This document shows positions 1-64,000 of a stretch of DNA of 64,000 nucleotides, piece by piece. Position numbers and translations under genes: made by a program. Positions within the stretch are counted from its first letter, which is position 1. Each line of letters begins with the position of its first letter. Source of the DNA: Gammaproteobacteria bacterium (lineage in GTDB: Bacteria > Pseudomonadota > Gammaproteobacteria > UBA12402); contig JAHJDF010000012.1 in the NCBI GenBank assembly GCA_018812595.1, positions 276 through 64,275 on the forward strand, in the 5' to 3' direction. The notes under the pieces are model-generated. The model was given only the letters and a program-made list of their open reading frames with translations. It did not search any database and was not told the origin of the DNA.

Positions 1-20147: not shown

Positions 20148-21287
20148 TCAATCAGCCGCGAAAAAAATATGAATAGATCGAATGTATTGAAAAGGTTGAA
20201 TACTTTCTTTGTATTGATTGAATAACAAAGAAGCTTCTTGAAGATTGTTTAAAACAGACAAAGGAAACACAAGTTCGATCGCAATTTCATTGCCTAAATA
20301 ATGCAAAGTCATAACGCGAAGATACGCATAGCTAGGCAGCTCTTTCCAAGCAGGCTCCAACGTTTGCATCAGCTCATTGCGATTTGGTAACAAAATACCT
20401 TCGTGCACATACAGGTCATCAACCACATCGACATGCACCATCACATCGATGATTTTTGGAAATTTTCGAATCACAGCACGTTGCACCCAATCCGCAATAA
20501 AGTGCCCTTCAGAGGCACTCGTTTTTTCATCCACTTGAACATGTGCTTCGAGATAAATTTCACTTCCGCTTTTTCGAGTTCGTAACCCATGAACCGCCAT
20601 CACACCATCAACATCTAAAATAGTTTCTTTTATTTCCGCCAAGAAATCGGGTCGCACACCAACATCGATCAATTCCTGAATGGCTGCCCAAATCCATTTC
20701 ACCCCCTGATACATAATCATCAACGCCACTACGATAGCTGCTACCGCATCAAAATGCGGCACCCCCATTCTTTCAGCGCTGATGCCAATCAAAACGACAA
20801 TAGAAGACAACGCATCACTGCGTTTATGCCACGCATTGGCCTTTAACAGATTGGAATCGATCCGGTTCGCAACCAACAATGTGTAACGAAACAAAAGTTC
20901 ATTCACCACAATGGCAACACTGGCGACGACTAATACAGAGATACCGACAGGAGCCATCACTTGATGCAAAATGGAATAAACCGCATCCCATACGATGCCA
21001 AATGCAACAAAAATAAGGACTAAAGAAACAACAACGGTCCCTACTGTTTCCACGCGGCCATGCCCATAGGGGTGCAATTCGTCCGGTGACTTGTGACTAA
21101 TCTTCGAAGCGAATAAGACAAAAAGATCCACCAATAAATCCGAAAAGGAATGGATGCCATCAGCAAATAAGGCTTGAGAAGACCCCAACCAACCAAAGAT
21201 GATCTTAAAAAGGCTGAGCAAAAAATTAGCAAAAGCACCAAACAAGGTCACACGTTTTGCTTTGGAATAACGAAGAGTTGTGTCCAT
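20148..21287 (-). CDS. Cation diffusion facilitator (CDF) family metal efflux transporter
   Basis: Six N-terminal TM helices with the ADGIHSFSDL(L)VDL signature, an HxxxD site, and a C-terminal cytoplasmic domain. Confidence 0.85.
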   Translation of the reverse strand: MDTTLRYSKAKRVTLFGAFANFLLSLFKIIFGWLGSSQALFADGIHSFSDLLVDLFVLFASKISHKSPDELHPYGHGRVETVGTVVVSLVLIFVAFGIVWDAVYSILHQVMAPVGISVLVVASVAIVVNELLFRYTLLVANRIDSNLLKANAWHKRSDALSSIVVLIGISAERMGVPHFDAVAAIVVALMIMYQGVKWIWAAIQELIDVGVRPDFLAEIKETILDVDGVMAVHGLRTRKSGSEIYLEAHVQVDEKTSASEGHFIADWVQRAVIRKFPKIIDVMVHVDVVDDLYVHEGILLPNRNELMQTLEPAWKELPSYAYLRVMTLHYLGNEIAIELVFPLSVLNNLQEASLLFNQYKESIQPFQYIRSIHIFFAAD

Positions 21288-21459
21288 AGATCCATAACCG
21301 TAAAAATAAATAATATTACAACGCCCGTTTGCAAAGCGCCCTGTTTTGACTATTCTTCTTATCGAAATAAATTCTTGTGCACCAAAATAAGAATAAAACG
21401 CACGGACGCAAATTCAGGTCGACGGATAAAAACAACAAAAACACCTGGTTTGTAAAATT

Positions 21460-22314
21460 ATGTCTCGAACTAAAACACCGATCTTCTTTTGTATTATTCG
21501 TACAAAAATGCCCGCAACAAAGTGGGCTGACGTCAATAGAATTGCAGCTAGAATTGCTGAAGAAATTTACGGATCCAAACAAGAACCAAAAATTGTTATC
21601 AAAAAACCCGATCTAGCCGCTTGTCTTACTCTGTTTGAAACAGAAGAAGATAAAAAACTCGCGAAAAATATATATTCATATTTTGAAAAAAATGGGCAAT
21701 ACAGGCCTGATATCTACGATTGTTCCAAAGTGCCGCCAATAGCTTTTAAAGTAAAAACATATCTAGAAGCGCATAAATTTGAACCTTCACTCGTTTCGCT
21801 AAACATCACCTTATTTCCAGGGCTGTACTTACCCGGCGTTAATGTTAGTCATGTAAAATTCTTTGAAAATAATTGGTTAGTTGTGGAATCAAAGGCAAAT
21901 CAAAATACGGTTGGGCAAAAATGCTCCTCACAGCCTTCTATTCAAAAAAGTTTTGAAAGATCATCAAACCGTGCCACTCAAGGAATATTAGAAATTAATG
22001 ATTTTTTCACTGTGAAAAAGCCTCTAAAAAGGAAAAGGAAAGGGAAAAAAAACCCCCCATCCTCATCCTTATTCAATTATGGATTTAGCCATGAAAGAAA
22101 TGGGCAAAATTACTTATTCTCGGACAACTCGGAAAATGGTAGCCCAAACACGAACCAATCAATCTATTCGACACCAGAAGAACCTATATCTTATAAGAGA
22201 AGAAGGGTTGTATTAGATGAGCCTCTTGAAAGCGATGAGTCTTTTATTCCAGAGACACCCCCTTCCCAATGCAGCTCACCGGTAATTCCCTGTAAATTTT
22301 TATTAAAAAAATAA
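21460..22314 (+). CDS. Hypothetical protein with basic NLS-like clusters, candidate effector
   Basis: AT-rich ORF with KKPLKRKRKGKK and KRRR clusters and an S/P/E-rich C-terminus. No enzymatic motif. Start is uncertain (alternative Met at about 21509). Confidence 0.4.
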   Translation: MSRTKTPIFFCIIRTKMPATKWADVNRIAARIAEEIYGSKQEPKIVIKKPDLAACLTLFETEEDKKLAKNIYSYFEKNGQYRPDIYDCSKVPPIAFKVKTYLEAHKFEPSLVSLNITLFPGLYLPGVNVSHVKFFENNWLVVESKANQNTVGQKCSSQPSIQKSFERSSNRATQGILEINDFFTVKKPLKRKRKGKKNPPSSSLFNYGFSHERNGQNYLFSDNSENGSPNTNQSIYSTPEEPISYKRRRVVLDEPLESDESFIPETPPSQCSSPVIPCKFLLKK

Positions 22315-22505
22315 AAGACGATTACGGTGCTTCCAGGTGCTACTGCAATTCGATTTTCCCAAAGCATAAATTCGTTTGTTTCTCTGGATTGTATATTCCT
22401 CGTCATCCCCTCCCACTCCCTCGTCATCCCTGTATGTGTTAAGTCATTCGTTGACAGCCCCCGTATTTAGTCATTCCTAGCTGCATCACTGAATCAATAA
22501 ATTGC

Positions 22506-22862
22506 TAGGAGAAATGCAAATTACAACAGATTTCTTCACGTAAATTCGACGCTTACATCCTTGTTATCTCTGATGCAAAACTAAAATGGGTCTAATAACC
22601 CATGTCCCGAAGGGACAACACAAGTAGGAGAAATGCAAGTTGCAATAGATCCCTTCACGTAAATTCCACGCTTTTATCCTTGTTATCTTTGATGCAAAAC
22701 TAGAATGGGTCTAATAACCCATGTCCCGAAGGGACAACACAAGTAGGAGAAATGCAAATTACAATAGATCCCTTCACGTAAATTCGACGCTTACATCTTT
22801 GTTATCTCTGATGCAAAACTAAAATGGGTCTAATAACCCATGTCCCGAAGGGACAACACAAG
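22506..22862. repeat. Three tandem copies of a 119-bp unit (taggagaaatgcaaattacaa...gggacaacacaag)
   Basis: Period 119 bp with copies starting at about 22506, 22625 and 22744, at about 95% identity. A fourth copy in inverted orientation lies at about 23527..23648. Confidence 0.9.
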
Positions 22863-22981
22863 ATAGCCCAGGGTACGTGCTTAAAACCTTTAGGTTTTAA
22901 GCGCGTACCCTGGGTTTAAAGACCACTAGCACGGCACCCTGAAGGGGTGCAACAGAAAAGATCTTTTGGCGCTTACGTTCT

Positions 22982-23434
22982 TTAATCCCATACATACCGT
23001 TCATCCCATTGCAAATGATATTGCCTCATCAAATGACGATATTCTTCTTGAAAACTGGTTCTCCGATGATGTTTCGCCTGATTCAATATATAAGTCTCCA
23101 ACGCGGTCAGATGCGTAGGACTAATCGAAAAAATCCCATAACCATTTTGCCAATGAAACCTCTGATAGAGAGGAGAATAAGCTTTTAACCATTTCGTAGA
23201 ACCCATTTTAATGGCTTTAACTAAATCCGATGAAGAGCATGTGCGCGGATGAATGATTGATAAGTGAACGTGATCAGTGACAGAACCCGCTTTCAATAAA
23301 ATCCCCTTTTGATTTTTAATAATCCCATTCATATAAGCATGTAATTTATCTCGAATATCATCGCCAATGTTTGGTTCCCTATTTTTTGTTGAAAAAACCA
23401 AGTGCACTAGAATGTTTGAGATCGATTGCGGCAT
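22982..23434 (-). CDS. REP-associated tyrosine transposase (RAYT, IS200/IS605 TnpA-like, Y1 HUH)
   Basis: 150 aa with the HUH motif HVHLSI and a C-terminal catalytic Tyr context (TYILNQ). Flanked directly by palindromic hairpins. Confidence 0.75.
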   Translation of the reverse strand: MPQSISNILVHLVFSTKNREPNIGDDIRDKLHAYMNGIIKNQKGILLKAGSVTDHVHLSIIHPRTCSSSDLVKAIKMGSTKWLKAYSPLYQRFHWQNGYGIFSISPTHLTALETYILNQAKHHRRTSFQEEYRHLMRQYHLQWDERYVWD

Positions 23435-23832
23435 CTTGTTAAACCCCTTCAGGGTTTGAATTTGCGAGGTGTTTTATTCCCAGGGTACGTGCTTAAAACC
23501 TAAAGGTTTTAAGCACGTACCCTGGGCTATCTTGTGTTGTCCCTTCGGGACATGGGTTATTAGACCCATTCTAGTTTTGCATCAAAGATAACAAAGATGT
23601 AAGCGTGGAATTTACGTGAAGGGATCTATTGCAACTTGCATTTCTCTCAGCAATTTATTGATTCACCGCTAACGAATGATTTAACACATACATGGATGAC
23701 GGAACAGACCTGGATCCTTAGCTGCAGCTAGGGATTACAAAATAATCGAAGCAACAATCCTTTTAACAGCAAAAGACTTTGGAAACAAAAGCTCTACAAT
23801 CCCATCGTTTATATTTATTAAAGGTCTTCTTT

Positions 23833-24270
23833 ATGCTTGCGCTACTACAACGCGTCACTCATGCGGATGTTCACGTGAATAAAAAAATCATCGGAGAGAT
23901 TCAATCCGGCATTTTGGTTTTTCTTGCTGTTGAGAGAGAAGATCAACAAAAAAATGCGGATCGATTGCTGGAACGCATTCTGTCTTACCGCGTTTTTGGA
24001 GATGAAAACGATCGAATGAATTTAAGTGTTAAAGACGTGCAAGGCGGGTTGTTATTGATCCCTCAATTTACGCTAGCTGCTGATACACGATCCGGCACTC
24101 GCCCCGGCTTTAGTAAGGCTGCGCCCCCACAACTTGGAGAAGATCTGTTCAAATATTTCGTTGAACAAGCTCAATCAAAATACAGTTCAATCGCGACCGG
24201 TCAATTTGGCGCTTATATGCAAATTAACCTCTGCAATGACGGCCCTACGACATTTTTATTACAAGCATGA
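23833..24270 (+). CDS. dtd: D-aminoacyl-tRNA deacylase
   Basis: MLALLQRVTHADVHV, SQFTLAAD and GPTTFLLQ blocks parallel E. coli Dtd. Start set at the internal Met, giving 146 aa; the track ORF begins at 23779. Confidence 0.88.
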   Translation: MLALLQRVTHADVHVNKKIIGEIQSGILVFLAVEREDQQKNADRLLERILSYRVFGDENDRMNLSVKDVQGGLLLIPQFTLAADTRSGTRPGFSKAAPPQLGEDLFKYFVEQAQSKYSSIATGQFGAYMQINLCNDGPTTFLLQA

Positions 24271-24294
24271 AATTCCCCTGTTGTCATTCTCACA

Positions 24295-24500
24295 TTCTTG
24301 CCGTCATTCCCGCGAAAGCTAAGGATCCATTTCTTGGGGTTGTTGCAGTCCAATTTTTTTCAAGGCATTTATGGTGCGTAATTCGTTGATTTCTCTGGAT
24401 CCCCGCTTTCGCGGGGATGACGGAGATGCTTTCGCGGGGATGACGGAGATGCTTTCGCGGGGATGACGGAGACGCTTTCGCGGGGATGACTTCGATCTGG
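24295..24500. repeat. REP element plus about four tandem 21-bp repeats (gctttcgcggggatgacggagat)
   Basis: Visible head-to-tail iteration at about 24405..24490, between dtd and mlaA. Confidence 0.85.
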
Positions 24501-24524
24501 ATTCAGATGCAATCAATCGTGCAT

Positions 24525-25415
24525 CTACTCATCTAGGTAATAATCGTTCTGCATTTTTTGCATATCTTCGGGCGTATAAGGATCGTTTAATTTTTTGGTT
24601 CGCTCGATTTCATATTGACGAGCTTGCAAATAAGCCGTGCGAATAAATATATATTTATCAATCGCTATCTGCTCATACACATTCTCGAACCGCAACAAAC
24701 GTGCACGGTCATCAATGACCTGCACAGCATATGTCGTATTTCGTATTGCCACATCGGGAATCAATAGATAAGGACTCGTATAAATATTCACAGGTAAAGC
24801 AACCGTATCACGCACGGTACGCGGTCCAAAAAATGGCAACACCAAATAATCCGAACTTGTATAACCCCACTTCGCCATCGTTAAACCAAAATCCTGCGAG
24901 TTATTTTCCAAGCCCATGCGAGTCGCCATATCAAAAAAACCACCTACCCCTAGCGTGGTGTTGATCAATAAGCGCCAAGAATCAGAAGTGGTCTGATAAA
25001 AATTGCCTTGCAACACATCGTTAAAAATCGTGGGAACTTTATTTAAATTATCAAAGAAATTATCCAACCCTTTATTCAAAGGTTCCGGCATAAGTTTGTT
25101 ATATATAGTTGCAACGGGCTTTAAAAAATAACGATCGAGAAATTCATTGAACGAAAACATAACTCGATTGAATTTTTCGTAAGGATCTAACTGAGATTGC
25201 TCTTCTTTAACTTTTCTTTTCAATTCCGCTTTTGCGGTAGCGCTGTTATCAACCTCTTTCTTGACTTCTTGCAGCTTCACTTCCGCCGCTTCAGCACGCT
25301 TTTCTGTAATTGGTCTTGAAGCAATAAACAATTGGGCCTGAGCCATTTGAAAAGAGGCAAGACAAAGACCAACAAGAAATGCTTTGTATTTATTCATTTC
25401 AGGCCACTCATGCAT
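24525..25415 (-). CDS. mlaA: Phospholipid-binding outer-membrane lipoprotein MlaA (VacJ)
   Basis: Signal peptide, then DPYEKFNRVMFSFNEFLDRYFLKPVATIYNKL and TTLGVGGFFD blocks characteristic of MlaA/VacJ. Confidence 0.85.
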   Translation of the reverse strand: MHEWPEMNKYKAFLVGLCLASFQMAQAQLFIASRPITEKRAEAAEVKLQEVKKEVDNSATAKAELKRKVKEEQSQLDPYEKFNRVMFSFNEFLDRYFLKPVATIYNKLMPEPLNKGLDNFFDNLNKVPTIFNDVLQGNFYQTTSDSWRLLINTTLGVGGFFDMATRMGLENNSQDFGLTMAKWGYTSSDYLVLPFFGPRTVRDTVALPVNIYTSPYLLIPDVAIRNTTYAVQVIDDRARLLRFENVYEQIAIDKYIFIRTAYLQARQYEIERTKKLNDPYTPEDMQKMQNDYYLDE

Positions 25416-25424
25416 AACACTCCG

Positions 25425-25877
25425 TTACTGTGCTTTTTCCTGTGATTGTCTCTGCGCATACAGAAAATCAAAATTTACAGGGGACAAATACACAGGAGGA
25501 AAACTTGCTTTCGTTACAGCAGAAGACACAGCTTCTCGAATATAAGGAAAAAGAATACTGGGGCAATACACATTTAACGCATGCCGTGTCTGTTCTTCTT
25601 GAAATCCTTCGAAAAGGAAAATACCGGCCTGATGCGCTTCCACAAGAAAGATCACCTTTTCTTTCACCTTTGCTGTAACAGTTACAGACAACAAAACCTC
25701 GTGAAGACCTGACTCAAGATCTTTCGTTACAACATCTAAATTAACAGACAATTCAGGCTTCCATTCCTCACGAAAAATTTCAGGCGCGTTGGGCACTTCC
25801 AACGACAGGTCTTTTAAATAAATCCGTTGTATCTCTAATTGTGGATTTTTATTTTCGGTCTTAGCATCTTCTATCAT
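25425..25877 (-). CDS. secB: Protein-export chaperone SecB
   Basis: LEIQRIYLKDLSLEVPNAP ... NVYCPSILFPYIRE ... LSPVNFDFLY, collinear with SecB. Confidence 0.9.
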   Translation of the reverse strand: MIEDAKTENKNPQLEIQRIYLKDLSLEVPNAPEIFREEWKPELSVNLDVVTKDLESGLHEVLLSVTVTAKVKEKVIFLVEAHQAGIFLFEGFQEEQTRHALNVYCPSILFPYIREAVSSAVTKASFPPVYLSPVNFDFLYAQRQSQEKAQ

Positions 25878-25913
25878 TGTTTTTTCTCCTCTATTAAAAA
25901 CTGTATCAGATCT

Positions 25914-26342
25914 CTATTTTTTATCGGTTTCCAGAGGCAAATCAGCTTCTTTCCAAGAACGGATTCCGCCGCCCAACACTTTTACATTCGCAAATCCTAG
26001 ACAATTCAATTGATTTGCTGCTCGCAAAGCACGTGGTTCATCTTCATGCACAATCACTAACGATTTCTTCTTATATGATTTCAACTGAGAACTTTTCTCT
26101 AACTCATCGGCAGGAATATGAACTGAATGAATAATATGGCCTGATTTAAAAGCATTTGATGCGCGGACATCAAGCACAACCCCTTGATCGCTGTTCATGA
26201 ATTGCACCAAAGCTTCTGGCGTCACTTTGCGAGGATTCAATCGAAGTGCGTAGAGTTCAAAAATAAGAATAGAAACAACAACAACAATGAGCAGAGAAAA
26301 TAACGCCCAATGATGTAGCAAAAATTCAATATAAATAGTCAT
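25914..26342 (-). CDS. Membrane-anchored rhodanese-domain sulfurtransferase (YibN-like)
   Basis: N-terminal TM helix and a rhodanese fold with an active-site Cys region. Conserved next to secB as in the yibN-grxC-secB locus. Confidence 0.7.
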   Translation of the reverse strand: MTIYIEFLLHHWALFSLLIVVVVSILIFELYALRLNPRKVTPEALVQFMNSDQGVVLDVRASNAFKSGHIIHSVHIPADELEKSSQLKSYKKKSLVIVHEDEPRALRAANQLNCLGFANVKVLGGGIRSWKEADLPLETDKK

Positions 26343-26536
26343 TCCGATGTGCCTTAAAAAAGGGCGGCATTATAGCCATCTACAGTCAAGAAGCGAGGAT
26401 AGAACCTTGTTCAGGACGTACCGCTATCGCCTCGGAACACCCTTAAGATCCAAATAATCACACGGAAGTCGAATGACGATAGACACTACAATTTGATAAG
26501 CTGTCGCGCTTTCAATTTAACTTGGAATATACGTTT

Positions 26537-28090
26537 ATGCATACACCTAAACCCATTGTTTTACTCATCCTCGACGGCTGGGGATATCGTGAAGAAAAAA
26601 CAGCAAACGCGATTTTGTCAGCACAAACACCCACCTTTAATAACCTATGGGAAAAATGCCCGCACACGCTACTACAAGCCTCGGGGCGCGCCGTCGGTTT
26701 GCCGGAGGAACAAATGGGAAATTCGGAAGTAGGCCATCTGAATATCGGAGCCGGCCGTGTGGTCTACCAAGACTTAACTCGTATTACAAAATCCATCGAA
26801 GACGGTGATTTCTTTAAACATCCAATCTTGTTACACACCATGGAACAAGCAAAACAAACAGATAAAGCCATTCATGTTTTCGGACTGCTATCGCCAGGCG
26901 GCATCCATAGCCATAACACTCATATTTACGCGCTGATCAAACTAGCCGCACAGCAAGGATTTAAAAAAATCTTTGTACATGCTTTTTTAGATGGAAGAGA
27001 CACCCCTCCAAAAAGCGCGCTCGAATACATCCAGTCTCTTGAAAAAGTCATGAGTGATTACAACACAGGAAAAATAGCTTCAATCGTCGGACGTTATTAC
27101 GCCATGGATCGAGACAAACGATGGAATCGCGTCGAAGTGGCTTATGACTTACTCACACTAGGAAAAGCCGTCTATACCGCAGATACTCCTACCGCCGGAC
27201 TGCAACTGGCATACGACGCCGATGAAACTGATGAATTTGTCCAACCGATTAGTATTCATGCTAAAAATGAATCTCCTATCACCATTCAAGACGGCGACAG
27301 CATCATCTTTATGAATTTCCGCACAGATCGCACACGTGAAATCACACGTGCATTCATTGAACCCGATTTCAAAGAGTTCCCTCGTAAAAAATTCATTCAA
27401 TTAGCGGCATACATCACACTGACTCAATACGACGAAACTTTTCACCTGCCTGTGCTGTACCCGCCAGAAAATCTAAAAAATACGCTAGGAGAATACTTAG
27501 CCACGCATCACAAAAAACAATTGCGCCTGGCTGAAACGGAAAAATATGCACACGTAACGTTCTTTATGAATGGAGGCGTCGAGCAACCGAACGAACTCGA
27601 AGATCGGATTCTGATTCCTTCTCCGAAAGTCGCTACATACGATTTACAGCCTGAAATGAGTGCACGCGAAATTACAGAAAAATTAACAACGGCCATTCGC
27701 AACCAAAAATATGATTTTATTCTGTGTAATTACGCGAACCCAGATATGGTAGGTCATACAGGTAACATGCAAGCAACAATCAAAGCCATCGAGTGCATAG
27801 ACGAGTGCTTGTCACAGGTGATTACTGCGCTCAAAACGGTCGATGGAGAAATAATTATTACGGCGGATCATGGAAATGCTGAGCTAATGTTCGACCCATC
27901 GACACAACAACCACACACAGCACATACATGCAGCCCAGTACCTTTTATTTACTATGGTCGCCCAGCGACCATCACGAACGGCCCCTTCGCGCTTTGTGAT
28001 ATTGCTCCTACTCTTTTATCTCTCATGAGCTTACCAATACCGAAAGAAATGACAGGAAAAAGCATCGTTAAATTAGAAGACGTAAAATGA
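26537..28090 (+). CDS. gpmI: 2,3-bisphosphoglycerate-independent phosphoglycerate mutase
   Basis: PIVLLILDGWGYRE N-terminus, metal-binding D/H/S residues, and the ADHGNAE block. Start set at the internal Met; the track ORF begins at 26522. Confidence 0.9.
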   Translation: MHTPKPIVLLILDGWGYREEKTANAILSAQTPTFNNLWEKCPHTLLQASGRAVGLPEEQMGNSEVGHLNIGAGRVVYQDLTRITKSIEDGDFFKHPILLHTMEQAKQTDKAIHVFGLLSPGGIHSHNTHIYALIKLAAQQGFKKIFVHAFLDGRDTPPKSALEYIQSLEKVMSDYNTGKIASIVGRYYAMDRDKRWNRVEVAYDLLTLGKAVYTADTPTAGLQLAYDADETDEFVQPISIHAKNESPITIQDGDSIIFMNFRTDRTREITRAFIEPDFKEFPRKKFIQLAAYITLTQYDETFHLPVLYPPENLKNTLGEYLATHHKKQLRLAETEKYAHVTFFMNGGVEQPNELEDRILIPSPKVATYDLQPEMSAREITEKLTTAIRNQKYDFILCNYANPDMVGHTGNMQATIKAIECIDECLSQVITALKTVDGEIIITADHGNAELMFDPSTQQPHTAHTCSPVPFIYYGRPATITNGPFALCDIAPTLLSLMSLPIPKEMTGKSIVKLEDVK

Positions 28091-29238
28091 AAGGATTTCG
28101 CTTAAAACAGACTGTGTGCTGTATTGGCATCATGCTGTGTGCTTCCGGATTGGCACATGCCAATGTGTTGCAGCAAAGATCACGTGAACTAAAAACGATT
28201 ACGCACAAGATTCATTCTCTTAAATCACACATAGTGATTTATCAATCCAAGAAAAAACATGTCTCTGCACAACTCAAATCCACAGAAGGAGCACTGAGCA
28301 GCATTCGCCAAAAAATACGGCTCACTCATAAACAAATAAATGAGCAAACTCGCCTTTTAAATCTCAACAAACAAAAACAGCTTCAAAACTACACCGCCCT
28401 TAATGAACAAAAAGCACAATTGGAACAATTAATTCGATATTCCTACCGCATCAATCGACAATCTAAATTCAAAATGGTCTTGAATGGGGAAAATCCAAAC
28501 AACATCACACGCTATTTGAGATACGCACAAATGATTGACGTACAACGCATGCAGTTGATTGAAAAAATCCATCTGTCGTTACGCAATATCCACGCCACTT
28601 CTAAAATCATTGAACAACATCAACAGCAATTAACGGCGGTTCAGATTCAAGAAAGGGAACAAAGAACAACTCTAGAAAAAGTAAAAAGTCATAAAACGTG
28701 GCTGCTGCATCACATCAACCACTCTATTCAAAAGACAGATACACAATTAAAACAATTGAACCGCAACAAACAACACCTCGAACGCGTCATTCGACAAATC
28801 ACCGAAAGGGCAAAAACAGGTTACGCTCCAGGGAAAAATTTCAATGAGACGAAAGGAAAATTGTTGTGGCCGTGTCGAGGGAAAGTGTTGAGACGATTTG
28901 GTCAACTCATTGCGCAAGGACATTTACGTTCGACAGGTGTTTTAATCGCCGGATCACAAGGAGCAGCTGTTTCTGTTGTTTTCCAAGGGCGTGTCTTGTT
29001 TGCTAATTTCTTGAGAGGTTTTGGTTTGCTAGTCATCGTGCAACATGGAAATCATTTCCTGACACTTTATGCACACAATCAGAAACTGTTCGTTAAACCT
29101 GGAATGAATGTACGAGCTGGAGAAAAGATCGCAACACTAGGAACTGACGAGGAGATATCAAGCCCCGCTCTGTACTTTGAAATTCGTCATAAAAATAGTC
29201 CCTTAAACCCTCTGCTGTGGTTAAGAAAGACTCAATGA
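28087..29238 (+). CDS. envC: Murein hydrolase activator, EnvC-like (coiled-coil plus LytM/M23 domain)
   Basis: Signal peptide, a long Gln-rich coiled coil and a C-terminal M23 domain. Follows gpmI as in gpmM-envC. Confidence 0.75.
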   Translation: MKGFRLKQTVCCIGIMLCASGLAHANVLQQRSRELKTITHKIHSLKSHIVIYQSKKKHVSAQLKSTEGALSSIRQKIRLTHKQINEQTRLLNLNKQKQLQNYTALNEQKAQLEQLIRYSYRINRQSKFKMVLNGENPNNITRYLRYAQMIDVQRMQLIEKIHLSLRNIHATSKIIEQHQQQLTAVQIQEREQRTTLEKVKSHKTWLLHHINHSIQKTDTQLKQLNRNKQHLERVIRQITERAKTGYAPGKNFNETKGKLLWPCRGKVLRRFGQLIAQGHLRSTGVLIAGSQGAAVSVVFQGRVLFANFLRGFGLLVIVQHGNHFLTLYAHNQKLFVKPGMNVRAGEKIATLGTDEEISSPALYFEIRHKNSPLNPLLWLRKTQ

Positions 29239-29368
29239 AGTGCGGCTACAGCATCTTCTTTTCTCATCCCTGCGAAAGCGAGGATCTGTCATTCACGCCT
29301 CCGCGAACAATGACGATACAGTTGCTCCGCTGATATGATGAGCTTCCACAATCTAAGGACATTTTCTA

Positions 29369-30715
29369 ATGCAACAACAACCACGTTTTCTAAAGCACCT
29401 CCTTCTTATTTTAGTGCTTGGATGTTTATTCACTCCCCATGCGTTTGCAACGAACGACAACAACGAGTCTGAAATCATCACGTTAAAACCTTCTGAAGTG
29501 GAACGTTTCACTACAGCCATCGCGCAAGTTAAAAAACTGTATGTAACTCCAGTAGAAGATAAAGACATTTTCAACGGCGCAATTCGAGGCATGTTAAACG
29601 AACTCGACCCACACTCGGCATTCCTCGATGAGATGGCTTATAAGGCATTGAAAGAACATGCCAACGGGACTTTTGTGGGCATTGGCGTTGAAATTGCACA
29701 AGAAAAAGGCATTACAAAAGTTATCAGCCCCATAGACGACACGCCTGCAGAAAAAGCCGGTATTCAGGCAGGGGATTACATTCTTGCCATTAACGGAAAA
29801 CAGTTAATCGATATGCCAATGGAGCAGATCATTCTCACGATGCGAGGAAAAAAAGGCACAACATTGACGTTAACGGTGTTGCATCAAAAAAGCCAAACCC
29901 CCAAAACTATTACTATCAAAAGAGACGTAATCCACGTTAAAAGCATAAAAAGTAAATTATTGGACGATGGGTACGGTTACATTCGCATCGCTTACTTCCA
30001 GCGAGAAACAGGCAAACAAATGACACAGGCCATTCATGCATTACTAAAACAAGAGAAAGCACCTCTCAAAGGACTCGTGCTTGATTTGCGGAACAATCCT
30101 GGCGGCATCTTAGAATCATCGGCAGATGTTGCAGATGCTTTCTTAGACAGCAGAAAATTAAAAAAGAATGCTCTCATCGTTTACACAAAAGGACGAAAAA
30201 CATCTTCTCAACTTAAAGAAAAAGCACATGTGGGAGATATCTTAAACGGTGCGCCTATGGTTGTGTTGATCAATCAAGGCTCTGCTTCTGCAGCAGAAAT
30301 TGTTGCAGGCGCATTACAAGACCATCGTCGCGCCATCATTATGGGACAACAAAGTTTCGGTAAAGGATCTGTGCAAACCATCTTTCCGTTAGACAATAAA
30401 ACAGCTTTAAAACTAACGACTGCGTTGTACTACACACCAAACGGACATTCGATCCAAGCAAAAGGCATTACGCCAGATATCGCTGTTGATCCATTGGTCG
30501 TGAAGCAATCGAAAGAAGACGCGATGTTTTTCTTAAATTTGCACGAAACAGATTTAGAAAATCATCTTGATAATGGGAATAAAAATAAAAACGTGGATCA
30601 GAAAAAAACGAACACTTCATTAAAACAATTGGCCACGAAAGATTACCAATTGTATGAAGCCCTCCGCTTATTGAAGGCTATGCACGTGATGAAACGTCAT
30701 CTCCGCGAAAGCTAA
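29369..30715 (+). CDS. ctpA: Carboxy-terminal processing protease (S41, PDZ-containing)
   Basis: Signal peptide, PDZ region GIGVEIAQEKG...VISPIDDTPAEKAGIQAGD, and an S41 catalytic region (GSASAAEI...K). Confidence 0.85.
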   Translation: MQQQPRFLKHLLLILVLGCLFTPHAFATNDNNESEIITLKPSEVERFTTAIAQVKKLYVTPVEDKDIFNGAIRGMLNELDPHSAFLDEMAYKALKEHANGTFVGIGVEIAQEKGITKVISPIDDTPAEKAGIQAGDYILAINGKQLIDMPMEQIILTMRGKKGTTLTLTVLHQKSQTPKTITIKRDVIHVKSIKSKLLDDGYGYIRIAYFQRETGKQMTQAIHALLKQEKAPLKGLVLDLRNNPGGILESSADVADAFLDSRKLKKNALIVYTKGRKTSSQLKEKAHVGDILNGAPMVVLINQGSASAAEIVAGALQDHRRAIIMGQQSFGKGSVQTIFPLDNKTALKLTTALYYTPNGHSIQAKGITPDIAVDPLVVKQSKEDAMFFLNLHETDLENHLDNGNKNKNVDQKKTNTSLKQLATKDYQLYEALRLLKAMHVMKRHLRES

Positions 30716-30751
30716 TGGATGCCCACTTTCGCGGGCATGACGGTACAGTTG

Positions 30752-32938
30752 CTACACTAAAGAAAAATCGATGTTTTTGTCTTCCAAATCGACTCGATCT
30801 AAGCGCACTTTTAATACATCACCTAAACGAAATGTTTTGTGGGTTCTCTCACCGATCAACCTATGACGGATAGCATCAAAGCGATAATAATCATTTTTTA
30901 ACGAGGAAATATGAATCAACCCTTCCACATAAATGTCTTTTAATTCGCAATAAATACCGTGCCCTGTCACGCTGCTCACAACAGCATCAAATTCCTCACC
31001 AACTTTATCGAGGATGTATTCACACTTTAACCAATCCAATGCATCCCTTGTCGCCTCATCGGCACGACGCTCAGTCATAGAACAATGCTCACCAATCGTC
31101 TTTAAGGTGTCATAACTCGGAATATCGTTCTGTTTTCTTTTATGCAAACTTGCCTTGATCGCACGATGCACAATCAAATCAGCATATCGACGAATGGGGG
31201 AAGTAAAGTGAGTGTATGCATCGAAGGCCAATCCAAAATGCCCATCGTTGTCCGGCGTATAGATTGCTTGGGAGAGAGAACGTAACAAAATCATTTGAAT
31301 AATATGTGCATCAGGACGCGACTGAATGTCTTTTAACAACTGCGAATAATCTTTCGGCAACGGCAAATCGCCCCCTTTCAACTTCAAGCCCAATTCACCT
31401 AAAAATATTTTCAAGGCCTGTAGCTTTTCGGTCTTAGGCCCATCATGCACTCTAAATAAGCTATTTAAATCGTTCTCTAACAAATACTGTGCGGCAGACA
31501 CATTGGCGCACAACATGCACTCTTCAATAATGCGATGTGAATCTTCTCTGACCGAAACATATAGTCTTTTGATTTTCCGCTGTGCTCCAAATTCGACTTT
31601 GATTTCTGGTGTATCAAAATCAAGCGCGCCTCTGCTTACGCGTTTTTCTAATAAGATCTTATGCAACGCGTCTAATTCCCTAAGGGACGATACAACTTTC
31701 TCAGAAACAGGCTTTGATAGATTTTTCATGCCAGCAGGAACTTGTCCATCCTTTAGAAATTGCGCCACTTGACGATAGGTCAACCGCGCTTGAGAACGGA
31801 TAACAGCCTCATAAAAACGACTCCGCATTAACCGTCCATTTTTCGAAAGGAACATATCGCACACTACAGTGAGGCGATCTTTTTGCGGCTTTAAAGAACA
31901 TAAATTATTAGACAACACCGCGGGCAACATTGGCACAACTTGCCCAGGAAAATAAGCTGAATTACCACGTTCCTGTGCGGCCAAATCTAAAGCCGTTCCG
32001 GTTTGGACATAGTGTCCAACATCCGCAATAGCGACTAACAGGTGCCATCCTCCGCGCGGGCGTTTCTCGCAATACACAGCGTCATCAAAATCTTTTGCAT
32101 CTTTTCCATCAATCGTCACAAAACCCGTATCACGCAGATCAACACGATGTTTGGTTTCAGAAGCAGAGATCTCTCGAGGAATATCGTCTAATTGTCTTTG
32201 CACGTCCTCCAACCAAATATGTGGCAGCGCATAAGAACGGATAGCCATTTCAATCTCCAACCCAGGAGCCATGTATTCTCCGAGTATCTCTACTACACGT
32301 CCTACAGGTTGACTCCGCACGGTTAATGAAGAAATCAGTTCTACATTAACGATTTGCCCAGACTGCGCTTCTCCACGAAATTCTATCGGAATAATGACGT
32401 CTTGATTGATTCGTGGATTATCGGATCGCACAAATCCAACCATACCTTCAAGATAAAATCGTCCTACTACTTCCTTATGCTTGCGCTCAATGATTTCTGT
32501 CACCATCCCTTCGCGACGATTGTGACGATCCATTCCAATGACACGCGCCTGAACAATGTCTCCATCCAGCACGCCTTTCATTTCACGCGCTGATAGAAAA
32601 ATACGAGACGTTCCATCTTCAGGAGCAACGAAACCAAATCCTTCGCGATGTCCTACGACATGCCCTCGAATTAAATCTCCTTGTTGAGCAATATCTAACT
32701 TTCCACGCCGCGTTTTGATTAATTGCCCATCACGCACCATAGCGCGCAATCGCCGACGCAAAGCTTCTTGATCCACTTTTGAAGTCAGTTTCAATGCACG
32801 TTGCAATTGCAGCTGATTCATCGGCTGATCAAGTTCCAAGATGTAATCTAAAAGAAATTCTCGAGAAGGAATGGGGCGCTCATATTTAGCTGCTTCTCGT
32901 TGCCCGAAAGGGTCTTTTTTGGGAGTCCATTTAGTCAT
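30752..32938 (-). CDS. rnr: Ribonuclease R
   Basis: 728 aa with the RNB catalytic domain and a C-terminal S1 domain (GHGIYCELKDIYVEGLIHISSL). Confidence 0.9.
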   Translation of the reverse strand: MTKWTPKKDPFGQREAAKYERPIPSREFLLDYILELDQPMNQLQLQRALKLTSKVDQEALRRRLRAMVRDGQLIKTRRGKLDIAQQGDLIRGHVVGHREGFGFVAPEDGTSRIFLSAREMKGVLDGDIVQARVIGMDRHNRREGMVTEIIERKHKEVVGRFYLEGMVGFVRSDNPRINQDVIIPIEFRGEAQSGQIVNVELISSLTVRSQPVGRVVEILGEYMAPGLEIEMAIRSYALPHIWLEDVQRQLDDIPREISASETKHRVDLRDTGFVTIDGKDAKDFDDAVYCEKRPRGGWHLLVAIADVGHYVQTGTALDLAAQERGNSAYFPGQVVPMLPAVLSNNLCSLKPQKDRLTVVCDMFLSKNGRLMRSRFYEAVIRSQARLTYRQVAQFLKDGQVPAGMKNLSKPVSEKVVSSLRELDALHKILLEKRVSRGALDFDTPEIKVEFGAQRKIKRLYVSVREDSHRIIEECMLCANVSAAQYLLENDLNSLFRVHDGPKTEKLQALKIFLGELGLKLKGGDLPLPKDYSQLLKDIQSRPDAHIIQMILLRSLSQAIYTPDNDGHFGLAFDAYTHFTSPIRRYADLIVHRAIKASLHKRKQNDIPSYDTLKTIGEHCSMTERRADEATRDALDWLKCEYILDKVGEEFDAVVSSVTGHGIYCELKDIYVEGLIHISSLKNDYYRFDAIRHRLIGERTHKTFRLGDVLKVRLDRVDLEDKNIDFSLV

Positions 32939-33022
32939 AATTTTTTTGTTTCAAATGAAAGGTGGGGTCGGGCATATAATGCGCCCTTTGTTAAAAAATC
33001 AAATATATAAGGAAATATAGCT

Positions 33023-33265
33023 ATGAAAATGGCCTTTTGCTTCTCTCTAACCGGTTTATTTTGCTGTTTTGCCTTGATCGGATGTCAACACGCACGGTCT
33101 GTTCAATCGGCTCCAGACCTAAGAACTCAATGCATCAACCTTCAAAGGCAACAATTATTTCTCAACTCGCAAGGCCATCAATACCAAGAATGGGAATTAA
33201 AAGGAAAACAAGCTCAACTTCAAAACGACTATCAAAAATTAGGCTGCGATAAATTAAAGAAGTAG
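33023..33265 (+). CDS. Small lipoprotein (80 aa), hypothetical
   Basis: Signal peptide with lipobox (ALIGC) followed by a Gln-rich sequence. Confidence 0.45.
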   Translation: MKMAFCFSLTGLFCCFALIGCQHARSVQSAPDLRTQCINLQRQQLFLNSQGHQYQEWELKGKQAQLQNDYQKLGCDKLKK

Positions 33266-33345
33266 CTCCCTCATCGTCATGCCCGCGACCCTCACCGTCA
33301 TTCCCGCACAGGCGGGAATCCAGGTCCGCTCTGTCATTCCCGCGC
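33250..33345. repeat. REP/MITE elements
   Basis: cgtcatgcccgcgaccctcaccgtcattcccgcacaggcgggaatccagg ... tgtcattcccgcgcc. Confidence 0.8.
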
Positions 33346-34122
33346 CTTATACCGATAAGCAAGCACCAATAACAAAATGCCGCCAAGAATCATTGGAATC
33401 GAAAGTAATTCGCCCATCGTCAACCACCCTCCTGCGAGAAATCCTAATTGCGGATCCGGTTGACGAAAGAATTCACAAAACACTCTGAAGGCTCCATAAC
33501 CTAACAAGAACATGCCGGACACAGCCATTCTGGGACGTGGTTTAGCGGAGTAAAGCCACAAAACCACAAACAACAACACGCCCTCGAGAAGAAATTCATA
33601 AACCGTTGAAGGATGACGAGGCAAGATGCCTCCTCGTGGATAGATCATTCCCCAAGGCACAGAGGTCACTCGTCCGAGGAAATCACAATTAATAAAATTC
33701 CCGACGCGACCTGCAGCAAGTCCAACAGGGACAACAGGCGCAAGAAAATCGGTGACATCAAAGAAAGAACGATGAAATTTTCTTGCCCATAACGCTACGG
33801 CTATTAAAACGCCGAGAAGACCGCCGTGAAACGACATCCCCCCTTCCCATACTTTCACAATGATCCAAGGCGCATGAAGAAAATTGTGTAAGTCATAAAA
33901 CAACATATATCCCGTACGCCCGCCTAAAATGACACCGAATGCGGCATAAAGCACTAAATCTCCGATTTGATCCATCGTCCATCGCCCCTCGGATAAGCGC
34001 GCACGATGTTTCAACAACCCCCAGCACACAATGAAACTAAAGAGGTACATCAACCCATACCAATGCACAGAAAGAGGACCCAAATGAAAAGCAATGGGTT
34101 CAAAAGTGGGATATCTCAACAT
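33334..34122 (-). CDS. lgt: Prolipoprotein diacylglyceryl transferase
   Basis: HWYGLMYL N-terminal block and the Lgt signature region (GGxxGN, Y235-like). Confidence 0.88.
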
Positions 34123-34613
34123 ATAGAACTCTCTTCATCTGCAGGAAAAACAAGCGGCGCAAATTCATTAAGCACTTTGCGGTAAACGTTTCGCTTAAAG
34201 AAAACAATCTTTTGCGTGGGCAACCAATAATCGACCCATCGATAACCATCAAACTCAGGTGTATTTGTTTTATCGAAACAAACTTTTTTTTCATCGCCTT
34301 TAAAACGCAATAAAAACCACTTTTGTCTCTGACCGATGCATAAGGGTTCTGAATGATAACGGATGAGGTGTTTTGGAAGTCGGTAGTACCACCAACGATC
34401 ACTGTGAGAAATTAACTCAACATCCTCTTGAGTCAAACCGACCTCTTCATACAGTTCCCGATACATTGCTTCTTGAGGAGACTCATGAAGATCCACTCCT
34501 CCTTGAGGGAATTGCCAAGCATTACGACGAATTCTACGGGCCCAAAAAACTCGCTGACTGTCATCAATAATCACAATCCCTATACCAACTCGAAACCCTC
34601 TTCTATCAATCAC
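34116..34613 (-). CDS. rppH: RNA pyrophosphohydrolase (Nudix)
   Basis: Near-collinear with E. coli RppH: GIVIID...WARR...WQFPQGG, Nudix box [20 protein letters not shown]. Confidence 0.9.
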
Positions 34614-34744
34614 GATTCGATCCTTACTTATCCATTTTTTGCAGCAGTATAGTCAAAGCCGCAAGACGAAGCAGCTCTCGTTTTTACAACGAGCTTTTAG
34701 CCGGCTAATTTTCGAGTTTGTAGGCGCCAAACAGAAATAGGCAT

Positions 34745-34835
34745 GTTGCAATCCGCCCGTTTCGTCATCCTCGCGAAAGCTAAGGATCCAGAAAAATCAA
34801 TAAATTACGCGTCAAAAATTTCTCGAAAAATTTGG
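34745..34835. repeat. REP/MITE element (ggatccagaaaaatcaataaa...aaaaatttggattg type)
   Basis: Same subtype as the element inside the lasso cyclase at about 62815..62910. Confidence 0.75.
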
Positions 34836-34959
34836 ATTGAAACAGGCCCAGAAATGTATGTAGCCATTTGCCCCCGCGCAGGAATTGCTGTCGACACGTC
34901 TATGATCCCTATTTACACTCCTCCCCCCAAAATAACGATAAAACTCAAACACTTGCTTT

Positions 34960-35949
34960 ATGAATCGCCGCACATATTTTTCCTCGACCACACTTCTCAC
35001 CTTTCTTTGTTTGCTCGCGACGATCAGCATCTTCTTAAGCATTCGTGAAGGCAGCACACACATTTCCTTTACCCATTTCATCAATGCTATTTTCAACCCA
35101 CAACATTCAACAGATCACATCATTATTTTTGACCTCCGCCTCCCCCGCACATTTGTTGCTTTCACGACGGGTGGGTTGCTCGCCCTAGCAGGGGCGCTCA
35201 TGCAAACACTCTTACGTAACCCGCTGGCGGATCCTTATATCTTGGGTGTCTCCGGCGGTGCCGCTGTCGCAACGGCTCTTGGTATTTTGCTGGGGTTAAG
35301 CACCGCATTTCTCAATCTCACCGCTTTCTTAGGCAGCTTGCTGTCCATCACGCTGGTCATGGGAATTTCACGCTCCCACAAACACCTCCTGCCATTGCGT
35401 TTATTGCTAACAGGTGTCGTTGTCGCAACCGGTTGGGCAGCCATCATGAGTTTCATATTAATCACCAGCCCCGATCAGAACCTACGCAGCATCTTGTTTT
35501 GGCTCATCGGCGATTTGAGCTATGCACATTTCTCAATATGGGAACCAATCATTTTATTATTTGGTTTAGTTGTCAGCTTCATCCTCGCCAAACCGCTCAA
35601 TATATTGGCTCGAGGAGACCTCACAGCGCGCAGCCTCGGCATCAACACACATCGCTTAAACCTCATCCTTTTCCTCCTCAGCTCTTTATTAACCGCACTA
35701 GCTGTCAACATGGCGGGATGCATTGGTTTTGTCGGATTAATCGTTCCTCACATGCTTAGAATCGTAAAAAATTCAGACCATCGATTTGTATTACCCGCAT
35801 CCGTATTACTCGGAGGCAGTTTGCTCACGCTCGCCGATACACTCAGTCGCGTTCTAATCACACCGGCGCAACTGCCTGTAGGGATCGTGACGGCCATCAT
35901 CGGAGTCCCCACCTTTATCGTCGTATTGCAAGGGTGCCAAGAACGATGA
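34960..35949 (+). CDS. FecCD/BtuC-family ABC transporter permease (iron-siderophore, heme or cobalamin type)
   Basis: 329 aa with about 9-10 TM segments and FecCD-family blocks. Confidence 0.8.
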   Translation: MNRRTYFSSTTLLTFLCLLATISIFLSIREGSTHISFTHFINAIFNPQHSTDHIIIFDLRLPRTFVAFTTGGLLALAGALMQTLLRNPLADPYILGVSGGAAVATALGILLGLSTAFLNLTAFLGSLLSITLVMGISRSHKHLLPLRLLLTGVVVATGWAAIMSFILITSPDQNLRSILFWLIGDLSYAHFSIWEPIILLFGLVVSFILAKPLNILARGDLTARSLGINTHRLNLILFLLSSLLTALAVNMAGCIGFVGLIVPHMLRIVKNSDHRFVLPASVLLGGSLLTLADTLSRVLITPAQLPVGIVTAIIGVPTFIVVLQGCQER

Positions 35950-36689
35950 ACGCTTTTCACATTGATCAAATCAGCCTTTCCATGCAGGAAATACCGCTCA
36001 TACAACAACTTTCCTTTACTTGTCAGCCTGGAGAAATTTGGGGCATTTTGGGACCGAACGGTATCGGTAAAACGACGCTATTGCATGTCCTAGCAGGACT
36101 CAAAAAGCCAACATCCGGCCGTGTTTTCATAGCGGGAAAAAACATCTTGCACATGCGCCCTAAAGAACGCGCACAAAAAATTGGCCTTCTACCACAACAA
36201 ATTTACTTCCCGTTTCCAAGTACTGTTTTAGAAACGGCAATGACTGGGCGATACCCCTACTCTTCTAACTGGTTTTCTGAAAACCCAGAAGACATCAAAA
36301 TCGCAACACAAGCTCTGGAATTGGTCGGGTTACACCATTTGAAACAACGTCCCGTCTCTCAACTGTCCGGGGGAGAACAACGTCGACTCACACTTGCAAC
36401 GCTTTTCGCGCAAAACCCTGATATTTATTTATTGGATGAACCAACGACGTACTTGGATTTGCAGCAACGAATGCATGTTTTATCTATTCTAAAAAAACTC
36501 GCTAAAGAAACCGGTAAGATCATTCTCTTAGTGCTACACGAGATTCCATTGATTCAACTGTGCTGTGATAAAGTTATTTTATTAACGCAAGACGGAAACA
36601 AAAAAATAGGTTCTTGCTCTGAGATTATCAATCGAGAAACTTTAGGAACGATGCTTCCTAAAGAACTGTTAGATAGTTGTGGGTTTTAA
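35934..36689 (+). CDS. ABC transporter ATP-binding protein (FecE/BtuD type)
   Basis: Walker A GPNGIGKTTLL, signature LSGGEQRR, Walker B LLDEPT. Translationally coupled to the permease. No binding-protein gene is adjacent. Confidence 0.85.
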   Translation: MPRTMNAFHIDQISLSMQEIPLIQQLSFTCQPGEIWGILGPNGIGKTTLLHVLAGLKKPTSGRVFIAGKNILHMRPKERAQKIGLLPQQIYFPFPSTVLETAMTGRYPYSSNWFSENPEDIKIATQALELVGLHHLKQRPVSQLSGGEQRRLTLATLFAQNPDIYLLDEPTTYLDLQQRMHVLSILKKLAKETGKIILLVLHEIPLIQLCCDKVILLTQDGNKKIGSCSEIINRETLGTMLPKELLDSCGF

Positions 36690-37605
36690 ACCAATGAAAA
36701 CGAAAAAGAATTTTTACACACCGCTTTACTGGCCTTTCTGGATTTTGATTTTTTTCTTTTGGTGTATAGCTCATTTGCCTTATCGCTTTCAAATGACTTT
36801 AGGAAAAGGATTAGGCCTACTCCTGCATCGTTTTGCGAAACGAATGAAACGCATTGCACAAATCAATTTAGATCTTTGCTTTCCTGAACTCAGTATTGAT
36901 GAACGAGCACAGTTGTTACGTAAAAATTTTATTTCTGTAGGAAAAGGGATTTTTGAAACCGCTCTAGCATGGTGGGGCTCAGACGAGCAGTTGCAACGCT
37001 TTGCAACCTTCCACGGAGAGGAATACTTAAACCAATCATTGGCGGAAGGAAAAGGTGTTATTTTTCTAGGCGGTCATTTCACATCACTTGAATTAGTCGG
37101 TCGTCTTTACGCAATGCGTAAACCGTTTGCCATTGTGTATCGAGAACACAAAATTCCTTTTGTGAATTTCATCATGACGCGTCATTACAAAAAGATTTAT
37201 GCAGAACTCATCGAACGAAACAACATTCGAGCCGCTTTGAAGAGATTAAAACGAGGAGAAATTGTGTGGTTTACTCCGGACGTCGATGCCGGCCATTTTC
37301 ACAATGTTTTTGTCCCATTCTTCAATGTCTTGGCTTCTTCAGTCATTGCAACATCACGCCTTGCTGCATTAACGAAAGCAAAGGTCTGCCCGGTCTATTT
37401 CTTCAGACAAGAAAACGACGAAGGTTATGAAATAAAACTTCAACCGCCACTCACAGATTTTCCAACGGATGACGTTGAACAAGACACCGCACGCATCAAC
37501 AAAATTACAGAAGAAGCTGTGCGCCAACACCCCGATCAATACATGTGGCAATACATGCGATTTAAAACCCGTCCCGAAGGCGAAGAACGGTTTTATAAAA
37601 AATAA
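36679..37605 (+). CDS. lpxL: Lipid A biosynthesis lauroyl/myristoyl acyltransferase (LpxL/HtrB family)
   Basis: N-terminal TM helix plus HtrB-like blocks and an LPLAT H(x4)D-type region. 308 aa. Confidence 0.8.
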   Translation: MGFKPMKTKKNFYTPLYWPFWILIFFFWCIAHLPYRFQMTLGKGLGLLLHRFAKRMKRIAQINLDLCFPELSIDERAQLLRKNFISVGKGIFETALAWWGSDEQLQRFATFHGEEYLNQSLAEGKGVIFLGGHFTSLELVGRLYAMRKPFAIVYREHKIPFVNFIMTRHYKKIYAELIERNNIRAALKRLKRGEIVWFTPDVDAGHFHNVFVPFFNVLASSVIATSRLAALTKAKVCPVYFFRQENDEGYEIKLQPPLTDFPTDDVEQDTARINKITEEAVRQHPDQYMWQYMRFKTRPEGEERFYKK

Positions 37606-37662
37606 CGTTTTACCTTGAAAATTGTGTGGCAATCGCACAATTTTCAATGTAAATTACCTCTT

Positions 37663-38805
37663 ATGAAACGAACATACTTTCTTCAACAACTTCATTCGGC
37701 CTTCAATACGCACCCAATTGTTGCAATTTTAGGGCCTCGGCAATGCGGAAAAACCACCCTTTCCCGTCAATATGCGGCCTCTCAACCCGACGTCACATTT
37801 TTTGACCTGGAAGACAGTCGCGATTTGGCAAAATTACAAGACCCAGCGCTTGCATTGGCCTCTTTGAAGGGCCTAGTCATTCTCGACGAAATTCAACGGG
37901 TACCAGAATTATTTCCCATACTTCGAGTACTCATCGATCAAGCAAATCGTCAAACGCACTATTTAATCTTAGGAAGTGCCTCTCGCGATTTAATTCGACA
38001 GTCTTCAGAAACATTAGCCGGACGCATTGAATATCTAGAACTCACCCCATTCTCTTTTCAGGAAGTCGGTGAATTTGAAAAATTATGGTTACGAGGAGGT
38101 TTTCCCCTGTCATTTCTAGCAAACGATGAAAATACAAGTAATCGTTGGCGCAAAGCCTACATTCGCACCTTTCTTGAAAAAGACATCCCTAACTTGGGTT
38201 TTAGAATTGCACCAGAAACCCTACGAAGATTCTGGATGATGCTTGCTCATTACCATGCAAATATTTTTAACGCCTCTGAATTAGGACGTTCATTTGGTGT
38301 TGCACATACAACAATTGAACATTATCTCGATATCTTGACAGGAACTTTTATGGTCCGTCGATTGCGACCATGGATTGAAAACATCAAAAAACGACAAGTG
38401 AAAGCTCCAAAAATTTACTTTCGTGATAGCGGTATCCTACATACCCTTCTAGGGATCGAAACGATGAATCATCTGCTTTCCAATCCAAAACTCGGAGCGT
38501 CTTGGGAAGGATTTGCAATGGAAGAAATTATTCGAGCACATCATGCAGAACAAGAAGCCTGTTATTTTTGGTCAACTCATACCGGCGCTGAATTAGATCT
38601 ATTGCTTTTTCAAAACCAACAACGTTTAGGTTTCGAATTCAAATATTCCTCTTCACCCAAGTTAACAAAATCCATGCATATAGCTTTAGAAACTCTCAAG
38701 CTAGATCAATTAACTGTGATCACACCAGGAAACGATCAATATCCGTTAACCGATCACATTGAAGTCTTTGGTATAGAAAAATATATAGATCAACAATCAT
38801 TTTAA
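37663..38805 (+). CDS. COG1373 AAA+ ATPase (AAA_14 plus DUF4143)
   Basis: Walker A ILGPRQCGKTT, Walker B VILDEIQ, and a C-terminal DUF4143-like region. Inserted within a duplicated lpxL 3' end. Start set at the internal Met; the track ORF begins at 37615. Confidence 0.8.
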   Translation: MKRTYFLQQLHSAFNTHPIVAILGPRQCGKTTLSRQYAASQPDVTFFDLEDSRDLAKLQDPALALASLKGLVILDEIQRVPELFPILRVLIDQANRQTHYLILGSASRDLIRQSSETLAGRIEYLELTPFSFQEVGEFEKLWLRGGFPLSFLANDENTSNRWRKAYIRTFLEKDIPNLGFRIAPETLRRFWMMLAHYHANIFNASELGRSFGVAHTTIEHYLDILTGTFMVRRLRPWIENIKKRQVKAPKIYFRDSGILHTLLGIETMNHLLSNPKLGASWEGFAMEEIIRAHHAEQEACYFWSTHTGAELDLLLFQNQQRLGFEFKYSSSPKLTKSMHIALETLKLDQLTVITPGNDQYPLTDHIEVFGIEKYIDQQSF

Positions 38806-38847
38806 ATTGATACGCGAAAACAGCTTCTCCTCAGCAATTCTCGAACT

Positions 38848-39000
38848 GATTTTCCAACGGATGACGTTGAACAAGACACCGCACGCATCAACAAAATTAC
38901 AGAGAAAGCGGTGCGCCAATACCCCGATCAATACATGTGGCAATACATGCGATTTAAAACCCGCCCCGAAGGCGAAGAACGGTTTTATCGGAAATGACAA
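38848..39000 (+). repeat. Second, about 93%-identical copy of the lpxL 3' end (last about 50 codons plus stop)
   Basis: Direct duplication of 37455..37607 flanking the COG1373 ATPase gene. Reads in frame to a TGA. Confidence 0.85.
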
Positions 39001-39114
39001 ATGAACTATGCGGAGTCAAGGCTTTGTGAAAATCAGACAACCTCGGCCTGCTTTACTTTGCATCAGGAATTTTCTCTCCAACCCTCAAATTTCGTATCCT
39101 TCGGCTCTATTTTT

Positions 39115-39936
39115 TCAGCCTTTGTTGAAAGTATTTAACGGAATATACTCCAAAGAGTTTTCATGTTTTTTCAGAAAACGTAGAAATGCTAACTCAGGCA
39201 AAGAGGGCTTTGGCAAAGAAGAAGAGAGGCTCTCTGATAATGCACAAAATTTTTCCCAATTTTGGTTAGATTTATTTGTGTAATCGAAAATCCTTCCCCT
39301 CACCTCTAATTCAAGATCTAGAGCATTAGCATCTAAGTGATCAAAAATATCTAAAATCGCCTCTGCTTCCTTTGAATTGGCAGAACCGCTGTCCGTTAGC
39401 ACGGACTGAATCCACTCCACAAATGTTTTGATCGCATCTTTAACATTGTCAAAAGCCATCGATTCATCATCTTTTTGCTCTTGCGTCGCAATTACAAAAG
39501 AAAAATCGTAGCCTAGATCAGAAGGTAATCCCTCTAGAGTCTCCTGAATGTGTTCAGCAATTTTGAAGACACAAACTTCCTTTTTTAAAAATTCTAAAAA
39601 TTCTTCAACGGACTGGCTTATCGGATGTTCTTCGTCAAAATGAATTGCTTTCAGCTGCTCTAAACAGCTCCTCAATGCCGTTAGATTTTTAAAATCACCT
39701 TCCTCCTGAAAAGCCTTTACACAAGTACCAAAATTCTCAACGTCATTCAGCTCCTCTCTACTGCTAGACAGATCATCTTCCTTCGTCGCGCCTTGTACTT
39801 TTTTAATTTTTCCTAAAAGTTCAGAGCATTTGCTTAATATCTTTTCTTGTGTCGATGCAGGCAATTTAATCTTGCCTAACGACATCTCTACCTCTTTTTT
39901 TATGCAATCAAGGTTATTTTTGTGAGAGTTGAACAT
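39115..39936 (-). CDS. Hypothetical acidic protein (273 aa), candidate effector
   Basis: Good RBS (ggaga 9 nt upstream). AT-rich, helical and acidic; no recognisable domain. Confidence 0.5.
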   Translation of the reverse strand: MFNSHKNNLDCIKKEVEMSLGKIKLPASTQEKILSKCSELLGKIKKVQGATKEDDLSSSREELNDVENFGTCVKAFQEEGDFKNLTALRSCLEQLKAIHFDEEHPISQSVEEFLEFLKKEVCVFKIAEHIQETLEGLPSDLGYDFSFVIATQEQKDDESMAFDNVKDAIKTFVEWIQSVLTDSGSANSKEAEAILDIFDHLDANALDLELEVRGRIFDYTNKSNQNWEKFCALSESLSSSLPKPSLPELAFLRFLKKHENSLEYIPLNTFNKG

Positions 39937-40192
39937 TTTTATTCTCCAAAAAATAAATGTGGGTACTTTTAAATTTAATAGACTAATACAGAGAACGCAA
40001 ACAGACAGATCGACAAAAAATCACGAACAAAGGGTCAGGATCCTTCTATCAGCCATTAGTTGATCAATAAAAATACCCCGTCTATTCTTTTGGAAAACTC
40101 ATTTTCCTTTCATGCGGATCAAAGCTAAACATGACGATTTATCGCATTTCCATTAGCATTCGCGGCTTCTTGATCTAAGTAAGGTGACTTTC

Positions 40193-41071
40193 ATGAAAGG
40201 TATTGTGCTTGCAGGCGGCGCTAATACACGGCTGTACCCCTCCTCATTTTGTATAAGTAAACAATTGCTGCCGATTTATGACAAACCCATGATCTATTAT
40301 CCACTTTCAACGCTTATGCTGGCGGGGATACGAGAAATTCTGATCATTTCTACACCACATGATATTCCACTGTTTAAAAAGTTATTGGGCGATGGATCGC
40401 AGTGGGGCATTTCTTTAAATTATGAAATTCAAGAACAACCAAACGGCATTGCGGAAGCATTTATTATTGGAGAATCCTTTATTGGCCAAGATGCAGTCTG
40501 CTTGATGCTCGGGGATAACATCATTTACGGACACGACCTTCGTAAATCGCTGCCCGACATAAATAAGCCTTTCAAAGGCGCAACCGTTTTTGGCTATCAC
40601 GTCAGCGATCCAGAACGTTACGGGGTTCTCTCTTTCGATAAAGAAGGCAATGTCATCGACATTCTCGAAAAACCGAAAAAAGCGCCATCGAACTATGCGG
40701 TTTCGGGCCTCTATTTTTATAACAACGATGTGGTGCAAATCGCAAAAACGTTAAAACCGTCTGACCGTGGCGAATTAGAAATCACGGACGTCAATCGAGA
40801 ATATCTAAAACGAAAACAATTAAACGCCGTGTTGCTCGGCCGTGGAGTTGCTTGGTTGGATACAGGCACGCACGACTCTCTCTTAGACGCTGCAAATTTT
40901 TTTCATGTCCTAGAACACCGCCAAGGCTTGAAAGTAGGTTGCCCAGAAGAAATTGCTTGGAGAAACGATTTCATTTCGACCGAACAATTACGAAAAATTG
41001 CACAACCTTTAATTAAAAGCGGTTATGGAAAATACTTATTGGATCTCTGTGATGAATGTAATCAAAACTAA
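40193..41071 (+). CDS. rmlA: Glucose-1-phosphate thymidylyltransferase
   Basis: [14 protein letters not shown] and RmlA-wide collinearity. Start set at the internal Met; the track ORF begins at 40184. Confidence 0.9.
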
Positions 41072-41603
41072 AATTGCTGGCTTATTACTCATTGAACCCA
41101 AAGTGTATGGCGATGCACGAGGCTATTTCTTCGAAAGTTTTAAGCAAGATCGGTATCAAGAAATCGGCATTCAAGGCCCGTTTGTACAGGACAACGTCTC
41201 GCGCTCTAGGCAATATGTCTTGCGAGGGTTGCACCATCAAAAAGAACAAACGCAGGGAAAATTGGTGTATGTCACACGAGGAAGCATTTTCGATGTAGCT
41301 GTCGATATCCGACAAGATTCTGAAACGTTTGGGCAATGGTTCGGTGCAATTTTAGACGATCAAACACATCGTCAGTTGTATATCCCAGAAGGATGTGCAC
41401 ACGGGTTCTGTGTCTTATCTGATGAAGTCGATTTCATTTACAAGTGCACCAATTACTACCACCCAAAGTCTGAACTCTCGATTCGCTGGGACGACCCTAG
41501 TATCGGGATTGATTGGCCGATCGAAACACCGATTCTTTCAGAGAAAGATCAGAACGGACGCTTATTAAATGAGATACCAAAAGATGAACTACCTCTCCTA
41601 TAG
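41052..41603 (+). CDS. rmlC: dTDP-4-dehydrorhamnose 3,5-epimerase
   Basis: [30 protein letters not shown] cupin N-terminus. Start set at the internal Met; the track ORF begins at 41025. Confidence 0.88.
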
Positions 41604-41683
41604 TCATTCCCGCGCATTTCGTCATCCCCCTATTCCTCGTCATTCCCGCGAAAGCGGGAATCCAGTTCTACAGGCATAACACC

Positions 41684-42565
41684 ATGAAAATATTAATCAC
41701 AGGAGCTCAAGGACAACTCGCCTGGGATTTGATCAACGCTCAACAAGCAACGTCTTTTGAATGCATCGGTTTAAGCAGAAAAGAATTAGACATCACTCAC
41801 GAAGACAATATTCAATCCGTACTATCCGAAGTAAAACCAAACACTGTCATCAATGTGGCCGCTTACACACAAGTGGACCGCGCGGAGGAGGAAAAGGATT
41901 TAGCCTTTCAAATTAATGGCCTTGGCCCTCAGTTGTTGGCGAAACAATGCAACACCCGAAACATTCCTCTCATTCATGTCTCAACCAATTACGTGTTTGA
42001 TGGAAAACAAACGCAACCCTATCGAGAAGAAGACCCAACGCATCCGATCAATGTCTATGGAGCCAGTAAGTTAGAAGGTGAAATCCACGTCAAAAATGAA
42101 TGCGCTCAACATATCATTTTAAGAGTGAGCGGACTGTTCGGAAAACACGGAAATAATTTTGTAAAAACGATGTTGCGGTTATTTCAAGAACGTGAGGAAT
42201 TAAATGTGGTGGATGATCAATTCATCTGCCCAACACCGACTTGTGATATTGCAACAAGCATTTGGCAAATCATTGAACGCTTATCTACAGCAACTCAAAA
42301 ACCACAATGGGGCACTTATCATTACAACTCTTCTCCCCCCGTCAGTTGGTACCAATTTACAGAAACTTTATTAGAGATCGCTCGAACACACCGTTCGTTT
42401 CGCATTCAAGCGCTGCACGCAATTTCAACTGATCAATTTAAAACAGCTGCGAAAAGACCACTGAACTCTGTATTAAATTGCGAAAAAATATTTAAAGTTT
42501 TTGGCATCGAACAACGATCGTGGGAACCCGGTCTACGTCAACTCATAGAGGATTTATTAAGATGA
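41684..42565 (+). CDS. rmlD: dTDP-4-dehydrorhamnose reductase
   Basis: MKILITGAQGQLAWDL Rossmann N-terminus, 293 aa. Confidence 0.85.
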   Translation: MKILITGAQGQLAWDLINAQQATSFECIGLSRKELDITHEDNIQSVLSEVKPNTVINVAAYTQVDRAEEEKDLAFQINGLGPQLLAKQCNTRNIPLIHVSTNYVFDGKQTQPYREEDPTHPINVYGASKLEGEIHVKNECAQHIILRVSGLFGKHGNNFVKTMLRLFQEREELNVVDDQFICPTPTCDIATSIWQIIERLSTATQKPQWGTYHYNSSPPVSWYQFTETLLEIARTHRSFRIQALHAISTDQFKTAAKRPLNSVLNCEKIFKVFGIEQRSWEPGLRQLIEDLLR

Positions 42566-43578
42566 CTTTTACACTTCGCAACAAAAGAGTTCTTATCACT
42601 GGAGGGGCAGGCTTCATTGGCAGTAATTTCATACATTTTCTGCTCAATCAAAAAGAACCGCCTGTCATCATTAACTACGATGCACTCACATATGCAGGGA
42701 CGACAAGATATCTCGAGCAAGTGCCGAATAAAGATCGTTACAATTTCGTGCACGGCAACATTTGTGACCACGAACTCGTCAACCGCATACTTCATGAATT
42801 TGAGATCAACACGATCATCCACTTTGCCGCAGAAAGTCATGTGGATCGTTCCATCACAGGACCCGCTGCATTTATTCAAACAAATTTTGTAGGGACTTTT
42901 ACGCTGTTAGAAGCAGCTAGGCAGTATTGGTTGAGCGAAAAGCATTGGACCGAAGATCAATGTCACTTTCATCACATTTCAACGGATGAAGTGTATGGCA
43001 GTTTAAAACGACAAGATCCGGCATTTACAGAAATAACACCATATGCGCCTAACTCTCCGTATTCCGCATCAAAGGCCGGTTCAGATCATTTGGTTCGCGC
43101 GTATTTCCATACATACGGTCTTCCTGTGACGACAACGAATTGCTCTAACAATTACGGTCCATTTCAGCATCCTGAAAAATTCATTCCAACCATCATTCGA
43201 GCCTGTCTTGAACAACGTCCAATTCCTGTTTATGGCGATGGCTCAAACATTCGAGATTGGTTGTATGTCTTAGATCACTGCAAAGGTATTGAATCGGTGA
43301 TTAAGAACGGTCAGCGTGGAGAGACGTATAATATCGGCGGAAATAATGAGCAGAATAATCTGCAAATTGCTCAAACCATTTGTGCATTAATGGATGAAAT
43401 CAAGCCAGTGAACACACCACATAAAAAGCTCATTCAATTCGTAAAAGACCGTCCGGGACACGATTGGCGATATGCGATAGATATAACAAAAATAGCAACG
43501 GAACTCGGTTGGAAACCTGAAGAGACGTTTGAATCGGGTTTAAGGAAGACCATTGAATTTTATTTGAAGGAGTTGTGA
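42562..43578 (+). CDS. rmlB: dTDP-glucose 4,6-dehydratase
   Basis: VLITGGAGFIGSNF and YSASKAGSDHLVRAY (YxxxK) blocks; ATGA overlap with rmlD. Start set at the internal Met; the track ORF begins at 42520. Confidence 0.9.
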   Translation: MTFTLRNKRVLITGGAGFIGSNFIHFLLNQKEPPVIINYDALTYAGTTRYLEQVPNKDRYNFVHGNICDHELVNRILHEFEINTIIHFAAESHVDRSITGPAAFIQTNFVGTFTLLEAARQYWLSEKHWTEDQCHFHHISTDEVYGSLKRQDPAFTEITPYAPNSPYSASKAGSDHLVRAYFHTYGLPVTTTNCSNNYGPFQHPEKFIPTIIRACLEQRPIPVYGDGSNIRDWLYVLDHCKGIESVIKNGQRGETYNIGGNNEQNNLQIAQTICALMDEIKPVNTPHKKLIQFVKDRPGHDWRYAIDITKIATELGWKPEETFESGLRKTIEFYLKEL

Positions 43579-43582
43579 GTGT

Positions 43583-44371
43583 ATGGCGATTGTTACGATA
43601 TTAATTCCTAACTACAAAACCCCGCTGCTAACGAAGTTATGTTTACGTCTTTTAAGGAAAAATTCGAATATCGATCAAGTACGAGTCGTTGTCATTGATA
43701 ATGATTCGCGCGATGAATCGACGACTTATCTACGCTCTTTATCTTGGATTGATTTGATTGAACGTCCATCGACGGACGACGACACCCCCTCTTTATCACA
43801 TTCCCGCGCGTTAGATTTAGCGCTCGAACAAGTGACCACCCCTTATGTGCTTGTGATGCACACCGACACGATGGTCACCGATCCGAAATGGCTTGATTTT
43901 TTAATTCATCAAATAGAAAGCAATGAAAACATTGCAGGGGTAGGTTCTTGGAAGCTTGAAAATAAAACGTTGATACAACGCGCGGGAAAATGGATAGAAA
44001 GTCTGGTCGCTCGAATCAAAAATCTGTTTAAACAAGAAAAGTCTCAAAAAGAGGAGCCTTATCTACGCAGTCATTGCGCCCTTTATCGCATGGATGTGAT
44101 TCGTAAATTGAATTTGTCGTTTTCGCAAGATAAACAAACGGCCGGGAAAGCGATGCATTATCGTTTTATTGAAAACGGCTATCGCATGGTGTTTCTATCG
44201 CCCAAAGAATTGGGTCAATACATGGAGCACATCAATCACTCCACAATGGTGTTAAACCCTTCCTTAAGCTCGCGCACAAAAAGTGTAGCGAAAGGACAAA
44301 AGCGCATCCAAAAAGCCTTCGAACGCCTAAATGCAGAAAAGATTCTGAACGACGATTCACTCGATCATTAA
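43583..44371 (+). CDS. Family 2 glycosyltransferase
   Basis: IPNYKT...VIDNDSRDES GT-A N-terminus. Confidence 0.7.
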   Translation: MAIVTILIPNYKTPLLTKLCLRLLRKNSNIDQVRVVVIDNDSRDESTTYLRSLSWIDLIERPSTDDDTPSLSHSRALDLALEQVTTPYVLVMHTDTMVTDPKWLDFLIHQIESNENIAGVGSWKLENKTLIQRAGKWIESLVARIKNLFKQEKSQKEEPYLRSHCALYRMDVIRKLNLSFSQDKQTAGKAMHYRFIENGYRMVFLSPKELGQYMEHINHSTMVLNPSLSSRTKSVAKGQKRIQKAFERLNAEKILNDDSLDH

Positions 44372-44387
44372 GAAAATTCTCCACAAC

Positions 44388-44456
44388 GTAGAGACGCGAT
44401 TCATCGCGCCTCAAGACATACACCGAGAAAAGACGCGATAAATCGCGTCTCTACGT
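44388..44456. terminator. Nested palindromes of the GAGACGCGATnAATCGCGTCTCTACG family between convergent GT2 genes (probable bidirectional terminator)
   Basis: cgtagagacgcgattcatcgcgcctc ... agacgcgataaatcgcgtctctacg followed by ttt. Outer 14-bp arms are complementary. Confidence 0.45.
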
Positions 44457-44476
44457 TTGAGATTGCAACAAGCCTT

Positions 44477-45379
44477 CTATTTTTTATGAGCAAGAAACTC
44501 TCGATTGATATCTCGGATGGCGCGATAGCGGGATTGGGATTCGGGGGAGGGGGAAAGATGGAGGAAAGATCGAAGTTGGTGGAAAAACAAACGCATTGAG
44601 GTTAATCGAAGTTCTCGTGTTAACAACGTCACCACATCGGCAGGGCTGAAATGTTTTTCGTAGAAAAGGATCAAGGCTTTTTGTTTTTTGCAGGCTAATT
44701 CATACGATGTTGTTTTTTGTTCACTGCCTGCATCGTAATGTTCTACGGTGACTTCGGGACAATAACCAATTTCATAGCCTAATTTTCTGACTCGTAAACA
44801 AAGGTCTTCGTCTTCGCCGTATAAAAAGAAATCTGGATCAAATCCTTTGATCTCATCAAATAGATGTTTTGGGATTGCCATAGATGCGCCAATCACCCAC
44901 GCGATCGAACCTTTTAATGATTTGAAAGAATCTTTGAATATTTTTTCACCGGTGTGCCGCGTCTTAGGGTACGTCTCAGCTTCACCACGAGAGCTCACAA
45001 TGCGAGTTCCTACCACACCAAACTGTGGGTGCTGTTCCAAAAAATCAACTAAGCGTTTTAATGCCTCTTTTTCGGATAAATAGGCATCGGGATTTAATAG
45101 ATAAAGAAATTTTCCACTCGCGTGTTGTGCCGCTAAGTTATTGGCTCTTCCGAACCCTAGGTTTTCGGGGCTTTTGATTAATTTTATTTTTGGCTGGATT
45201 CCCGCCTTCGCGGGAATGACGTTCGCATATTCCTCTAGGATTTGGACGCTTTGATCGTGGCTGGCGTTGTCTACAATGATCAATTCAAAATCAACGCGTT
45301 CTTGTTCCAAGACAGATTCAATACAGCGACGAATCAAATCGCCTGTATTGTAATTAACGATTATGACACTCACGTCCAT
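44477..45379 (-). CDS. Family 2 glycosyltransferase carrying an in-frame REP insertion
   Basis: MDVSVIIVNYNTGDL N-terminus and a GT-A fold. Codons NVIPAKAGIQPKIK are encoded by the REP ggctggattcccgccttcgcgggaatgacgtt at about 45180..45230, just upstream of the conserved SPENLGFGRANN block. Confidence 0.75.
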   Translation of the reverse strand: MDVSVIIVNYNTGDLIRRCIESVLEQERVDFELIIVDNASHDQSVQILEEYANVIPAKAGIQPKIKLIKSPENLGFGRANNLAAQHASGKFLYLLNPDAYLSEKEALKRLVDFLEQHPQFGVVGTRIVSSRGEAETYPKTRHTGEKIFKDSFKSLKGSIAWVIGASMAIPKHLFDEIKGFDPDFFLYGEDEDLCLRVRKLGYEIGYCPEVTVEHYDAGSEQKTTSYELACKKQKALILFYEKHFSPADVVTLLTRELRLTSMRLFFHQLRSFLHLSPSPESQSRYRAIRDINREFLAHKK

Positions 45380-45408
45380 AACATTTCCTCAAATTCATCA
45401 TGCTTTGA

Positions 45409-45435
45409 AGACGCGATAAACTGCGTCTCTACGTT
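45409..45435. repeat. Palindrome of the GAGACGCGATnAATCGCGTCTCTACG family
   Basis: gaagacgcgataaactgcgtctctacg. Confidence 0.7.
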
Positions 45436-45498
45436 CTACATAGATTCTGCCATACATCCAACTTAAAGAACGTTTCAAGGTTCTTCTCTTAAATCTCT

Positions 45499-46962
45499 CT
45501 ATAAAGAATAAAAAATCTCCTGAAGCGTTGAATCTTTCAGATTCATTAAAAATCGTCTTTTGTCTTTTTCTAATGCTCGTAATAAGCGTTTTTGTCCTGT
45601 AAGACGTTTTATACTGTCTAGATCAATCATAAAAACTTTCTGATCGTGCACAATGAAATTGCTGGCTTTCATGTCGCCGTGAGTCAGTTTCAATCGTAAG
45701 AAACAATCAAAAATTATTTTTATCTGCTGCAATATCCTTTGTTTTTGCTCAAGAGAAATCTTGTGTTCAAGATATCGATTCAATAAATCCCCTGATACAA
45801 ATTCAGACACGTAATAAGCCTTTCCTCTGAAAATTCCATACCGCTTTTCGATCAATGCAACCGGCTTTGGCAACGGCATGCGATACAACTCCAATCGATG
45901 TGCATTTTTCCAATATTGCGCAGCGCGAGTGCTTCGAAAGAAACGGTTCAATCGATGCAGCCAATTTTTGATGTTGTACCGCTTTACAACAAACAAACGC
46001 CCATCGATCGAAACTTTCGAAACCGTACACGTATTGCCGTCTTTCAAGCATTCTCCTTTATCCATCCAAAAATCAGGCGCATTCAGAAAGGAAATAAACT
46101 CAGGAGATACATATTCTTTGCGACACACATAATGAAAATGCTTGTTTTTCCCAGCACGAAATAACGTCGCATTTCTAAAGATCTTTTTTAACTTTTCTTT
46201 TTCTCTCTTTAAACGAGAAAGATATTGCCAATGTTCTAACTGACGCACCCAATCTGCTTTTTTATCGTACGTGTTTAAATCTTTTCTTCCCTGCAAATAA
46301 ACATCCAATAGCTTTTCCAGCTTGTCATCAGCGGTGGGCGACAATTGCGCCAACAATTCCCCTAAATTCTTAAGGCAATCGGCCATAGGAAGAGGCATGC
46401 CTTTCTGCCTAACCTCTTGTGAATCTAGAACAAACAAACCCTCTTGCGTGGCAAGGTAATTGTGAGGATGCAGATCGCTGTGCAACAACCCCTTGGCATG
46501 TTGCAACGCCAATTGCTGAATAAAAGGCTCCGCATTGGTCGCAAAAAATAAATCATCGGCATCGATTGTTTGTTTAAGGTATTTAAACAAGATGACAAAG
46601 AGATGATTAGAACCCTCCGAATATAAAATCTCAGGGGTTCTTATGTGATGTTTTTCTAAAAGCCTTGTACCCCGAAGAGTCTCCTGGAAATATCGTTCCG
46701 CTCGACGCGTTCCAAAATAAATCTTTCCAACGACGGGCATCCCTTTCCATCTTCCTTTAACAACCATTCTTTTGTTCGGAAGCATTCGCAAAATTTCTTC
46801 ACAAAGCAGCGTTTGATCGCCCAAGGCAACAGAAAAAGGAGCTCGTATATCGGGTCTCAATTGTTTCGCATCGGAAATCAAAATCATTGAATCGCTCGTT
46901 TCTTGAAAAGTTGTTCGGCTCTCTTTTTGACGGTCAACCAAAAAGATCGTTCTAAAGGCCAT
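45499..46962 (-). CDS. LPS-core kinase-like protein with two tandem Kdo/WaaP-type kinase-like domains
   Basis: N-terminal half has LHSDLHPHNYL; C-terminal half has THGDMKASNFIVHDQKVFMIDLD (HxDxxxxN Brenner-type catalytic motifs). The true start may be the internal Met at about 46887 (ATGA overlap with the upstream gene). Confidence 0.6.
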   Translation of the reverse strand: MAFRTIFLVDRQKESRTTFQETSDSMILISDAKQLRPDIRAPFSVALGDQTLLCEEILRMLPNKRMVVKGRWKGMPVVGKIYFGTRRAERYFQETLRGTRLLEKHHIRTPEILYSEGSNHLFVILFKYLKQTIDADDLFFATNAEPFIQQLALQHAKGLLHSDLHPHNYLATQEGLFVLDSQEVRQKGMPLPMADCLKNLGELLAQLSPTADDKLEKLLDVYLQGRKDLNTYDKKADWVRQLEHWQYLSRLKREKEKLKKIFRNATLFRAGKNKHFHYVCRKEYVSPEFISFLNAPDFWMDKGECLKDGNTCTVSKVSIDGRLFVVKRYNIKNWLHRLNRFFRSTRAAQYWKNAHRLELYRMPLPKPVALIEKRYGIFRGKAYYVSEFVSGDLLNRYLEHKISLEQKQRILQQIKIIFDCFLRLKLTHGDMKASNFIVHDQKVFMIDLDSIKRLTGQKRLLRALEKDKRRFLMNLKDSTLQEIFYSL

Positions 46963-47609
46963 ATCGTGCGTAAAGAAGAGTGTCTATACGCTTTCATAAA
47001 ACGAAAAAGATCATTTCGTGTCAGCGTGATGTTCATGCTTGAAAAATAAAGCCCTGCAAGATCTTTAATGAGCCATCGCTCCGGCACTTTCTTTCTGATC
47101 TGTGCACGATGCAAATCGATCACATAAATAGGCATCAATGGGTCAAATTCTTTTCGTTCGTCCATCAGGAAATGCAAAAGGTAACAATCGCGGTGATTCA
47201 ACCCGCTTGCATGCATACGAGAAACAATTTCAGCAATTCTTTTGATCAACCGATATTTTGTATTGAAGGGCACGCCCGTTTGTTTCCACTGCAACAACAG
47301 GTCATTCACACTGCACGTATGCGTTAATGCTTCTAAAATAATAAACGACTGGATTTTGGCTGGATTCCAGCCTCGATAACCCACACCGAACACTTTCGGA
47401 ACGGACACTCCTGCACGCTCCAAATGACAGATGGCTCGATATTCATCTTTCGTACTTAAAATCGGTTTTTGTAATTTGAACAACGATTTAAAAATTTCTT
47501 TCCAACCCACACCCCAATGGCGTTTGATGAAATACTGCTTATTTTTAAGGGTGATACGTAAAGTCTCTCTCGACTCCACTTTTCTATAAGTAGTGCCTTT
47601 GACATGCAT
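46884..47609 (-). CDS. WaaP/InaA-family LPS core heptose kinase-like protein
   Basis: LNHRDCYLLHFLMDE ... YVIDLHRAQI matches the WaaP catalytic region (HRDCYICHFLL). Start set at the internal Met because a palindrome occupies 47623..47649; the track ORF begins at 47699. Confidence 0.7.
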   Translation of the reverse strand: MHVKGTTYRKVESRETLRITLKNKQYFIKRHWGVGWKEIFKSLFKLQKPILSTKDEYRAICHLERAGVSVPKVFGVGYRGWNPAKIQSFIILEALTHTCSVNDLLLQWKQTGVPFNTKYRLIKRIAEIVSRMHASGLNHRDCYLLHFLMDERKEFDPLMPIYVIDLHRAQIRKKVPERWLIKDLAGLYFSSMNITLTRNDLFRFMKAYRHSSLRTIWPLERSFWLTVKKRAEQLFKKRAIQ

Positions 47610-47622
47610 TAATACATCAAAA

Positions 47623-47649
47623 GGAGACGCAATAAATCGCGTCTCTACG
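47623..47649. terminator. Palindrome ggagacgcaataaatcgcgtctctacg immediately downstream of ftsZ
   Basis: Same family as 44388, 45409 and 12663; follows the ftsZ stop. Confidence 0.4.
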
Positions 47650-47705
47650 TTTTCGAGGGAAGATAAATGAAAGAGAGGAGATAAATTGATATACGACATG
47701 AGAAA

Positions 47706-48866
47706 TTAATTAGAAGCCTCTTCTTCCTCTTCTTTTCTACGAAGGAAAGCAGGAATGTCTAAATACTCGATATCTTGTTTTAAAGCGTCGGCCGTTCTTG
47801 GGGAAACCGTGCCTTGTTTACGAATCACGGTAGGACGTTCCAGTTGTTGGTAATCCCATGACCCGTCTGATTTCGTGTTTTCAACAATGGTGTTAGCAGG
47901 TGCGATCTGATCGTTGCCTAAACCTGTGACGACAATAGTGACACGCATTTCATCTACTAATTCAGGATCAATTACGGTACCTACTACAACGGTAGCTGAT
48001 TCGGAGCTAAAGCTTTTCACCACATCACCCACTTCTTCAAATTCGCCAATCGACATATCTAGGCCGGCTGTGATGTTAACTAACACACCTTTAGCGCCAG
48101 CAAAATTTACATCTTCTAGAAGGGGGCTTGAGATAGCAGCTTCTGCAGCTTCTCTCGCTCTGTTTTCACCACGAGCAACGCCGGTACCCATCATAGCCAT
48201 ACCCATTTCTTGCATCACTGTACGAACATCGGCGAAGTCGACGTTGATTAATCCAGGACGAGTAATTAATTCTGAAATTCCCTGGACAGCGCCTAAAAGC
48301 ACATTGTTCACGGCTCTAAAAGCATCTAATAAGGTAATGCCTTTCCCAAGCACACTCAGCAATTTATTGTTTGGAATGGTGATCAAAGAATCCACATATT
48401 GAGCTAATTCACGAATACCTTCTTCCGCCACATCGAATCGACGACGTCCTTCAAAGGCAAAGGGTTTAGTTACTACAGCAACAGTTAAAACACCCATGTC
48501 TTTTGCGATTTGCGCAACAATTGGTGCAGCTCCAGTGCCTGTACCGCCGCCCATCCCGGCAGTAATAAAGACCATGTCCGAACCTTCTAAAATTTCTTTA
48601 ATACGCTCACGATCTTCTTCCGCAGCTTGACGACCAATCAAAGGATCCGCGCCTGCGCCTAATCCTTTCGTCACCTCTACACCGAGTTGAAGCAAAGTAC
48701 GAGCATGTGCATTTTTCAACGCTTGGGCATCTGTATTCGCGCAAATAAAATCAACGCCTTCGATTGATTCCGTCAACATATGCTCAACGGCATTCCCTCC
48801 ACCGCCACCTACACCAAACACTTTAATGACAGCACTTTGTGGAAAATTATCGACTAATTCAAACAT
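47706..48866 (-). CDS. ftsZ: Cell division GTPase FtsZ
   Basis: MFELVDN...[24 protein letters not shown] tubulin signature and a conserved C-terminal peptide (DIPAFLRRK). Start set at the Met giving canonical length; the track ORF extends to 48908. Confidence 0.95.
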
Positions 48867-49185
48867 CGCAGCATGCTCCATAGCTAACTTAAATCCCCAA
48901 AAGAACAATAGGGGCTTATCTTTTGGGCCAGCAATCTATCATTTCTAAATACCAAACTTAATAACAATTTAAAGTATTTAACCGTAGGTAAAAACCGGCT
49001 TAACACATATAAGAATTGTAAAGATAAAACCATTGAATGCCCCGAAGGGACAGGAGTTGCTTGATTTTCCGTTTCAATATTTCTGTCAACGAATTACTTA
49101 ACACACACAAGGATGACAAATATGTAGTATTTTCTTAAAAACAATATGCCAAAAATTACTGAATAATAAAAAAGGAGGCCGTGTT

Positions 49186-50166
49186 GTGTTTAAAAAATTA
49201 ACTAATTTGCCAAAACGGTTCGATCAAATAATGGAGAACTTAAGCAATAGTATAGGTAAACGTGGTAGCAAAATTTCTGTCTTAAGAAAATTGGATGAAT
49301 TCTTCGGAGATGAATTGTTAGAAAATCATCATGGTAATTATCCGAATTTAAAGTCTCCTTTAAAAACAGGAATACTAGCTACACTTGTTACTTTGTTTGG
49401 CTTTTCAGGAATCGGCATTCCTCTCGCTTCAGTTATTGGAACAATAGTAGGCACACTGTTAACTCCAACAACACCATTCCTTGGTGGAGCAATTGGTTTT
49501 GTGATAGGTGCAACAGCAGGCACTGTAACTGCTGGATTCATGACGCTTCTAATAACCGGCTTTCCTGCCTTAAGTGCTGTTGGTTTTCTAAGCCTGTTTG
49601 CTTCTACAGGTGTCCTTGGAGCAGCTGTATCCTTTCCTATTCGTTTTGCATCCGCACTAATAGAATCTGCTGTGGTCATGACACGCGGCGTTTATAAAGC
49701 GGTAGAAAATATAGTTGATGCAATATCAATCAAGAATAAATGGATAAAAGGGATCGCAACGGCGCTACTAACCCCAATAGCATTAACAACTTTTGCTCCT
49801 GTTGCAGCCGTATCCACAGTTGCAAAAGCATTAGGTCTAACGGGGCGTAGTTTATATTTCATGTTTAAAAAACTGACGAAACCCGACTCCAGTTCTGAAG
49901 AACCTGGCCTTAAAATTGGTTTAAATCCTTTACCAACGTGGACGTGGTCTGAAATAACAAAAAGAACATTATTAACTGAAGAGCGATTACCCATAGAGGT
50001 TTTATTCTCTACTACTAAGAAAGAAGTGAGCCAATTTCCAAGAGGAGCTGTATTGAATTTATTCCCTAAAAAATACAAACCGTTCATACCGCTTACTATC
50101 GAGGAAATAAAAACAGACGAAGATATACCATCAGAGGAAGGGCCATATCATGTACTTGAAAATTGA
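49186..50166 (+). CDS. Hypothetical glycine-zipper-rich membrane protein (326 aa) between ftsZ and ftsA
   Basis: GTG start 8 nt after GGAGG. Central hydrophobic stretch of about 160 aa rich in GxxxG/AxxxG repeats, with hydrophilic N- and C-terminal regions. No homology recognised. Confidence 0.55.
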   Translation: MFKKLTNLPKRFDQIMENLSNSIGKRGSKISVLRKLDEFFGDELLENHHGNYPNLKSPLKTGILATLVTLFGFSGIGIPLASVIGTIVGTLLTPTTPFLGGAIGFVIGATAGTVTAGFMTLLITGFPALSAVGFLSLFASTGVLGAAVSFPIRFASALIESAVVMTRGVYKAVENIVDAISIKNKWIKGIATALLTPIALTTFAPVAAVSTVAKALGLTGRSLYFMFKKLTKPDSSSEEPGLKIGLNPLPTWTWSEITKRTLLTEERLPIEVLFSTTKKEVSQFPRGAVLNLFPKKYKPFIPLTIEEIKTDEDIPSEEGPYHVLEN

Positions 50167-50651
50167 TGGCCTTTTTGGACGCTGTGGACATGGATCTACC
50201 CGATCTACAGTGTCAGCTGTCAGATTGCATTTCCCTGATTGCGACAACTCAATTCACCATTCATCCGTATTATGAGCAAGATATAGAAAGCTTTTCCCAA
50301 GAAATTGAAGCGCTGACCGACAAGATGAAAAAAAACCATGTGTTGCTGTTGACGAAATATTGCGTCGAAAAAAAATTGATGACGTTAAATTTCTGGAGAG
50401 ATTTAGAAGGACGCGAAGTCGATTGGGTGTTGAGTTGCGGAAATAAAATTTTGCCGATTGAAGTCAAATGGACGGATAAACCTGCAATGAAAGATTTACG
50501 TCATTTGAATACTTTCCTAAACGATTATCGGCTCAAGAAAAGTTTTGTTGTTTGCAGAATAAAAAAAGCAACAATTTCGTTATTTTTGCACAGCAACTTG
50601 AAATTACCTGAATTAGGATGGTCTGTAATATATGGCCCAATTTCTGTGTAA
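50163..50651 (+). pseudogene. Remnant (C-terminal DUF4143-like portion) of a COG1373 ATPase gene
   Basis: LNFWRDLEGREVDWVL...ILPIEVKWTDKP resembles the C-terminal domain of the intact COG1373 ATPase at 37663..38805 (FWSTHTGAELDLLL...LGFEFKYSSSPK). The P-loop domain is missing. Confidence 0.45.
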
Positions 50652-50696
50652 TTAACCAATAGAGAGAGAAGATTCCGTGCTTATGGCCGTCTGCAT

Positions 50697-51938
50697 CTAA
50701 AAGAACTTGAACCATTTCACCATTCTTGACCAGATACCCTCAGCATCGTTTTCGTTGAGAATGAGCTCTGGATTGTCTGAGTATTCTTGTTGATACCCAT
50801 ACAACAACAACCCAATGCAAGTGGAGAATTTTGGATTACGAACTACATCGATAAGTCCGCTGACATTTTCAGGCATTCCTAATCGAACCGGCGCCTGAAA
50901 AATACGTTCTGCCAAATCTATGGCACCTGGAATCATAGAAGCACCGCCCGTTAATACGATGCCCGCGGCAATTAAATCTTCAAAACCGCTGCGTCTAATT
51001 TCTGCGCGCACCAAAGAGAACAGCTCTTCATACCGAGGCTCACAAACCTCGCTTAACACTTGCTTCGGTAATTTTCTACCCGGGCGATTACCCACAGAGG
51101 ACACTTCAAAAGTTTCGTTAGACAAAGCTAATTCAACTAAAGCACACCCGTGTTTCAACTTAATTTCTTCTGCATTTTGTGTCGGCGTACGCAAAGCAAT
51201 AGCAATGTCGTTCGTCACCTGATCGCCTGCAATTGGAATCACCGCTGTATGACGAATTGCACCGTCTGTAAAAATTGCAATGTCAGTCGTTCCGCCGCCA
51301 ATATCGATCAAACAAACGCCGAGTTCTTTTTCGTCTTCCGTTAATACAGAATAACTAGAAGCCAACTGCTCAAGAATCATGTCGCTCACTTGCAGCCCAC
51401 AGCGCTTTACACATTTCACAATGTTCTGAGCTGCGCTCACAGCACCCGTCACGATGTGTACCTTTGCTTCTAAACGCACACCCGACATACCAACCGGCTC
51501 ATGGATACAATCTTGATTATCGATCACAAATTCCTGCGGCAGGATATGAAGAATTTTTTGATCGGCTGGAATAGCCACAGCTTTTGCTGCATCAATGACA
51601 CGATCCACATCTGTTTGTGTCACTTCTTGATCACGAATCGCCACGATGCCATGCGAATTCAAACTGCGAATATGGCTTCCTGCGATCCCTGCATAAGCGG
51701 CATGGATGTCACACCCGGCCATTAACTCCGCCTCTTCAATCGCATGCTTAATCGAGTTCACCGTAGACTCGATATTAACCACCACACCTCTCTTCAATCC
51801 TTTAGACGCACTCGACCCAACACCCACAACATTCACAACCCCTTGAGAGGACACTTCTCCAACAACGGCAACTACTTTTGATGTACCAATATCAATTCCT
51901 ACTATCAATTTTTTTTCGGGTTGTTTGCGTTTTGACAT
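50697..51938 (-). CDS. ftsA: Cell division protein FtsA
   Basis: Actin-fold motifs (VGIDIGTSKV, DIGGGTTD) and a C-terminal amphipathic helix. 413-416 aa. Start set at the second Met; the track ORF extends to 51947. Confidence 0.95.
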   Translation of the reverse strand: MSKRKQPEKKLIVGIDIGTSKVVAVVGEVSSQGVVNVVGVGSSASKGLKRGVVVNIESTVNSIKHAIEEAELMAGCDIHAAYAGIAGSHIRSLNSHGIVAIRDQEVTQTDVDRVIDAAKAVAIPADQKILHILPQEFVIDNQDCIHEPVGMSGVRLEAKVHIVTGAVSAAQNIVKCVKRCGLQVSDMILEQLASSYSVLTEDEKELGVCLIDIGGGTTDIAIFTDGAIRHTAVIPIAGDQVTNDIAIALRTPTQNAEEIKLKHGCALVELALSNETFEVSSVGNRPGRKLPKQVLSEVCEPRYEELFSLVRAEIRRSGFEDLIAAGIVLTGGASMIPGAIDLAERIFQAPVRLGMPENVSGLIDVVRNPKFSTCIGLLLYGYQQEYSDNPELILNENDAEGIWSRMVKWFKFF

Positions 51939-51983
51939 AAAAATCACCGTTTAAGTTATTGAATTAAGTGCTTAAAAAATAGG

Positions 51984-52676
51984 TTATTTCCATCGGACGG
52001 CCATACCGTGCGCGTATCGTAGATCAACTTCCTGAAGTTGGGTAGCGCGCGCGGCAAATACTTTGGGATACAATTTTACGAAGCGTTTTAACTGTTCGAG
52101 CGCTTGAACATTGCCTAAATGAACGGTCACACCGTTACTCAATTGCACCGACCAAGAGTTGGCTGCATCGATCGCAAATTGTGAAATAGATAAATGAAGA
52201 GGCGCCAAAACAACCGACATTTGTTGATAGTCGCTCAACATCTCAACGCTTGAATCATCAGGCCCTATCAATTGAGGTAAAGAAGTAAATTCATCCATTG
52301 GAATTTTGGCGACAAAGGTTTCGCCATAAGCATTCAGAAAATCATTTCGATTCCAAACGACGATCGCTTTTTCTGGATCTATTTGAATCACCAACTCATG
52401 AGGCCAAACTTTTTTGACATCCACCGAAGCAACCCACGGCAGATTCTGTAAAGAAGCTTGCACTTTAGAAAGACGTACATTAAAAAAATTCGTCTTTGGC
52501 TGAAGTTCAGTCGTTAACAAACGTTGGATATTAACTGTTTCGTTTGAACCAAAATTCCCTTCAACGCGCACCGAGGTGATTGGTAAGAAACGATTGGAAA
52601 GAGCTCTAAAGCCTATAAAACAGGCAATAATGGCTACGGCAATAAGCACTCCTAAAGAAATTTTTTTCCAAGACAT
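51984..52676 (-). CDS. ftsQ: Cell division protein FtsQ
   Basis: N-terminal TM helix then POTRA/FtsQ domain; placed between murB and ftsA. Confidence 0.8.
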   Translation of the reverse strand: MSWKKISLGVLIAVAIIACFIGFRALSNRFLPITSVRVEGNFGSNETVNIQRLLTTELQPKTNFFNVRLSKVQASLQNLPWVASVDVKKVWPHELVIQIDPEKAIVVWNRNDFLNAYGETFVAKIPMDEFTSLPQLIGPDDSSVEMLSDYQQMSVVLAPLHLSISQFAIDAANSWSVQLSNGVTVHLGNVQALEQLKRFVKLYPKVFAARATQLQEVDLRYAHGMAVRWK

Positions 52677-52684
52677 TGAAATCC

Positions 52685-53599
52685 CTAACCTATTATTTTG
52701 ATTTCTGTCACCAAATGAACACCAAAGTTTTCATCAACTTTCTGCTGAATCAAACGAATCAATTGCTCAATGTCTGTAGCCGTTGCTCGCCCTTGATTCA
52801 CAATAAAATTCGCATGTTTTTCTGAGACACATGCGTCCCCAACACAAAATCCCTTTAACCCACATACTTCAATCAATCGACCAGCAAAATCATCTTTGGG
52901 GTTTTGAAACACAGAACCTGCATTGGGCAAAGTCAAAGGCTGCGTATCCCTCCGTCTCTTTAAAATTTCTTGTATTTTTCTTTTAGACGCCAATTCATCT
53001 CCAGGCTCACCAATAAAATAAGCAGCAGTAAACCAACGCTGTTCTTGCAAAGCCCCCTTGAGTTGCACCTGTCGATATCCAATGTCGAATTCATGCGGGT
53101 AACACAAACAGACTTCCCCTGTTCTATCAATCATTTCAGCAACCGCTACATGCTCCCAGGTACACGATCCATGAGCCCCGGCATTCATCACCAATGCACC
53201 GCCAATCGTGCCTGGAATACCGGCTAAAAATTCAATGCCTCCAAAACCTTGTTGAACCATCCAATGCGCAAAGTGTGGGCTCAAACAACCGCATTCCACG
53301 CGCACAAGAGAAACCGTCGTTAGGTCTTCTTCTATTAATGCAGAACTAAGAAATTTTGGCATCAGCTGCAATGTCTGTAGATTTTTTGTGAGAATCACAG
53401 TGCCTTTAAACCCACTATCACAAACCAAAACATTACTTCCCTGCCCTAACCACATCAGTGGTTCTTCTTTTGGCAGTTGGATTAAAAATTCTTTTAGATC
53501 TTCGAAGTCCGTAGGAATAAAAACGGTTTTGGCCATCCCGCCGACTTTCCACGTCGTGAAATCTGCTAACGACACTTGATGTAACAGCCGACCTTTCAT
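52685..53599 (-). CDS. murB: UDP-N-acetylenolpyruvoylglucosamine reductase
   Basis: FAD-binding domain (GQGSNVLV), about 300 aa, within the dcw cluster. Confidence 0.85.
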   Translation of the reverse strand: MKGRLLHQVSLADFTTWKVGGMAKTVFIPTDFEDLKEFLIQLPKEEPLMWLGQGSNVLVCDSGFKGTVILTKNLQTLQLMPKFLSSALIEEDLTTVSLVRVECGCLSPHFAHWMVQQGFGGIEFLAGIPGTIGGALVMNAGAHGSCTWEHVAVAEMIDRTGEVCLCYPHEFDIGYRQVQLKGALQEQRWFTAAYFIGEPGDELASKRKIQEILKRRRDTQPLTLPNAGSVFQNPKDDFAGRLIEVCGLKGFCVGDACVSEKHANFIVNQGRATATDIEQLIRLIQQKVDENFGVHLVTEIKIIG

Positions 53600-53657
53600 G
53601 TTTGATTCACCTTTTCATCATCCCCGCCATCGAAGTCATCCCTACGTAAACAAAAAA

Positions 53658-55034
53658 TCACCCAACAATTTCTCTCATGATTCGACTCACGCTACCAGCG
53701 CCTTGAGAGAAAACAACGTCCCCTTCTTTTACGACACGATTCAATACCTTCGAAAGCTCCTTTGCATCGGACACAAAGATAGGGTCTATCAACCCTTTTT
53801 CGCGAATCTTTTGACACAACGATTGTGCGTCCGCACCTTCAATTAAAGTCTCTCCTGCAGCATATTCTTTCAGCACAATTAACACATCGACCTTGGACAA
53901 CACTTCCACGAACTCCTGAAACAAATCCCGCGTACGAGTATAACGATGTGGCTGAAACACCATCACAAAACGTCGATTGGGCCAACAGTCACGAACTGCT
54001 TGTGCAGTCGCAGCAAGCTCAGTGGGATGGTGACCGTAATCATCAAAAACACTGGCAGTACCTTGCGCAAAAATATGTTCTCCAAGAGGCTGAAAACGTC
54101 GACCCACCCCCGCAAATTTCTTTAGTGCGGAAACAATTACATCATCAGAAACTCCTATTTCCCGAGCAACAGCAATGGTCGAAAGAGCGTTCAATGCGTT
54201 GTGTTTTCCCGGTAAATTCAAAGAAACTTTCATCGGATCATAATGATCGTAAGCAGGAACTAAGAAATGGGTCTTGATCCCTTGCTGCTGATAATCAACT
54301 ACTCTCACCAAAGCATCTTCTGAAAATCCATACGTAATGATGGGCCGCTCGACTTGCTTACATAATTGCTTCACGGTCTCGTTATCAACACAGCAAACAG
54401 CTAATCCATAAAAAGGCAAACGATGTAAGAACTCGATAAACGTTTGCACCAATTCGTTAAAATCCCCGTGATACGTCTCCATGTGATCCGCATCGATGTT
54501 CGTCACGATCGACATAATCGGCATTAACCGCAAAAACGAAGCATCGCTTTCGTCTGCTTCAGCCACTAAATAACGCCCTGATCCTAAGCCCGCATTAGAC
54601 CCCGCGCTGTTCAGCACACCGCCAATTACAAACGTTGGATCCAATCCGTCTTCCGCCAAAATACTGGCCATCAAGCTGGTTGTGGTTGTTTTTCCATGCG
54701 TACCCGAAACGGCAATCCCTGTACGAAATCGCATCAATTCCGCCAACATAGCCGCCCGCGGCACTACAGGAATATTGAGCTTCTTTGCAGCAACCACTTC
54801 TATGTTGTCAGGTCGCACAGCAGAAGAAATCACCAAAACATCTGCACCAACAACATGACTTTCATCGTGTCCATAAAAAACCTTTGCGCCCAATTCACTT
54901 AGATTTCTCGTAAGTGCATTTTCCGACAAATCAGATCCGGAAATGGCATACCCTTCTCTCAATAATACCTCAGCAATACCTGCCATCCCGACACCACCGA
55001 TACCAACAAAATGGATCTGATGAATTCGCCTCAT
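53658..55034 (-). CDS. murC: UDP-N-acetylmuramate--L-alanine ligase
   Basis: MRRIHQIHFVGIGGVGMAGIAEVL N-terminus and the Mur ligase P-loop GTHGKTTTT. Start set at the internal Met; the track ORF extends to 55067. Confidence 0.92.
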   Translation of the reverse strand: MRRIHQIHFVGIGGVGMAGIAEVLLREGYAISGSDLSENALTRNLSELGAKVFYGHDESHVVGADVLVISSAVRPDNIEVVAAKKLNIPVVPRAAMLAELMRFRTGIAVSGTHGKTTTTSLMASILAEDGLDPTFVIGGVLNSAGSNAGLGSGRYLVAEADESDASFLRLMPIMSIVTNIDADHMETYHGDFNELVQTFIEFLHRLPFYGLAVCCVDNETVKQLCKQVERPIITYGFSEDALVRVVDYQQQGIKTHFLVPAYDHYDPMKVSLNLPGKHNALNALSTIAVAREIGVSDDVIVSALKKFAGVGRRFQPLGEHIFAQGTASVFDDYGHHPTELAATAQAVRDCWPNRRFVMVFQPHRYTRTRDLFQEFVEVLSKVDVLIVLKEYAAGETLIEGADAQSLCQKIREKGLIDPIFVSDAKELSKVLNRVVKEGDVVFSQGAGSVSRIMREIVG

Positions 55035-55080
55035 ACCAATTCCATGACTCAAACCATATTTATTCACCGATCAACTCCCC

Positions 55081-55175
55081 TACGTATTAGTCGTCATTCC
55101 CGCCTAAGCTTAGAATCCAGAAAATATATTCATCTGGATCCTTAGCTTTCGCGGGGATGACAAGACAGTTGCTAC
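55081..55175. repeat. Palindromic REP/MITE element (about 70 bp, 28-bp stem) overlapping the 3' end of murG
   Basis: gtcattcccgcctaagcttagaatccag-aaaatatattcat-ctggatccttagctttcgcggggatgac followed by aagacagttgctacaac. The final about 15 codons of the murG ORF (SSPRKLRIQMNIFSGF) are encoded by it. Confidence 0.85.
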
Positions 55176-56288
55176 AACTTGTTCTGTCACATGAACTTGT
55201 CTCAAACCATAAGATCGTTCTGCCATTTCAAGCAATGCCTTGCGATCCAAATAACGCTCTCGCAAAAGTTCAAGCAATCGTGTTTTGGTAAATTGATCTT
55301 GCGAAATCATTTCACCTGCTTTTTTTCGCACTAAAAATAAAGCGTTTTTTGTTTGGTGATCATCCACAGCTTGAGGAAACGGCACAAAAAAAACAGCCAT
55401 CCCCACAGCACATAATTCCGCCACGGTTAAAGCCCCTGAACGACAAAGGACGACATCCGCCCAATCATAAGCAGCAGCCATATCGTAAATAAAAGCATCA
55501 ACGCGAGCAGTCAGGTTGAGCGCTGCATATTTTTGTTTTGTCTCTTCCAAATGCTTCTCACCGGTCTGATGCCACACCTCTAAATGTTCTTGATCCGACA
55601 ATAAAGCAAGCGCCTCTGGCACCACTCGATTAAAAACCGAAGCCCCTTGGCTTCCACCAAAAACTAACAATCGAATAGAACCTTCATGCCGAGCATAACG
55701 TTTCTTGGGAGCATCTAATTGAAGTAAATCATGACGAACCGGGTTGCCGACATAATGAAATTTTTTCCAAGCCGATGTGTTTTGATGCGAACAACAGCAA
55801 CCGTTCGCGCATTTGTTTGCTTGCTTTAGATACTCCACTGGAAAACCGGTTAAGACACAATCAGCAAAATTCGACAACACTTGATTGGTCATCCCCAACA
55901 CAGAATTTTGTTCATGCAACACCAGTCGCTTACGCAATAACCATGCAGCAATCCCTCCAGGACCGGCTGCATAACCACCCATTCCTAAAACAACATCCGG
56001 CTTAAATCTTCTTATGACACGCATGGCCTGAAAAATCGCTTTCATCAATTGCCACGGCAAAGAACACCATCTTTTAAATCCTGTTCCCCGCACACCCCTA
56101 ATCGATAAACGGTGTAATGGAATATCTTCTTTTGCCAACAACTTATTTTCTAGACCATGAAAAGTTCCCAGCCATTCCACCGAATGTCCTTTCTTAAGCA
56201 ACAAACGAGCAACCGCCAATCCTGGAAAAATATGCCCCCCAGTCCCCCCAGCAATGATCAATACTCTTCGACGAGTCGATGCAACCAT
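55110..56288 (-). CDS. murG: Undecaprenyl-PP-MurNAc-pentapeptide-UDPGlcNAc GlcNAc transferase
   Basis: VLIIAGGTGGHIFPGLAVA N-terminus and a GT28 fold. About 35 aa longer than typical because the reading frame continues into the REP element. Confidence 0.9.
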   Translation of the reverse strand: MVASTRRRVLIIAGGTGGHIFPGLAVARLLLKKGHSVEWLGTFHGLENKLLAKEDIPLHRLSIRGVRGTGFKRWCSLPWQLMKAIFQAMRVIRRFKPDVVLGMGGYAAGPGGIAAWLLRKRLVLHEQNSVLGMTNQVLSNFADCVLTGFPVEYLKQANKCANGCCCSHQNTSAWKKFHYVGNPVRHDLLQLDAPKKRYARHEGSIRLLVFGGSQGASVFNRVVPEALALLSDQEHLEVWHQTGEKHLEETKQKYAALNLTARVDAFIYDMAAAYDWADVVLCRSGALTVAELCAVGMAVFFVPFPQAVDDHQTKNALFLVRKKAGEMISQDQFTKTRLLELLRERYLDRKALLEMAERSYGLRQVHVTEQVVATVLSSPRKLRIQMNIFSGF

Positions 56289-56319
56289 GTAAGAAATCCA
56301 TAAAAAATATTTTAAACAA

Positions 56320-57477
56320 TCACCAATCTAACAAGCGGTGAACGTTTTTTTCTCGGCGATTGGTTTCGTAATCAATACGAAGCAGTAACGCGACAACAAT
56401 GGCAACAATCAAGATACTGCTGCCGCCATAACTAAATAAAGGAAGGGTTAATCCTTTCGTCGGCAATAAACCAGCATTTACACCGATATTCACAATGATT
56501 TGCATTGAGAACCACAAACCGAATCCATATGCCATATAGCCCGCCCCATGCATGTCCGCCAACTGTGCACGTCGACCAATGAAGAAAATACGCCAGATGA
56601 ACACAATATAGAGACCAATCATGGCTAAGACTCCGAGCAACCCCAGTTCTTCAGCCAACACAGCAAATAAGAAATCCGTATGCGCTTCGGGCAAATAAAA
56701 TAATTTTTGAATACTGCCGCCCAACCCCACACCAAAGAGTCCGCCGCGTCCAAATGCAATCAAAGACTGAGTCAATTGATACCCACTGGAATATTGATGC
56801 GCCCACGGATTCAAGAATGAAGTCAAACGCAACACACGATAGGGAGAAGAAATAGCCAAAATCGCCATCACTGTCAGCATCGCCAAAGAAAACATTAAAA
56901 AGATTTTGAGGCGCATTCCCGCTAAAAACATCATGCCAACAACTGTCACAACCAAAACAGCTGTTGCCCCGTAATCAGGTTCCAGAAGCAATAAAAGAGC
57001 AAGCACTCCCAAAACGATCAAAGGCCGGATTAACCCTTCAAGCGTCGAACGCACCTCCTGATGATGTCGAACGAGATAACTGGACAGATAAAGCACCATC
57101 GCCAATTTTACAAATTCGGAAACCTGCAATTGCAGAGGTCCAAAACCAATCCAACGGCTGCTGCCATTCACCTGGCGGCCCAATCCCGGAATCAAAACAG
57201 CAACCAACAACACAAGGCCAATTAACAATAAAAAAATACCGTATTGTTGCCACGTCGCGATGGAGGTACGAATAACAATGCAGGCGATTAAAAAGCCCAA
57301 CAGCAAATACATGCCTTGTCTGAGAAGAAAGTGGAAAGGCATTCCGAACGTGCGTTCAGAAATAGCCATCGAAGCAGAAGTCACCATGACCAAACCAAAA
57401 CAACTGAGCGCAATCACTGAAAACAGCAAGTAAGGGTCATAGTTTTGAAAAATTTGTTGTACTTTTTTATTGATCAT
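56320..57477 (-). CDS. ftsW: Peptidoglycan glycosyltransferase FtsW (SEDS family)
   Basis: Ten TM helices with SEDS-family blocks; dcw position between murD and murG. Confidence 0.9.
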   Translation of the reverse strand: MINKKVQQIFQNYDPYLLFSVIALSCFGLVMVTSASMAISERTFGMPFHFLLRQGMYLLLGFLIACIVIRTSIATWQQYGIFLLLIGLVLLVAVLIPGLGRQVNGSSRWIGFGPLQLQVSEFVKLAMVLYLSSYLVRHHQEVRSTLEGLIRPLIVLGVLALLLLLEPDYGATAVLVVTVVGMMFLAGMRLKIFLMFSLAMLTVMAILAISSPYRVLRLTSFLNPWAHQYSSGYQLTQSLIAFGRGGLFGVGLGGSIQKLFYLPEAHTDFLFAVLAEELGLLGVLAMIGLYIVFIWRIFFIGRRAQLADMHGAGYMAYGFGLWFSMQIIVNIGVNAGLLPTKGLTLPLFSYGGSSILIVAIVVALLLRIDYETNRREKNVHRLLDW

Positions 57478-58828
57478 TGCCTTGTGCTAATGCTTGAACT
57501 TTTTCCATAAAGACATCGCCGCGATGTTTGTAGTTATTAAACATGTCAAAACTCGCGCATGCTGGTGATAACAACACAAGATCTCCTCGCAATGCCGCCA
57601 AATCGGCTTTTTTGATTGCACCATCGATGCTGTCGCCCGCATGTTCCATGTCACAGCAACCATCCAAAACAACCGCTAATTGTTTCGCGGCTTCGCCAAT
57701 CAAGATTAATTTGCGTACGTATTTTTTTACGGACTCACGCAAAGGTGAAAAATCAGCGCCTTTGCCAATGCCTCCTGCGATTAAGACGATCTTGCCTTTT
57801 ATGCCGACACCTAACCCTTCTAACGCAGCAATGGTCGCCCCGACGTTGGTGCCTTTTGAATCGTTATACCAACTGATGCCCCCACTTTTTAAAATGAACT
57901 GACAACGATGCGGCAATCCTGAAAATGTCTTCAACGTTTCCAACATAGCTTCTAATGGAAAACCCGCACAAGAACCGATCGCTAAAGCGGCTAATGCATT
58001 TTCAATGTTATGCATGCCCTTAATTTTTACGGCTTGAGCTAAAAGCAATAATTCTTCTCCACGCGCAAGATAGAGCTCTCCATGATGAGTCCTTACTCCA
58101 AATTCATTGGCGGATGGTTCCGTCAAACCGAAGCTCACTCTCTGACAAGGAACAGTTGGTTTCGTTAATGGGTCACGTCGGTTAAAAACAGCGTGTTTTG
58201 CGCCAACGTAAATCCTGTGCTTCGCAGCCGTGTATTCCTCCATGTTGGCGTAACGATCCATATGGTCTTCTGTAACATTTAAAATAGCAGCGACTTCAGC
58301 ACGCAAGGAATGCGTCGTTTCTAATTGGAAACTCGACAACTCTAAAACATATAAATCCGCGGATTGATCGTTTAAGACATCCAAAACGGGCAACCCAATA
58401 TTGCCGGCCACTTGAACGTTAATCCCCGCTTGCCTGGCCATCTCTCCCACTAAAGCTGTGGTCGTACTTTTCGCATTGGCGCCTGTAATCCCAATGATGG
58501 GTGCTTTGATTTTTCGAATAAATAATTCAACATCTCCTGCATAAGGAATGCCTTTCGCAATCGCTTTTGCAATCTCAGGCTCTTTCAAAGACACGCCGGG
58601 ACTGATAATCAATTCCGCAGCATTTTGAATAAGCTCAGAGTCAAGCCTTCCAAAAACTGCAGGGGCCTTCGGGGCAAGTTTTTCAAGCTCCTCTTTGCCT
58701 GGAGGATTCTCTCTAGAATCCGTTACCGCAAAATTCAACCCTTCTCGAATGCAATAACGCACACAAGACATTCCCGTTAATCCAAGGCCAACAACCACAT
58801 GTAAGGGCTGTTTTTCTGTTGTTTTCAT
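57467..58828 (-). CDS. murD: UDP-N-acetylmuramoylalanine--D-glutamate ligase
   Basis: Mur ligase motifs (GITGANAKSTTT) and N-terminal MurD Rossmann region (VVGLGLTGMS). Confidence 0.92.
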   Translation of the reverse strand: MKTTEKQPLHVVVGLGLTGMSCVRYCIREGLNFAVTDSRENPPGKEELEKLAPKAPAVFGRLDSELIQNAAELIISPGVSLKEPEIAKAIAKGIPYAGDVELFIRKIKAPIIGITGANAKSTTTALVGEMARQAGINVQVAGNIGLPVLDVLNDQSADLYVLELSSFQLETTHSLRAEVAAILNVTEDHMDRYANMEEYTAAKHRIYVGAKHAVFNRRDPLTKPTVPCQRVSFGLTEPSANEFGVRTHHGELYLARGEELLLLAQAVKIKGMHNIENALAALAIGSCAGFPLEAMLETLKTFSGLPHRCQFILKSGGISWYNDSKGTNVGATIAALEGLGVGIKGKIVLIAGGIGKGADFSPLRESVKKYVRKLILIGEAAKQLAVVLDGCCDMEHAGDSIDGAIKKADLAALRGDLVLLSPACASFDMFNNYKHRGDVFMEKVQALAQGNDQ

Positions 58829-58838
58829 AAAATTTCCC

Positions 58839-59930
58839 TCATCGCAATTTCAATGTTGCTAAACCACATAAAACCAGAATAAAAGTGATGATCCAAAAAC
58901 GTACAATGACGCGCGGCTCTGGCCATCCTTTTAATTCAAAATGATGATGAATCGGCGCCATCTTAAAAATGCGTTTCCCTGTTAAACGGAAAGAAACAAC
59001 CTGCAAGATCACCGAAACTGTTTCTAGCACAAAGACTCCGCCCATCAATGCCAACACCAATTCTTGACGAACAATCACTGCAATCGTGCCAATCGCAGCG
59101 CCTAAACCTAATGCACCTACGTCACCCATGAACACTTGCGCCGGATATGTGTTGTACCAAAGAAAACCCAGTCCTGCGCCTACAATCGCTCCGCAAATAA
59201 TCACAAGTTCTCCGACGCCCGGGATATAAGGAATCATTAAATAAGTAGAGAAATGGAAATTTCCTGTGACATAAGCAAAGACGCCAAATGCTGCGATGAT
59301 CATAACGGAAGGAAGGATTGCCAAACCATCTAGTACATCCGTTAAATTGACCGCATTACTGGTTCCAACAATAACGAAGTAACTAAAGAAAAGGTAAACA
59401 GGCCCTAATTCAATAAGAACGTTTTTAAAAAATGGAACAAACAACTCTGTTTCTGCGGGCATCAAGGCGGAAAAATAAAGATAAGTTACTCCCGCTAACG
59501 CCACGATCGATTGAAACAAATATTTCTTCTTTGCGGACAATCCACGGCTGTCTTTCAACAATAATTTACGGTAATCGTCATACCAACCGATGAGCCCAAA
59601 ACCCAAGGTCTCCAGTAAAACCACCCACACATAACGGTTTGTCAAATCACCCCACAATAAAGTGGAAATAGTGATCGCGATCAAAATTAAGGTACCGCCC
59701 ATAGTTGGAGTACCCGCTTTCTTGAGATGAGACTGTGGGCCATCTGCACGCACAACCTGTCCAATCTGATGCCGTGTTAACCGTCGAATAAAGAAGGGGC
59801 CTAAAAGCAAAGCAACAAATAGAGCGGTTAGTGCACTTAAAATGGTTCGAAAGGTTAGATATTGAAAAACATTAAAGGCGTGAAAATAATTTTCTAGTAA
59901 AGAAGCCAACCACAACAGCATAAAACTCAC
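58839..59930 (-). CDS. mraY: Phospho-N-acetylmuramoyl-pentapeptide transferase
   Basis: 363 aa polytopic protein with the MraY DDxxD-like motif (GWYDDYRKL) and PIHHHFE. Confidence 0.92.
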
Positions 59931-60039
59931 CTAAACAGCTTATTTGAGAGCGCGCGAATGTATCACATTTCAAATGTTCGCTAACGTTTTTGTGGCGAGC
60001 ACAAACATCATCCATGCACACTGCCATCATCCTCAAAGC

Positions 60040-60300
60040 ACCCTGCCATCATTCCCACAACCCCCCATCGTCATCCCTAGCTGCAGCTAAGGATCCAGAA
60101 TTGATATCTTTCCTGGATTCCCGCCTACGCGGGAATGACGGCTTTAAAAGCCATAACAAAGATCACTTGGAAAGTGGATTCCCGCCTACGCGGGAATGAC
60201 GGACTACGCGGGAATGACGGACTATGCGGGAATGACGGACTATGCGGGAATGACGGAAGAAACATAGGACCCAGATCTCTTACCCGTCATCCCCGCCTTA
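60040..60300. repeat. REP cluster including about four tandem copies of an 18-bp unit (cgcgggaatgacggacta)
   Basis: cgtcatccctagctgcagctaaggatccag ... ctggattcccgcctacgcgggaatgacgg (two copies) then gactacgcgggaatgacgg iterated. ORFs 59990..60199 and 60135..60323 are repeat translations. Confidence 0.85.
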
Positions 60301-60393
60301 CACTTAACCCGCCTTACACTTAATAAGAGCTATAACAAACCAAGACGATTTCTACATGAGCGCTTTTCTTACCTTTTAATGGGTAATTTTTTG

Positions 60394-60426
60394 TTTGACA
60401 CATACCCACATATGAGTAATTTATCA
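60394..60426 (+). promoter_or_regulatory. Candidate sigma70-type promoter for the small ORF at 60455
   Basis: TTGACA at about 60394 followed 16-17 nt later by TAATTT. An AAAGGAG RBS lies 6 nt before the ATG. Confidence 0.25.
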
Positions 60427-60454
60427 CCGCTTTTACCCAAAAAAGGAGAAAAAC

Positions 60455-64000: not shown

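Follow-up and report, generated by a model that had tools for sequence, protein, structure and literature searches.

A palindromic element around a TnpA-Y1 subclass 1.2 gene, with three-hairpin arms conserved across bacterial phyla

Organization of the Element

The window, the 64,000-nucleotide stretch of gammaproteobacterial DNA analysed here, contains a palindromic element with a small transposase gene, tnpA, at its centre. Two inverted arms of three hairpins each (H1, H2 and H3) enclose the gene, and the element is extended outwards by 119-nt units and by outer segments that end in REP half-sites. Its features are as follows.

22422 to 22505: left outer terminal segment (REP half-site, terminus and an extra stretch)
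22422 to 22430: left REP half-site, CGTCATCC(C)
22431 to 22452: left conserved terminus, TGTATGTGTTAAGTCATTCGTT
22506 to 22862: three tandem 119-nt units, 92-97% identity
22841 to 22950, plus strand: downstream arm, read toward the gene
22841 to 22855, plus strand: downstream H1
22862 to 22866, plus strand: downstream GATAG tag
22867 to 22914, plus strand: downstream H2, 22-bp stem with one G.T pair
22934 to 22950, plus strand: downstream H3, GCACCCTGAAGGGGTGC
22982 to 23434, minus strand: tnpA, a 150-aa HUH/Y1 enzyme with the TnpA-Y1 subclass 1.2 signature
23441 to 23552, minus strand: upstream arm, read toward the gene as H1, GATAG, H2, H3
23552 to 23538, minus strand: upstream H1, TGTCCCGAAGGGACA
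23531 to 23527, minus strand: upstream GATAG tag
23526 to 23479, minus strand: upstream H2, 22-bp perfect stem and 4-nt loop
23457 to 23441, minus strand: upstream H3, AAACCCTGAAGGGGTTT, ending 6 nt before the ATG of tnpA
23531 to 23646: single inverted 119-nt unit of the right arm, from the inverted-repeat comparison
23647 to 23701: right outer terminal segment, ending in AACGAATGATTTAACACATACA (terminus) and then TGGATGACG (REP half-site)
49083 to 49117, minus strand: solo outer terminus and REP half-site, GTCATCCTTGTGTGTGTTAAGTAATTCGTTGACA, intergenic, without tnpA or H2

The gene lies between two 48-nt palindromes (22867-22914 and 23479-23526) that are 94% identical and stand in inverted orientation, as their loops read TTTA and TAAA. 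The original prediction described both hairpins as perfect. Both are present, and the right one is perfect (22 bp + 4 + 22 bp), but the left one carries a single G.T pair. The 22-mer hairpin arm has four matches in the window, two in each palindrome, compared with 0.00 expected. The larger inverted repeat spans 174 nt at 95% identity (22747-22920 and 23473-23646), in line with the imperfect repeats of about 170 bp that had been predicted, and the 119-nt unit is indeed found three times on one side and once, inverted, on the other. The proposed REPtron-like layout, in which cognate hairpins bracket a Y1 HUH gene in inverted orientation, is also borne out. As single-stranded DNA, the arms fold into the predicted hairpins with z-scores of -7.7 (downstream) and -10.1 (upstream). 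A sigma-70 promoter scan of the element returned 0 sites against 4.1 expected, so that no promoter can be proposed for it.

Every 119-nt unit includes one copy of H1 and a weak hairpin, ATGGGTTATTAGACCCAT, that points outwards and, with the T-run after it, resembles a terminator. The units are joined at CAAG/TAGGAG, and the array meets H2 at CAAGA/TAG/CCCAGGG. Their number varies between copies of the element (1, 2, 3 or at least 3); the arm on the 5′ side of tnpA has three units in copy L003 and two in copy L086. A small-RNA role for the unit was considered but is not favoured: apart from H1 and one small hairpin, its DNA folds weakly (z = -1.7 and -2.3). The part of the unit beyond H1 has no match in Rfam.

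The Transposase and Its Class

The gene is intact, and its protein scores 73.6 bits (E=2e-20) with the Pfam family Y1_Tnp (PF01797), whose curated cutoff is 23; this confirms the predicted 150-aa Y1 HUH transposase with its HVHLSI motif. DHVHLSI occupies residues 54-60, and the HUH motif is H55-V-H57. Alignment to ISDra2 TnpA places the catalytic tyrosine at Y115 in YILNQ, excluding the GYG tyrosine. Y115 aligns with the YIESQ tyrosine of ISDra2 TnpA, which we take to be Y132; a solved Y132F mutant is among the fold matches. The remaining motifs are DHVH, W95-Q96 and Y115-x3-Q119-x2-H122-H123 (YILNQAKHH). The C-terminal tail is conserved and ends in ERYVWD, with invariant F128, Q129, E131, Y132 and R133, as well as E145, Y147, V148, W149 and D150. 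All 58 columns that are invariant in the family alignment (23 sequences, the window protein included) are kept in the window protein, and mean column identity of the enzyme across phyla is 85%.

An AF2 model of the protein (pLDDT 81) finds its best fold matches in ISDra2 and IS608 TnpA-DNA complexes, with a Foldseek probability of 1.00 for 2xm3, 2vic and 2a6m. These two transposases are the closest solved structures by both sequence and fold. The E. coli RAYT 4er8 comes 30th among the fold matches and is missing from the sequence search against solved structures.

Subclass 1.2 of the TnpA-Y1 enzymes has been defined by DH[IV]H, WQ and Y-x3-Q-x2-HH, a length of about 148 aa and a conserved C-terminal tail of about 30 aa (Quentin et al. 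2018, Table 1). The same study lists it as "REP: no", without terminal secondary structures, and as having low copy numbers and divergent copies. Judged by its key motifs, length and tail, tnpA belongs to this subclass, the assignment being a motif comparison with that table and not a match to the paper's profile HMM. The class 2 RAYT signature Y-x3-NP is missing, and its place is taken by Y-x3-Q-x2-HH; the enzyme, which the original prediction had called a RAYT, is not one of the canonical, class 2 kind.

Conservation of the Gene and Its Arms

About 80 homologous loci were compared, from Verrucomicrobiota, Planctomycetota, Chloroflexota, Bacteroidota, Acidobacteriota and Proteobacteria. The family layout is a gene enclosed by two inverted arms of about 88 nt with three hairpins each, and the arm-gene-arm unit measures about 630 bp. 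Each arm consists, in order, of H1, (G)ATAG, H2 (CCCAGGGC-nnn-GCCCTGGG) and H3. The tag adjoins the central hairpin H2 at the 5′ foot of the latter; its last A and G are invariant in the arm alignment, and the second A of GATAG is nearly so. H2-type hairpins recur at modal positions of -45 and +47 from the gene in many of the 80 loci and in at least six phyla. The ORF is bracketed, from about -3 to about +5, by an inverted repeat of about 85-100 nt.

The stems of the arms covary strongly, with 117 compensatory cells compared with 20.2 in shuffles, and none of 500 shuffles reached 117. The H2 sequences in this comparison had been selected for a palindrome, whereas those of H1 and H3 had not. 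Paired cells amount to 89%, against at most 54% when the stem partners are slid.

The arms in the window align to this three-hairpin consensus. A covariance model built from other phyla only (R1) scores the downstream arm at 46.9 bits (E=2e-10) and the upstream arm at 41.0 bits (E=7e-9). Over the 64-kb window it finds exactly the two arms of the element, plus weak H1-only matches at 22601-22665 and 22720-22784 within the tandem 119-nt units. The 48-nt palindromes of the window are the H2 of the family with the stem lengthened from 8 to 22 bp, and the CCCAGGG foot and the GATAG tag have been kept. The conserved three-hairpin arms of this clade, and the two or more locations of about 99% identity here, contradict the published description of subclass 1.2, not the membership that rests on protein sequence.

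Arms also occur apart from the gene. In 450 kb of flanking sequence there are 99 extra arms and 22 gene-less head-to-head doublets, and the H2-H2 spacing of the doublets (109 nt) fits fused arms with the ORF absent. The extra arms cluster by the gene, at 1.6 per kb within 250 nt and about 0.01 per kb beyond 1 kb, and most lie within 500 nt. Viral contigs gave seven matches to the arm pattern, which on inspection comprised four clear arms and one full doublet; no tnpA relatives were found on these contigs, and no close homologue was found among 72,556 plasmids. The family is low-copy in complete or long assemblies, many loci lying inside contigs of 0.1-8.8 Mb, and paralogues within a genome are mostly divergent (57%, 72% and 95% identity). 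A few observations, together with the Rfam seed coordinates described below, suggest that the arms may be dispersed genome-wide in the family. A full-text search found the hairpin sequence of the family in no paper.

Relation to Rfam Family RF01687

The H2 and H1 of the arm correspond to RF01687 (Acido-Lenti-1), with its 8-bp H2 stem, 12-nt linker starting with CUA and 5-bp H1 stem. This family covers the outer two-thirds of the arms. Homologous arms reach its gathering score of 37 bits in nine of the 16 loci searched, giving 20 matches of 37.9-58.8 bits. The arms in the window score 25.2 bits each (E=0.0034), below the gathering score, because H2 has been lengthened, and the whole window has no Rfam match at the gathering threshold. 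In the seed alignment, about 55 copies come from one Lentisphaera genome record and 12 are spread over one Acidobacteria chromosome record, NC_008009.1. RF01687 (Weinberg et al. 2010, PMC2864571) was filed as a free-standing orphan sRNA of two phyla, with covariation, and the only context given was "sometimes near group II introns". The two hairpins are the same as those of the arms described here. The Rfam strand, however, points away from the gene, and here the hairpins are parts of the arms of a Y1 gene in many phyla.

It could be argued that the arms are RNA elements, whether the Acido-Lenti-1 sRNA or UTR hairpins and terminators that control tnpA, and not DNA substrates. The filing of RF01687 as a covarying sRNA and the outward terminator-like hairpins of the 119-nt units would agree with this. 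So would the position of H3, which ends 6 nt before the ATG in the window and, at other loci, between a few and some tens of nt ahead of the start codon, and which suits translational control as in IS200. On the other hand, the arms are exact mirror images, in both orientations, around an enzyme related to transposases that work on hairpins in single-stranded DNA. Their pairs are nearly all Watson–Crick on both strands (933 Watson–Crick, 6 G.T and 4 A.C), unlike typical RNA helices, and the annotated strand of the RF01687 seed itself has 38 A.C pairs against 8 G.U. Solo arms and gene-less doublets are also found at unrelated intergenic sites and on viral contigs. An RNA function in place of a DNA one is considered improbable.

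The Outer Ends and the Host REP

The 64 kb of the window contain 12 full copies and 30 half-sites of a CGTC-tagged REP of the host, CGTCATTCCCGC-GAAA-GCGGGAATCCAG; for CGTCATYCC the count is 30, compared with 0.7 expected. The element is bounded by an outer inverted repeat of 31 nt (22422-22452 and 23671-23701) that begins with CGTCATCC. Its outermost ends are half-sites of the dispersed REP family, from which the hairpin sequence differs, and on both points the earlier reading was correct. At the left end the half-sites form an array, with GTCATYC motifs at 22402, 22423, 22443 and 22470. The extra stretch of the left segment (22453-22489) has no counterpart in the right arm and overlaps a REP-variant copy (22470-22495). 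In the right outer segment, homology with the copy that has an OmpA flank (L003, L086) begins at TCCGTCATCCA/TGTATG.

With so abundant a REP family, and with inverted CGTCATCC half-sites abutting both ends, the element might be a canonical RAYT that has the CGTC-tagged REP as its partner and the CGTCATCC ends as recognition sites. Against this stand the absence of the class 2 motif from the protein and the arms of homologues in other phyla, which remain of the CCCAGGG type whatever the repeats of the host; for the latter reason the CGTC REP is not the partner of the enzyme. At the nagA end, moreover, TGTATG is bordered on its outer side by another part of a REP, and the REP-variant sequence within the left arm makes the REPs look like neighbours or invaders. 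This pairing is very improbable, and the outer ends are half-sites of the host CGTC-tagged REP, not the cognate repeat of the enzyme. By the refuting condition that the original prediction had set, the idea of a RAYT mobilising a REP population is likewise unsupported for this genome: in the sequences available for this organism, the hairpin was found at copies of the element only.

Copies and Genomic Locations

In near-identical strains, copies of the element (97-100% identity) have four distinct flanks, which implies at least two genomic locations. An identical tnpA protein is found in all four flank types, three of them within one metagenome assembly. The composite of 1.05-1.5 kb thus appears to occur at two or more locations, which are about 99% identical. 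The near-identical second location looks IS-like. Among strains that are 99-100% identical, the dtd flank is joined to each of the other three flanks (3/3 pairings), and the tnpA segment is inverted in L092. For some of these joins, misassembly at a 1.3-kb repeat that itself contains inverted repeats could be responsible.

An empty site was sought through the neighbouring dtd and 284-aa proteins and none was found, every contig running into the element or ending before it; hence no insertion footprint or target duplication is established. No fixed short target motif is definable from the four flanks. The exact window hairpin has 0 matches in 185,579 species genomes, a set that does not include the source MAG, and in JGI metagenomes it is present on two contigs only, as both ends of the same element. 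All its occurrences in the window, GTDB and JGI scans belong to copies of the element. About 80 kb of sequence from this organism contained neither a solo arm nor a doublet, so that a dispersed population of partners may be lacking for the enzyme here.

These copies raise the question of an autonomous IS, in which arm-tnpA-arm copies itself and the gene-less doublets are MITE-like, an IS200-group element with atypical inverted ends. The protein passes the NCBIfam IS200 equivalog NF033573, just above the cutoff (57.4 against 55 bits), and the same protein occurs in four flank types, three in one assembly; elsewhere in the family, one within-genome pair is 95% identical. Contigs also break at the element, but an internal inverted repeat of 174 nt or more would by itself cause such breaks in short-read assemblies, and they were dismissed as proof of multiple copies. 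IS200/IS605 elements have no terminal inverted repeats; their subterminal hairpins are on the same strand, and insertion takes place 3′ of a fixed tetra- or pentanucleotide. The ends here are long inverted repeats, in contrast to those asymmetric one-strand hairpins. The low copy number in complete or long assemblies, with many loci well inside contigs, and the lack of close relatives on plasmids or viral contigs also argue against self-copying. An autonomous IS is unlikely, although it retains appreciable weight. A standard IS200/IS605 with a tnpB partner, the alternative that the original prediction had named, does not describe the locus, as there is nothing but tnpA between the arms and the ends stand in inverted orientation.

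The second location could also have arisen independently of this enzyme, by homologous recombination between REP arrays or by carriage of cargo between inverted CGTC REPs through an unseen transposase of the REP family. The shared unit is bounded by REP half-sites, one of its ends having a full REP; the reconstruction CGTCAT-stem-loop-stem-AT / element / AT-stem-loop-stem-ATGACG places the element at the centre of a REP doublet. The three pairings of the dtd flank, the inverted tnpA segment of L092 and the solo terminus with half-REP at 49083-49117 are consistent with such movement. No REP-specific transposase was seen in the window, however, REP doublets with a 1.3-kb cargo are not documented, and the flank joins may in part be artefactual. 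This route is unlikely. It can coexist with the explanation preferred below, and its chance is thus counted outside any sum to one.

Proposed Function of the Element

The element is best explained, with a probability of roughly 60%, as a locally elaborated and duplicated REPtron/REPIN-like system of another Y1 class. The conserved unit would be the 150-aa subclass 1.2 gene at the centre of a palindromic element with two inverted arms of about 88 nt. IS608 and ISDra2 TnpA and E. coli TnpA-REP serve as models here: by analogy, H2 in single-stranded DNA is the most likely binding site of the enzyme, which would also read the adjacent (G)ATAG tag. It would then cut and rejoin single strands through Y115 and a metal site at H55/H57; this chemistry and the strand used are inferred. 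The arms may thereby be copied or moved, which would account for the solo arms and the doublets lacking the gene that occur close to homologues and on viral contigs, a behaviour that would be closer to a RAYT with REPINs than to a self-copying IS.

In this lineage, the H2 stem was lengthened from 8 to 22 bp, the outer, H1-containing portion of the arm was tandemly amplified as 119-nt units (1 to 3 or more per side), and the unit stands between inverted half-site arrays of an unrelated CGTC-tagged REP of the host. The duplicated unit reaches far beyond the arms, which arm-directed cleavage leaves unexplained.

Comparison with Known Systems

The E. coli TnpA-REP/BIME REPtron and the Pseudomonas REPIN-RAYT system likewise have inverted cognate hairpins flanking a Y1 HUH gene (PMC3333891, PMC3116915, PMC5581495). 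In both, the hairpin has a short tag at its 5′ foot (GTAG in those systems, (G)ATAG in this one), so that the position is the same and the sequence differs from the RAYT tag GT[AG]G. Gene-less inverted doublets, low gene copy number and absence of the gene from plasmids are further likenesses. The RAYT enzymes, however, are class 2 (Y-x3-NP), whereas this one is class 1, subclass 1.2, with 150 aa and a C-terminal tail. A single REP is replaced here by a three-hairpin arm module of about 88 nt, and the extra copies cluster near the gene, with dispersed numbers that appear modest and none dispersed in the window. To our knowledge, REPs and REPINs have so far been tied to class 2 enzymes (RAYTs) only.

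IS200, IS608 and ISDra2 provide the closest solved structures and the best sequence matches. They resemble the element in the minimal tnpA-only size and in the hairpins beside the gene, with one close to the start codon as in IS200. They differ in having two similar same-strand hairpins where the ends here are mirror images (about 88 nt in relatives). There is no tnpB here, the family is mostly single or low copy, and the terminal inverted repeats of the window element measure 280-520 nt.

TIRYTs, or TIRtrons, are also alike in that terminal inverted repeats bracket a Y1 gene, some of them members of small repeat families (Di Nocera et al. 2013, PMC3733652); the same work also described GTAG families in Opitutus and Rhodopirellula. 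The described TIRYTs, 26 in number, all belong to subclasses 2.1, 2.2 and 2.5, and many have a C-terminal HTH domain and the repeat motif GGGGWSAS (Quentin et al. 2018). None of these three traits applies to the window element.

Implications

The published statement that subclass 1.2 has no associated hairpins is revised by these findings. In annotation, they account for a recurrent palindromic repeat in MAGs of Verrucomicrobiota, Planctomycetota and others, and for contig breaks at the tnpA locus. A conserved class 1 enzyme, a defined partner of about 88 nt and natural gene-less doublets make up a compact system for in vitro tests, which would suit the study of recognition, cleavage site and strand choice. 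Re-examination of the RF01687 "sRNA" family as a DNA element is also suggested.

More tentatively, at somewhat less than even odds, RF01687 may be the module by which TnpA-Y1 subclass 1.2 recognises, as single-stranded DNA, a REPIN-like repeat that it maintains, with the window element reverting to IS-like behaviour. If so, this would be a further phylum-spanning partnership of transposase and palindrome, built on a 150-aa IS200-like enzyme. The marks of this IS-like turn in the window element would then be its longer hairpin, the multiplied H1 units and the duplication of the unit that bears the gene.

Anatomy of the element

The original prediction had placed a Y1 ORF, 48-bp palindromes, 119-bp repeats, an inverted repeat and REP-like ends at 22422-23702, and each of these was confirmed from the sequence, the ORF list and the repeat finder.

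Features of the window element
22982-23434, minus strand: tnpA ORF, 150 aa (ORF list)
22867-22914 and 23479-23526: pair of 48-nt palindromes, mutually inverted, 94% identical (repeat finder)
22506-22862: 119-nt unit, three tandem copies (repeat finder)
about 23531-23646: 119-nt unit, single and inverted (repeat finder)
22422-22452 and 23671-23701: outer inverted repeat, 31 nt, beginning CGTCATCC (repeat finder)

The repeat finder also gives a long inverted repeat of 174 nt (95%). As the palindrome loops, TTTA and TAAA, are reverse complements of each other, the two copies are inverted. One stem is perfect and the other has a single G.T pair, which is retained in all other copies. Across the 64 kb, the hairpin arm sequence is confined to these two palindromes (0.00 expected). 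Each 119-nt unit holds one H1, the outermost hairpin of the arm, and a weak terminator-like hairpin pointing outward. The number of units differs between copies of the element on different contigs: the window has 3 and 1, L001 has 1 and 1, L003 has 3, L086 has 2 and L002 has 3 or more. The trinucleotide TAG is common to the unit junctions (CAAG/TAGGAG) and the junction of the array with hairpin H2 (CAAGA/TAG/CCC), which fits microhomology slippage and, more speculatively, might also be compatible with cleavage beside the tag. GTCATYC half-REP motifs, at 22402, 22423, 22443 and 22470, make up most of the outer 84 nt, and the REP-variant copy in this outer segment is present on the left arm only.

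Class and relatives of the protein

The 150-aa protein matches the Pfam profile Y1_Tnp (E=2e-20) and narrowly passes the NCBIfam IS200 equivalog (57.4 bits against a cutoff of 55). Among solved structures, sequence comparison places Deinococcus ISDra2-type TnpA proteins nearest to it; the E. coli RAYT was absent from this search. A fold search with the AlphaFold model (pLDDT 81) placed ISDra2, IS608 and Sulfolobus TnpA at the top and the RAYT 4er8 30th.

A database search returned more than 3000 homologues, with a mean column identity of 85%. Among the matches listed, the highest identities to the window protein are 63-69% and the hosts are Verrucomicrobiota, Planctomycetota, Deferribacteres and Gammaproteobacteria; nearly all 120 homologues listed have a length of exactly 150 aa. 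Invariant residues include D54-H55-x-H57, W95-Q96, Y115, Q119 and H122-H123, and the conserved C-terminal tail ends in ERYVWD. The TnpA-Y1 subclass 1.2 of Quentin et al. (2018) has the signature DH[IV]H, WQ and Y-x3-Q-x2-HH, a median length of 148 aa and a 30-aa C-terminal domain; it was described as low in copy number, “REP: no” and, in general, lacking terminal structures of the IS200 type. Judged by its motifs, the signature of the window protein is that of subclass 1.2. Class 2 RAYTs carry Y-x3-NP, whereas the window protein has Y-x3-Q-x2-HH. The protein is therefore a Y1 HUH enzyme, as predicted, but not a canonical RAYT. A canonical RAYT serving the host's dispersed CGTC REP, whose half-sites make up much of the outer ends, is very unlikely.

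Bertels et al. (2017) reported a RAYT-like “IS200 Group 3” with no duplicates, never on plasmids and with abundant 16-mers in its flanks, which may be the same group. No close homologue was found in 72,556 plasmids searched. Three genomes have two copies, with between-copy identities of 57%, 72% and 95%.

Conserved three-hairpin arms

Flanks were compared at 80 homologous loci from GTDB contigs, with one genome per species. In many loci the best upstream hairpin is CCCAGGGC-AAC-GCCCTGGG, ending about 45 nt 5′ of the ATG, and the best downstream hairpin is CCCAGGGC-GTT-GCCCTGGG, beginning about 47 nt past the stop; the two are mutually inverted, like those of the window. In the window, the upstream palindrome stops precisely at -45 and has the CCCAGGG foot in common with the homologues' hairpin. 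In local alignments of the flanks, the ORF is typically bracketed by an inverted repeat some 85-100 nt long (about -3 to -90 and +5 to +90). The order within each arm is H1 (GCCCC-AAC-GGGGC), a linker ending in (G)ATAG, H2, a spacer of about 22 nt, H3 (GCCC-TGAAA-GGGC then GAAAT) and the gene. The window arms match this module (H1 TGTCCCGAAGGGACA, linker AACACAAGATAG, H3 AAACCCTGAAGGGGTTT or GCACCCTGAAGGGGTGC), with the H2 stem lengthened to 22 bp.

In a covariation test, for which H2 sequences had been pre-selected as palindromes and H1 and H3 had undergone no such selection, 89.3% of cells were paired versus at most 54% with the 3′ partners slid. Compensatory changes on both sides occurred in 117 cells versus 20.2 in shuffles, a value reached by 0 of 500, and double changes are present at every H1 pair. 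The covariation supports the three-hairpin structure. With a covariance model of the arm (R1) trained on arms from other phyla only, the sole significant matches in the 64-kb window are the two arms themselves; they score 46.9 and 41.0 bits, and in both the H2 loop contains 31 inserted nt. When folded as single-stranded DNA, both window arms form H1, H2 and H3 (z = -7.7 and -10.1). At one homologous locus, a tRNA gene (L012:3580-3653) lies about 35 nt outside the outer end of the downstream arm, a single case that may be coincidence.

Relation to RF01687

An Rfam scan of the element in E-value mode found RF01687 on both arms, symmetric and sub-threshold (25.2 bits, E=0.0034). Weinberg et al. 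(2010, PMC2864571) listed this family, Acido-Lenti-1, from Acidobacteria and Lentisphaerae as probably a non-coding RNA. Across 16 homologous loci, 20 matches reach the gathering score (37.9-58.8 bits against 37) at 9 of the 16, always covering H2, linker and H1 and reading away from the gene. The seed alignment includes about 55 copies in the NZ_ABCK01 assembly, presumably Lentisphaera araneosa, and 12 copies over 0.13-5.62 Mb of NC_008009.1, which we take to be Koribacter versatilis. It also contains tandem series on the same strand with periods of 74, 110 and 115 nt, resembling the window's 119-nt units.

The stem pairs of the arms (933 Watson-Crick, 6 G.T, 4 A.C) are almost purely Watson-Crick on both strands. 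The annotated strand of the seed, whose copies are non-independent, has 38 A.C versus 8 G.U pairs (supplement of PMC2864571), and pairing is therefore better on the opposite strand. Both sets of counts are more readily reconciled with a DNA palindrome than with an RNA helix. The A.C excess and the tandem series suggest a DNA repeat, for which the Rfam strand is possibly wrong. That the arms act as RNA, as the family's description would have it, is improbable when set against this pairing. A literature search found no paper tying the Acido-Lenti-1 motif to a transposase.

Arms without the gene

The flanks of the 80 loci hold 99 additional arms and 22 gene-less head-to-head doublets. The doublets inspected read H1-GATAG-H2-H3, a short spacer, then H3′-H2′-CTATC-H1′, and the H2-to-H2 spacing of 109 nt is that expected if the ORF were simply missing. 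The density of additional arms falls steeply, from 1.6 per kb within 250 nt of the gene to about 0.01 per kb past 1 kb; the arms cluster as in a REPtron, and their dispersal looks modest. An autonomous IS, with the gene-less doublets as its MITE-like derivatives, is considered unlikely. Among 2.9 million viral contigs, arm patterns match seven stretches, which on inspection are four clear arms, one full doublet and two doubtful cases; no tnpA relatives were found on viral contigs.

Host REP families

The CGTC REP, a repeat type typical of Coxiella/Legionellales-like genomes, is unrelated to the arms. The 64-kb window has 12 full copies, and 30 CGTCATYCC half-sites versus 0.7 expected. Its form is CGTCATYCCCGC-nnnn-GCGGGRAT then CCAG, and copies are often paired as inverted doublets whose outer ends are the CGTCAT tags. 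The window also has a second palindrome that is dispersed, the GTAG-tagged GTAGAGACGCGATTTATCGCGTCT, with five copies versus 0 expected.

Dispersed palindromes in the window
1527-1550, 24399-24422, 33296-33319, 41638-41661, 62835-62858: CGTC REP, example copies
16100-16123, 44388-44411, 44431-44454, 45409-45432, 47625-47648: GTAG-tagged palindrome

Both families thus coexist in the window, as GTAG- and CGTC-tagged families do in Coxiella burnetii (PMC3733652). Tandem arrays of REP half-sites only lie at 24405-24490, 60186-60257, 9112-9175 and 12791-12854; examples are built from a 23-nt unit, GCTTTCGCGGGGATGACGGAGAT, in about four successive copies (seen as three 40-nt copies that overlap at a spacing of 23 nt) or from 18-nt units, CTACGCGGGAATGACGGA. 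Amplification in this form is unusual for a REP family. Direct repeats were also seen at 37453-37606 and 38845-38998 (154 nt, 94% identity, 1.4 kb apart) and, made of REP variants, at 9057-9165 and 12736-12844 (109 nt, 100% identity, 3.7 kb apart).

Copies, flanks and mobility

Further contigs, belonging to strains that match the window at 97-100% identity, encode the identical protein. Four flank types were found: the 284-aa ORF, dtd, nagA and OmpA. The window pairs the 284-aa ORF with dtd, and contig L001 pairs nagA with dtd. In one MAG, an OmpA-flank contig and a dtd-flank contig overlap within the 3′ region of tnpA and are probably contiguous. OmpA and nagA ends are both present in one JGI sample, and a single metagenome assembly contains three of the flank types. 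The pairings require two or more locations, with later recombination among the copies, or else assembly ambiguity. In L092:1-692, from a further MAG of the species, the tnpA segment is inverted relative to the dtd flank when set beside window 22628-23900, as expected of a segment between long inverted repeats; the long arms could have recombined to flip it, or the assembly could be at fault.

Across the four flanks, homology always takes in the sequence beginning TGTATGTGTTAA, preceded by the CGTCATCC half-site at three ends and by a full REP at the nagA end (CGTCATTCCCGCTTTCGCGGGGAT/TGTATG). Since half-sites or a full REP precede the homology at all four ends, the composite occupies the would-be centre of a CGTC-REP doublet. 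Movement of the composite by a REP-mediated route is rather unlikely. An intergenic solo outer terminus with a REP half-site (49083-49117), with an H1-like GCCCCGAAGGGAC about 45 nt off, may be the remnant of an earlier copy. No empty site was recovered among the contigs compared. The 284-aa ORF adjoining the element (21460-22314) has a basic KRKRKGKK stretch, is exactly conserved on the nine contigs examined and has no match in Pfam or NCBIfam.

Interpretation

Of the readings considered, the best supported pairs a subclass 1.2 Y1 enzyme with the three-hairpin arm in a partnership of REPtron/REPIN type. In this reading the window copy is a derived form, duplicated and set within arrays of the host REP. 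By analogy with IS608/ISDra2 TnpA and E. coli TnpA-REP, the enzyme would bind the hairpin on single-stranded DNA, read the tag, and cleave and rejoin the strand through its Tyr/HUH residues. Cleavage and recombination of BIMEs by E. coli TnpA-REP are known in vitro. Systems in which palindromes flank a Y1 enzyme are already known. What appears to be new is the tie of such arms to subclass 1.2, a group published as without REP, together with the equivalence of the arms to an orphan Rfam family and the elaborated architecture of the window element.

What the first reader, a model, noticed from the sequence alone, without database searches (positions are those of the whole stretch)
37455..39000. 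COG1373 AAA+ ATPase gene inserted at the 3' end of lpxL with a ~150-bp imperfect duplication of the target
The last about 150 bp of lpxL (including its stop) occur twice in direct orientation at about 93% identity (37455..37607 and 38848..39000), bracketing a 1.2-kb segment that encodes only a COG1373/DUF4143 ATPase. This looks like a site-specific insertion that carried or regenerated the 3' end of its target gene, yet no integrase is present. A 7-bp palindrome (AATTGTG-N9-CACAATT) lies between the lpxL stop and the ATPase start. A second, truncated COG1373 remnant occurs between ftsA and ftsZ, suggesting this gene family behaves as a small selfish or mobile module.
Basis: seen in the sequence. 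Interest (0 to 1): 0.6.

Follow-up and report, generated by a model that had tools for sequence, protein, structure and literature searches.

The report
Defence-gene cassette displacing the lpxL end
A 1.4-kb single-gene unit, encoding a candidate anti-phage ATPase-nuclease with its own promoter, sits at the end of the lipid A gene lpxL; it brought a foreign replacement for the gene's last ~95 bases and pushed the native end downstream, and some strains of the same species lack it.

Summary
Bases 37453-37606 (the true lpxL 3' end) and 38845-38998 are direct repeats, 144/154 identical and 1,392 bp apart. They bracket only a palindrome and one AAA_14+DUF4143 gene (PADLOC candidate defence family PDC-S01).

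A metagenome contig of the same species is identical to the window except that it lacks exactly these 1,392 bp. Its lpxL ends with the downstream (B) version. So the lpxL-proximal copy A is the foreign one and B is the displaced native end.

The two copies share a 56-bp identical block, which is the crossover interval. The next 95 bp differ at 9 positions, and the codon changes keep the reading frame and stop codon.

No recombinase lies in the unit, and the only one found in the window is an IS200-type transposase.

Best reading: a horizontally acquired cassette joined through homology in the conserved lpxL terminus ("3'-end displacement"), probably by host recombination. The ATPase is cargo. 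Integration by a trans-acting integrase, or nuclease-driven self-insertion, is not excluded.

It resembles restriction-modification "insertion with long target duplication" and Rhs/T6SS C-terminal displacement. I rate it a new member of a known kind, of moderate interest.

The parts
36694..37605 (+). lpxL (LpxL/LpxP late acyltransferase), intact. Its last ~95 bp are the foreign A-type version.
   Evidence: Pfam PF03279 E=4e-72; TIGR02207 326 bits against a cut-off of 298; the exact protein is found in six assemblies.
37453..37606 (+). Repeat copy A: the functional 3' end of lpxL, including the TAA stop.
   Evidence: the repeat finder family D1; alignment; 144/154 identical to copy B.
37456..37511 (+). 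56-bp block identical in both copies (equals 38848-38903). This is the interval in which the empty and occupied alleles switch.
   Evidence: L013 follows the copy A flank up to 37455/37511, then carries every B-type base from 37512 onward; block lengths.
37512..37606 (+). Foreign (homeologous) replacement of the lpxL terminus. It differs from the native version at 9 of 95 positions.
   Evidence: The flanks of the empty and occupied alleles show no difference, yet this stretch differs at 9 sites. Over the whole repeat, 4 codon changes are synonymous (three of them in this stretch), 3 are conservative replacements, and the stop changes from TAA to TGA.
37609..37653 (.). Dyad-symmetric promoter/operator of the ATPase gene (core TGAAAAT-N17-ATTTTCA at 37616-37646).
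   Evidence: Inverted repeat I6 with 18-nt arms. It is the only match in the window. The same motif with the same 17-nt spacing lies upstream of 42/78 homologues. Palindrome score of 11 or more in 34/78 loci versus 0/57 controls.
37663..38805 (+). AAA_14 - winged helix - DUF4143 (PD-(D/E)xK) ATPase-nuclease; PADLOC candidate defence family PDC-S01.
   Evidence: Pfam; PADLOC PDLC04790 E=1e-86; Walker A/B and the D312...E325-x-K327 motif invariant in alignment A2; AlphaFold2 model pLDDT 89, closest solved folds 2qen, Orc1/Cdc6 and RFC.
38806..38844 (+). 39-nt tail between the ATPase stop and copy B, of foreign origin.
   Evidence: Absent from the empty site. Similarity to lpxL sequence upstream of the repeat is not significant (p=0.13 and 0.66).
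38845..38998 (+). Repeat copy B: the displaced native lpxL 3' end. It keeps an open frame of 51 codons and a TGA stop.
   Evidence: It is the functional lpxL end in the empty-site contig L013 / protein P0001. Annotators of the MAGs call it a 63-aa ORF with a weak PF03279 hit.
50163..50651 (+). Separate, truncated DUF4143 remnant between ftsA and ftsZ. It is not a copy of the unit above.
   Evidence: PF13635 E=2.8e-7; PDC-S01 models; no BLAST similarity to the 37663 ATPase; present in every context of the species that reaches that far.

Best explanation
The locus is a horizontally acquired, self-contained single-gene cassette. It consists of the family-typical dyad promoter plus a PDC-S01 ATPase-nuclease gene. 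It entered together with the terminal ~95 bp of a related organism's lpxL.

Recombination inside the conserved lpxL terminus joined it to the host gene. lpxL now ends in the foreign version (copy A), and the native end (copy B) was displaced downstream instead of being replaced. I call this 3'-end displacement.

The most likely agents are host recombination functions. There are two candidate routes:
- a single Campbell-type crossover of a circular copy within the 56-bp identical block; or
- a homology-anchored event with an illegitimate or interchromatid second join.

The unit can be lost again by recombination across the same block. The ATPase-nuclease is cargo, presumably an autoregulated defence gene, and not the recombinase.

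Shown: the anatomy, the presence/absence polymorphism, the foreign origin of copy A, the absence of an integrase in the window, and the family-wide promoter.

Inferred: the direction of the event (gain rather than loss), the recombination route, autoregulation, and the defence function.
For: - Empty site. L013 equals the window with 1,392 bp removed. There is no mismatch in either flank outside the repeat, and its lpxL uses the B-type end.
- The empty site is not an assembly artefact. Logan contigs from occupied samples break at the repeat (L012 covers 37542-38877; L115 and L116 end at 38934), whereas L013 runs straight through.
- SNP pattern. There are 0 differences in the 56-bp block and 9 in the following 95 bp (p=0.015). 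Codon changes preserve a working gene end.
- The lpxL terminus is unusually conserved at the DNA level, about 90% over 66 bp against an orthologue only 59% identical in protein. That makes it a natural homology anchor.
- No tyrosine or serine recombinase is in the unit or the window.
- The cassette brings its own conserved promoter, which starts 3 nt after the lpxL stop.
- The ATPase has the opposite orientation relative to the target gene in the analogous locus L053. There a toxin-antitoxin cassette is bracketed by the same kind of repeats. This argues that the ATPase is cargo.
- Published precedents: C-terminal displacement by homology-facilitated illegitimate recombination (PMC5361080), and transformation-made duplications by interchromatid integration (PMC3784515).
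Against: - Polarity is not proven. L013 could be a secondary deletion by recombination between the repeats.
- A linear-DNA route needs two recipient copies or new DNA synthesis to create a duplication. A circular route needs a circle of unknown origin.
- The abrupt left edge of homology at 38845, plus a perfectly identical 56-bp core, is also what integrase att sites look like.
- No donor lineage carrying the A-type lpxL end was found. The next lpxL relative is 59% identical.
- Competence or any other DNA-uptake route is unknown in this uncultured organism.
Confidence: 0.5

Rival explanations
1. A non-autonomous integrative element, similar to a cis-mobilizable element (CIME). The two repeats are attL and attR of a site-specific (tyrosine) recombinase encoded elsewhere in the genome or on a helper element. 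The element's attachment site carries a surrogate lpxL 3' end, as phage 21 and e14 do for icd.
For: - Imperfect direct repeats made of a gene's 3' end, with the foreign copy next to the gene and an identical core, are the classic signature.
- L053 has three tandem copies of an exonuclease gene's 3' end separating a toxin-antitoxin cassette from an ATPase cassette, which looks like accretion at one attachment site.
- L071 has a tRNA-3'-half-like repeat on both sides of the ATPase gene.
- Some plasmid homologues lie near tyrosine recombinase genes.
Against: - No integrase is in the unit, in the 64-kb window, or in the parts of L053 and L071 that were examined.
- Only 39 nt lie between the ATPase stop and copy B, and 3 nt between the lpxL stop and the promoter. 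That leaves almost no room for arm-type binding sites or remnants of a larger element.
- No element with this attachment site was found in viral contigs or in the protein searches.
Confidence: 0.2
2. The ATPase-nuclease promotes its own spread. Its PD-(D/E)xK nuclease makes a break at or near the target, and repair copies in the cassette with a long flanking duplication. This would parallel the proposal for restriction-modification units inserted with long target duplication.
For: - Flanking direct repeats are commoner around homologues than around neighbouring genes (10/66 versus 6/117, p=0.03).
- The cassette boundaries are tight.
- The family occurs as single-gene insertions between housekeeping or transfer genes.
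- The ATPase and nuclease motifs are intact.
- A precedent exists for restriction-modification systems, including single Type IV genes (PMC2853133).
Against: - The repeats here are not a simple target duplication; 9 of 95 positions differ while the flanks are identical.
- Gene orientation relative to the repeats is not fixed (window versus L053).
- Most homologues have no flanking repeats, including a second empty/occupied pair (L118 versus L121 and L123).
- All copies of this exact protein sit at the one site.
- The fold matches are generic AAA+ ATPases, not recombinases.
Confidence: 0.1
3. An old tandem duplication of the lpxL end formed in place. The cassette was inserted between the two copies and they diverged in situ. 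The empty-site allele is a recent deletion between the repeats.
For: Deletion across the 56-bp block would give exactly L013.
Against: - Copy B shows no decay. It has 51 open codons and a stop, and it serves as the working gene end in L013.
- At 37572 the B base matches the outgroup L102, so B has not drifted.
- The differences are clustered (p=0.015) rather than spread. They include a three-base codon swap (AAA to CGG), which is typical of orthologue divergence.
- The flanks are identical between the alleles.
Confidence: 0.1
4. Assembly artefact: two strain variants of the lpxL end were joined wrongly around an unrelated gene.
For: The window comes from metagenome-assembled genomes. One short contig (L104) has a hybrid copy A that could be a chimera.
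Against: Six independent assemblies from several samples give the same arrangement on contigs of 4.4 to 41 kb. De Bruijn contigs break exactly where a true repeat predicts.
Confidence: 0.02

Closest known systems
Insertion with long target duplication of restriction-modification units (Nobusato 2000; Furuta, Abe and Kobayashi 2010, PMC2853133)
   Same: A defence gene unit with no mobility gene is flanked by long direct repeats (46 to about 420 bp) that align with a single copy in an empty-site genome. The repeats often overlap the 3' end of a gene. Flanking repeats are statistically enriched around the family.
   Different: In that class the repeats are treated as duplications of the target and the two copies are near-identical. 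Here only the first 56 bp are identical; the remaining 95 bp of the gene-proximal copy are foreign. The cargo is an ATPase-nuclease of the PDC-S01 family, not a restriction-modification system.
C-terminal displacement in Rhs, CDI and T6SS effector-immunity loci, proposed to occur by homology-facilitated illegitimate recombination (Jackson 2009; Kirchberger 2017, PMC5361080)
   Same: Incoming DNA carries a homologous 3' part of the resident gene plus new downstream genes. The old 3' end is pushed downstream as an orphan rather than replaced, and repeated events build arrays, as in L053.
   Different: Those systems exchange a variable toxic tip and its immunity gene. Here the displaced piece is the conserved end of a housekeeping lipid A gene and nothing functional is exchanged within lpxL. 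The payload is an unrelated gene.
Integrase-mediated elements that integrate into the 3' end of a gene and supply a surrogate end (phage 21 and e14 in icd; ICESt3 in fda), and their integrase-less derivatives (CIMEs). This comparison rests on my own knowledge; the CIME literature is only listed.
   Same: Direct repeats made of the target's 3' end; the foreign copy completes the gene; the native copy is left at the far junction; there is an identical core.
   Different: There is no integrase and no room for attachment-site arm sequences. The element is 1.39 kb with one cargo gene. No parent element is known.
PDC-S01 (AAA_14 + DUF4143), PADLOC candidate single-gene defence system
   Same: Domain architecture and HMM match. 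The family is described as ATPase plus PD-(D/E)xK nuclease and as the fourth most common defence candidate across prokaryotes, with no experimental test (PMC12988326).
   Different: None of the papers I found in the searchable library reports its mode of insertion, a 3'-end surrogate, or the conserved dyad promoter described here.
Integron gene cassettes and toxin-antitoxin cassettes
   Same: Compact one- or two-gene units that are present or absent between conserved genes. L122 carries VapBC next to the spacer where L118 carries the ATPase.
   Different: There is no IntI and no attC. The repeats are lpxL coding sequence. The cassette has its own promoter.

Membership tests
PDC-S01 / COG1373 (AAA_14 + DUF4143) ATPase-nuclease | N-terminal AAA_14 P-loop domain with Walker A and B motifs | tested here: met
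   PF13173 E=6e-29. GPRQCGKTT and DE(I)Q are invariant in alignment A2. AAA+ fold matches.
PDC-S01 / COG1373 (AAA_14 + DUF4143) ATPase-nuclease | C-terminal DUF4143 domain with the PD-(D/E)xK motif | tested here: met
   PF13635 E=2e-46. D312, E325 and K327 are invariant. DUF4143 is listed in the PD-(D/E)xK superfamily (PMC3424549).
PDC-S01 / COG1373 (AAA_14 + DUF4143) ATPase-nuclease | Match to the PADLOC PDC-S01 models | tested here: met
   PDLC04790 E=1e-86; PDLC04789 E=9e-55.
PDC-S01 / COG1373 (AAA_14 + DUF4143) ATPase-nuclease | Anti-phage activity | not testable with these tools
   The literature says experimental validation is still pending for this family.
Site-specific integrative element or CIME | Integrase gene inside the element (autonomous form) | tested here: not met
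   The unit holds a single ORF with no recombinase domain.
Site-specific integrative element or CIME | Direct repeats (attL/attR) derived from the target, with the surrogate 3' end next to the gene | tested here: met
Site-specific integrative element or CIME | A cognate recombinase acting in trans, and an excised circular form | not testable with these tools
   None is in the 64-kb window. The rest of the genome and the raw reads are not available.
Insertion with long target duplication (restriction-modification type) | Defence unit without mobility genes, flanked by repeats longer than 30 bp that align with one copy in an empty-site genome | tested here: met
   L013 versus the window.
Insertion with long target duplication (restriction-modification type) | The repeats are a duplication of the recipient's own target sequence | tested here: inconclusive
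   This holds for the 56-bp block at most. The other 95 bp of copy A differ from the target at 9 sites.
C-terminal (3'-end) displacement | The incoming segment carries a homologous 3' part of the resident gene, and the old end is retained downstream | tested here: met
   Copy A is foreign, and copy B is native and intact.
C-terminal (3'-end) displacement | One homologous and one illegitimate junction | tested here: inconclusive
   The left switch lies within 37456-37511. The right junction at 38845-38848 has at most 2 nt of visible microhomology, and the donor sequence is unknown.
Transposon or insertion sequence | Terminal inverted repeats, a short target-site duplication, and a transposase | tested here: not met
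   No terminal inverted repeats at the unit's ends. The repeats are 154 bp. There is no transposase in the unit.
Integron cassette | attC recombination site and an IntI integrase at the array | tested here: not met
   The repeats are lpxL coding sequence. No IntI is in the window.
Free-standing homing endonuclease gene | Insertion by break repair with co-conversion of the flanks and no duplication | tested here: not met
   A 154-bp duplication is present, and the putative target (copy B) persists in the occupied allele.

The most novel reading that the evidence does not exclude
PDC-S01 genes may be autonomous selfish cassettes. The ATPase-nuclease, guided by its winged helix and dyad site, would create or exploit a break next to a conserved gene end and be copied in together with a surrogate end. 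That would be a recombinase-free mobility mode shared by the fourth most common defence candidate family, and possibly by toxin-antitoxin cassettes.
Probability: 0.12. Interest if true: 0.8.

Novelty: new member of a known kind. Interest (0 to 1): 0.48.

Why it matters
PDC-S01 is reported as one of the most widespread candidate defence genes, yet nothing is known about how it works or how it moves. This locus gives a clean natural pair of occupied and empty alleles within one species. It shows that the gene travels as a 1.2-kb promoter-plus-ORF cassette. It can enter a genome through a single short patch of homology in a conserved gene while keeping that gene intact.

The family-wide dyad promoter (TGAAAAT-N17-ATTTTCA around the -35 box) is a directly testable handle on regulation. 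It could also serve as a marker for cassette boundaries in genome surveys.

If small cassettes are generally acquired by 3'-end displacement, that would help explain how single-gene defence and toxin-antitoxin modules appear between housekeeping genes without any mobile-element machinery.

Tried and rejected
- The genome-contig scan with lpxL found only relatives at 37-38% identity, so it gave no close relatives for a synteny survey.
- The nearest lpxL relative (59% identity, L102/L103) has terminators after lpxL, but the contig ends 168 bp downstream, so it is uninformative.
- The look-up of P0243 failed.
- A viral-contig scan found no homologue. A PDB sequence search found none.
- ARAGORN and Rfam did not recognise the tRNA-like repeat of L071, so that target remains tentative.
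- My reading of the L048 repeats as the 3' end of a PIN-toxin gene is not supported by Pfam.
- The idea that the 39-nt tail is a degenerate continuation of lpxL homology was tested and is not significant (p=0.13 and 0.66).
- Several flanking repeats in the survey turned out to be repeated operator palindromes of neighbouring paralogues (L033, L037) or noncoding repeat families (L044, L085, L032), not target duplications.
- No empty site was found for the ftsA-ftsZ insertion. L111 looked promising but is identical to the window.
- An RNA-hairpin reading of the palindrome was considered and rejected. Non-complementary positions show no excess of G:T, and the centre carries a TTGACA box, so a DNA-level operator is favoured.
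- The IS200-type transposase at 22982-23434 was considered as a helper and rejected. That enzyme family does not produce long duplications (own knowledge), and the unit has only one hairpin.
Full report
**Observation.** The repeat is real. The repeat finder reports one 154-nt direct-repeat family, 37453-37606 and 38845-38998, with 1,392 bp spacing. All other repeats nearby are 31 nt or shorter. An ungapped comparison gives 144/154 identical bases, with identical blocks of 56, 43 and 24 bp.

Copy A is the genuine end of a late lipid A acyltransferase, lpxL at 36694-37605 (PF03279 E=4e-72; TIGR02207 above its cut-off). Between the copies lie three things: an inverted repeat with 18-nt arms (37609-37626 and 37636-37653), one ORF (37663-38805) with AAA_14 and DUF4143 domains, and a 39-nt tail. 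GC content is unremarkable: 0.40 for the ORF against 0.42 for the window.

Six independent assemblies carry the same arrangement at 99.9% identity or better, and both repeat copies were checked and found unchanged in five of them. It is not an assembly artefact.

**An empty site exists.** The protein search with lpxL returned a 99%-identical variant, P0001. Its C-terminus (...EKAVRQY...FYRK) is the translation of copy B, not copy A.

Its contig, L013 (Logan assembly of SRR26275509, 1,997 bp), matches the window from 35924 through the 56-bp block. It then carries every B-type base and continues into 38999-39312. It shows no difference from the window in either flank outside the repeat. L013 is therefore the window minus exactly 1,392 bp.

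In samples with the occupied allele, Logan contigs stop where a k=31 graph must branch at a true repeat. L012 covers 37542-38877, and L115 and L116 end at 38934. L013 runs straight through. That argues L013 is a real allele and not a chimera.

A further contig, L104 (GCA_018822115.1), has a hybrid copy A: B-type at 37512-37528 and A-type from 37572, followed by the ATPase gene. This is either gene conversion, a crossover in the second identical block, or a mixed-strain consensus.

**Which copy is foreign.** The empty and occupied alleles do not differ in the 1.5 kb of shared sequence upstream of the repeat or in the 314 bp downstream of it. The last 95 bp of copy A nevertheless differ from copy B at 9 positions. 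So the A-type end did not arise by divergence within this lineage at the rate of its surroundings.

Over the whole repeat the codon changes are 4 synonymous, 3 conservative replacements (E/K, H/Y, K/R, the last a three-base codon swap) and TAA to TGA. Copy B keeps 51 open codons. Both versions look like working gene ends from two lineages.

All 9 of these differences fall in the distal 95 of the repeat's remaining 151 positions (p=0.015). Apart from one synonymous third-position change in its first codon (37455 versus 38847), the proximal part of the repeat, including the 56-bp block, is identical.

The terminal part of lpxL is unusually conserved at the DNA level. It is about 90% identical over 66 bp to L102, whose protein is only 59% identical. 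It is therefore the one stretch where a foreign lpxL could pair with the host gene.

One caveat on polarity. L013 could be the ancestral state, or it could be a deletion by recombination between the repeats. The polymorphism alone does not decide this.

**The gene.** The protein matches the PADLOC models for PDC-S01 (E=1e-86). This is a candidate single-gene defence system found by "guilt by embedding". It is described as an ATPase fused to a PD-(D/E)xK domain and as the fourth most common defence candidate across prokaryotes, with no experimental validation (PMC12988326). DUF4143 is listed in the PD-(D/E)xK superfamily (PMC3424549).

In an alignment of 24 homologues the Walker A and B motifs and D312...E325-x-K327 are invariant. 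An AlphaFold2 model (pLDDT 89, pTM 0.87) shows an AAA+ core, a helix-turn-helix with a beta wing, and an alpha/beta C-terminal domain. The nearest solved folds are the Pyrococcus Walker ATPase 2qen, Orc1/Cdc6, RFC subunits and STAND ATPases. These are generic AAA+ relatives, not recombinases. There is no solved structure by sequence.

More than 8,000 homologues cluster at about 60% identity across Gammaproteobacteria and Chlamydiales. The closest non-self relative is only 69% identical. Homologues occur on 307 of 72,556 plasmids and on none of the viral contigs scanned.

**The palindrome is the family's promoter/operator.** Upstream of the start codon, 42 of 78 homologous loci carry TGAAAAT...ATTTTCA (at most 1 mismatch in each half). 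In 38 of those 42 the two halves are exactly 17 nt apart. The window copy is a perfect match at 37616-37646 and is the only one in the window.

A palindrome score of 11 or more is reached in 34/78 upstream regions and in 0/57 control windows (p=1.6e-10).

The five positions inside each half-site are complementary in about 70% of loci and use several different base pairs. The central 7 nt are not complementary and usually read TTGACAT. A TATAAT-like hexamer often follows the right arm. Mismatched positions show no excess of G:T.

The simplest reading is a sigma-70 promoter whose -35 box sits between two half-sites of a dyad operator, presumably bound by the protein's own winged helix. That is inferred, not tested. 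It begins 3 nt after the lpxL stop codon.

**No recombinase.** Pfam scans of the ORFs of 120 aa or more across the window found housekeeping genes and one IS200-type Y1 transposase (22982-23434). They found no tyrosine or serine recombinase and no DDE transposase.

**Is this typical of the family?** I scored 80 metagenomic loci, 3 loci from encoding-contig look-ups and 4 plasmid loci for plus-strand repeats bracketing the gene. The result was 10/66 ATPase genes positive against 6/117 neighbouring ORFs, and four of those six controls came from one repeat-rich contig (p=0.03; an earlier, stricter run is).

Several positives are not target duplications. They are repeated operator palindromes of adjacent paralogues (L033, L037) or noncoding repeat families.

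One positive is a close analogue. L053 has three copies of the 3' end of a DnaQ/RNase T-type exonuclease gene, including its catalytic H-x4-D motif. Copy 3 belongs to the intact gene. The ATPase cassette lies between copies 3 and 2, and a ParE-type toxin-antitoxin cassette lies between copies 2 and 1, next to cas1. Differences between the copies are mostly synonymous. In L053 the ATPase gene points the opposite way relative to the target gene, and a different cargo is bracketed in the same manner. Both points suggest that the ATPase is cargo and that the repeat-forming process is general.

L071 has a tRNA-3'-half-like repeat on both sides of the gene, 1,399 bp apart. No tool recognised an intact tRNA there.

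Most homologues have no repeats at all. The 69% relative sits between prlC and rpiA with gaps of 66 and 9 bp (L094). The 66% relative is convergent with, and overlaps, the ABC-transporter gene of the same fecCD-ABC neighbourhood (L097).

A second empty/occupied pair comes from Sphingobium plasmids. About 1,345 bp are inserted into the 47-bp spacer between a hypothetical gene and traH (L118 versus L121 and L123), with no long repeat. A VapBC module sits in the next spacer of pCHQ1.

**The ftsA-ftsZ remnant.** The region 48909-50696 holds a 326-aa membrane-like ORF and a 162-aa ORF. The C-terminus of the latter matches the nuclease core of DUF4143. It has no BLAST similarity to the 37663 gene, no flanking repeats and no dyad motif. 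It is present in every context recovered for this species that reaches that far. It is an older, unrelated insertion of the same superfamily.

**Mechanism.** Three facts constrain it:
- The gene-proximal copy is foreign and the distal copy is native.
- The switch lies in a 56-bp identical block at the proximal edge of the repeat.
- No recombinase is present, and there is almost no spare DNA in the unit.

I favour recombination anchored in the conserved lpxL terminus that displaced the native end rather than replacing it. Two routes are possible. One is a single Campbell-type crossover of a circular copy. The other is a homology-anchored event whose second join fell 56 bp upstream. In that second case the identical block is a true target duplication and only the distal 95 bp are donor DNA, which would explain the clustered differences.

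Both routes have precedents. [quoted passage not shown] Transformation has been shown experimentally to create duplications by interchromatid integration that keep an intact copy of an essential gene (PMC3784515).

A trans-acting integrase (a CIME-like element) fits the repeat anatomy equally well, but there is no positive evidence for it. Nuclease-driven self-insertion, as proposed for restriction-modification units inserted with long target duplication (PMC2853133), is weakened by three observations: the variable gene orientation, the homeologous rather than identical repeats, and the many repeat-free loci. In-place duplication followed by divergence fits poorly with the intact, outgroup-like copy B.

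**Verdict.** The finding is real and well delimited. It is a new example, for a very common but uncharacterised defence-candidate family, of a known class of event: defence cassettes flanked by long repeats derived from a gene's 3' end, also called 3'-end displacement. The mechanism remains unresolved. The conserved dyad promoter and the natural empty/occupied pair are the most useful new facts.

Noticed in passing
window 37616-37646; loci L014-L120 upstream of each ATPase start: A family-wide fixed-geometry dyad, TGAAAAT-N17-ATTTTCA, with covarying inner half-sites, a TTGACA-like centre and a TATAAT-like box after the right arm. In some alphaproteobacterial plasmid copies the right arm (…TTGCAAGG) abuts the ATG directly. 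I found no description of it in the searchable literature.
   Followed up: yes
window 48909-50696: A 1.8-kb insertion splits the normally adjacent ftsA and ftsZ genes. It holds a 326-aa membrane-like ORF with no Pfam hit and a DUF4143 C-terminal remnant on the opposite strand. It is present in all contexts of the species that reach that far.
   Followed up: partly
window 45499-47699 and 16145-17143: ftsZ is followed by two Kdo/WaaP-family kinase genes rather than lpxC. lpxC lies about 30 kb away, next to DciA and SecA, so the end of the cell-division (dcw) gene cluster is rearranged.
   Followed up: no
window 22982-23434 (minus strand): An IS200-type Y1 transposase gene (PF01797 E=2e-20). It is the only recombinase found in the window.
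   Followed up: no
window 9213-12389 (minus strand) and 1626-3032 (minus strand): A 1,058-aa ORF with no Pfam match, and a 468-aa ORF with a eukaryotic-type protein kinase domain. Together with the 39115-39936 orphan ORF, these may be effector-like genes of a host-associated gammaproteobacterium.
   Followed up: no
window 37531-37596 versus L102 6847-6912: The last 66 bp of lpxL are about 90% identical in DNA between orthologues only 59% identical in protein. They contain a terminator-like hairpin (scan hit on the minus strand at 37590-37569).
   Followed up: partly
L053 3025-5275: Three tandem copies of the 3' end of a DnaQ/RNase T-type exonuclease gene separate a ParE-type toxin-antitoxin cassette from a PDC-S01 cassette, next to cas1. 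It is a small accretion array of defence cassettes at one gene end.
   Followed up: partly
L104 (GCA_018822115.1) 1063-1079, equivalent to window 37512-37528: A hybrid lpxL end: B-type at four sites and A-type further on, followed by the ATPase gene. It is gene conversion, an alternative crossover, or a mixed-strain consensus.
   Followed up: partly
L097-L100 1063-2199: A 66%-identical ATPase homologue sits convergent with, and overlaps by 9 bp, the ABC-transporter gene of the same fecCD-ABC-RNase R neighbourhood in a related lineage that has no lpxL there.
   Followed up: partly
L118 3787-5178 versus L121 and L123; L122 1892-2795: In Sphingobium-type conjugative plasmids, one spacer of the traF-hyp-traH transfer-gene block carries a PDC-S01 cassette in pMSHV. 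The neighbouring spacer carries VapBC in pCHQ1. Other plasmids have neither.
   Followed up: partly
L071 3-121 (minus strand): A group II intron domain 1-4 fragment (RF01999, 117 bits) lies 300 bp from the tRNA-like repeat that flanks the ATPase gene.
   Followed up: no
window 4187-9052: A complete arginine deiminase pathway cluster: permease, arginine deiminase, carbamate kinase-like and ornithine carbamoyltransferase genes.
   Followed up: no

Follow-up and report, generated by a model that had tools for sequence, protein, structure and literature searches.

The division genes ftsA and ftsZ are split by 1,830 nt in the window, i.e., in the whole stretch of 64,000 nt that was analyzed, which stems from an uncultured gammaproteobacterium. 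The distance, given as about 1.8 kb in the preliminary description of this DNA, was measured on the window sequence from the ftsA stop codon (50697-50699) to the ftsZ start (48866), with both genes on the minus strand. The intervening gap (48867-50696) consists of half a palindromic repeat, the remnant of an ATPase-nuclease gene, an open reading frame of 326 codons (ORF326), and a REP-like element. Comparison with relatives supports a lineage-specific insertion into the ftsA-ftsZ spacer, and the gap is probably a layered scar of accessory-DNA insertions into an ancestral short spacer in one REP-rich, Coxiellales/Legionellales-like species. The split is genuine and also rare; it is nevertheless a curiosity of genome rearrangement rather than a biological system of a new kind. 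The population sampled is close to clonal, and nothing points to a new mechanism. The features of the gap and its borders are the following:

50697-51938, minus strand: ftsA, intact, 413 aa (Pfam FtsA 3.5e-52, SHS2_FTSA 1.8e-33)
50668-50691, minus strand: half copy (one 24-nt arm) of a dispersed 122-nt palindromic repeat, 5 nt past the ftsA stop
50166-50651, plus strand: decayed COG1373 / PADLOC PDC-S01 ATPase-nuclease gene, 161/162 codons
49186-50166, plus strand: ORF326, 326 codons, GTG start, an ORFan and predicted membrane protein
49173-49178, plus strand: Shine-Dalgarno motif AGGAGG, 7 nt 5' of the ORF326 GTG
49083-49117, plus strand: REP-like 35-nt element (CTGTCAACGAATTACTTAACACACACAAGGATGAC), 91% to 22423-22457, also matching 23671-23701
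48999-49025, plus strand: partial second copy of the motif of the 35-nt element, 98 nt away
48867-49185, no strand: divergent spacer between ftsZ and ORF326, 319 nt, about 30% GC, presumed site of both promoters
47706-48866, minus strand: ftsZ, intact, 386 aa (Pfam Tubulin 2.8e-49, FtsZ_C 5.2e-36)
47624-47645, minus strand: REP-type hairpin of 9 bp, followed by CUUUUGAUGU (terminator scan; fold z -3.95)

The junction was recovered in at least 10 datasets, namely one ENA assembly, whose contigs carry k141 names in the style of megahit, as well as six Logan unitig assemblies and three NCBI MAGs, and contigs spanning both junctions were present among the independent assemblies. Alignment of eight contigs to the window revealed no mismatches or SNPs within the gap. 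The interrupted arrangement was found in every public contig with identical FtsA, FtsZ, or ORF326 that reaches the junction, and an uninterrupted variant was not found among the contigs with identical FtsA or FtsZ. The arrangement is fixed in the sampled population.

In 82 of 82 relatives sampled, the ftsA-ftsZ spacer has a length of 15-334 nt, with a median of 86 nt. For the nearest relatives, L089, L090, and L091 (FtsA identity 79-80%), the called spacers are 72, 149, and 266 nt long, respectively, and no gene is called between ftsA and ftsZ. The nearest FtsA in a set of 5.8e9 proteins was 80% identical, an FtsQ-based scan of JGI metagenomes yielded no closer relatives, and the window's own species was absent among the 600 pattern matches listed in an FtsZ-based scan of genome contigs. 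The view that the interruption is unusual for the lineage is thus upheld, as all 82 relatives, the closest ones included, keep the two genes uninterrupted. The caveat raised against it, that relatives might share the arrangement and that remnants of mobile elements might be lacking, fails on both counts, because the relatives are uninterrupted and repeat remnants are present in the gap.

With the canonical ftsQ-ftsA-ftsZ arrangement of E. coli and of the 82 relatives, the locus shares the order and strand of the genes (murC-murB-ftsQ-ftsA ... ftsZ) and an intact FtsA and FtsZ. FtsZ retains the conserved C-terminal peptide, and the amphipathic C-terminal tail of FtsA reads ...RMVKWFKFF, compared with ...RMKxWFxGNF in an alignment of 11 relatives with 72-79% identity. 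In contrast, the canonical spacer is short and gene-free, whereas the 1,830 nt found here contain two opposite-strand open reading frames. The dcw cluster of the window also deviates elsewhere: it has no ddl, it begins at mraY, with mraZ through murF missing upstream, and lpxC-secA is 30 kb distant. As the cluster is broken at these other points and the genome is packed with REPs, the interruption between ftsA and ftsZ is less surprising. A lineage-specific gene without a role in division has been found inside this conserved cluster before, namely dca of Neisseria gonorrhoeae (Snyder et al. 2001, as cited in PMC5727935). There is no homology between dca and ORF326. The location also differs, since dca sits in the upstream part of the dcw cluster and not at the ftsA-ftsZ junction.

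The gene next to the half palindrome descends from the COG1373 / PDC-S01 family (AAA_14 plus DUF4143), with which it is homologous at the segment following Walker A and at the C-terminal nuclease end. Its ATG overlaps the stop codon of ORF326 (TGATG). At the 5' end, about 35 codons with the Walker A motif are gone, as is about 0.64 kb of the interior, and the frame is still open. Of the 160 positions of the Pfam DUF4143 profile, only 124-159 are matched, by residues 67-103 of the 162-aa translation that starts at 50163 (30.8 bits, cut-off 28.1), and PADLOC PDC-S01 matches the remnant with an E-value of 2.6e-8, confined to the C-terminal 60-75 positions. The closest full-length relative, L092, aligns in two blocks: window 50271-50381 corresponds to L092 317-427, and window 50373-50570 to L092 1072-1269, the latter with 68% amino acid identity over 66 aa. 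The internal deletion is in frame and fuses a piece of the AAA_14 region to the DUF4143 end, and the D...EVK core of the PD-(D/E)XK fold is kept. An AAA_14 match was not found in any plus-strand frame of 49100-50700 (Pfam, stops masked). Just a segment of 25-58 residues after Walker A represents the ATPase part in the alignment with L092; the Walker A motif itself (GPRQxGKTT) is absent, and the DUF4143 domain is incomplete. The former label of a C-terminal remnant of a COG1373 ATPase was therefore correct with regard to family descent, but the gene is doubly deleted and matches L092 in two blocks, so that it is not a C-terminal piece only. Since Walker A and about 215 internal residues are absent, the copy in the gap cannot work as an ATPase. 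PDC-S01 genes are very common and repeatedly transferred, and their role in defense awaits experimental validation (PMC12988326); the assignment of DUF4143 to the PD-(D/E)XK superfamily is based on sequence analysis only (PMC3424549).

Outside the gap, the window contains an intact member of the same family, a full copy of the palindromic repeat, and a transposase gene:

37615-38805, plus strand: intact PDC-S01/COG1373 paralog (PADLOC PDC-S01 E 8e-87)
17495-17616, no strand: full palindromic repeat, folding with -70 kcal/mol (z -12.4)
22982-23434, minus strand: RAYT-like Y1 transposase gene (Pfam Y1_Tnp 2e-20, NCBIfam IS200 1.6e-15)

The paralog is bracketed by a direct repeat of 154 nt (repeat D6; 37453-37606 and 38845-38998, 94%), which duplicates the 3' end of lpxL, a gene identified by TIGR02207 (2e-97). 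This duplication around the paralog suggests that genes of the PDC-S01 family enter the genome as insertions. A candidate tRNA upstream of the ATPase gene of L092 (tRNA-like translation) was not confirmed by ARAGORN.

The second gene of the gap, ORF326, had been described as an oppositely oriented gene of 326 aa with a strong ribosome-binding site, and both properties were confirmed. In DNA of 38.5% GC, the chance of an open frame of 326 codons is about 3e-10 according to a base-composition calculation. The predicted protein has a soluble N-terminus of about 60 aa, a hydrophobic block of about 150 aa, and a hydrophilic, acidic C-terminus of about 100 aa. The hydrophobic block is rich in small residues, with (G/A)xxx(G/A) runs at residues 77-89 and 100-116. 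The designation as a glycine-zipper protein can be kept at the level of this motif, but not as a family membership, because ORF326 was above no Pfam, NCBIfam, or PADLOC threshold, the curated glycine-zipper families (Gly-zipper and Rick_17kDa_Anti types) included. A word-indexed search of 5.8e9 clustered proteins returned ORF326 alone, and an exhaustive phmmer search of 1.84e9 representative proteins returned only the query itself. The codon score is +0.093 in frame and at most -0.01 in the off frames; compared with real genes (0.227 +/- 0.06), it is marginal, about 2.2 sd under the gene mean. The GC3 value of 0.26 contrasts with 0.404 +/- 0.044 for the genes and 0.42 for the ATPase remnant. 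A single-sequence AlphaFold (AF2) model had a pLDDT of 45 and was unusable. Because of the long intact frame, the canonical Shine-Dalgarno motif, and the positive coding score, ORF326 is most likely expressed as a lineage-specific membrane protein. Its acidic C-terminus (...EEIKTDEDIPSEEGPYHVLEN) may resemble those of Dot/Icm (type IVB) effectors, which we take as a lead only; the window showed no dot/icm genes, and a search for PmrA-type sites (TTAATATT-N3-TTAATATT) gave 0 matches.

Fragments of two repeat families, of the REP/RAYT type and of a MITE-like type, lie at the two ends of the gap. The arm next to ftsA is identical in 23 of 24 nt to 17592-17615, i.e., to one arm of the full palindrome, with 0 such matches expected in shuffles. 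The second arm is absent from the gap and from the vicinity of ftsZ. The full palindrome lies upstream of lpxC (16145-17143) and secA (12858-15566), and further members of the family were found on L093 and L094, two contigs from another organism. At the other end of the gap, the 35-nt element corresponds to the outermost parts of the repeats around the RAYT gene, and its 15-nt core motif has 4 copies in the window versus 0.31 expected. The element thus resembles REPs in its identity to RAYT-flanking repeats and in its dispersed copies, but not in having a stable palindromic hairpin (-3.9 kcal/mol, z +0.52 for 49075-49130). The RAYT gene is flanked by the inverted repeats I1-I3 and I21, and 46 REP termini are present in 64 kb, compared with 2.9 expected. 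A Y1 gene with inverted repeats and dozens of dispersed intergenic REPs is also what characterizes known REP/RAYT systems; however, REPs usually add tens of bases and not genes, and there is no sign of an involvement of the RAYT in the transfer of the 1.8 kb. The spacers of L090 and L091 contain palindromes at the same place that are unrelated to the one found here.

In accordance with these fragments, the expectation that remnants of mobile repeats would be present was borne out by the half palindrome and the REP-like element. Direct repeats at the insertion boundaries, which the preliminary description had proposed to look for, were not found above chance level, and there was no target-site duplication. 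The insert is not bounded by terminal inverted repeats, and it contains no transposase domain, so that an insertion sequence or transposon was not recognized. Searches of the insert DNA against plasmid and phage collections gave no match, tblastx and blastn searches against the loci of all relatives matched only L092, via the ATPase, and Rfam and tRNA scans of the window returned nothing.

For the layered scar that we consider probable, the following history is proposed. A dispersed palindromic repeat would have been present in the spacer first, comparable to the small palindromes of L090 and L091. A gene of the COG1373/PDC-S01 family, a widely transferred family and a candidate for phage defense, would then have landed beside or inside the palindrome, and would have decayed by loss of the Walker A end and of the internal 0.64 kb. 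Subsequently, the ORFan with the low GC3 may have become fused to the remnant at its truncated 5' end; the REP-like element related to the RAYT flanks is located upstream of ORF326. We infer the order of these events, and the same holds for the ftsZ promoter and for any function of ORF326. According to this history, an essential operon would have been the site where a candidate defense gene (PDC-S01) landed and decayed, and a true ORFan would have been parked there as well. In practice, the case is of use only for comparative genomic studies of how the dcw cluster evolves in gammaproteobacteria that are host-associated or rich in REPs.

The open reading frames of the insert face ftsA and point away from ftsZ, and thus, ftsZ is physically uncoupled from ftsQA. 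In the canonical arrangement, promoters inside ftsQ and ftsA reach ftsZ, whereas here they could do so only by crossing the insert. Promoters of the ddlB-ftsA region have been described for E. coli (Flardh et al. 1997, as cited in PMC7761207), and in model organisms, promoters within ftsA and ahead of it contribute to setting the dose of ftsZ (PMC7761207). The divergent spacer contains weak promoter-like matches on the minus strand at 49192-49163 (9/12), 49043-49015, and 48961-48933 (with a TG-extended -10), and on the plus strand at 49138-49167. A strong sigma-70 match was not found in this spacer; the best score was 9/12, and promoter-like matches were fewer than in shuffles. Also, no Rfam family was detected in 48867-49185, and the stability of the hairpin in the ftsZ leader does not exceed that of shuffles. 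The hairpin at 47624-47645, which belongs to repeat family D8 (5 copies) and lies 60 nt past the ftsZ stop, looks like a terminator and would render ftsZ a single-gene unit. Judged from these sequence features, ftsZ may now be mainly transcribed as a unit of its own, which would start within 48867-49185 and end at this hairpin.

Alternatively, ftsZ might be expressed mainly from the ftsQA promoters or from promoters further upstream in the dcw cluster by transcripts that run antisense over both open reading frames, and a new promoter would not be needed. We regard this as doubtful. No intrinsic terminator was found after ftsA, where the 66 nt past the stop fold with -4.8 kcal/mol (z +1.5), so that read-through is possible, and the weakness of the promoter matches in the spacer speaks in its favor, as does Burkholderia cenocepacia, in which ftsZ relies on the far-upstream promoter Pmra alone (PMC7761207). 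However, the absence of mraZ through murF upstream of mraY means that internal promoters must exist here anyway, and an AT-rich spacer of 319 nt is typical of a promoter region. Furthermore, untranslated RNA is a substrate of Rho, and 1.8 kb of RNA antisense to two open reading frames, one of which has a strong ribosome-binding site, would be a good one; termination by Rho and collisions due to convergent transcription would be expected. A promoter of ftsZ's own in the divergent spacer appears likelier than read-through. The statement in the preliminary description that ftsZ must rely on a new promoter upstream of 48866 nevertheless goes further than these weak matches and the missing terminator after ftsA allow. 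The case could represent promoter capture for an essential gene, and a natural split of ftsA and ftsZ by genes on the opposite strand is a ready-made test of how much their coupling matters.

The scar might also be no scar at all, if ORF326 and the 161-aa remnant were a translationally coupled module that is kept by selection and does not decay. In a defense or toxin system, ORF326 could then act as the membrane protein, with the remnant as a mini PD-(D/E)XK protein, or the two could form an envelope or division factor with a bidirectional control region in common with ftsZ. Several properties would fit: both frames are open, they overlap at TGATG, ORF326 has a strong Shine-Dalgarno motif, and the remnant has kept its D...EVK motif in spite of a deletion, which is in frame. 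However, Walker A and the larger part of both domains are missing from the remnant, and ORF326 has no homologs in the searched sets and a marginal codon score. The arrangement is fixed in all samples examined, but because the sampled population is nearly clonal, fixation is a weak sign of selection. Overall, we consider such a module unlikely. It is very unlikely that ORF326, with or without the coupled PD-(D/E)XK remnant, is a working gene specific to this lineage rather than passive cargo. It might possibly be a young or foreign membrane protein that shares bidirectional control with ftsZ and links envelope or host-interaction functions to division, or it might belong to a small toxin- or defense-like module that persists because its deletion endangers two essential neighbors. 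If ORF326 were functional, inserted DNA associated with REPs would have created a new promoter, and ftsZ would have come under its control.

As another alternative to insertion into the spacer, recombination between palindromic or REP repeats could have caused a larger rearrangement, by which the ftsZ block was displaced or the dcw cluster was reshuffled at its 3' end. This would explain why the ftsA-side arm has the same orientation as the full palindrome upstream of lpxC, at a distance of 33 kb, and why lpxC-secA, which follows directly after ftsZ in L090 and L091, is found 30 kb away. The very high density of REPs would also be in line with such an event. Nevertheless, we consider it highly improbable, because the strand and order of ftsZ relative to ftsA and lpxC-secA are still ancestral, the shared sequence is the 24-nt arm only and not a longer block of similarity, and the content of the gap is accessory (a decayed defense-type gene and an ORFan), with no displaced housekeeping genes. 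A chimeric join of ftsA and ftsZ contigs by assembly or binning, the error that the preliminary description had warned of, had nothing in its favor apart from the metagenomic source, and it is effectively refuted by the identical junctions in the ENA, NCBI MAG, and Logan data, which were obtained with independent assemblers in independent projects.

Two minor observations concern the surroundings of ftsZ. The GC content of 30% in the divergent spacer and the terminator-like hairpin past ftsZ make a separate ftsZ unit plausible. The same hairpin falls within the annotated N-terminus of a Kdo-kinase open reading frame, in which the Pfam Kdo match starts only at residue 32, and the true start of this gene is probably the ATG at 47609.

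In the window, ftsA and ftsZ are separated by 1,830 nt (48867-50696) that contain two plus-strand open reading frames of 326 and 161 codons. The ORF listing, the Pfam matches and the raw sequence agree on this interval and bear out the coordinates and the gap content given in the preliminary description. FtsA and FtsZ are both intact; the lost adjacency of their genes is the only departure from a canonical ftsQAZ unit. The interruption is a rearrangement that is real, rare, well documented and specific to the lineage. Its mechanism is an ordinary one: accessory DNA was inserted into a repeat-rich genome and decayed there. The features under discussion are:

22982-23434, minus strand: RAYT-like Y1 transposase gene (Pfam Y1_Tnp, 2e-20)
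47706-48866, minus strand: ftsZ (Pfam Tubulin, 2.8e-49; FtsZ_C, 5.2e-36)
49083-49117: 35-nt element in the 319-nt spacer beside ftsZ, matching the outer ends of the repeats around the RAYT gene at 91% identity
49173-49178: canonical Shine-Dalgarno motif AGGAGG, 7 nt 5' of the ORF326 GTG
49186-50166, plus strand: ORF326, 326 codons, GTG start
50166-50651, plus strand: 161-codon ORF, its ATG overlapping the ORF326 stop codon (TGATG), weak DUF4143 match
50691 down to 50668: half palindrome GACGGCCATAAGCACGGAATCTTC, 5 nt past the ftsA stop codon
50697-51938, minus strand: ftsA (Pfam FtsA, 3.5e-52; SHS2_FTSA, 1.8e-33)

Exact-protein look-ups with ORF326, FtsA and FtsZ led to contigs from one ENA assembly, three NCBI MAGs (GCA_018824895.1, GCA_018822115.1 and GCA_043810905.1) and six Logan run assemblies. 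The arrangement was identical in all matching contigs long enough to show the ftsA-ftsZ junction, and the eight contigs aligned to the window had no mismatch within the gap. The same junction in contigs of such different sources excludes an assembly artefact, which had been named beforehand as the case that would speak against the interruption.

The distance between ftsA and ftsZ was determined at 82 other loci, i.e., in 79 GTDB species genomes (the matches listed, the window's own species not among them) and in three contigs looked up among the closest FtsA carriers of a set of 5.8 billion proteins. Among these loci, with the GTDB part limited to the matches listed, the spacer ranged from 15 to 334 nt (median 86), and none of the 82 had an intervening gene, so that the comparison with relatives that had been proposed shows uninterrupted pairs throughout. 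The FtsA proteins of the nearest relatives are 79-80% identical to that of the window, and their called spacings are 72 nt (L089), 149 nt (L090) and 266 nt (L091); no relative above about 80% FtsA identity was present in the data searched. Therefore, the interruption is lineage-specific and rare among the sampled gamma- and betaproteobacteria.

ORF326 is a true ORFan without a described family. No homologs were found by a word-indexed search of 5.8e9 proteins or by an exhaustive phmmer search against 1.84e9 representatives, and there was no match in Pfam, NCBIfam or PADLOC. The single-sequence AlphaFold model was unusable (pLDDT 45). The protein has about 60 hydrophilic residues at the N-terminus, about 150 hydrophobic, Gly/Ala/Thr-rich residues with two (G/A)xxx(G/A) runs in the middle, and about 100 hydrophilic and acidic residues at the C-terminus. 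The earlier term "glycine zipper" is thus apt for the motif, but not as a family assignment, because all three family collections were negative. The chance of an open frame of 326 codons, calculated from the base composition, is about 3e-10. The codon score is +0.093 in frame, whereas none of the five alternative frames exceeds -0.01; the in-frame value lies about 2.2 sd under the mean of 40 window genes. GC3 is 0.26 versus 0.404 +/- 0.044, an outlier by about 3.3 sd. In our reading, ORF326 is a real gene, and either foreign or young. The peptide MFKKLT occurs twice (residues 1-6 and 226-231) and is encoded by a 19-nt repeat of 84% identity (49187-49205 and 49862-49880), so that the gene may contain an internal duplication or may have been fused from two former ORFs.

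The 161-codon ORF was compared with L092, a Logan contig that carries the nearest full-length relative and was reached via fragment P0003 (68% identical). Positions 50271-50381 align to the segment directly after the Walker A motif, and positions 50373-50570 align to the final part of DUF4143. Based on this two-segment alignment, the ORF is an ATPase gene from which about 35 N-terminal codons (P-loop included) and an internal, in-frame stretch of about 0.64 kb have been lost. The ATPase descent stated in the preliminary description is retained, but the ORF is not a simple C-terminal piece, as the segment following Walker A has also been kept. No AAA_14 signal survives upstream of the remnant in any frame. 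PADLOC assigns it to PDC-S01 (E 2.6e-8), a very common, unvalidated single-gene defence candidate (PMC12988326) in which an ATPase is fused to a PD-(D/E)XK nuclease (PMC12988326; PMC3424549). The remnant descends from the COG1373/PDC-S01 family, yet the domain tests that define the family were negative. Its GC3 of 0.42 is normal for window genes. An intact paralog (37615-38805) lies between two 154-nt direct repeat copies of 94% identity (37453-37606 and 38845-38998), by which the last approximately 46 codons of lpxL (36679-37605) are duplicated. The region 37453-38998 carries the signature of an insertion that supplied its target gene with a substitute 3' end, and this bracketing suggests that PDC-S01 family genes enter this genome as insertions.

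Both ends of the gap contain repeat fragments. At the ftsA side, GACGGCCATAAGCACGGAATCTTC matches one arm of the 122-nt palindrome at 17495-17616 in 23 of 24 nt; the second arm was searched for in the gap and is absent. The full palindrome folds with -70 kcal/mol (z -12). Further members of this family occur in two contigs from another REP-rich organism, and the palindrome is therefore a dispersed MITE-like repeat. At the ftsZ side, the spacer of 319 nt has about 30% GC, and the 35-nt element has a partial second copy 98 nt away. That the gap is composite, that repeat fragments lie at either end of it and that the genome is plastic all speak for a layered insertion scar, with an order of insertion events that we infer. 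An identity of the insert as an IS or transposon was rejected, as every criterion tested was negative: the insert is not bounded by a transposase, by terminal inverted repeats or by a target duplication, and the direct repeats that the preliminary description had suggested looking for were not found at its boundaries beyond chance-level short matches. The insert also showed no DNA similarity to plasmid and phage collections. The spacers of two relatives with 79% FtsA identity (L090, 8252-8400; L091, 8249-8514) contain palindromic elements GTGTCTGATATGACCTAACC...GGTTAGGTCATGTCTGACAC unrelated to those of the window, one copy in L090 and two nested copies in L091. Thus, the ftsA-ftsZ spacer is a recurrent landing site that tolerates small repeats or insertions in this clade.

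REP-type repeats pervade the window (46 8-mer REP termini observed versus 2.9 expected); the dcw loci examined in relatives have almost none, at most four each. REP elements with the GTCATTCCCGCGAAAGCGGGAATCCAG sequence type occur at very high density, often in tandem arrays with a period of 23-24 or 18 nt, e.g., at 7898-7963, 24383-24499 and 60101-60257. The RAYT locus (22419-23704) is an elaborate nested structure with 48-nt palindromes on both sides of the gene (22867-22914 and 23479-23526), 174-nt inverted repeats of 95% identity, three tandem 119-nt units (22506-22862) and a 35-nt terminal motif at each outer end. Beside it, a 284-aa ORF (21460-22314) without family match, with a basic KRKRKGKK stretch and an acidic Ser/Pro-rich tail, is another lineage-specific protein. 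A REP copy at 45190-45220 lies in frame within a family-2 glycosyltransferase ORF (44477-45379, minus strand), is translated as ...VIPAKAGIQ... and looks like a palindromic-element insertion tolerated in coding sequence. Directly downstream of secA, a 1,058-aa ORF (9213-12389, minus strand) without Pfam or NCBIfam match is flanked by identical 109-nt direct repeats (9057-9165 and 12736-12844), and the region 9057-12844 may be another recent insertion.

The dcw cluster is also fragmented elsewhere (12858-17616, 51984-59930). It starts at mraY; mraZ through murF are absent upstream, where REP arrays and unrelated genes are found. ddl is absent between murB and ftsQ, which are 8 nt apart. L089, the closest relative, also lacks ddl, as well as lpxC after ftsZ; L090 and L091 retain the order murB-ddl-ftsQ-ftsA-ftsZ-lpxC-dciA-secA. 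lpxC-secA, directly 3' of ftsZ in L090 and L091, is 30 kb away from ftsZ on the same strand in the window, and the full palindrome immediately precedes lpxC. dca of Neisseria, as cited in PMC5727935, is a precedent, being likewise an accessory gene inside a dcw cluster.

The dependence of ftsZ on upstream promoters differs between species (PMC7761207). No terminator-like hairpin follows ftsA, and promoter scans of the 319-nt spacer revealed only weak sigma-70-like sites. Read-through from upstream seems the less likely way of transcribing ftsZ: the RNA would run untranslated for 1.8 kb, against convergent genes, and long untranslated transcripts of this kind are substrates of Rho. In addition, the usual mraZ promoter region is missing from this dcw cluster in any case. 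For these reasons, we lean towards a promoter of ftsZ's own, which would be situated in the divergent spacer. It is quite improbable that ORF326, by itself or together with the mini-nuclease, has a function and shares its regulation with ftsZ, or that the ftsZ promoter was captured from the inserted DNA. Downstream, a strong REP hairpin with a U-run follows ftsZ (z -3.95). The first 30 codons of the ORF annotated as a 271-aa Kdo kinase (window 47609-47699) would translate this terminator-like site; its Pfam match begins at residue 32, and the start is probably the ATG at 47609.

At least 10 unrelated public datasets contain contigs (L001-L008, L095-L106) that share 99.98-100% identity with the window along stretches of up to 17 kb, which points to a remarkably clonal and widely sampled organism. 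One same-species MAG (L003, GCA_018822115.1) is identical to the window over most of 12 kb, and its 146 differing positions cluster in the gene for a 487-aa Kdo/WaaP-like kinase (45485-46860); this LPS-core kinase seems to have recombined or diversified at the strain level.
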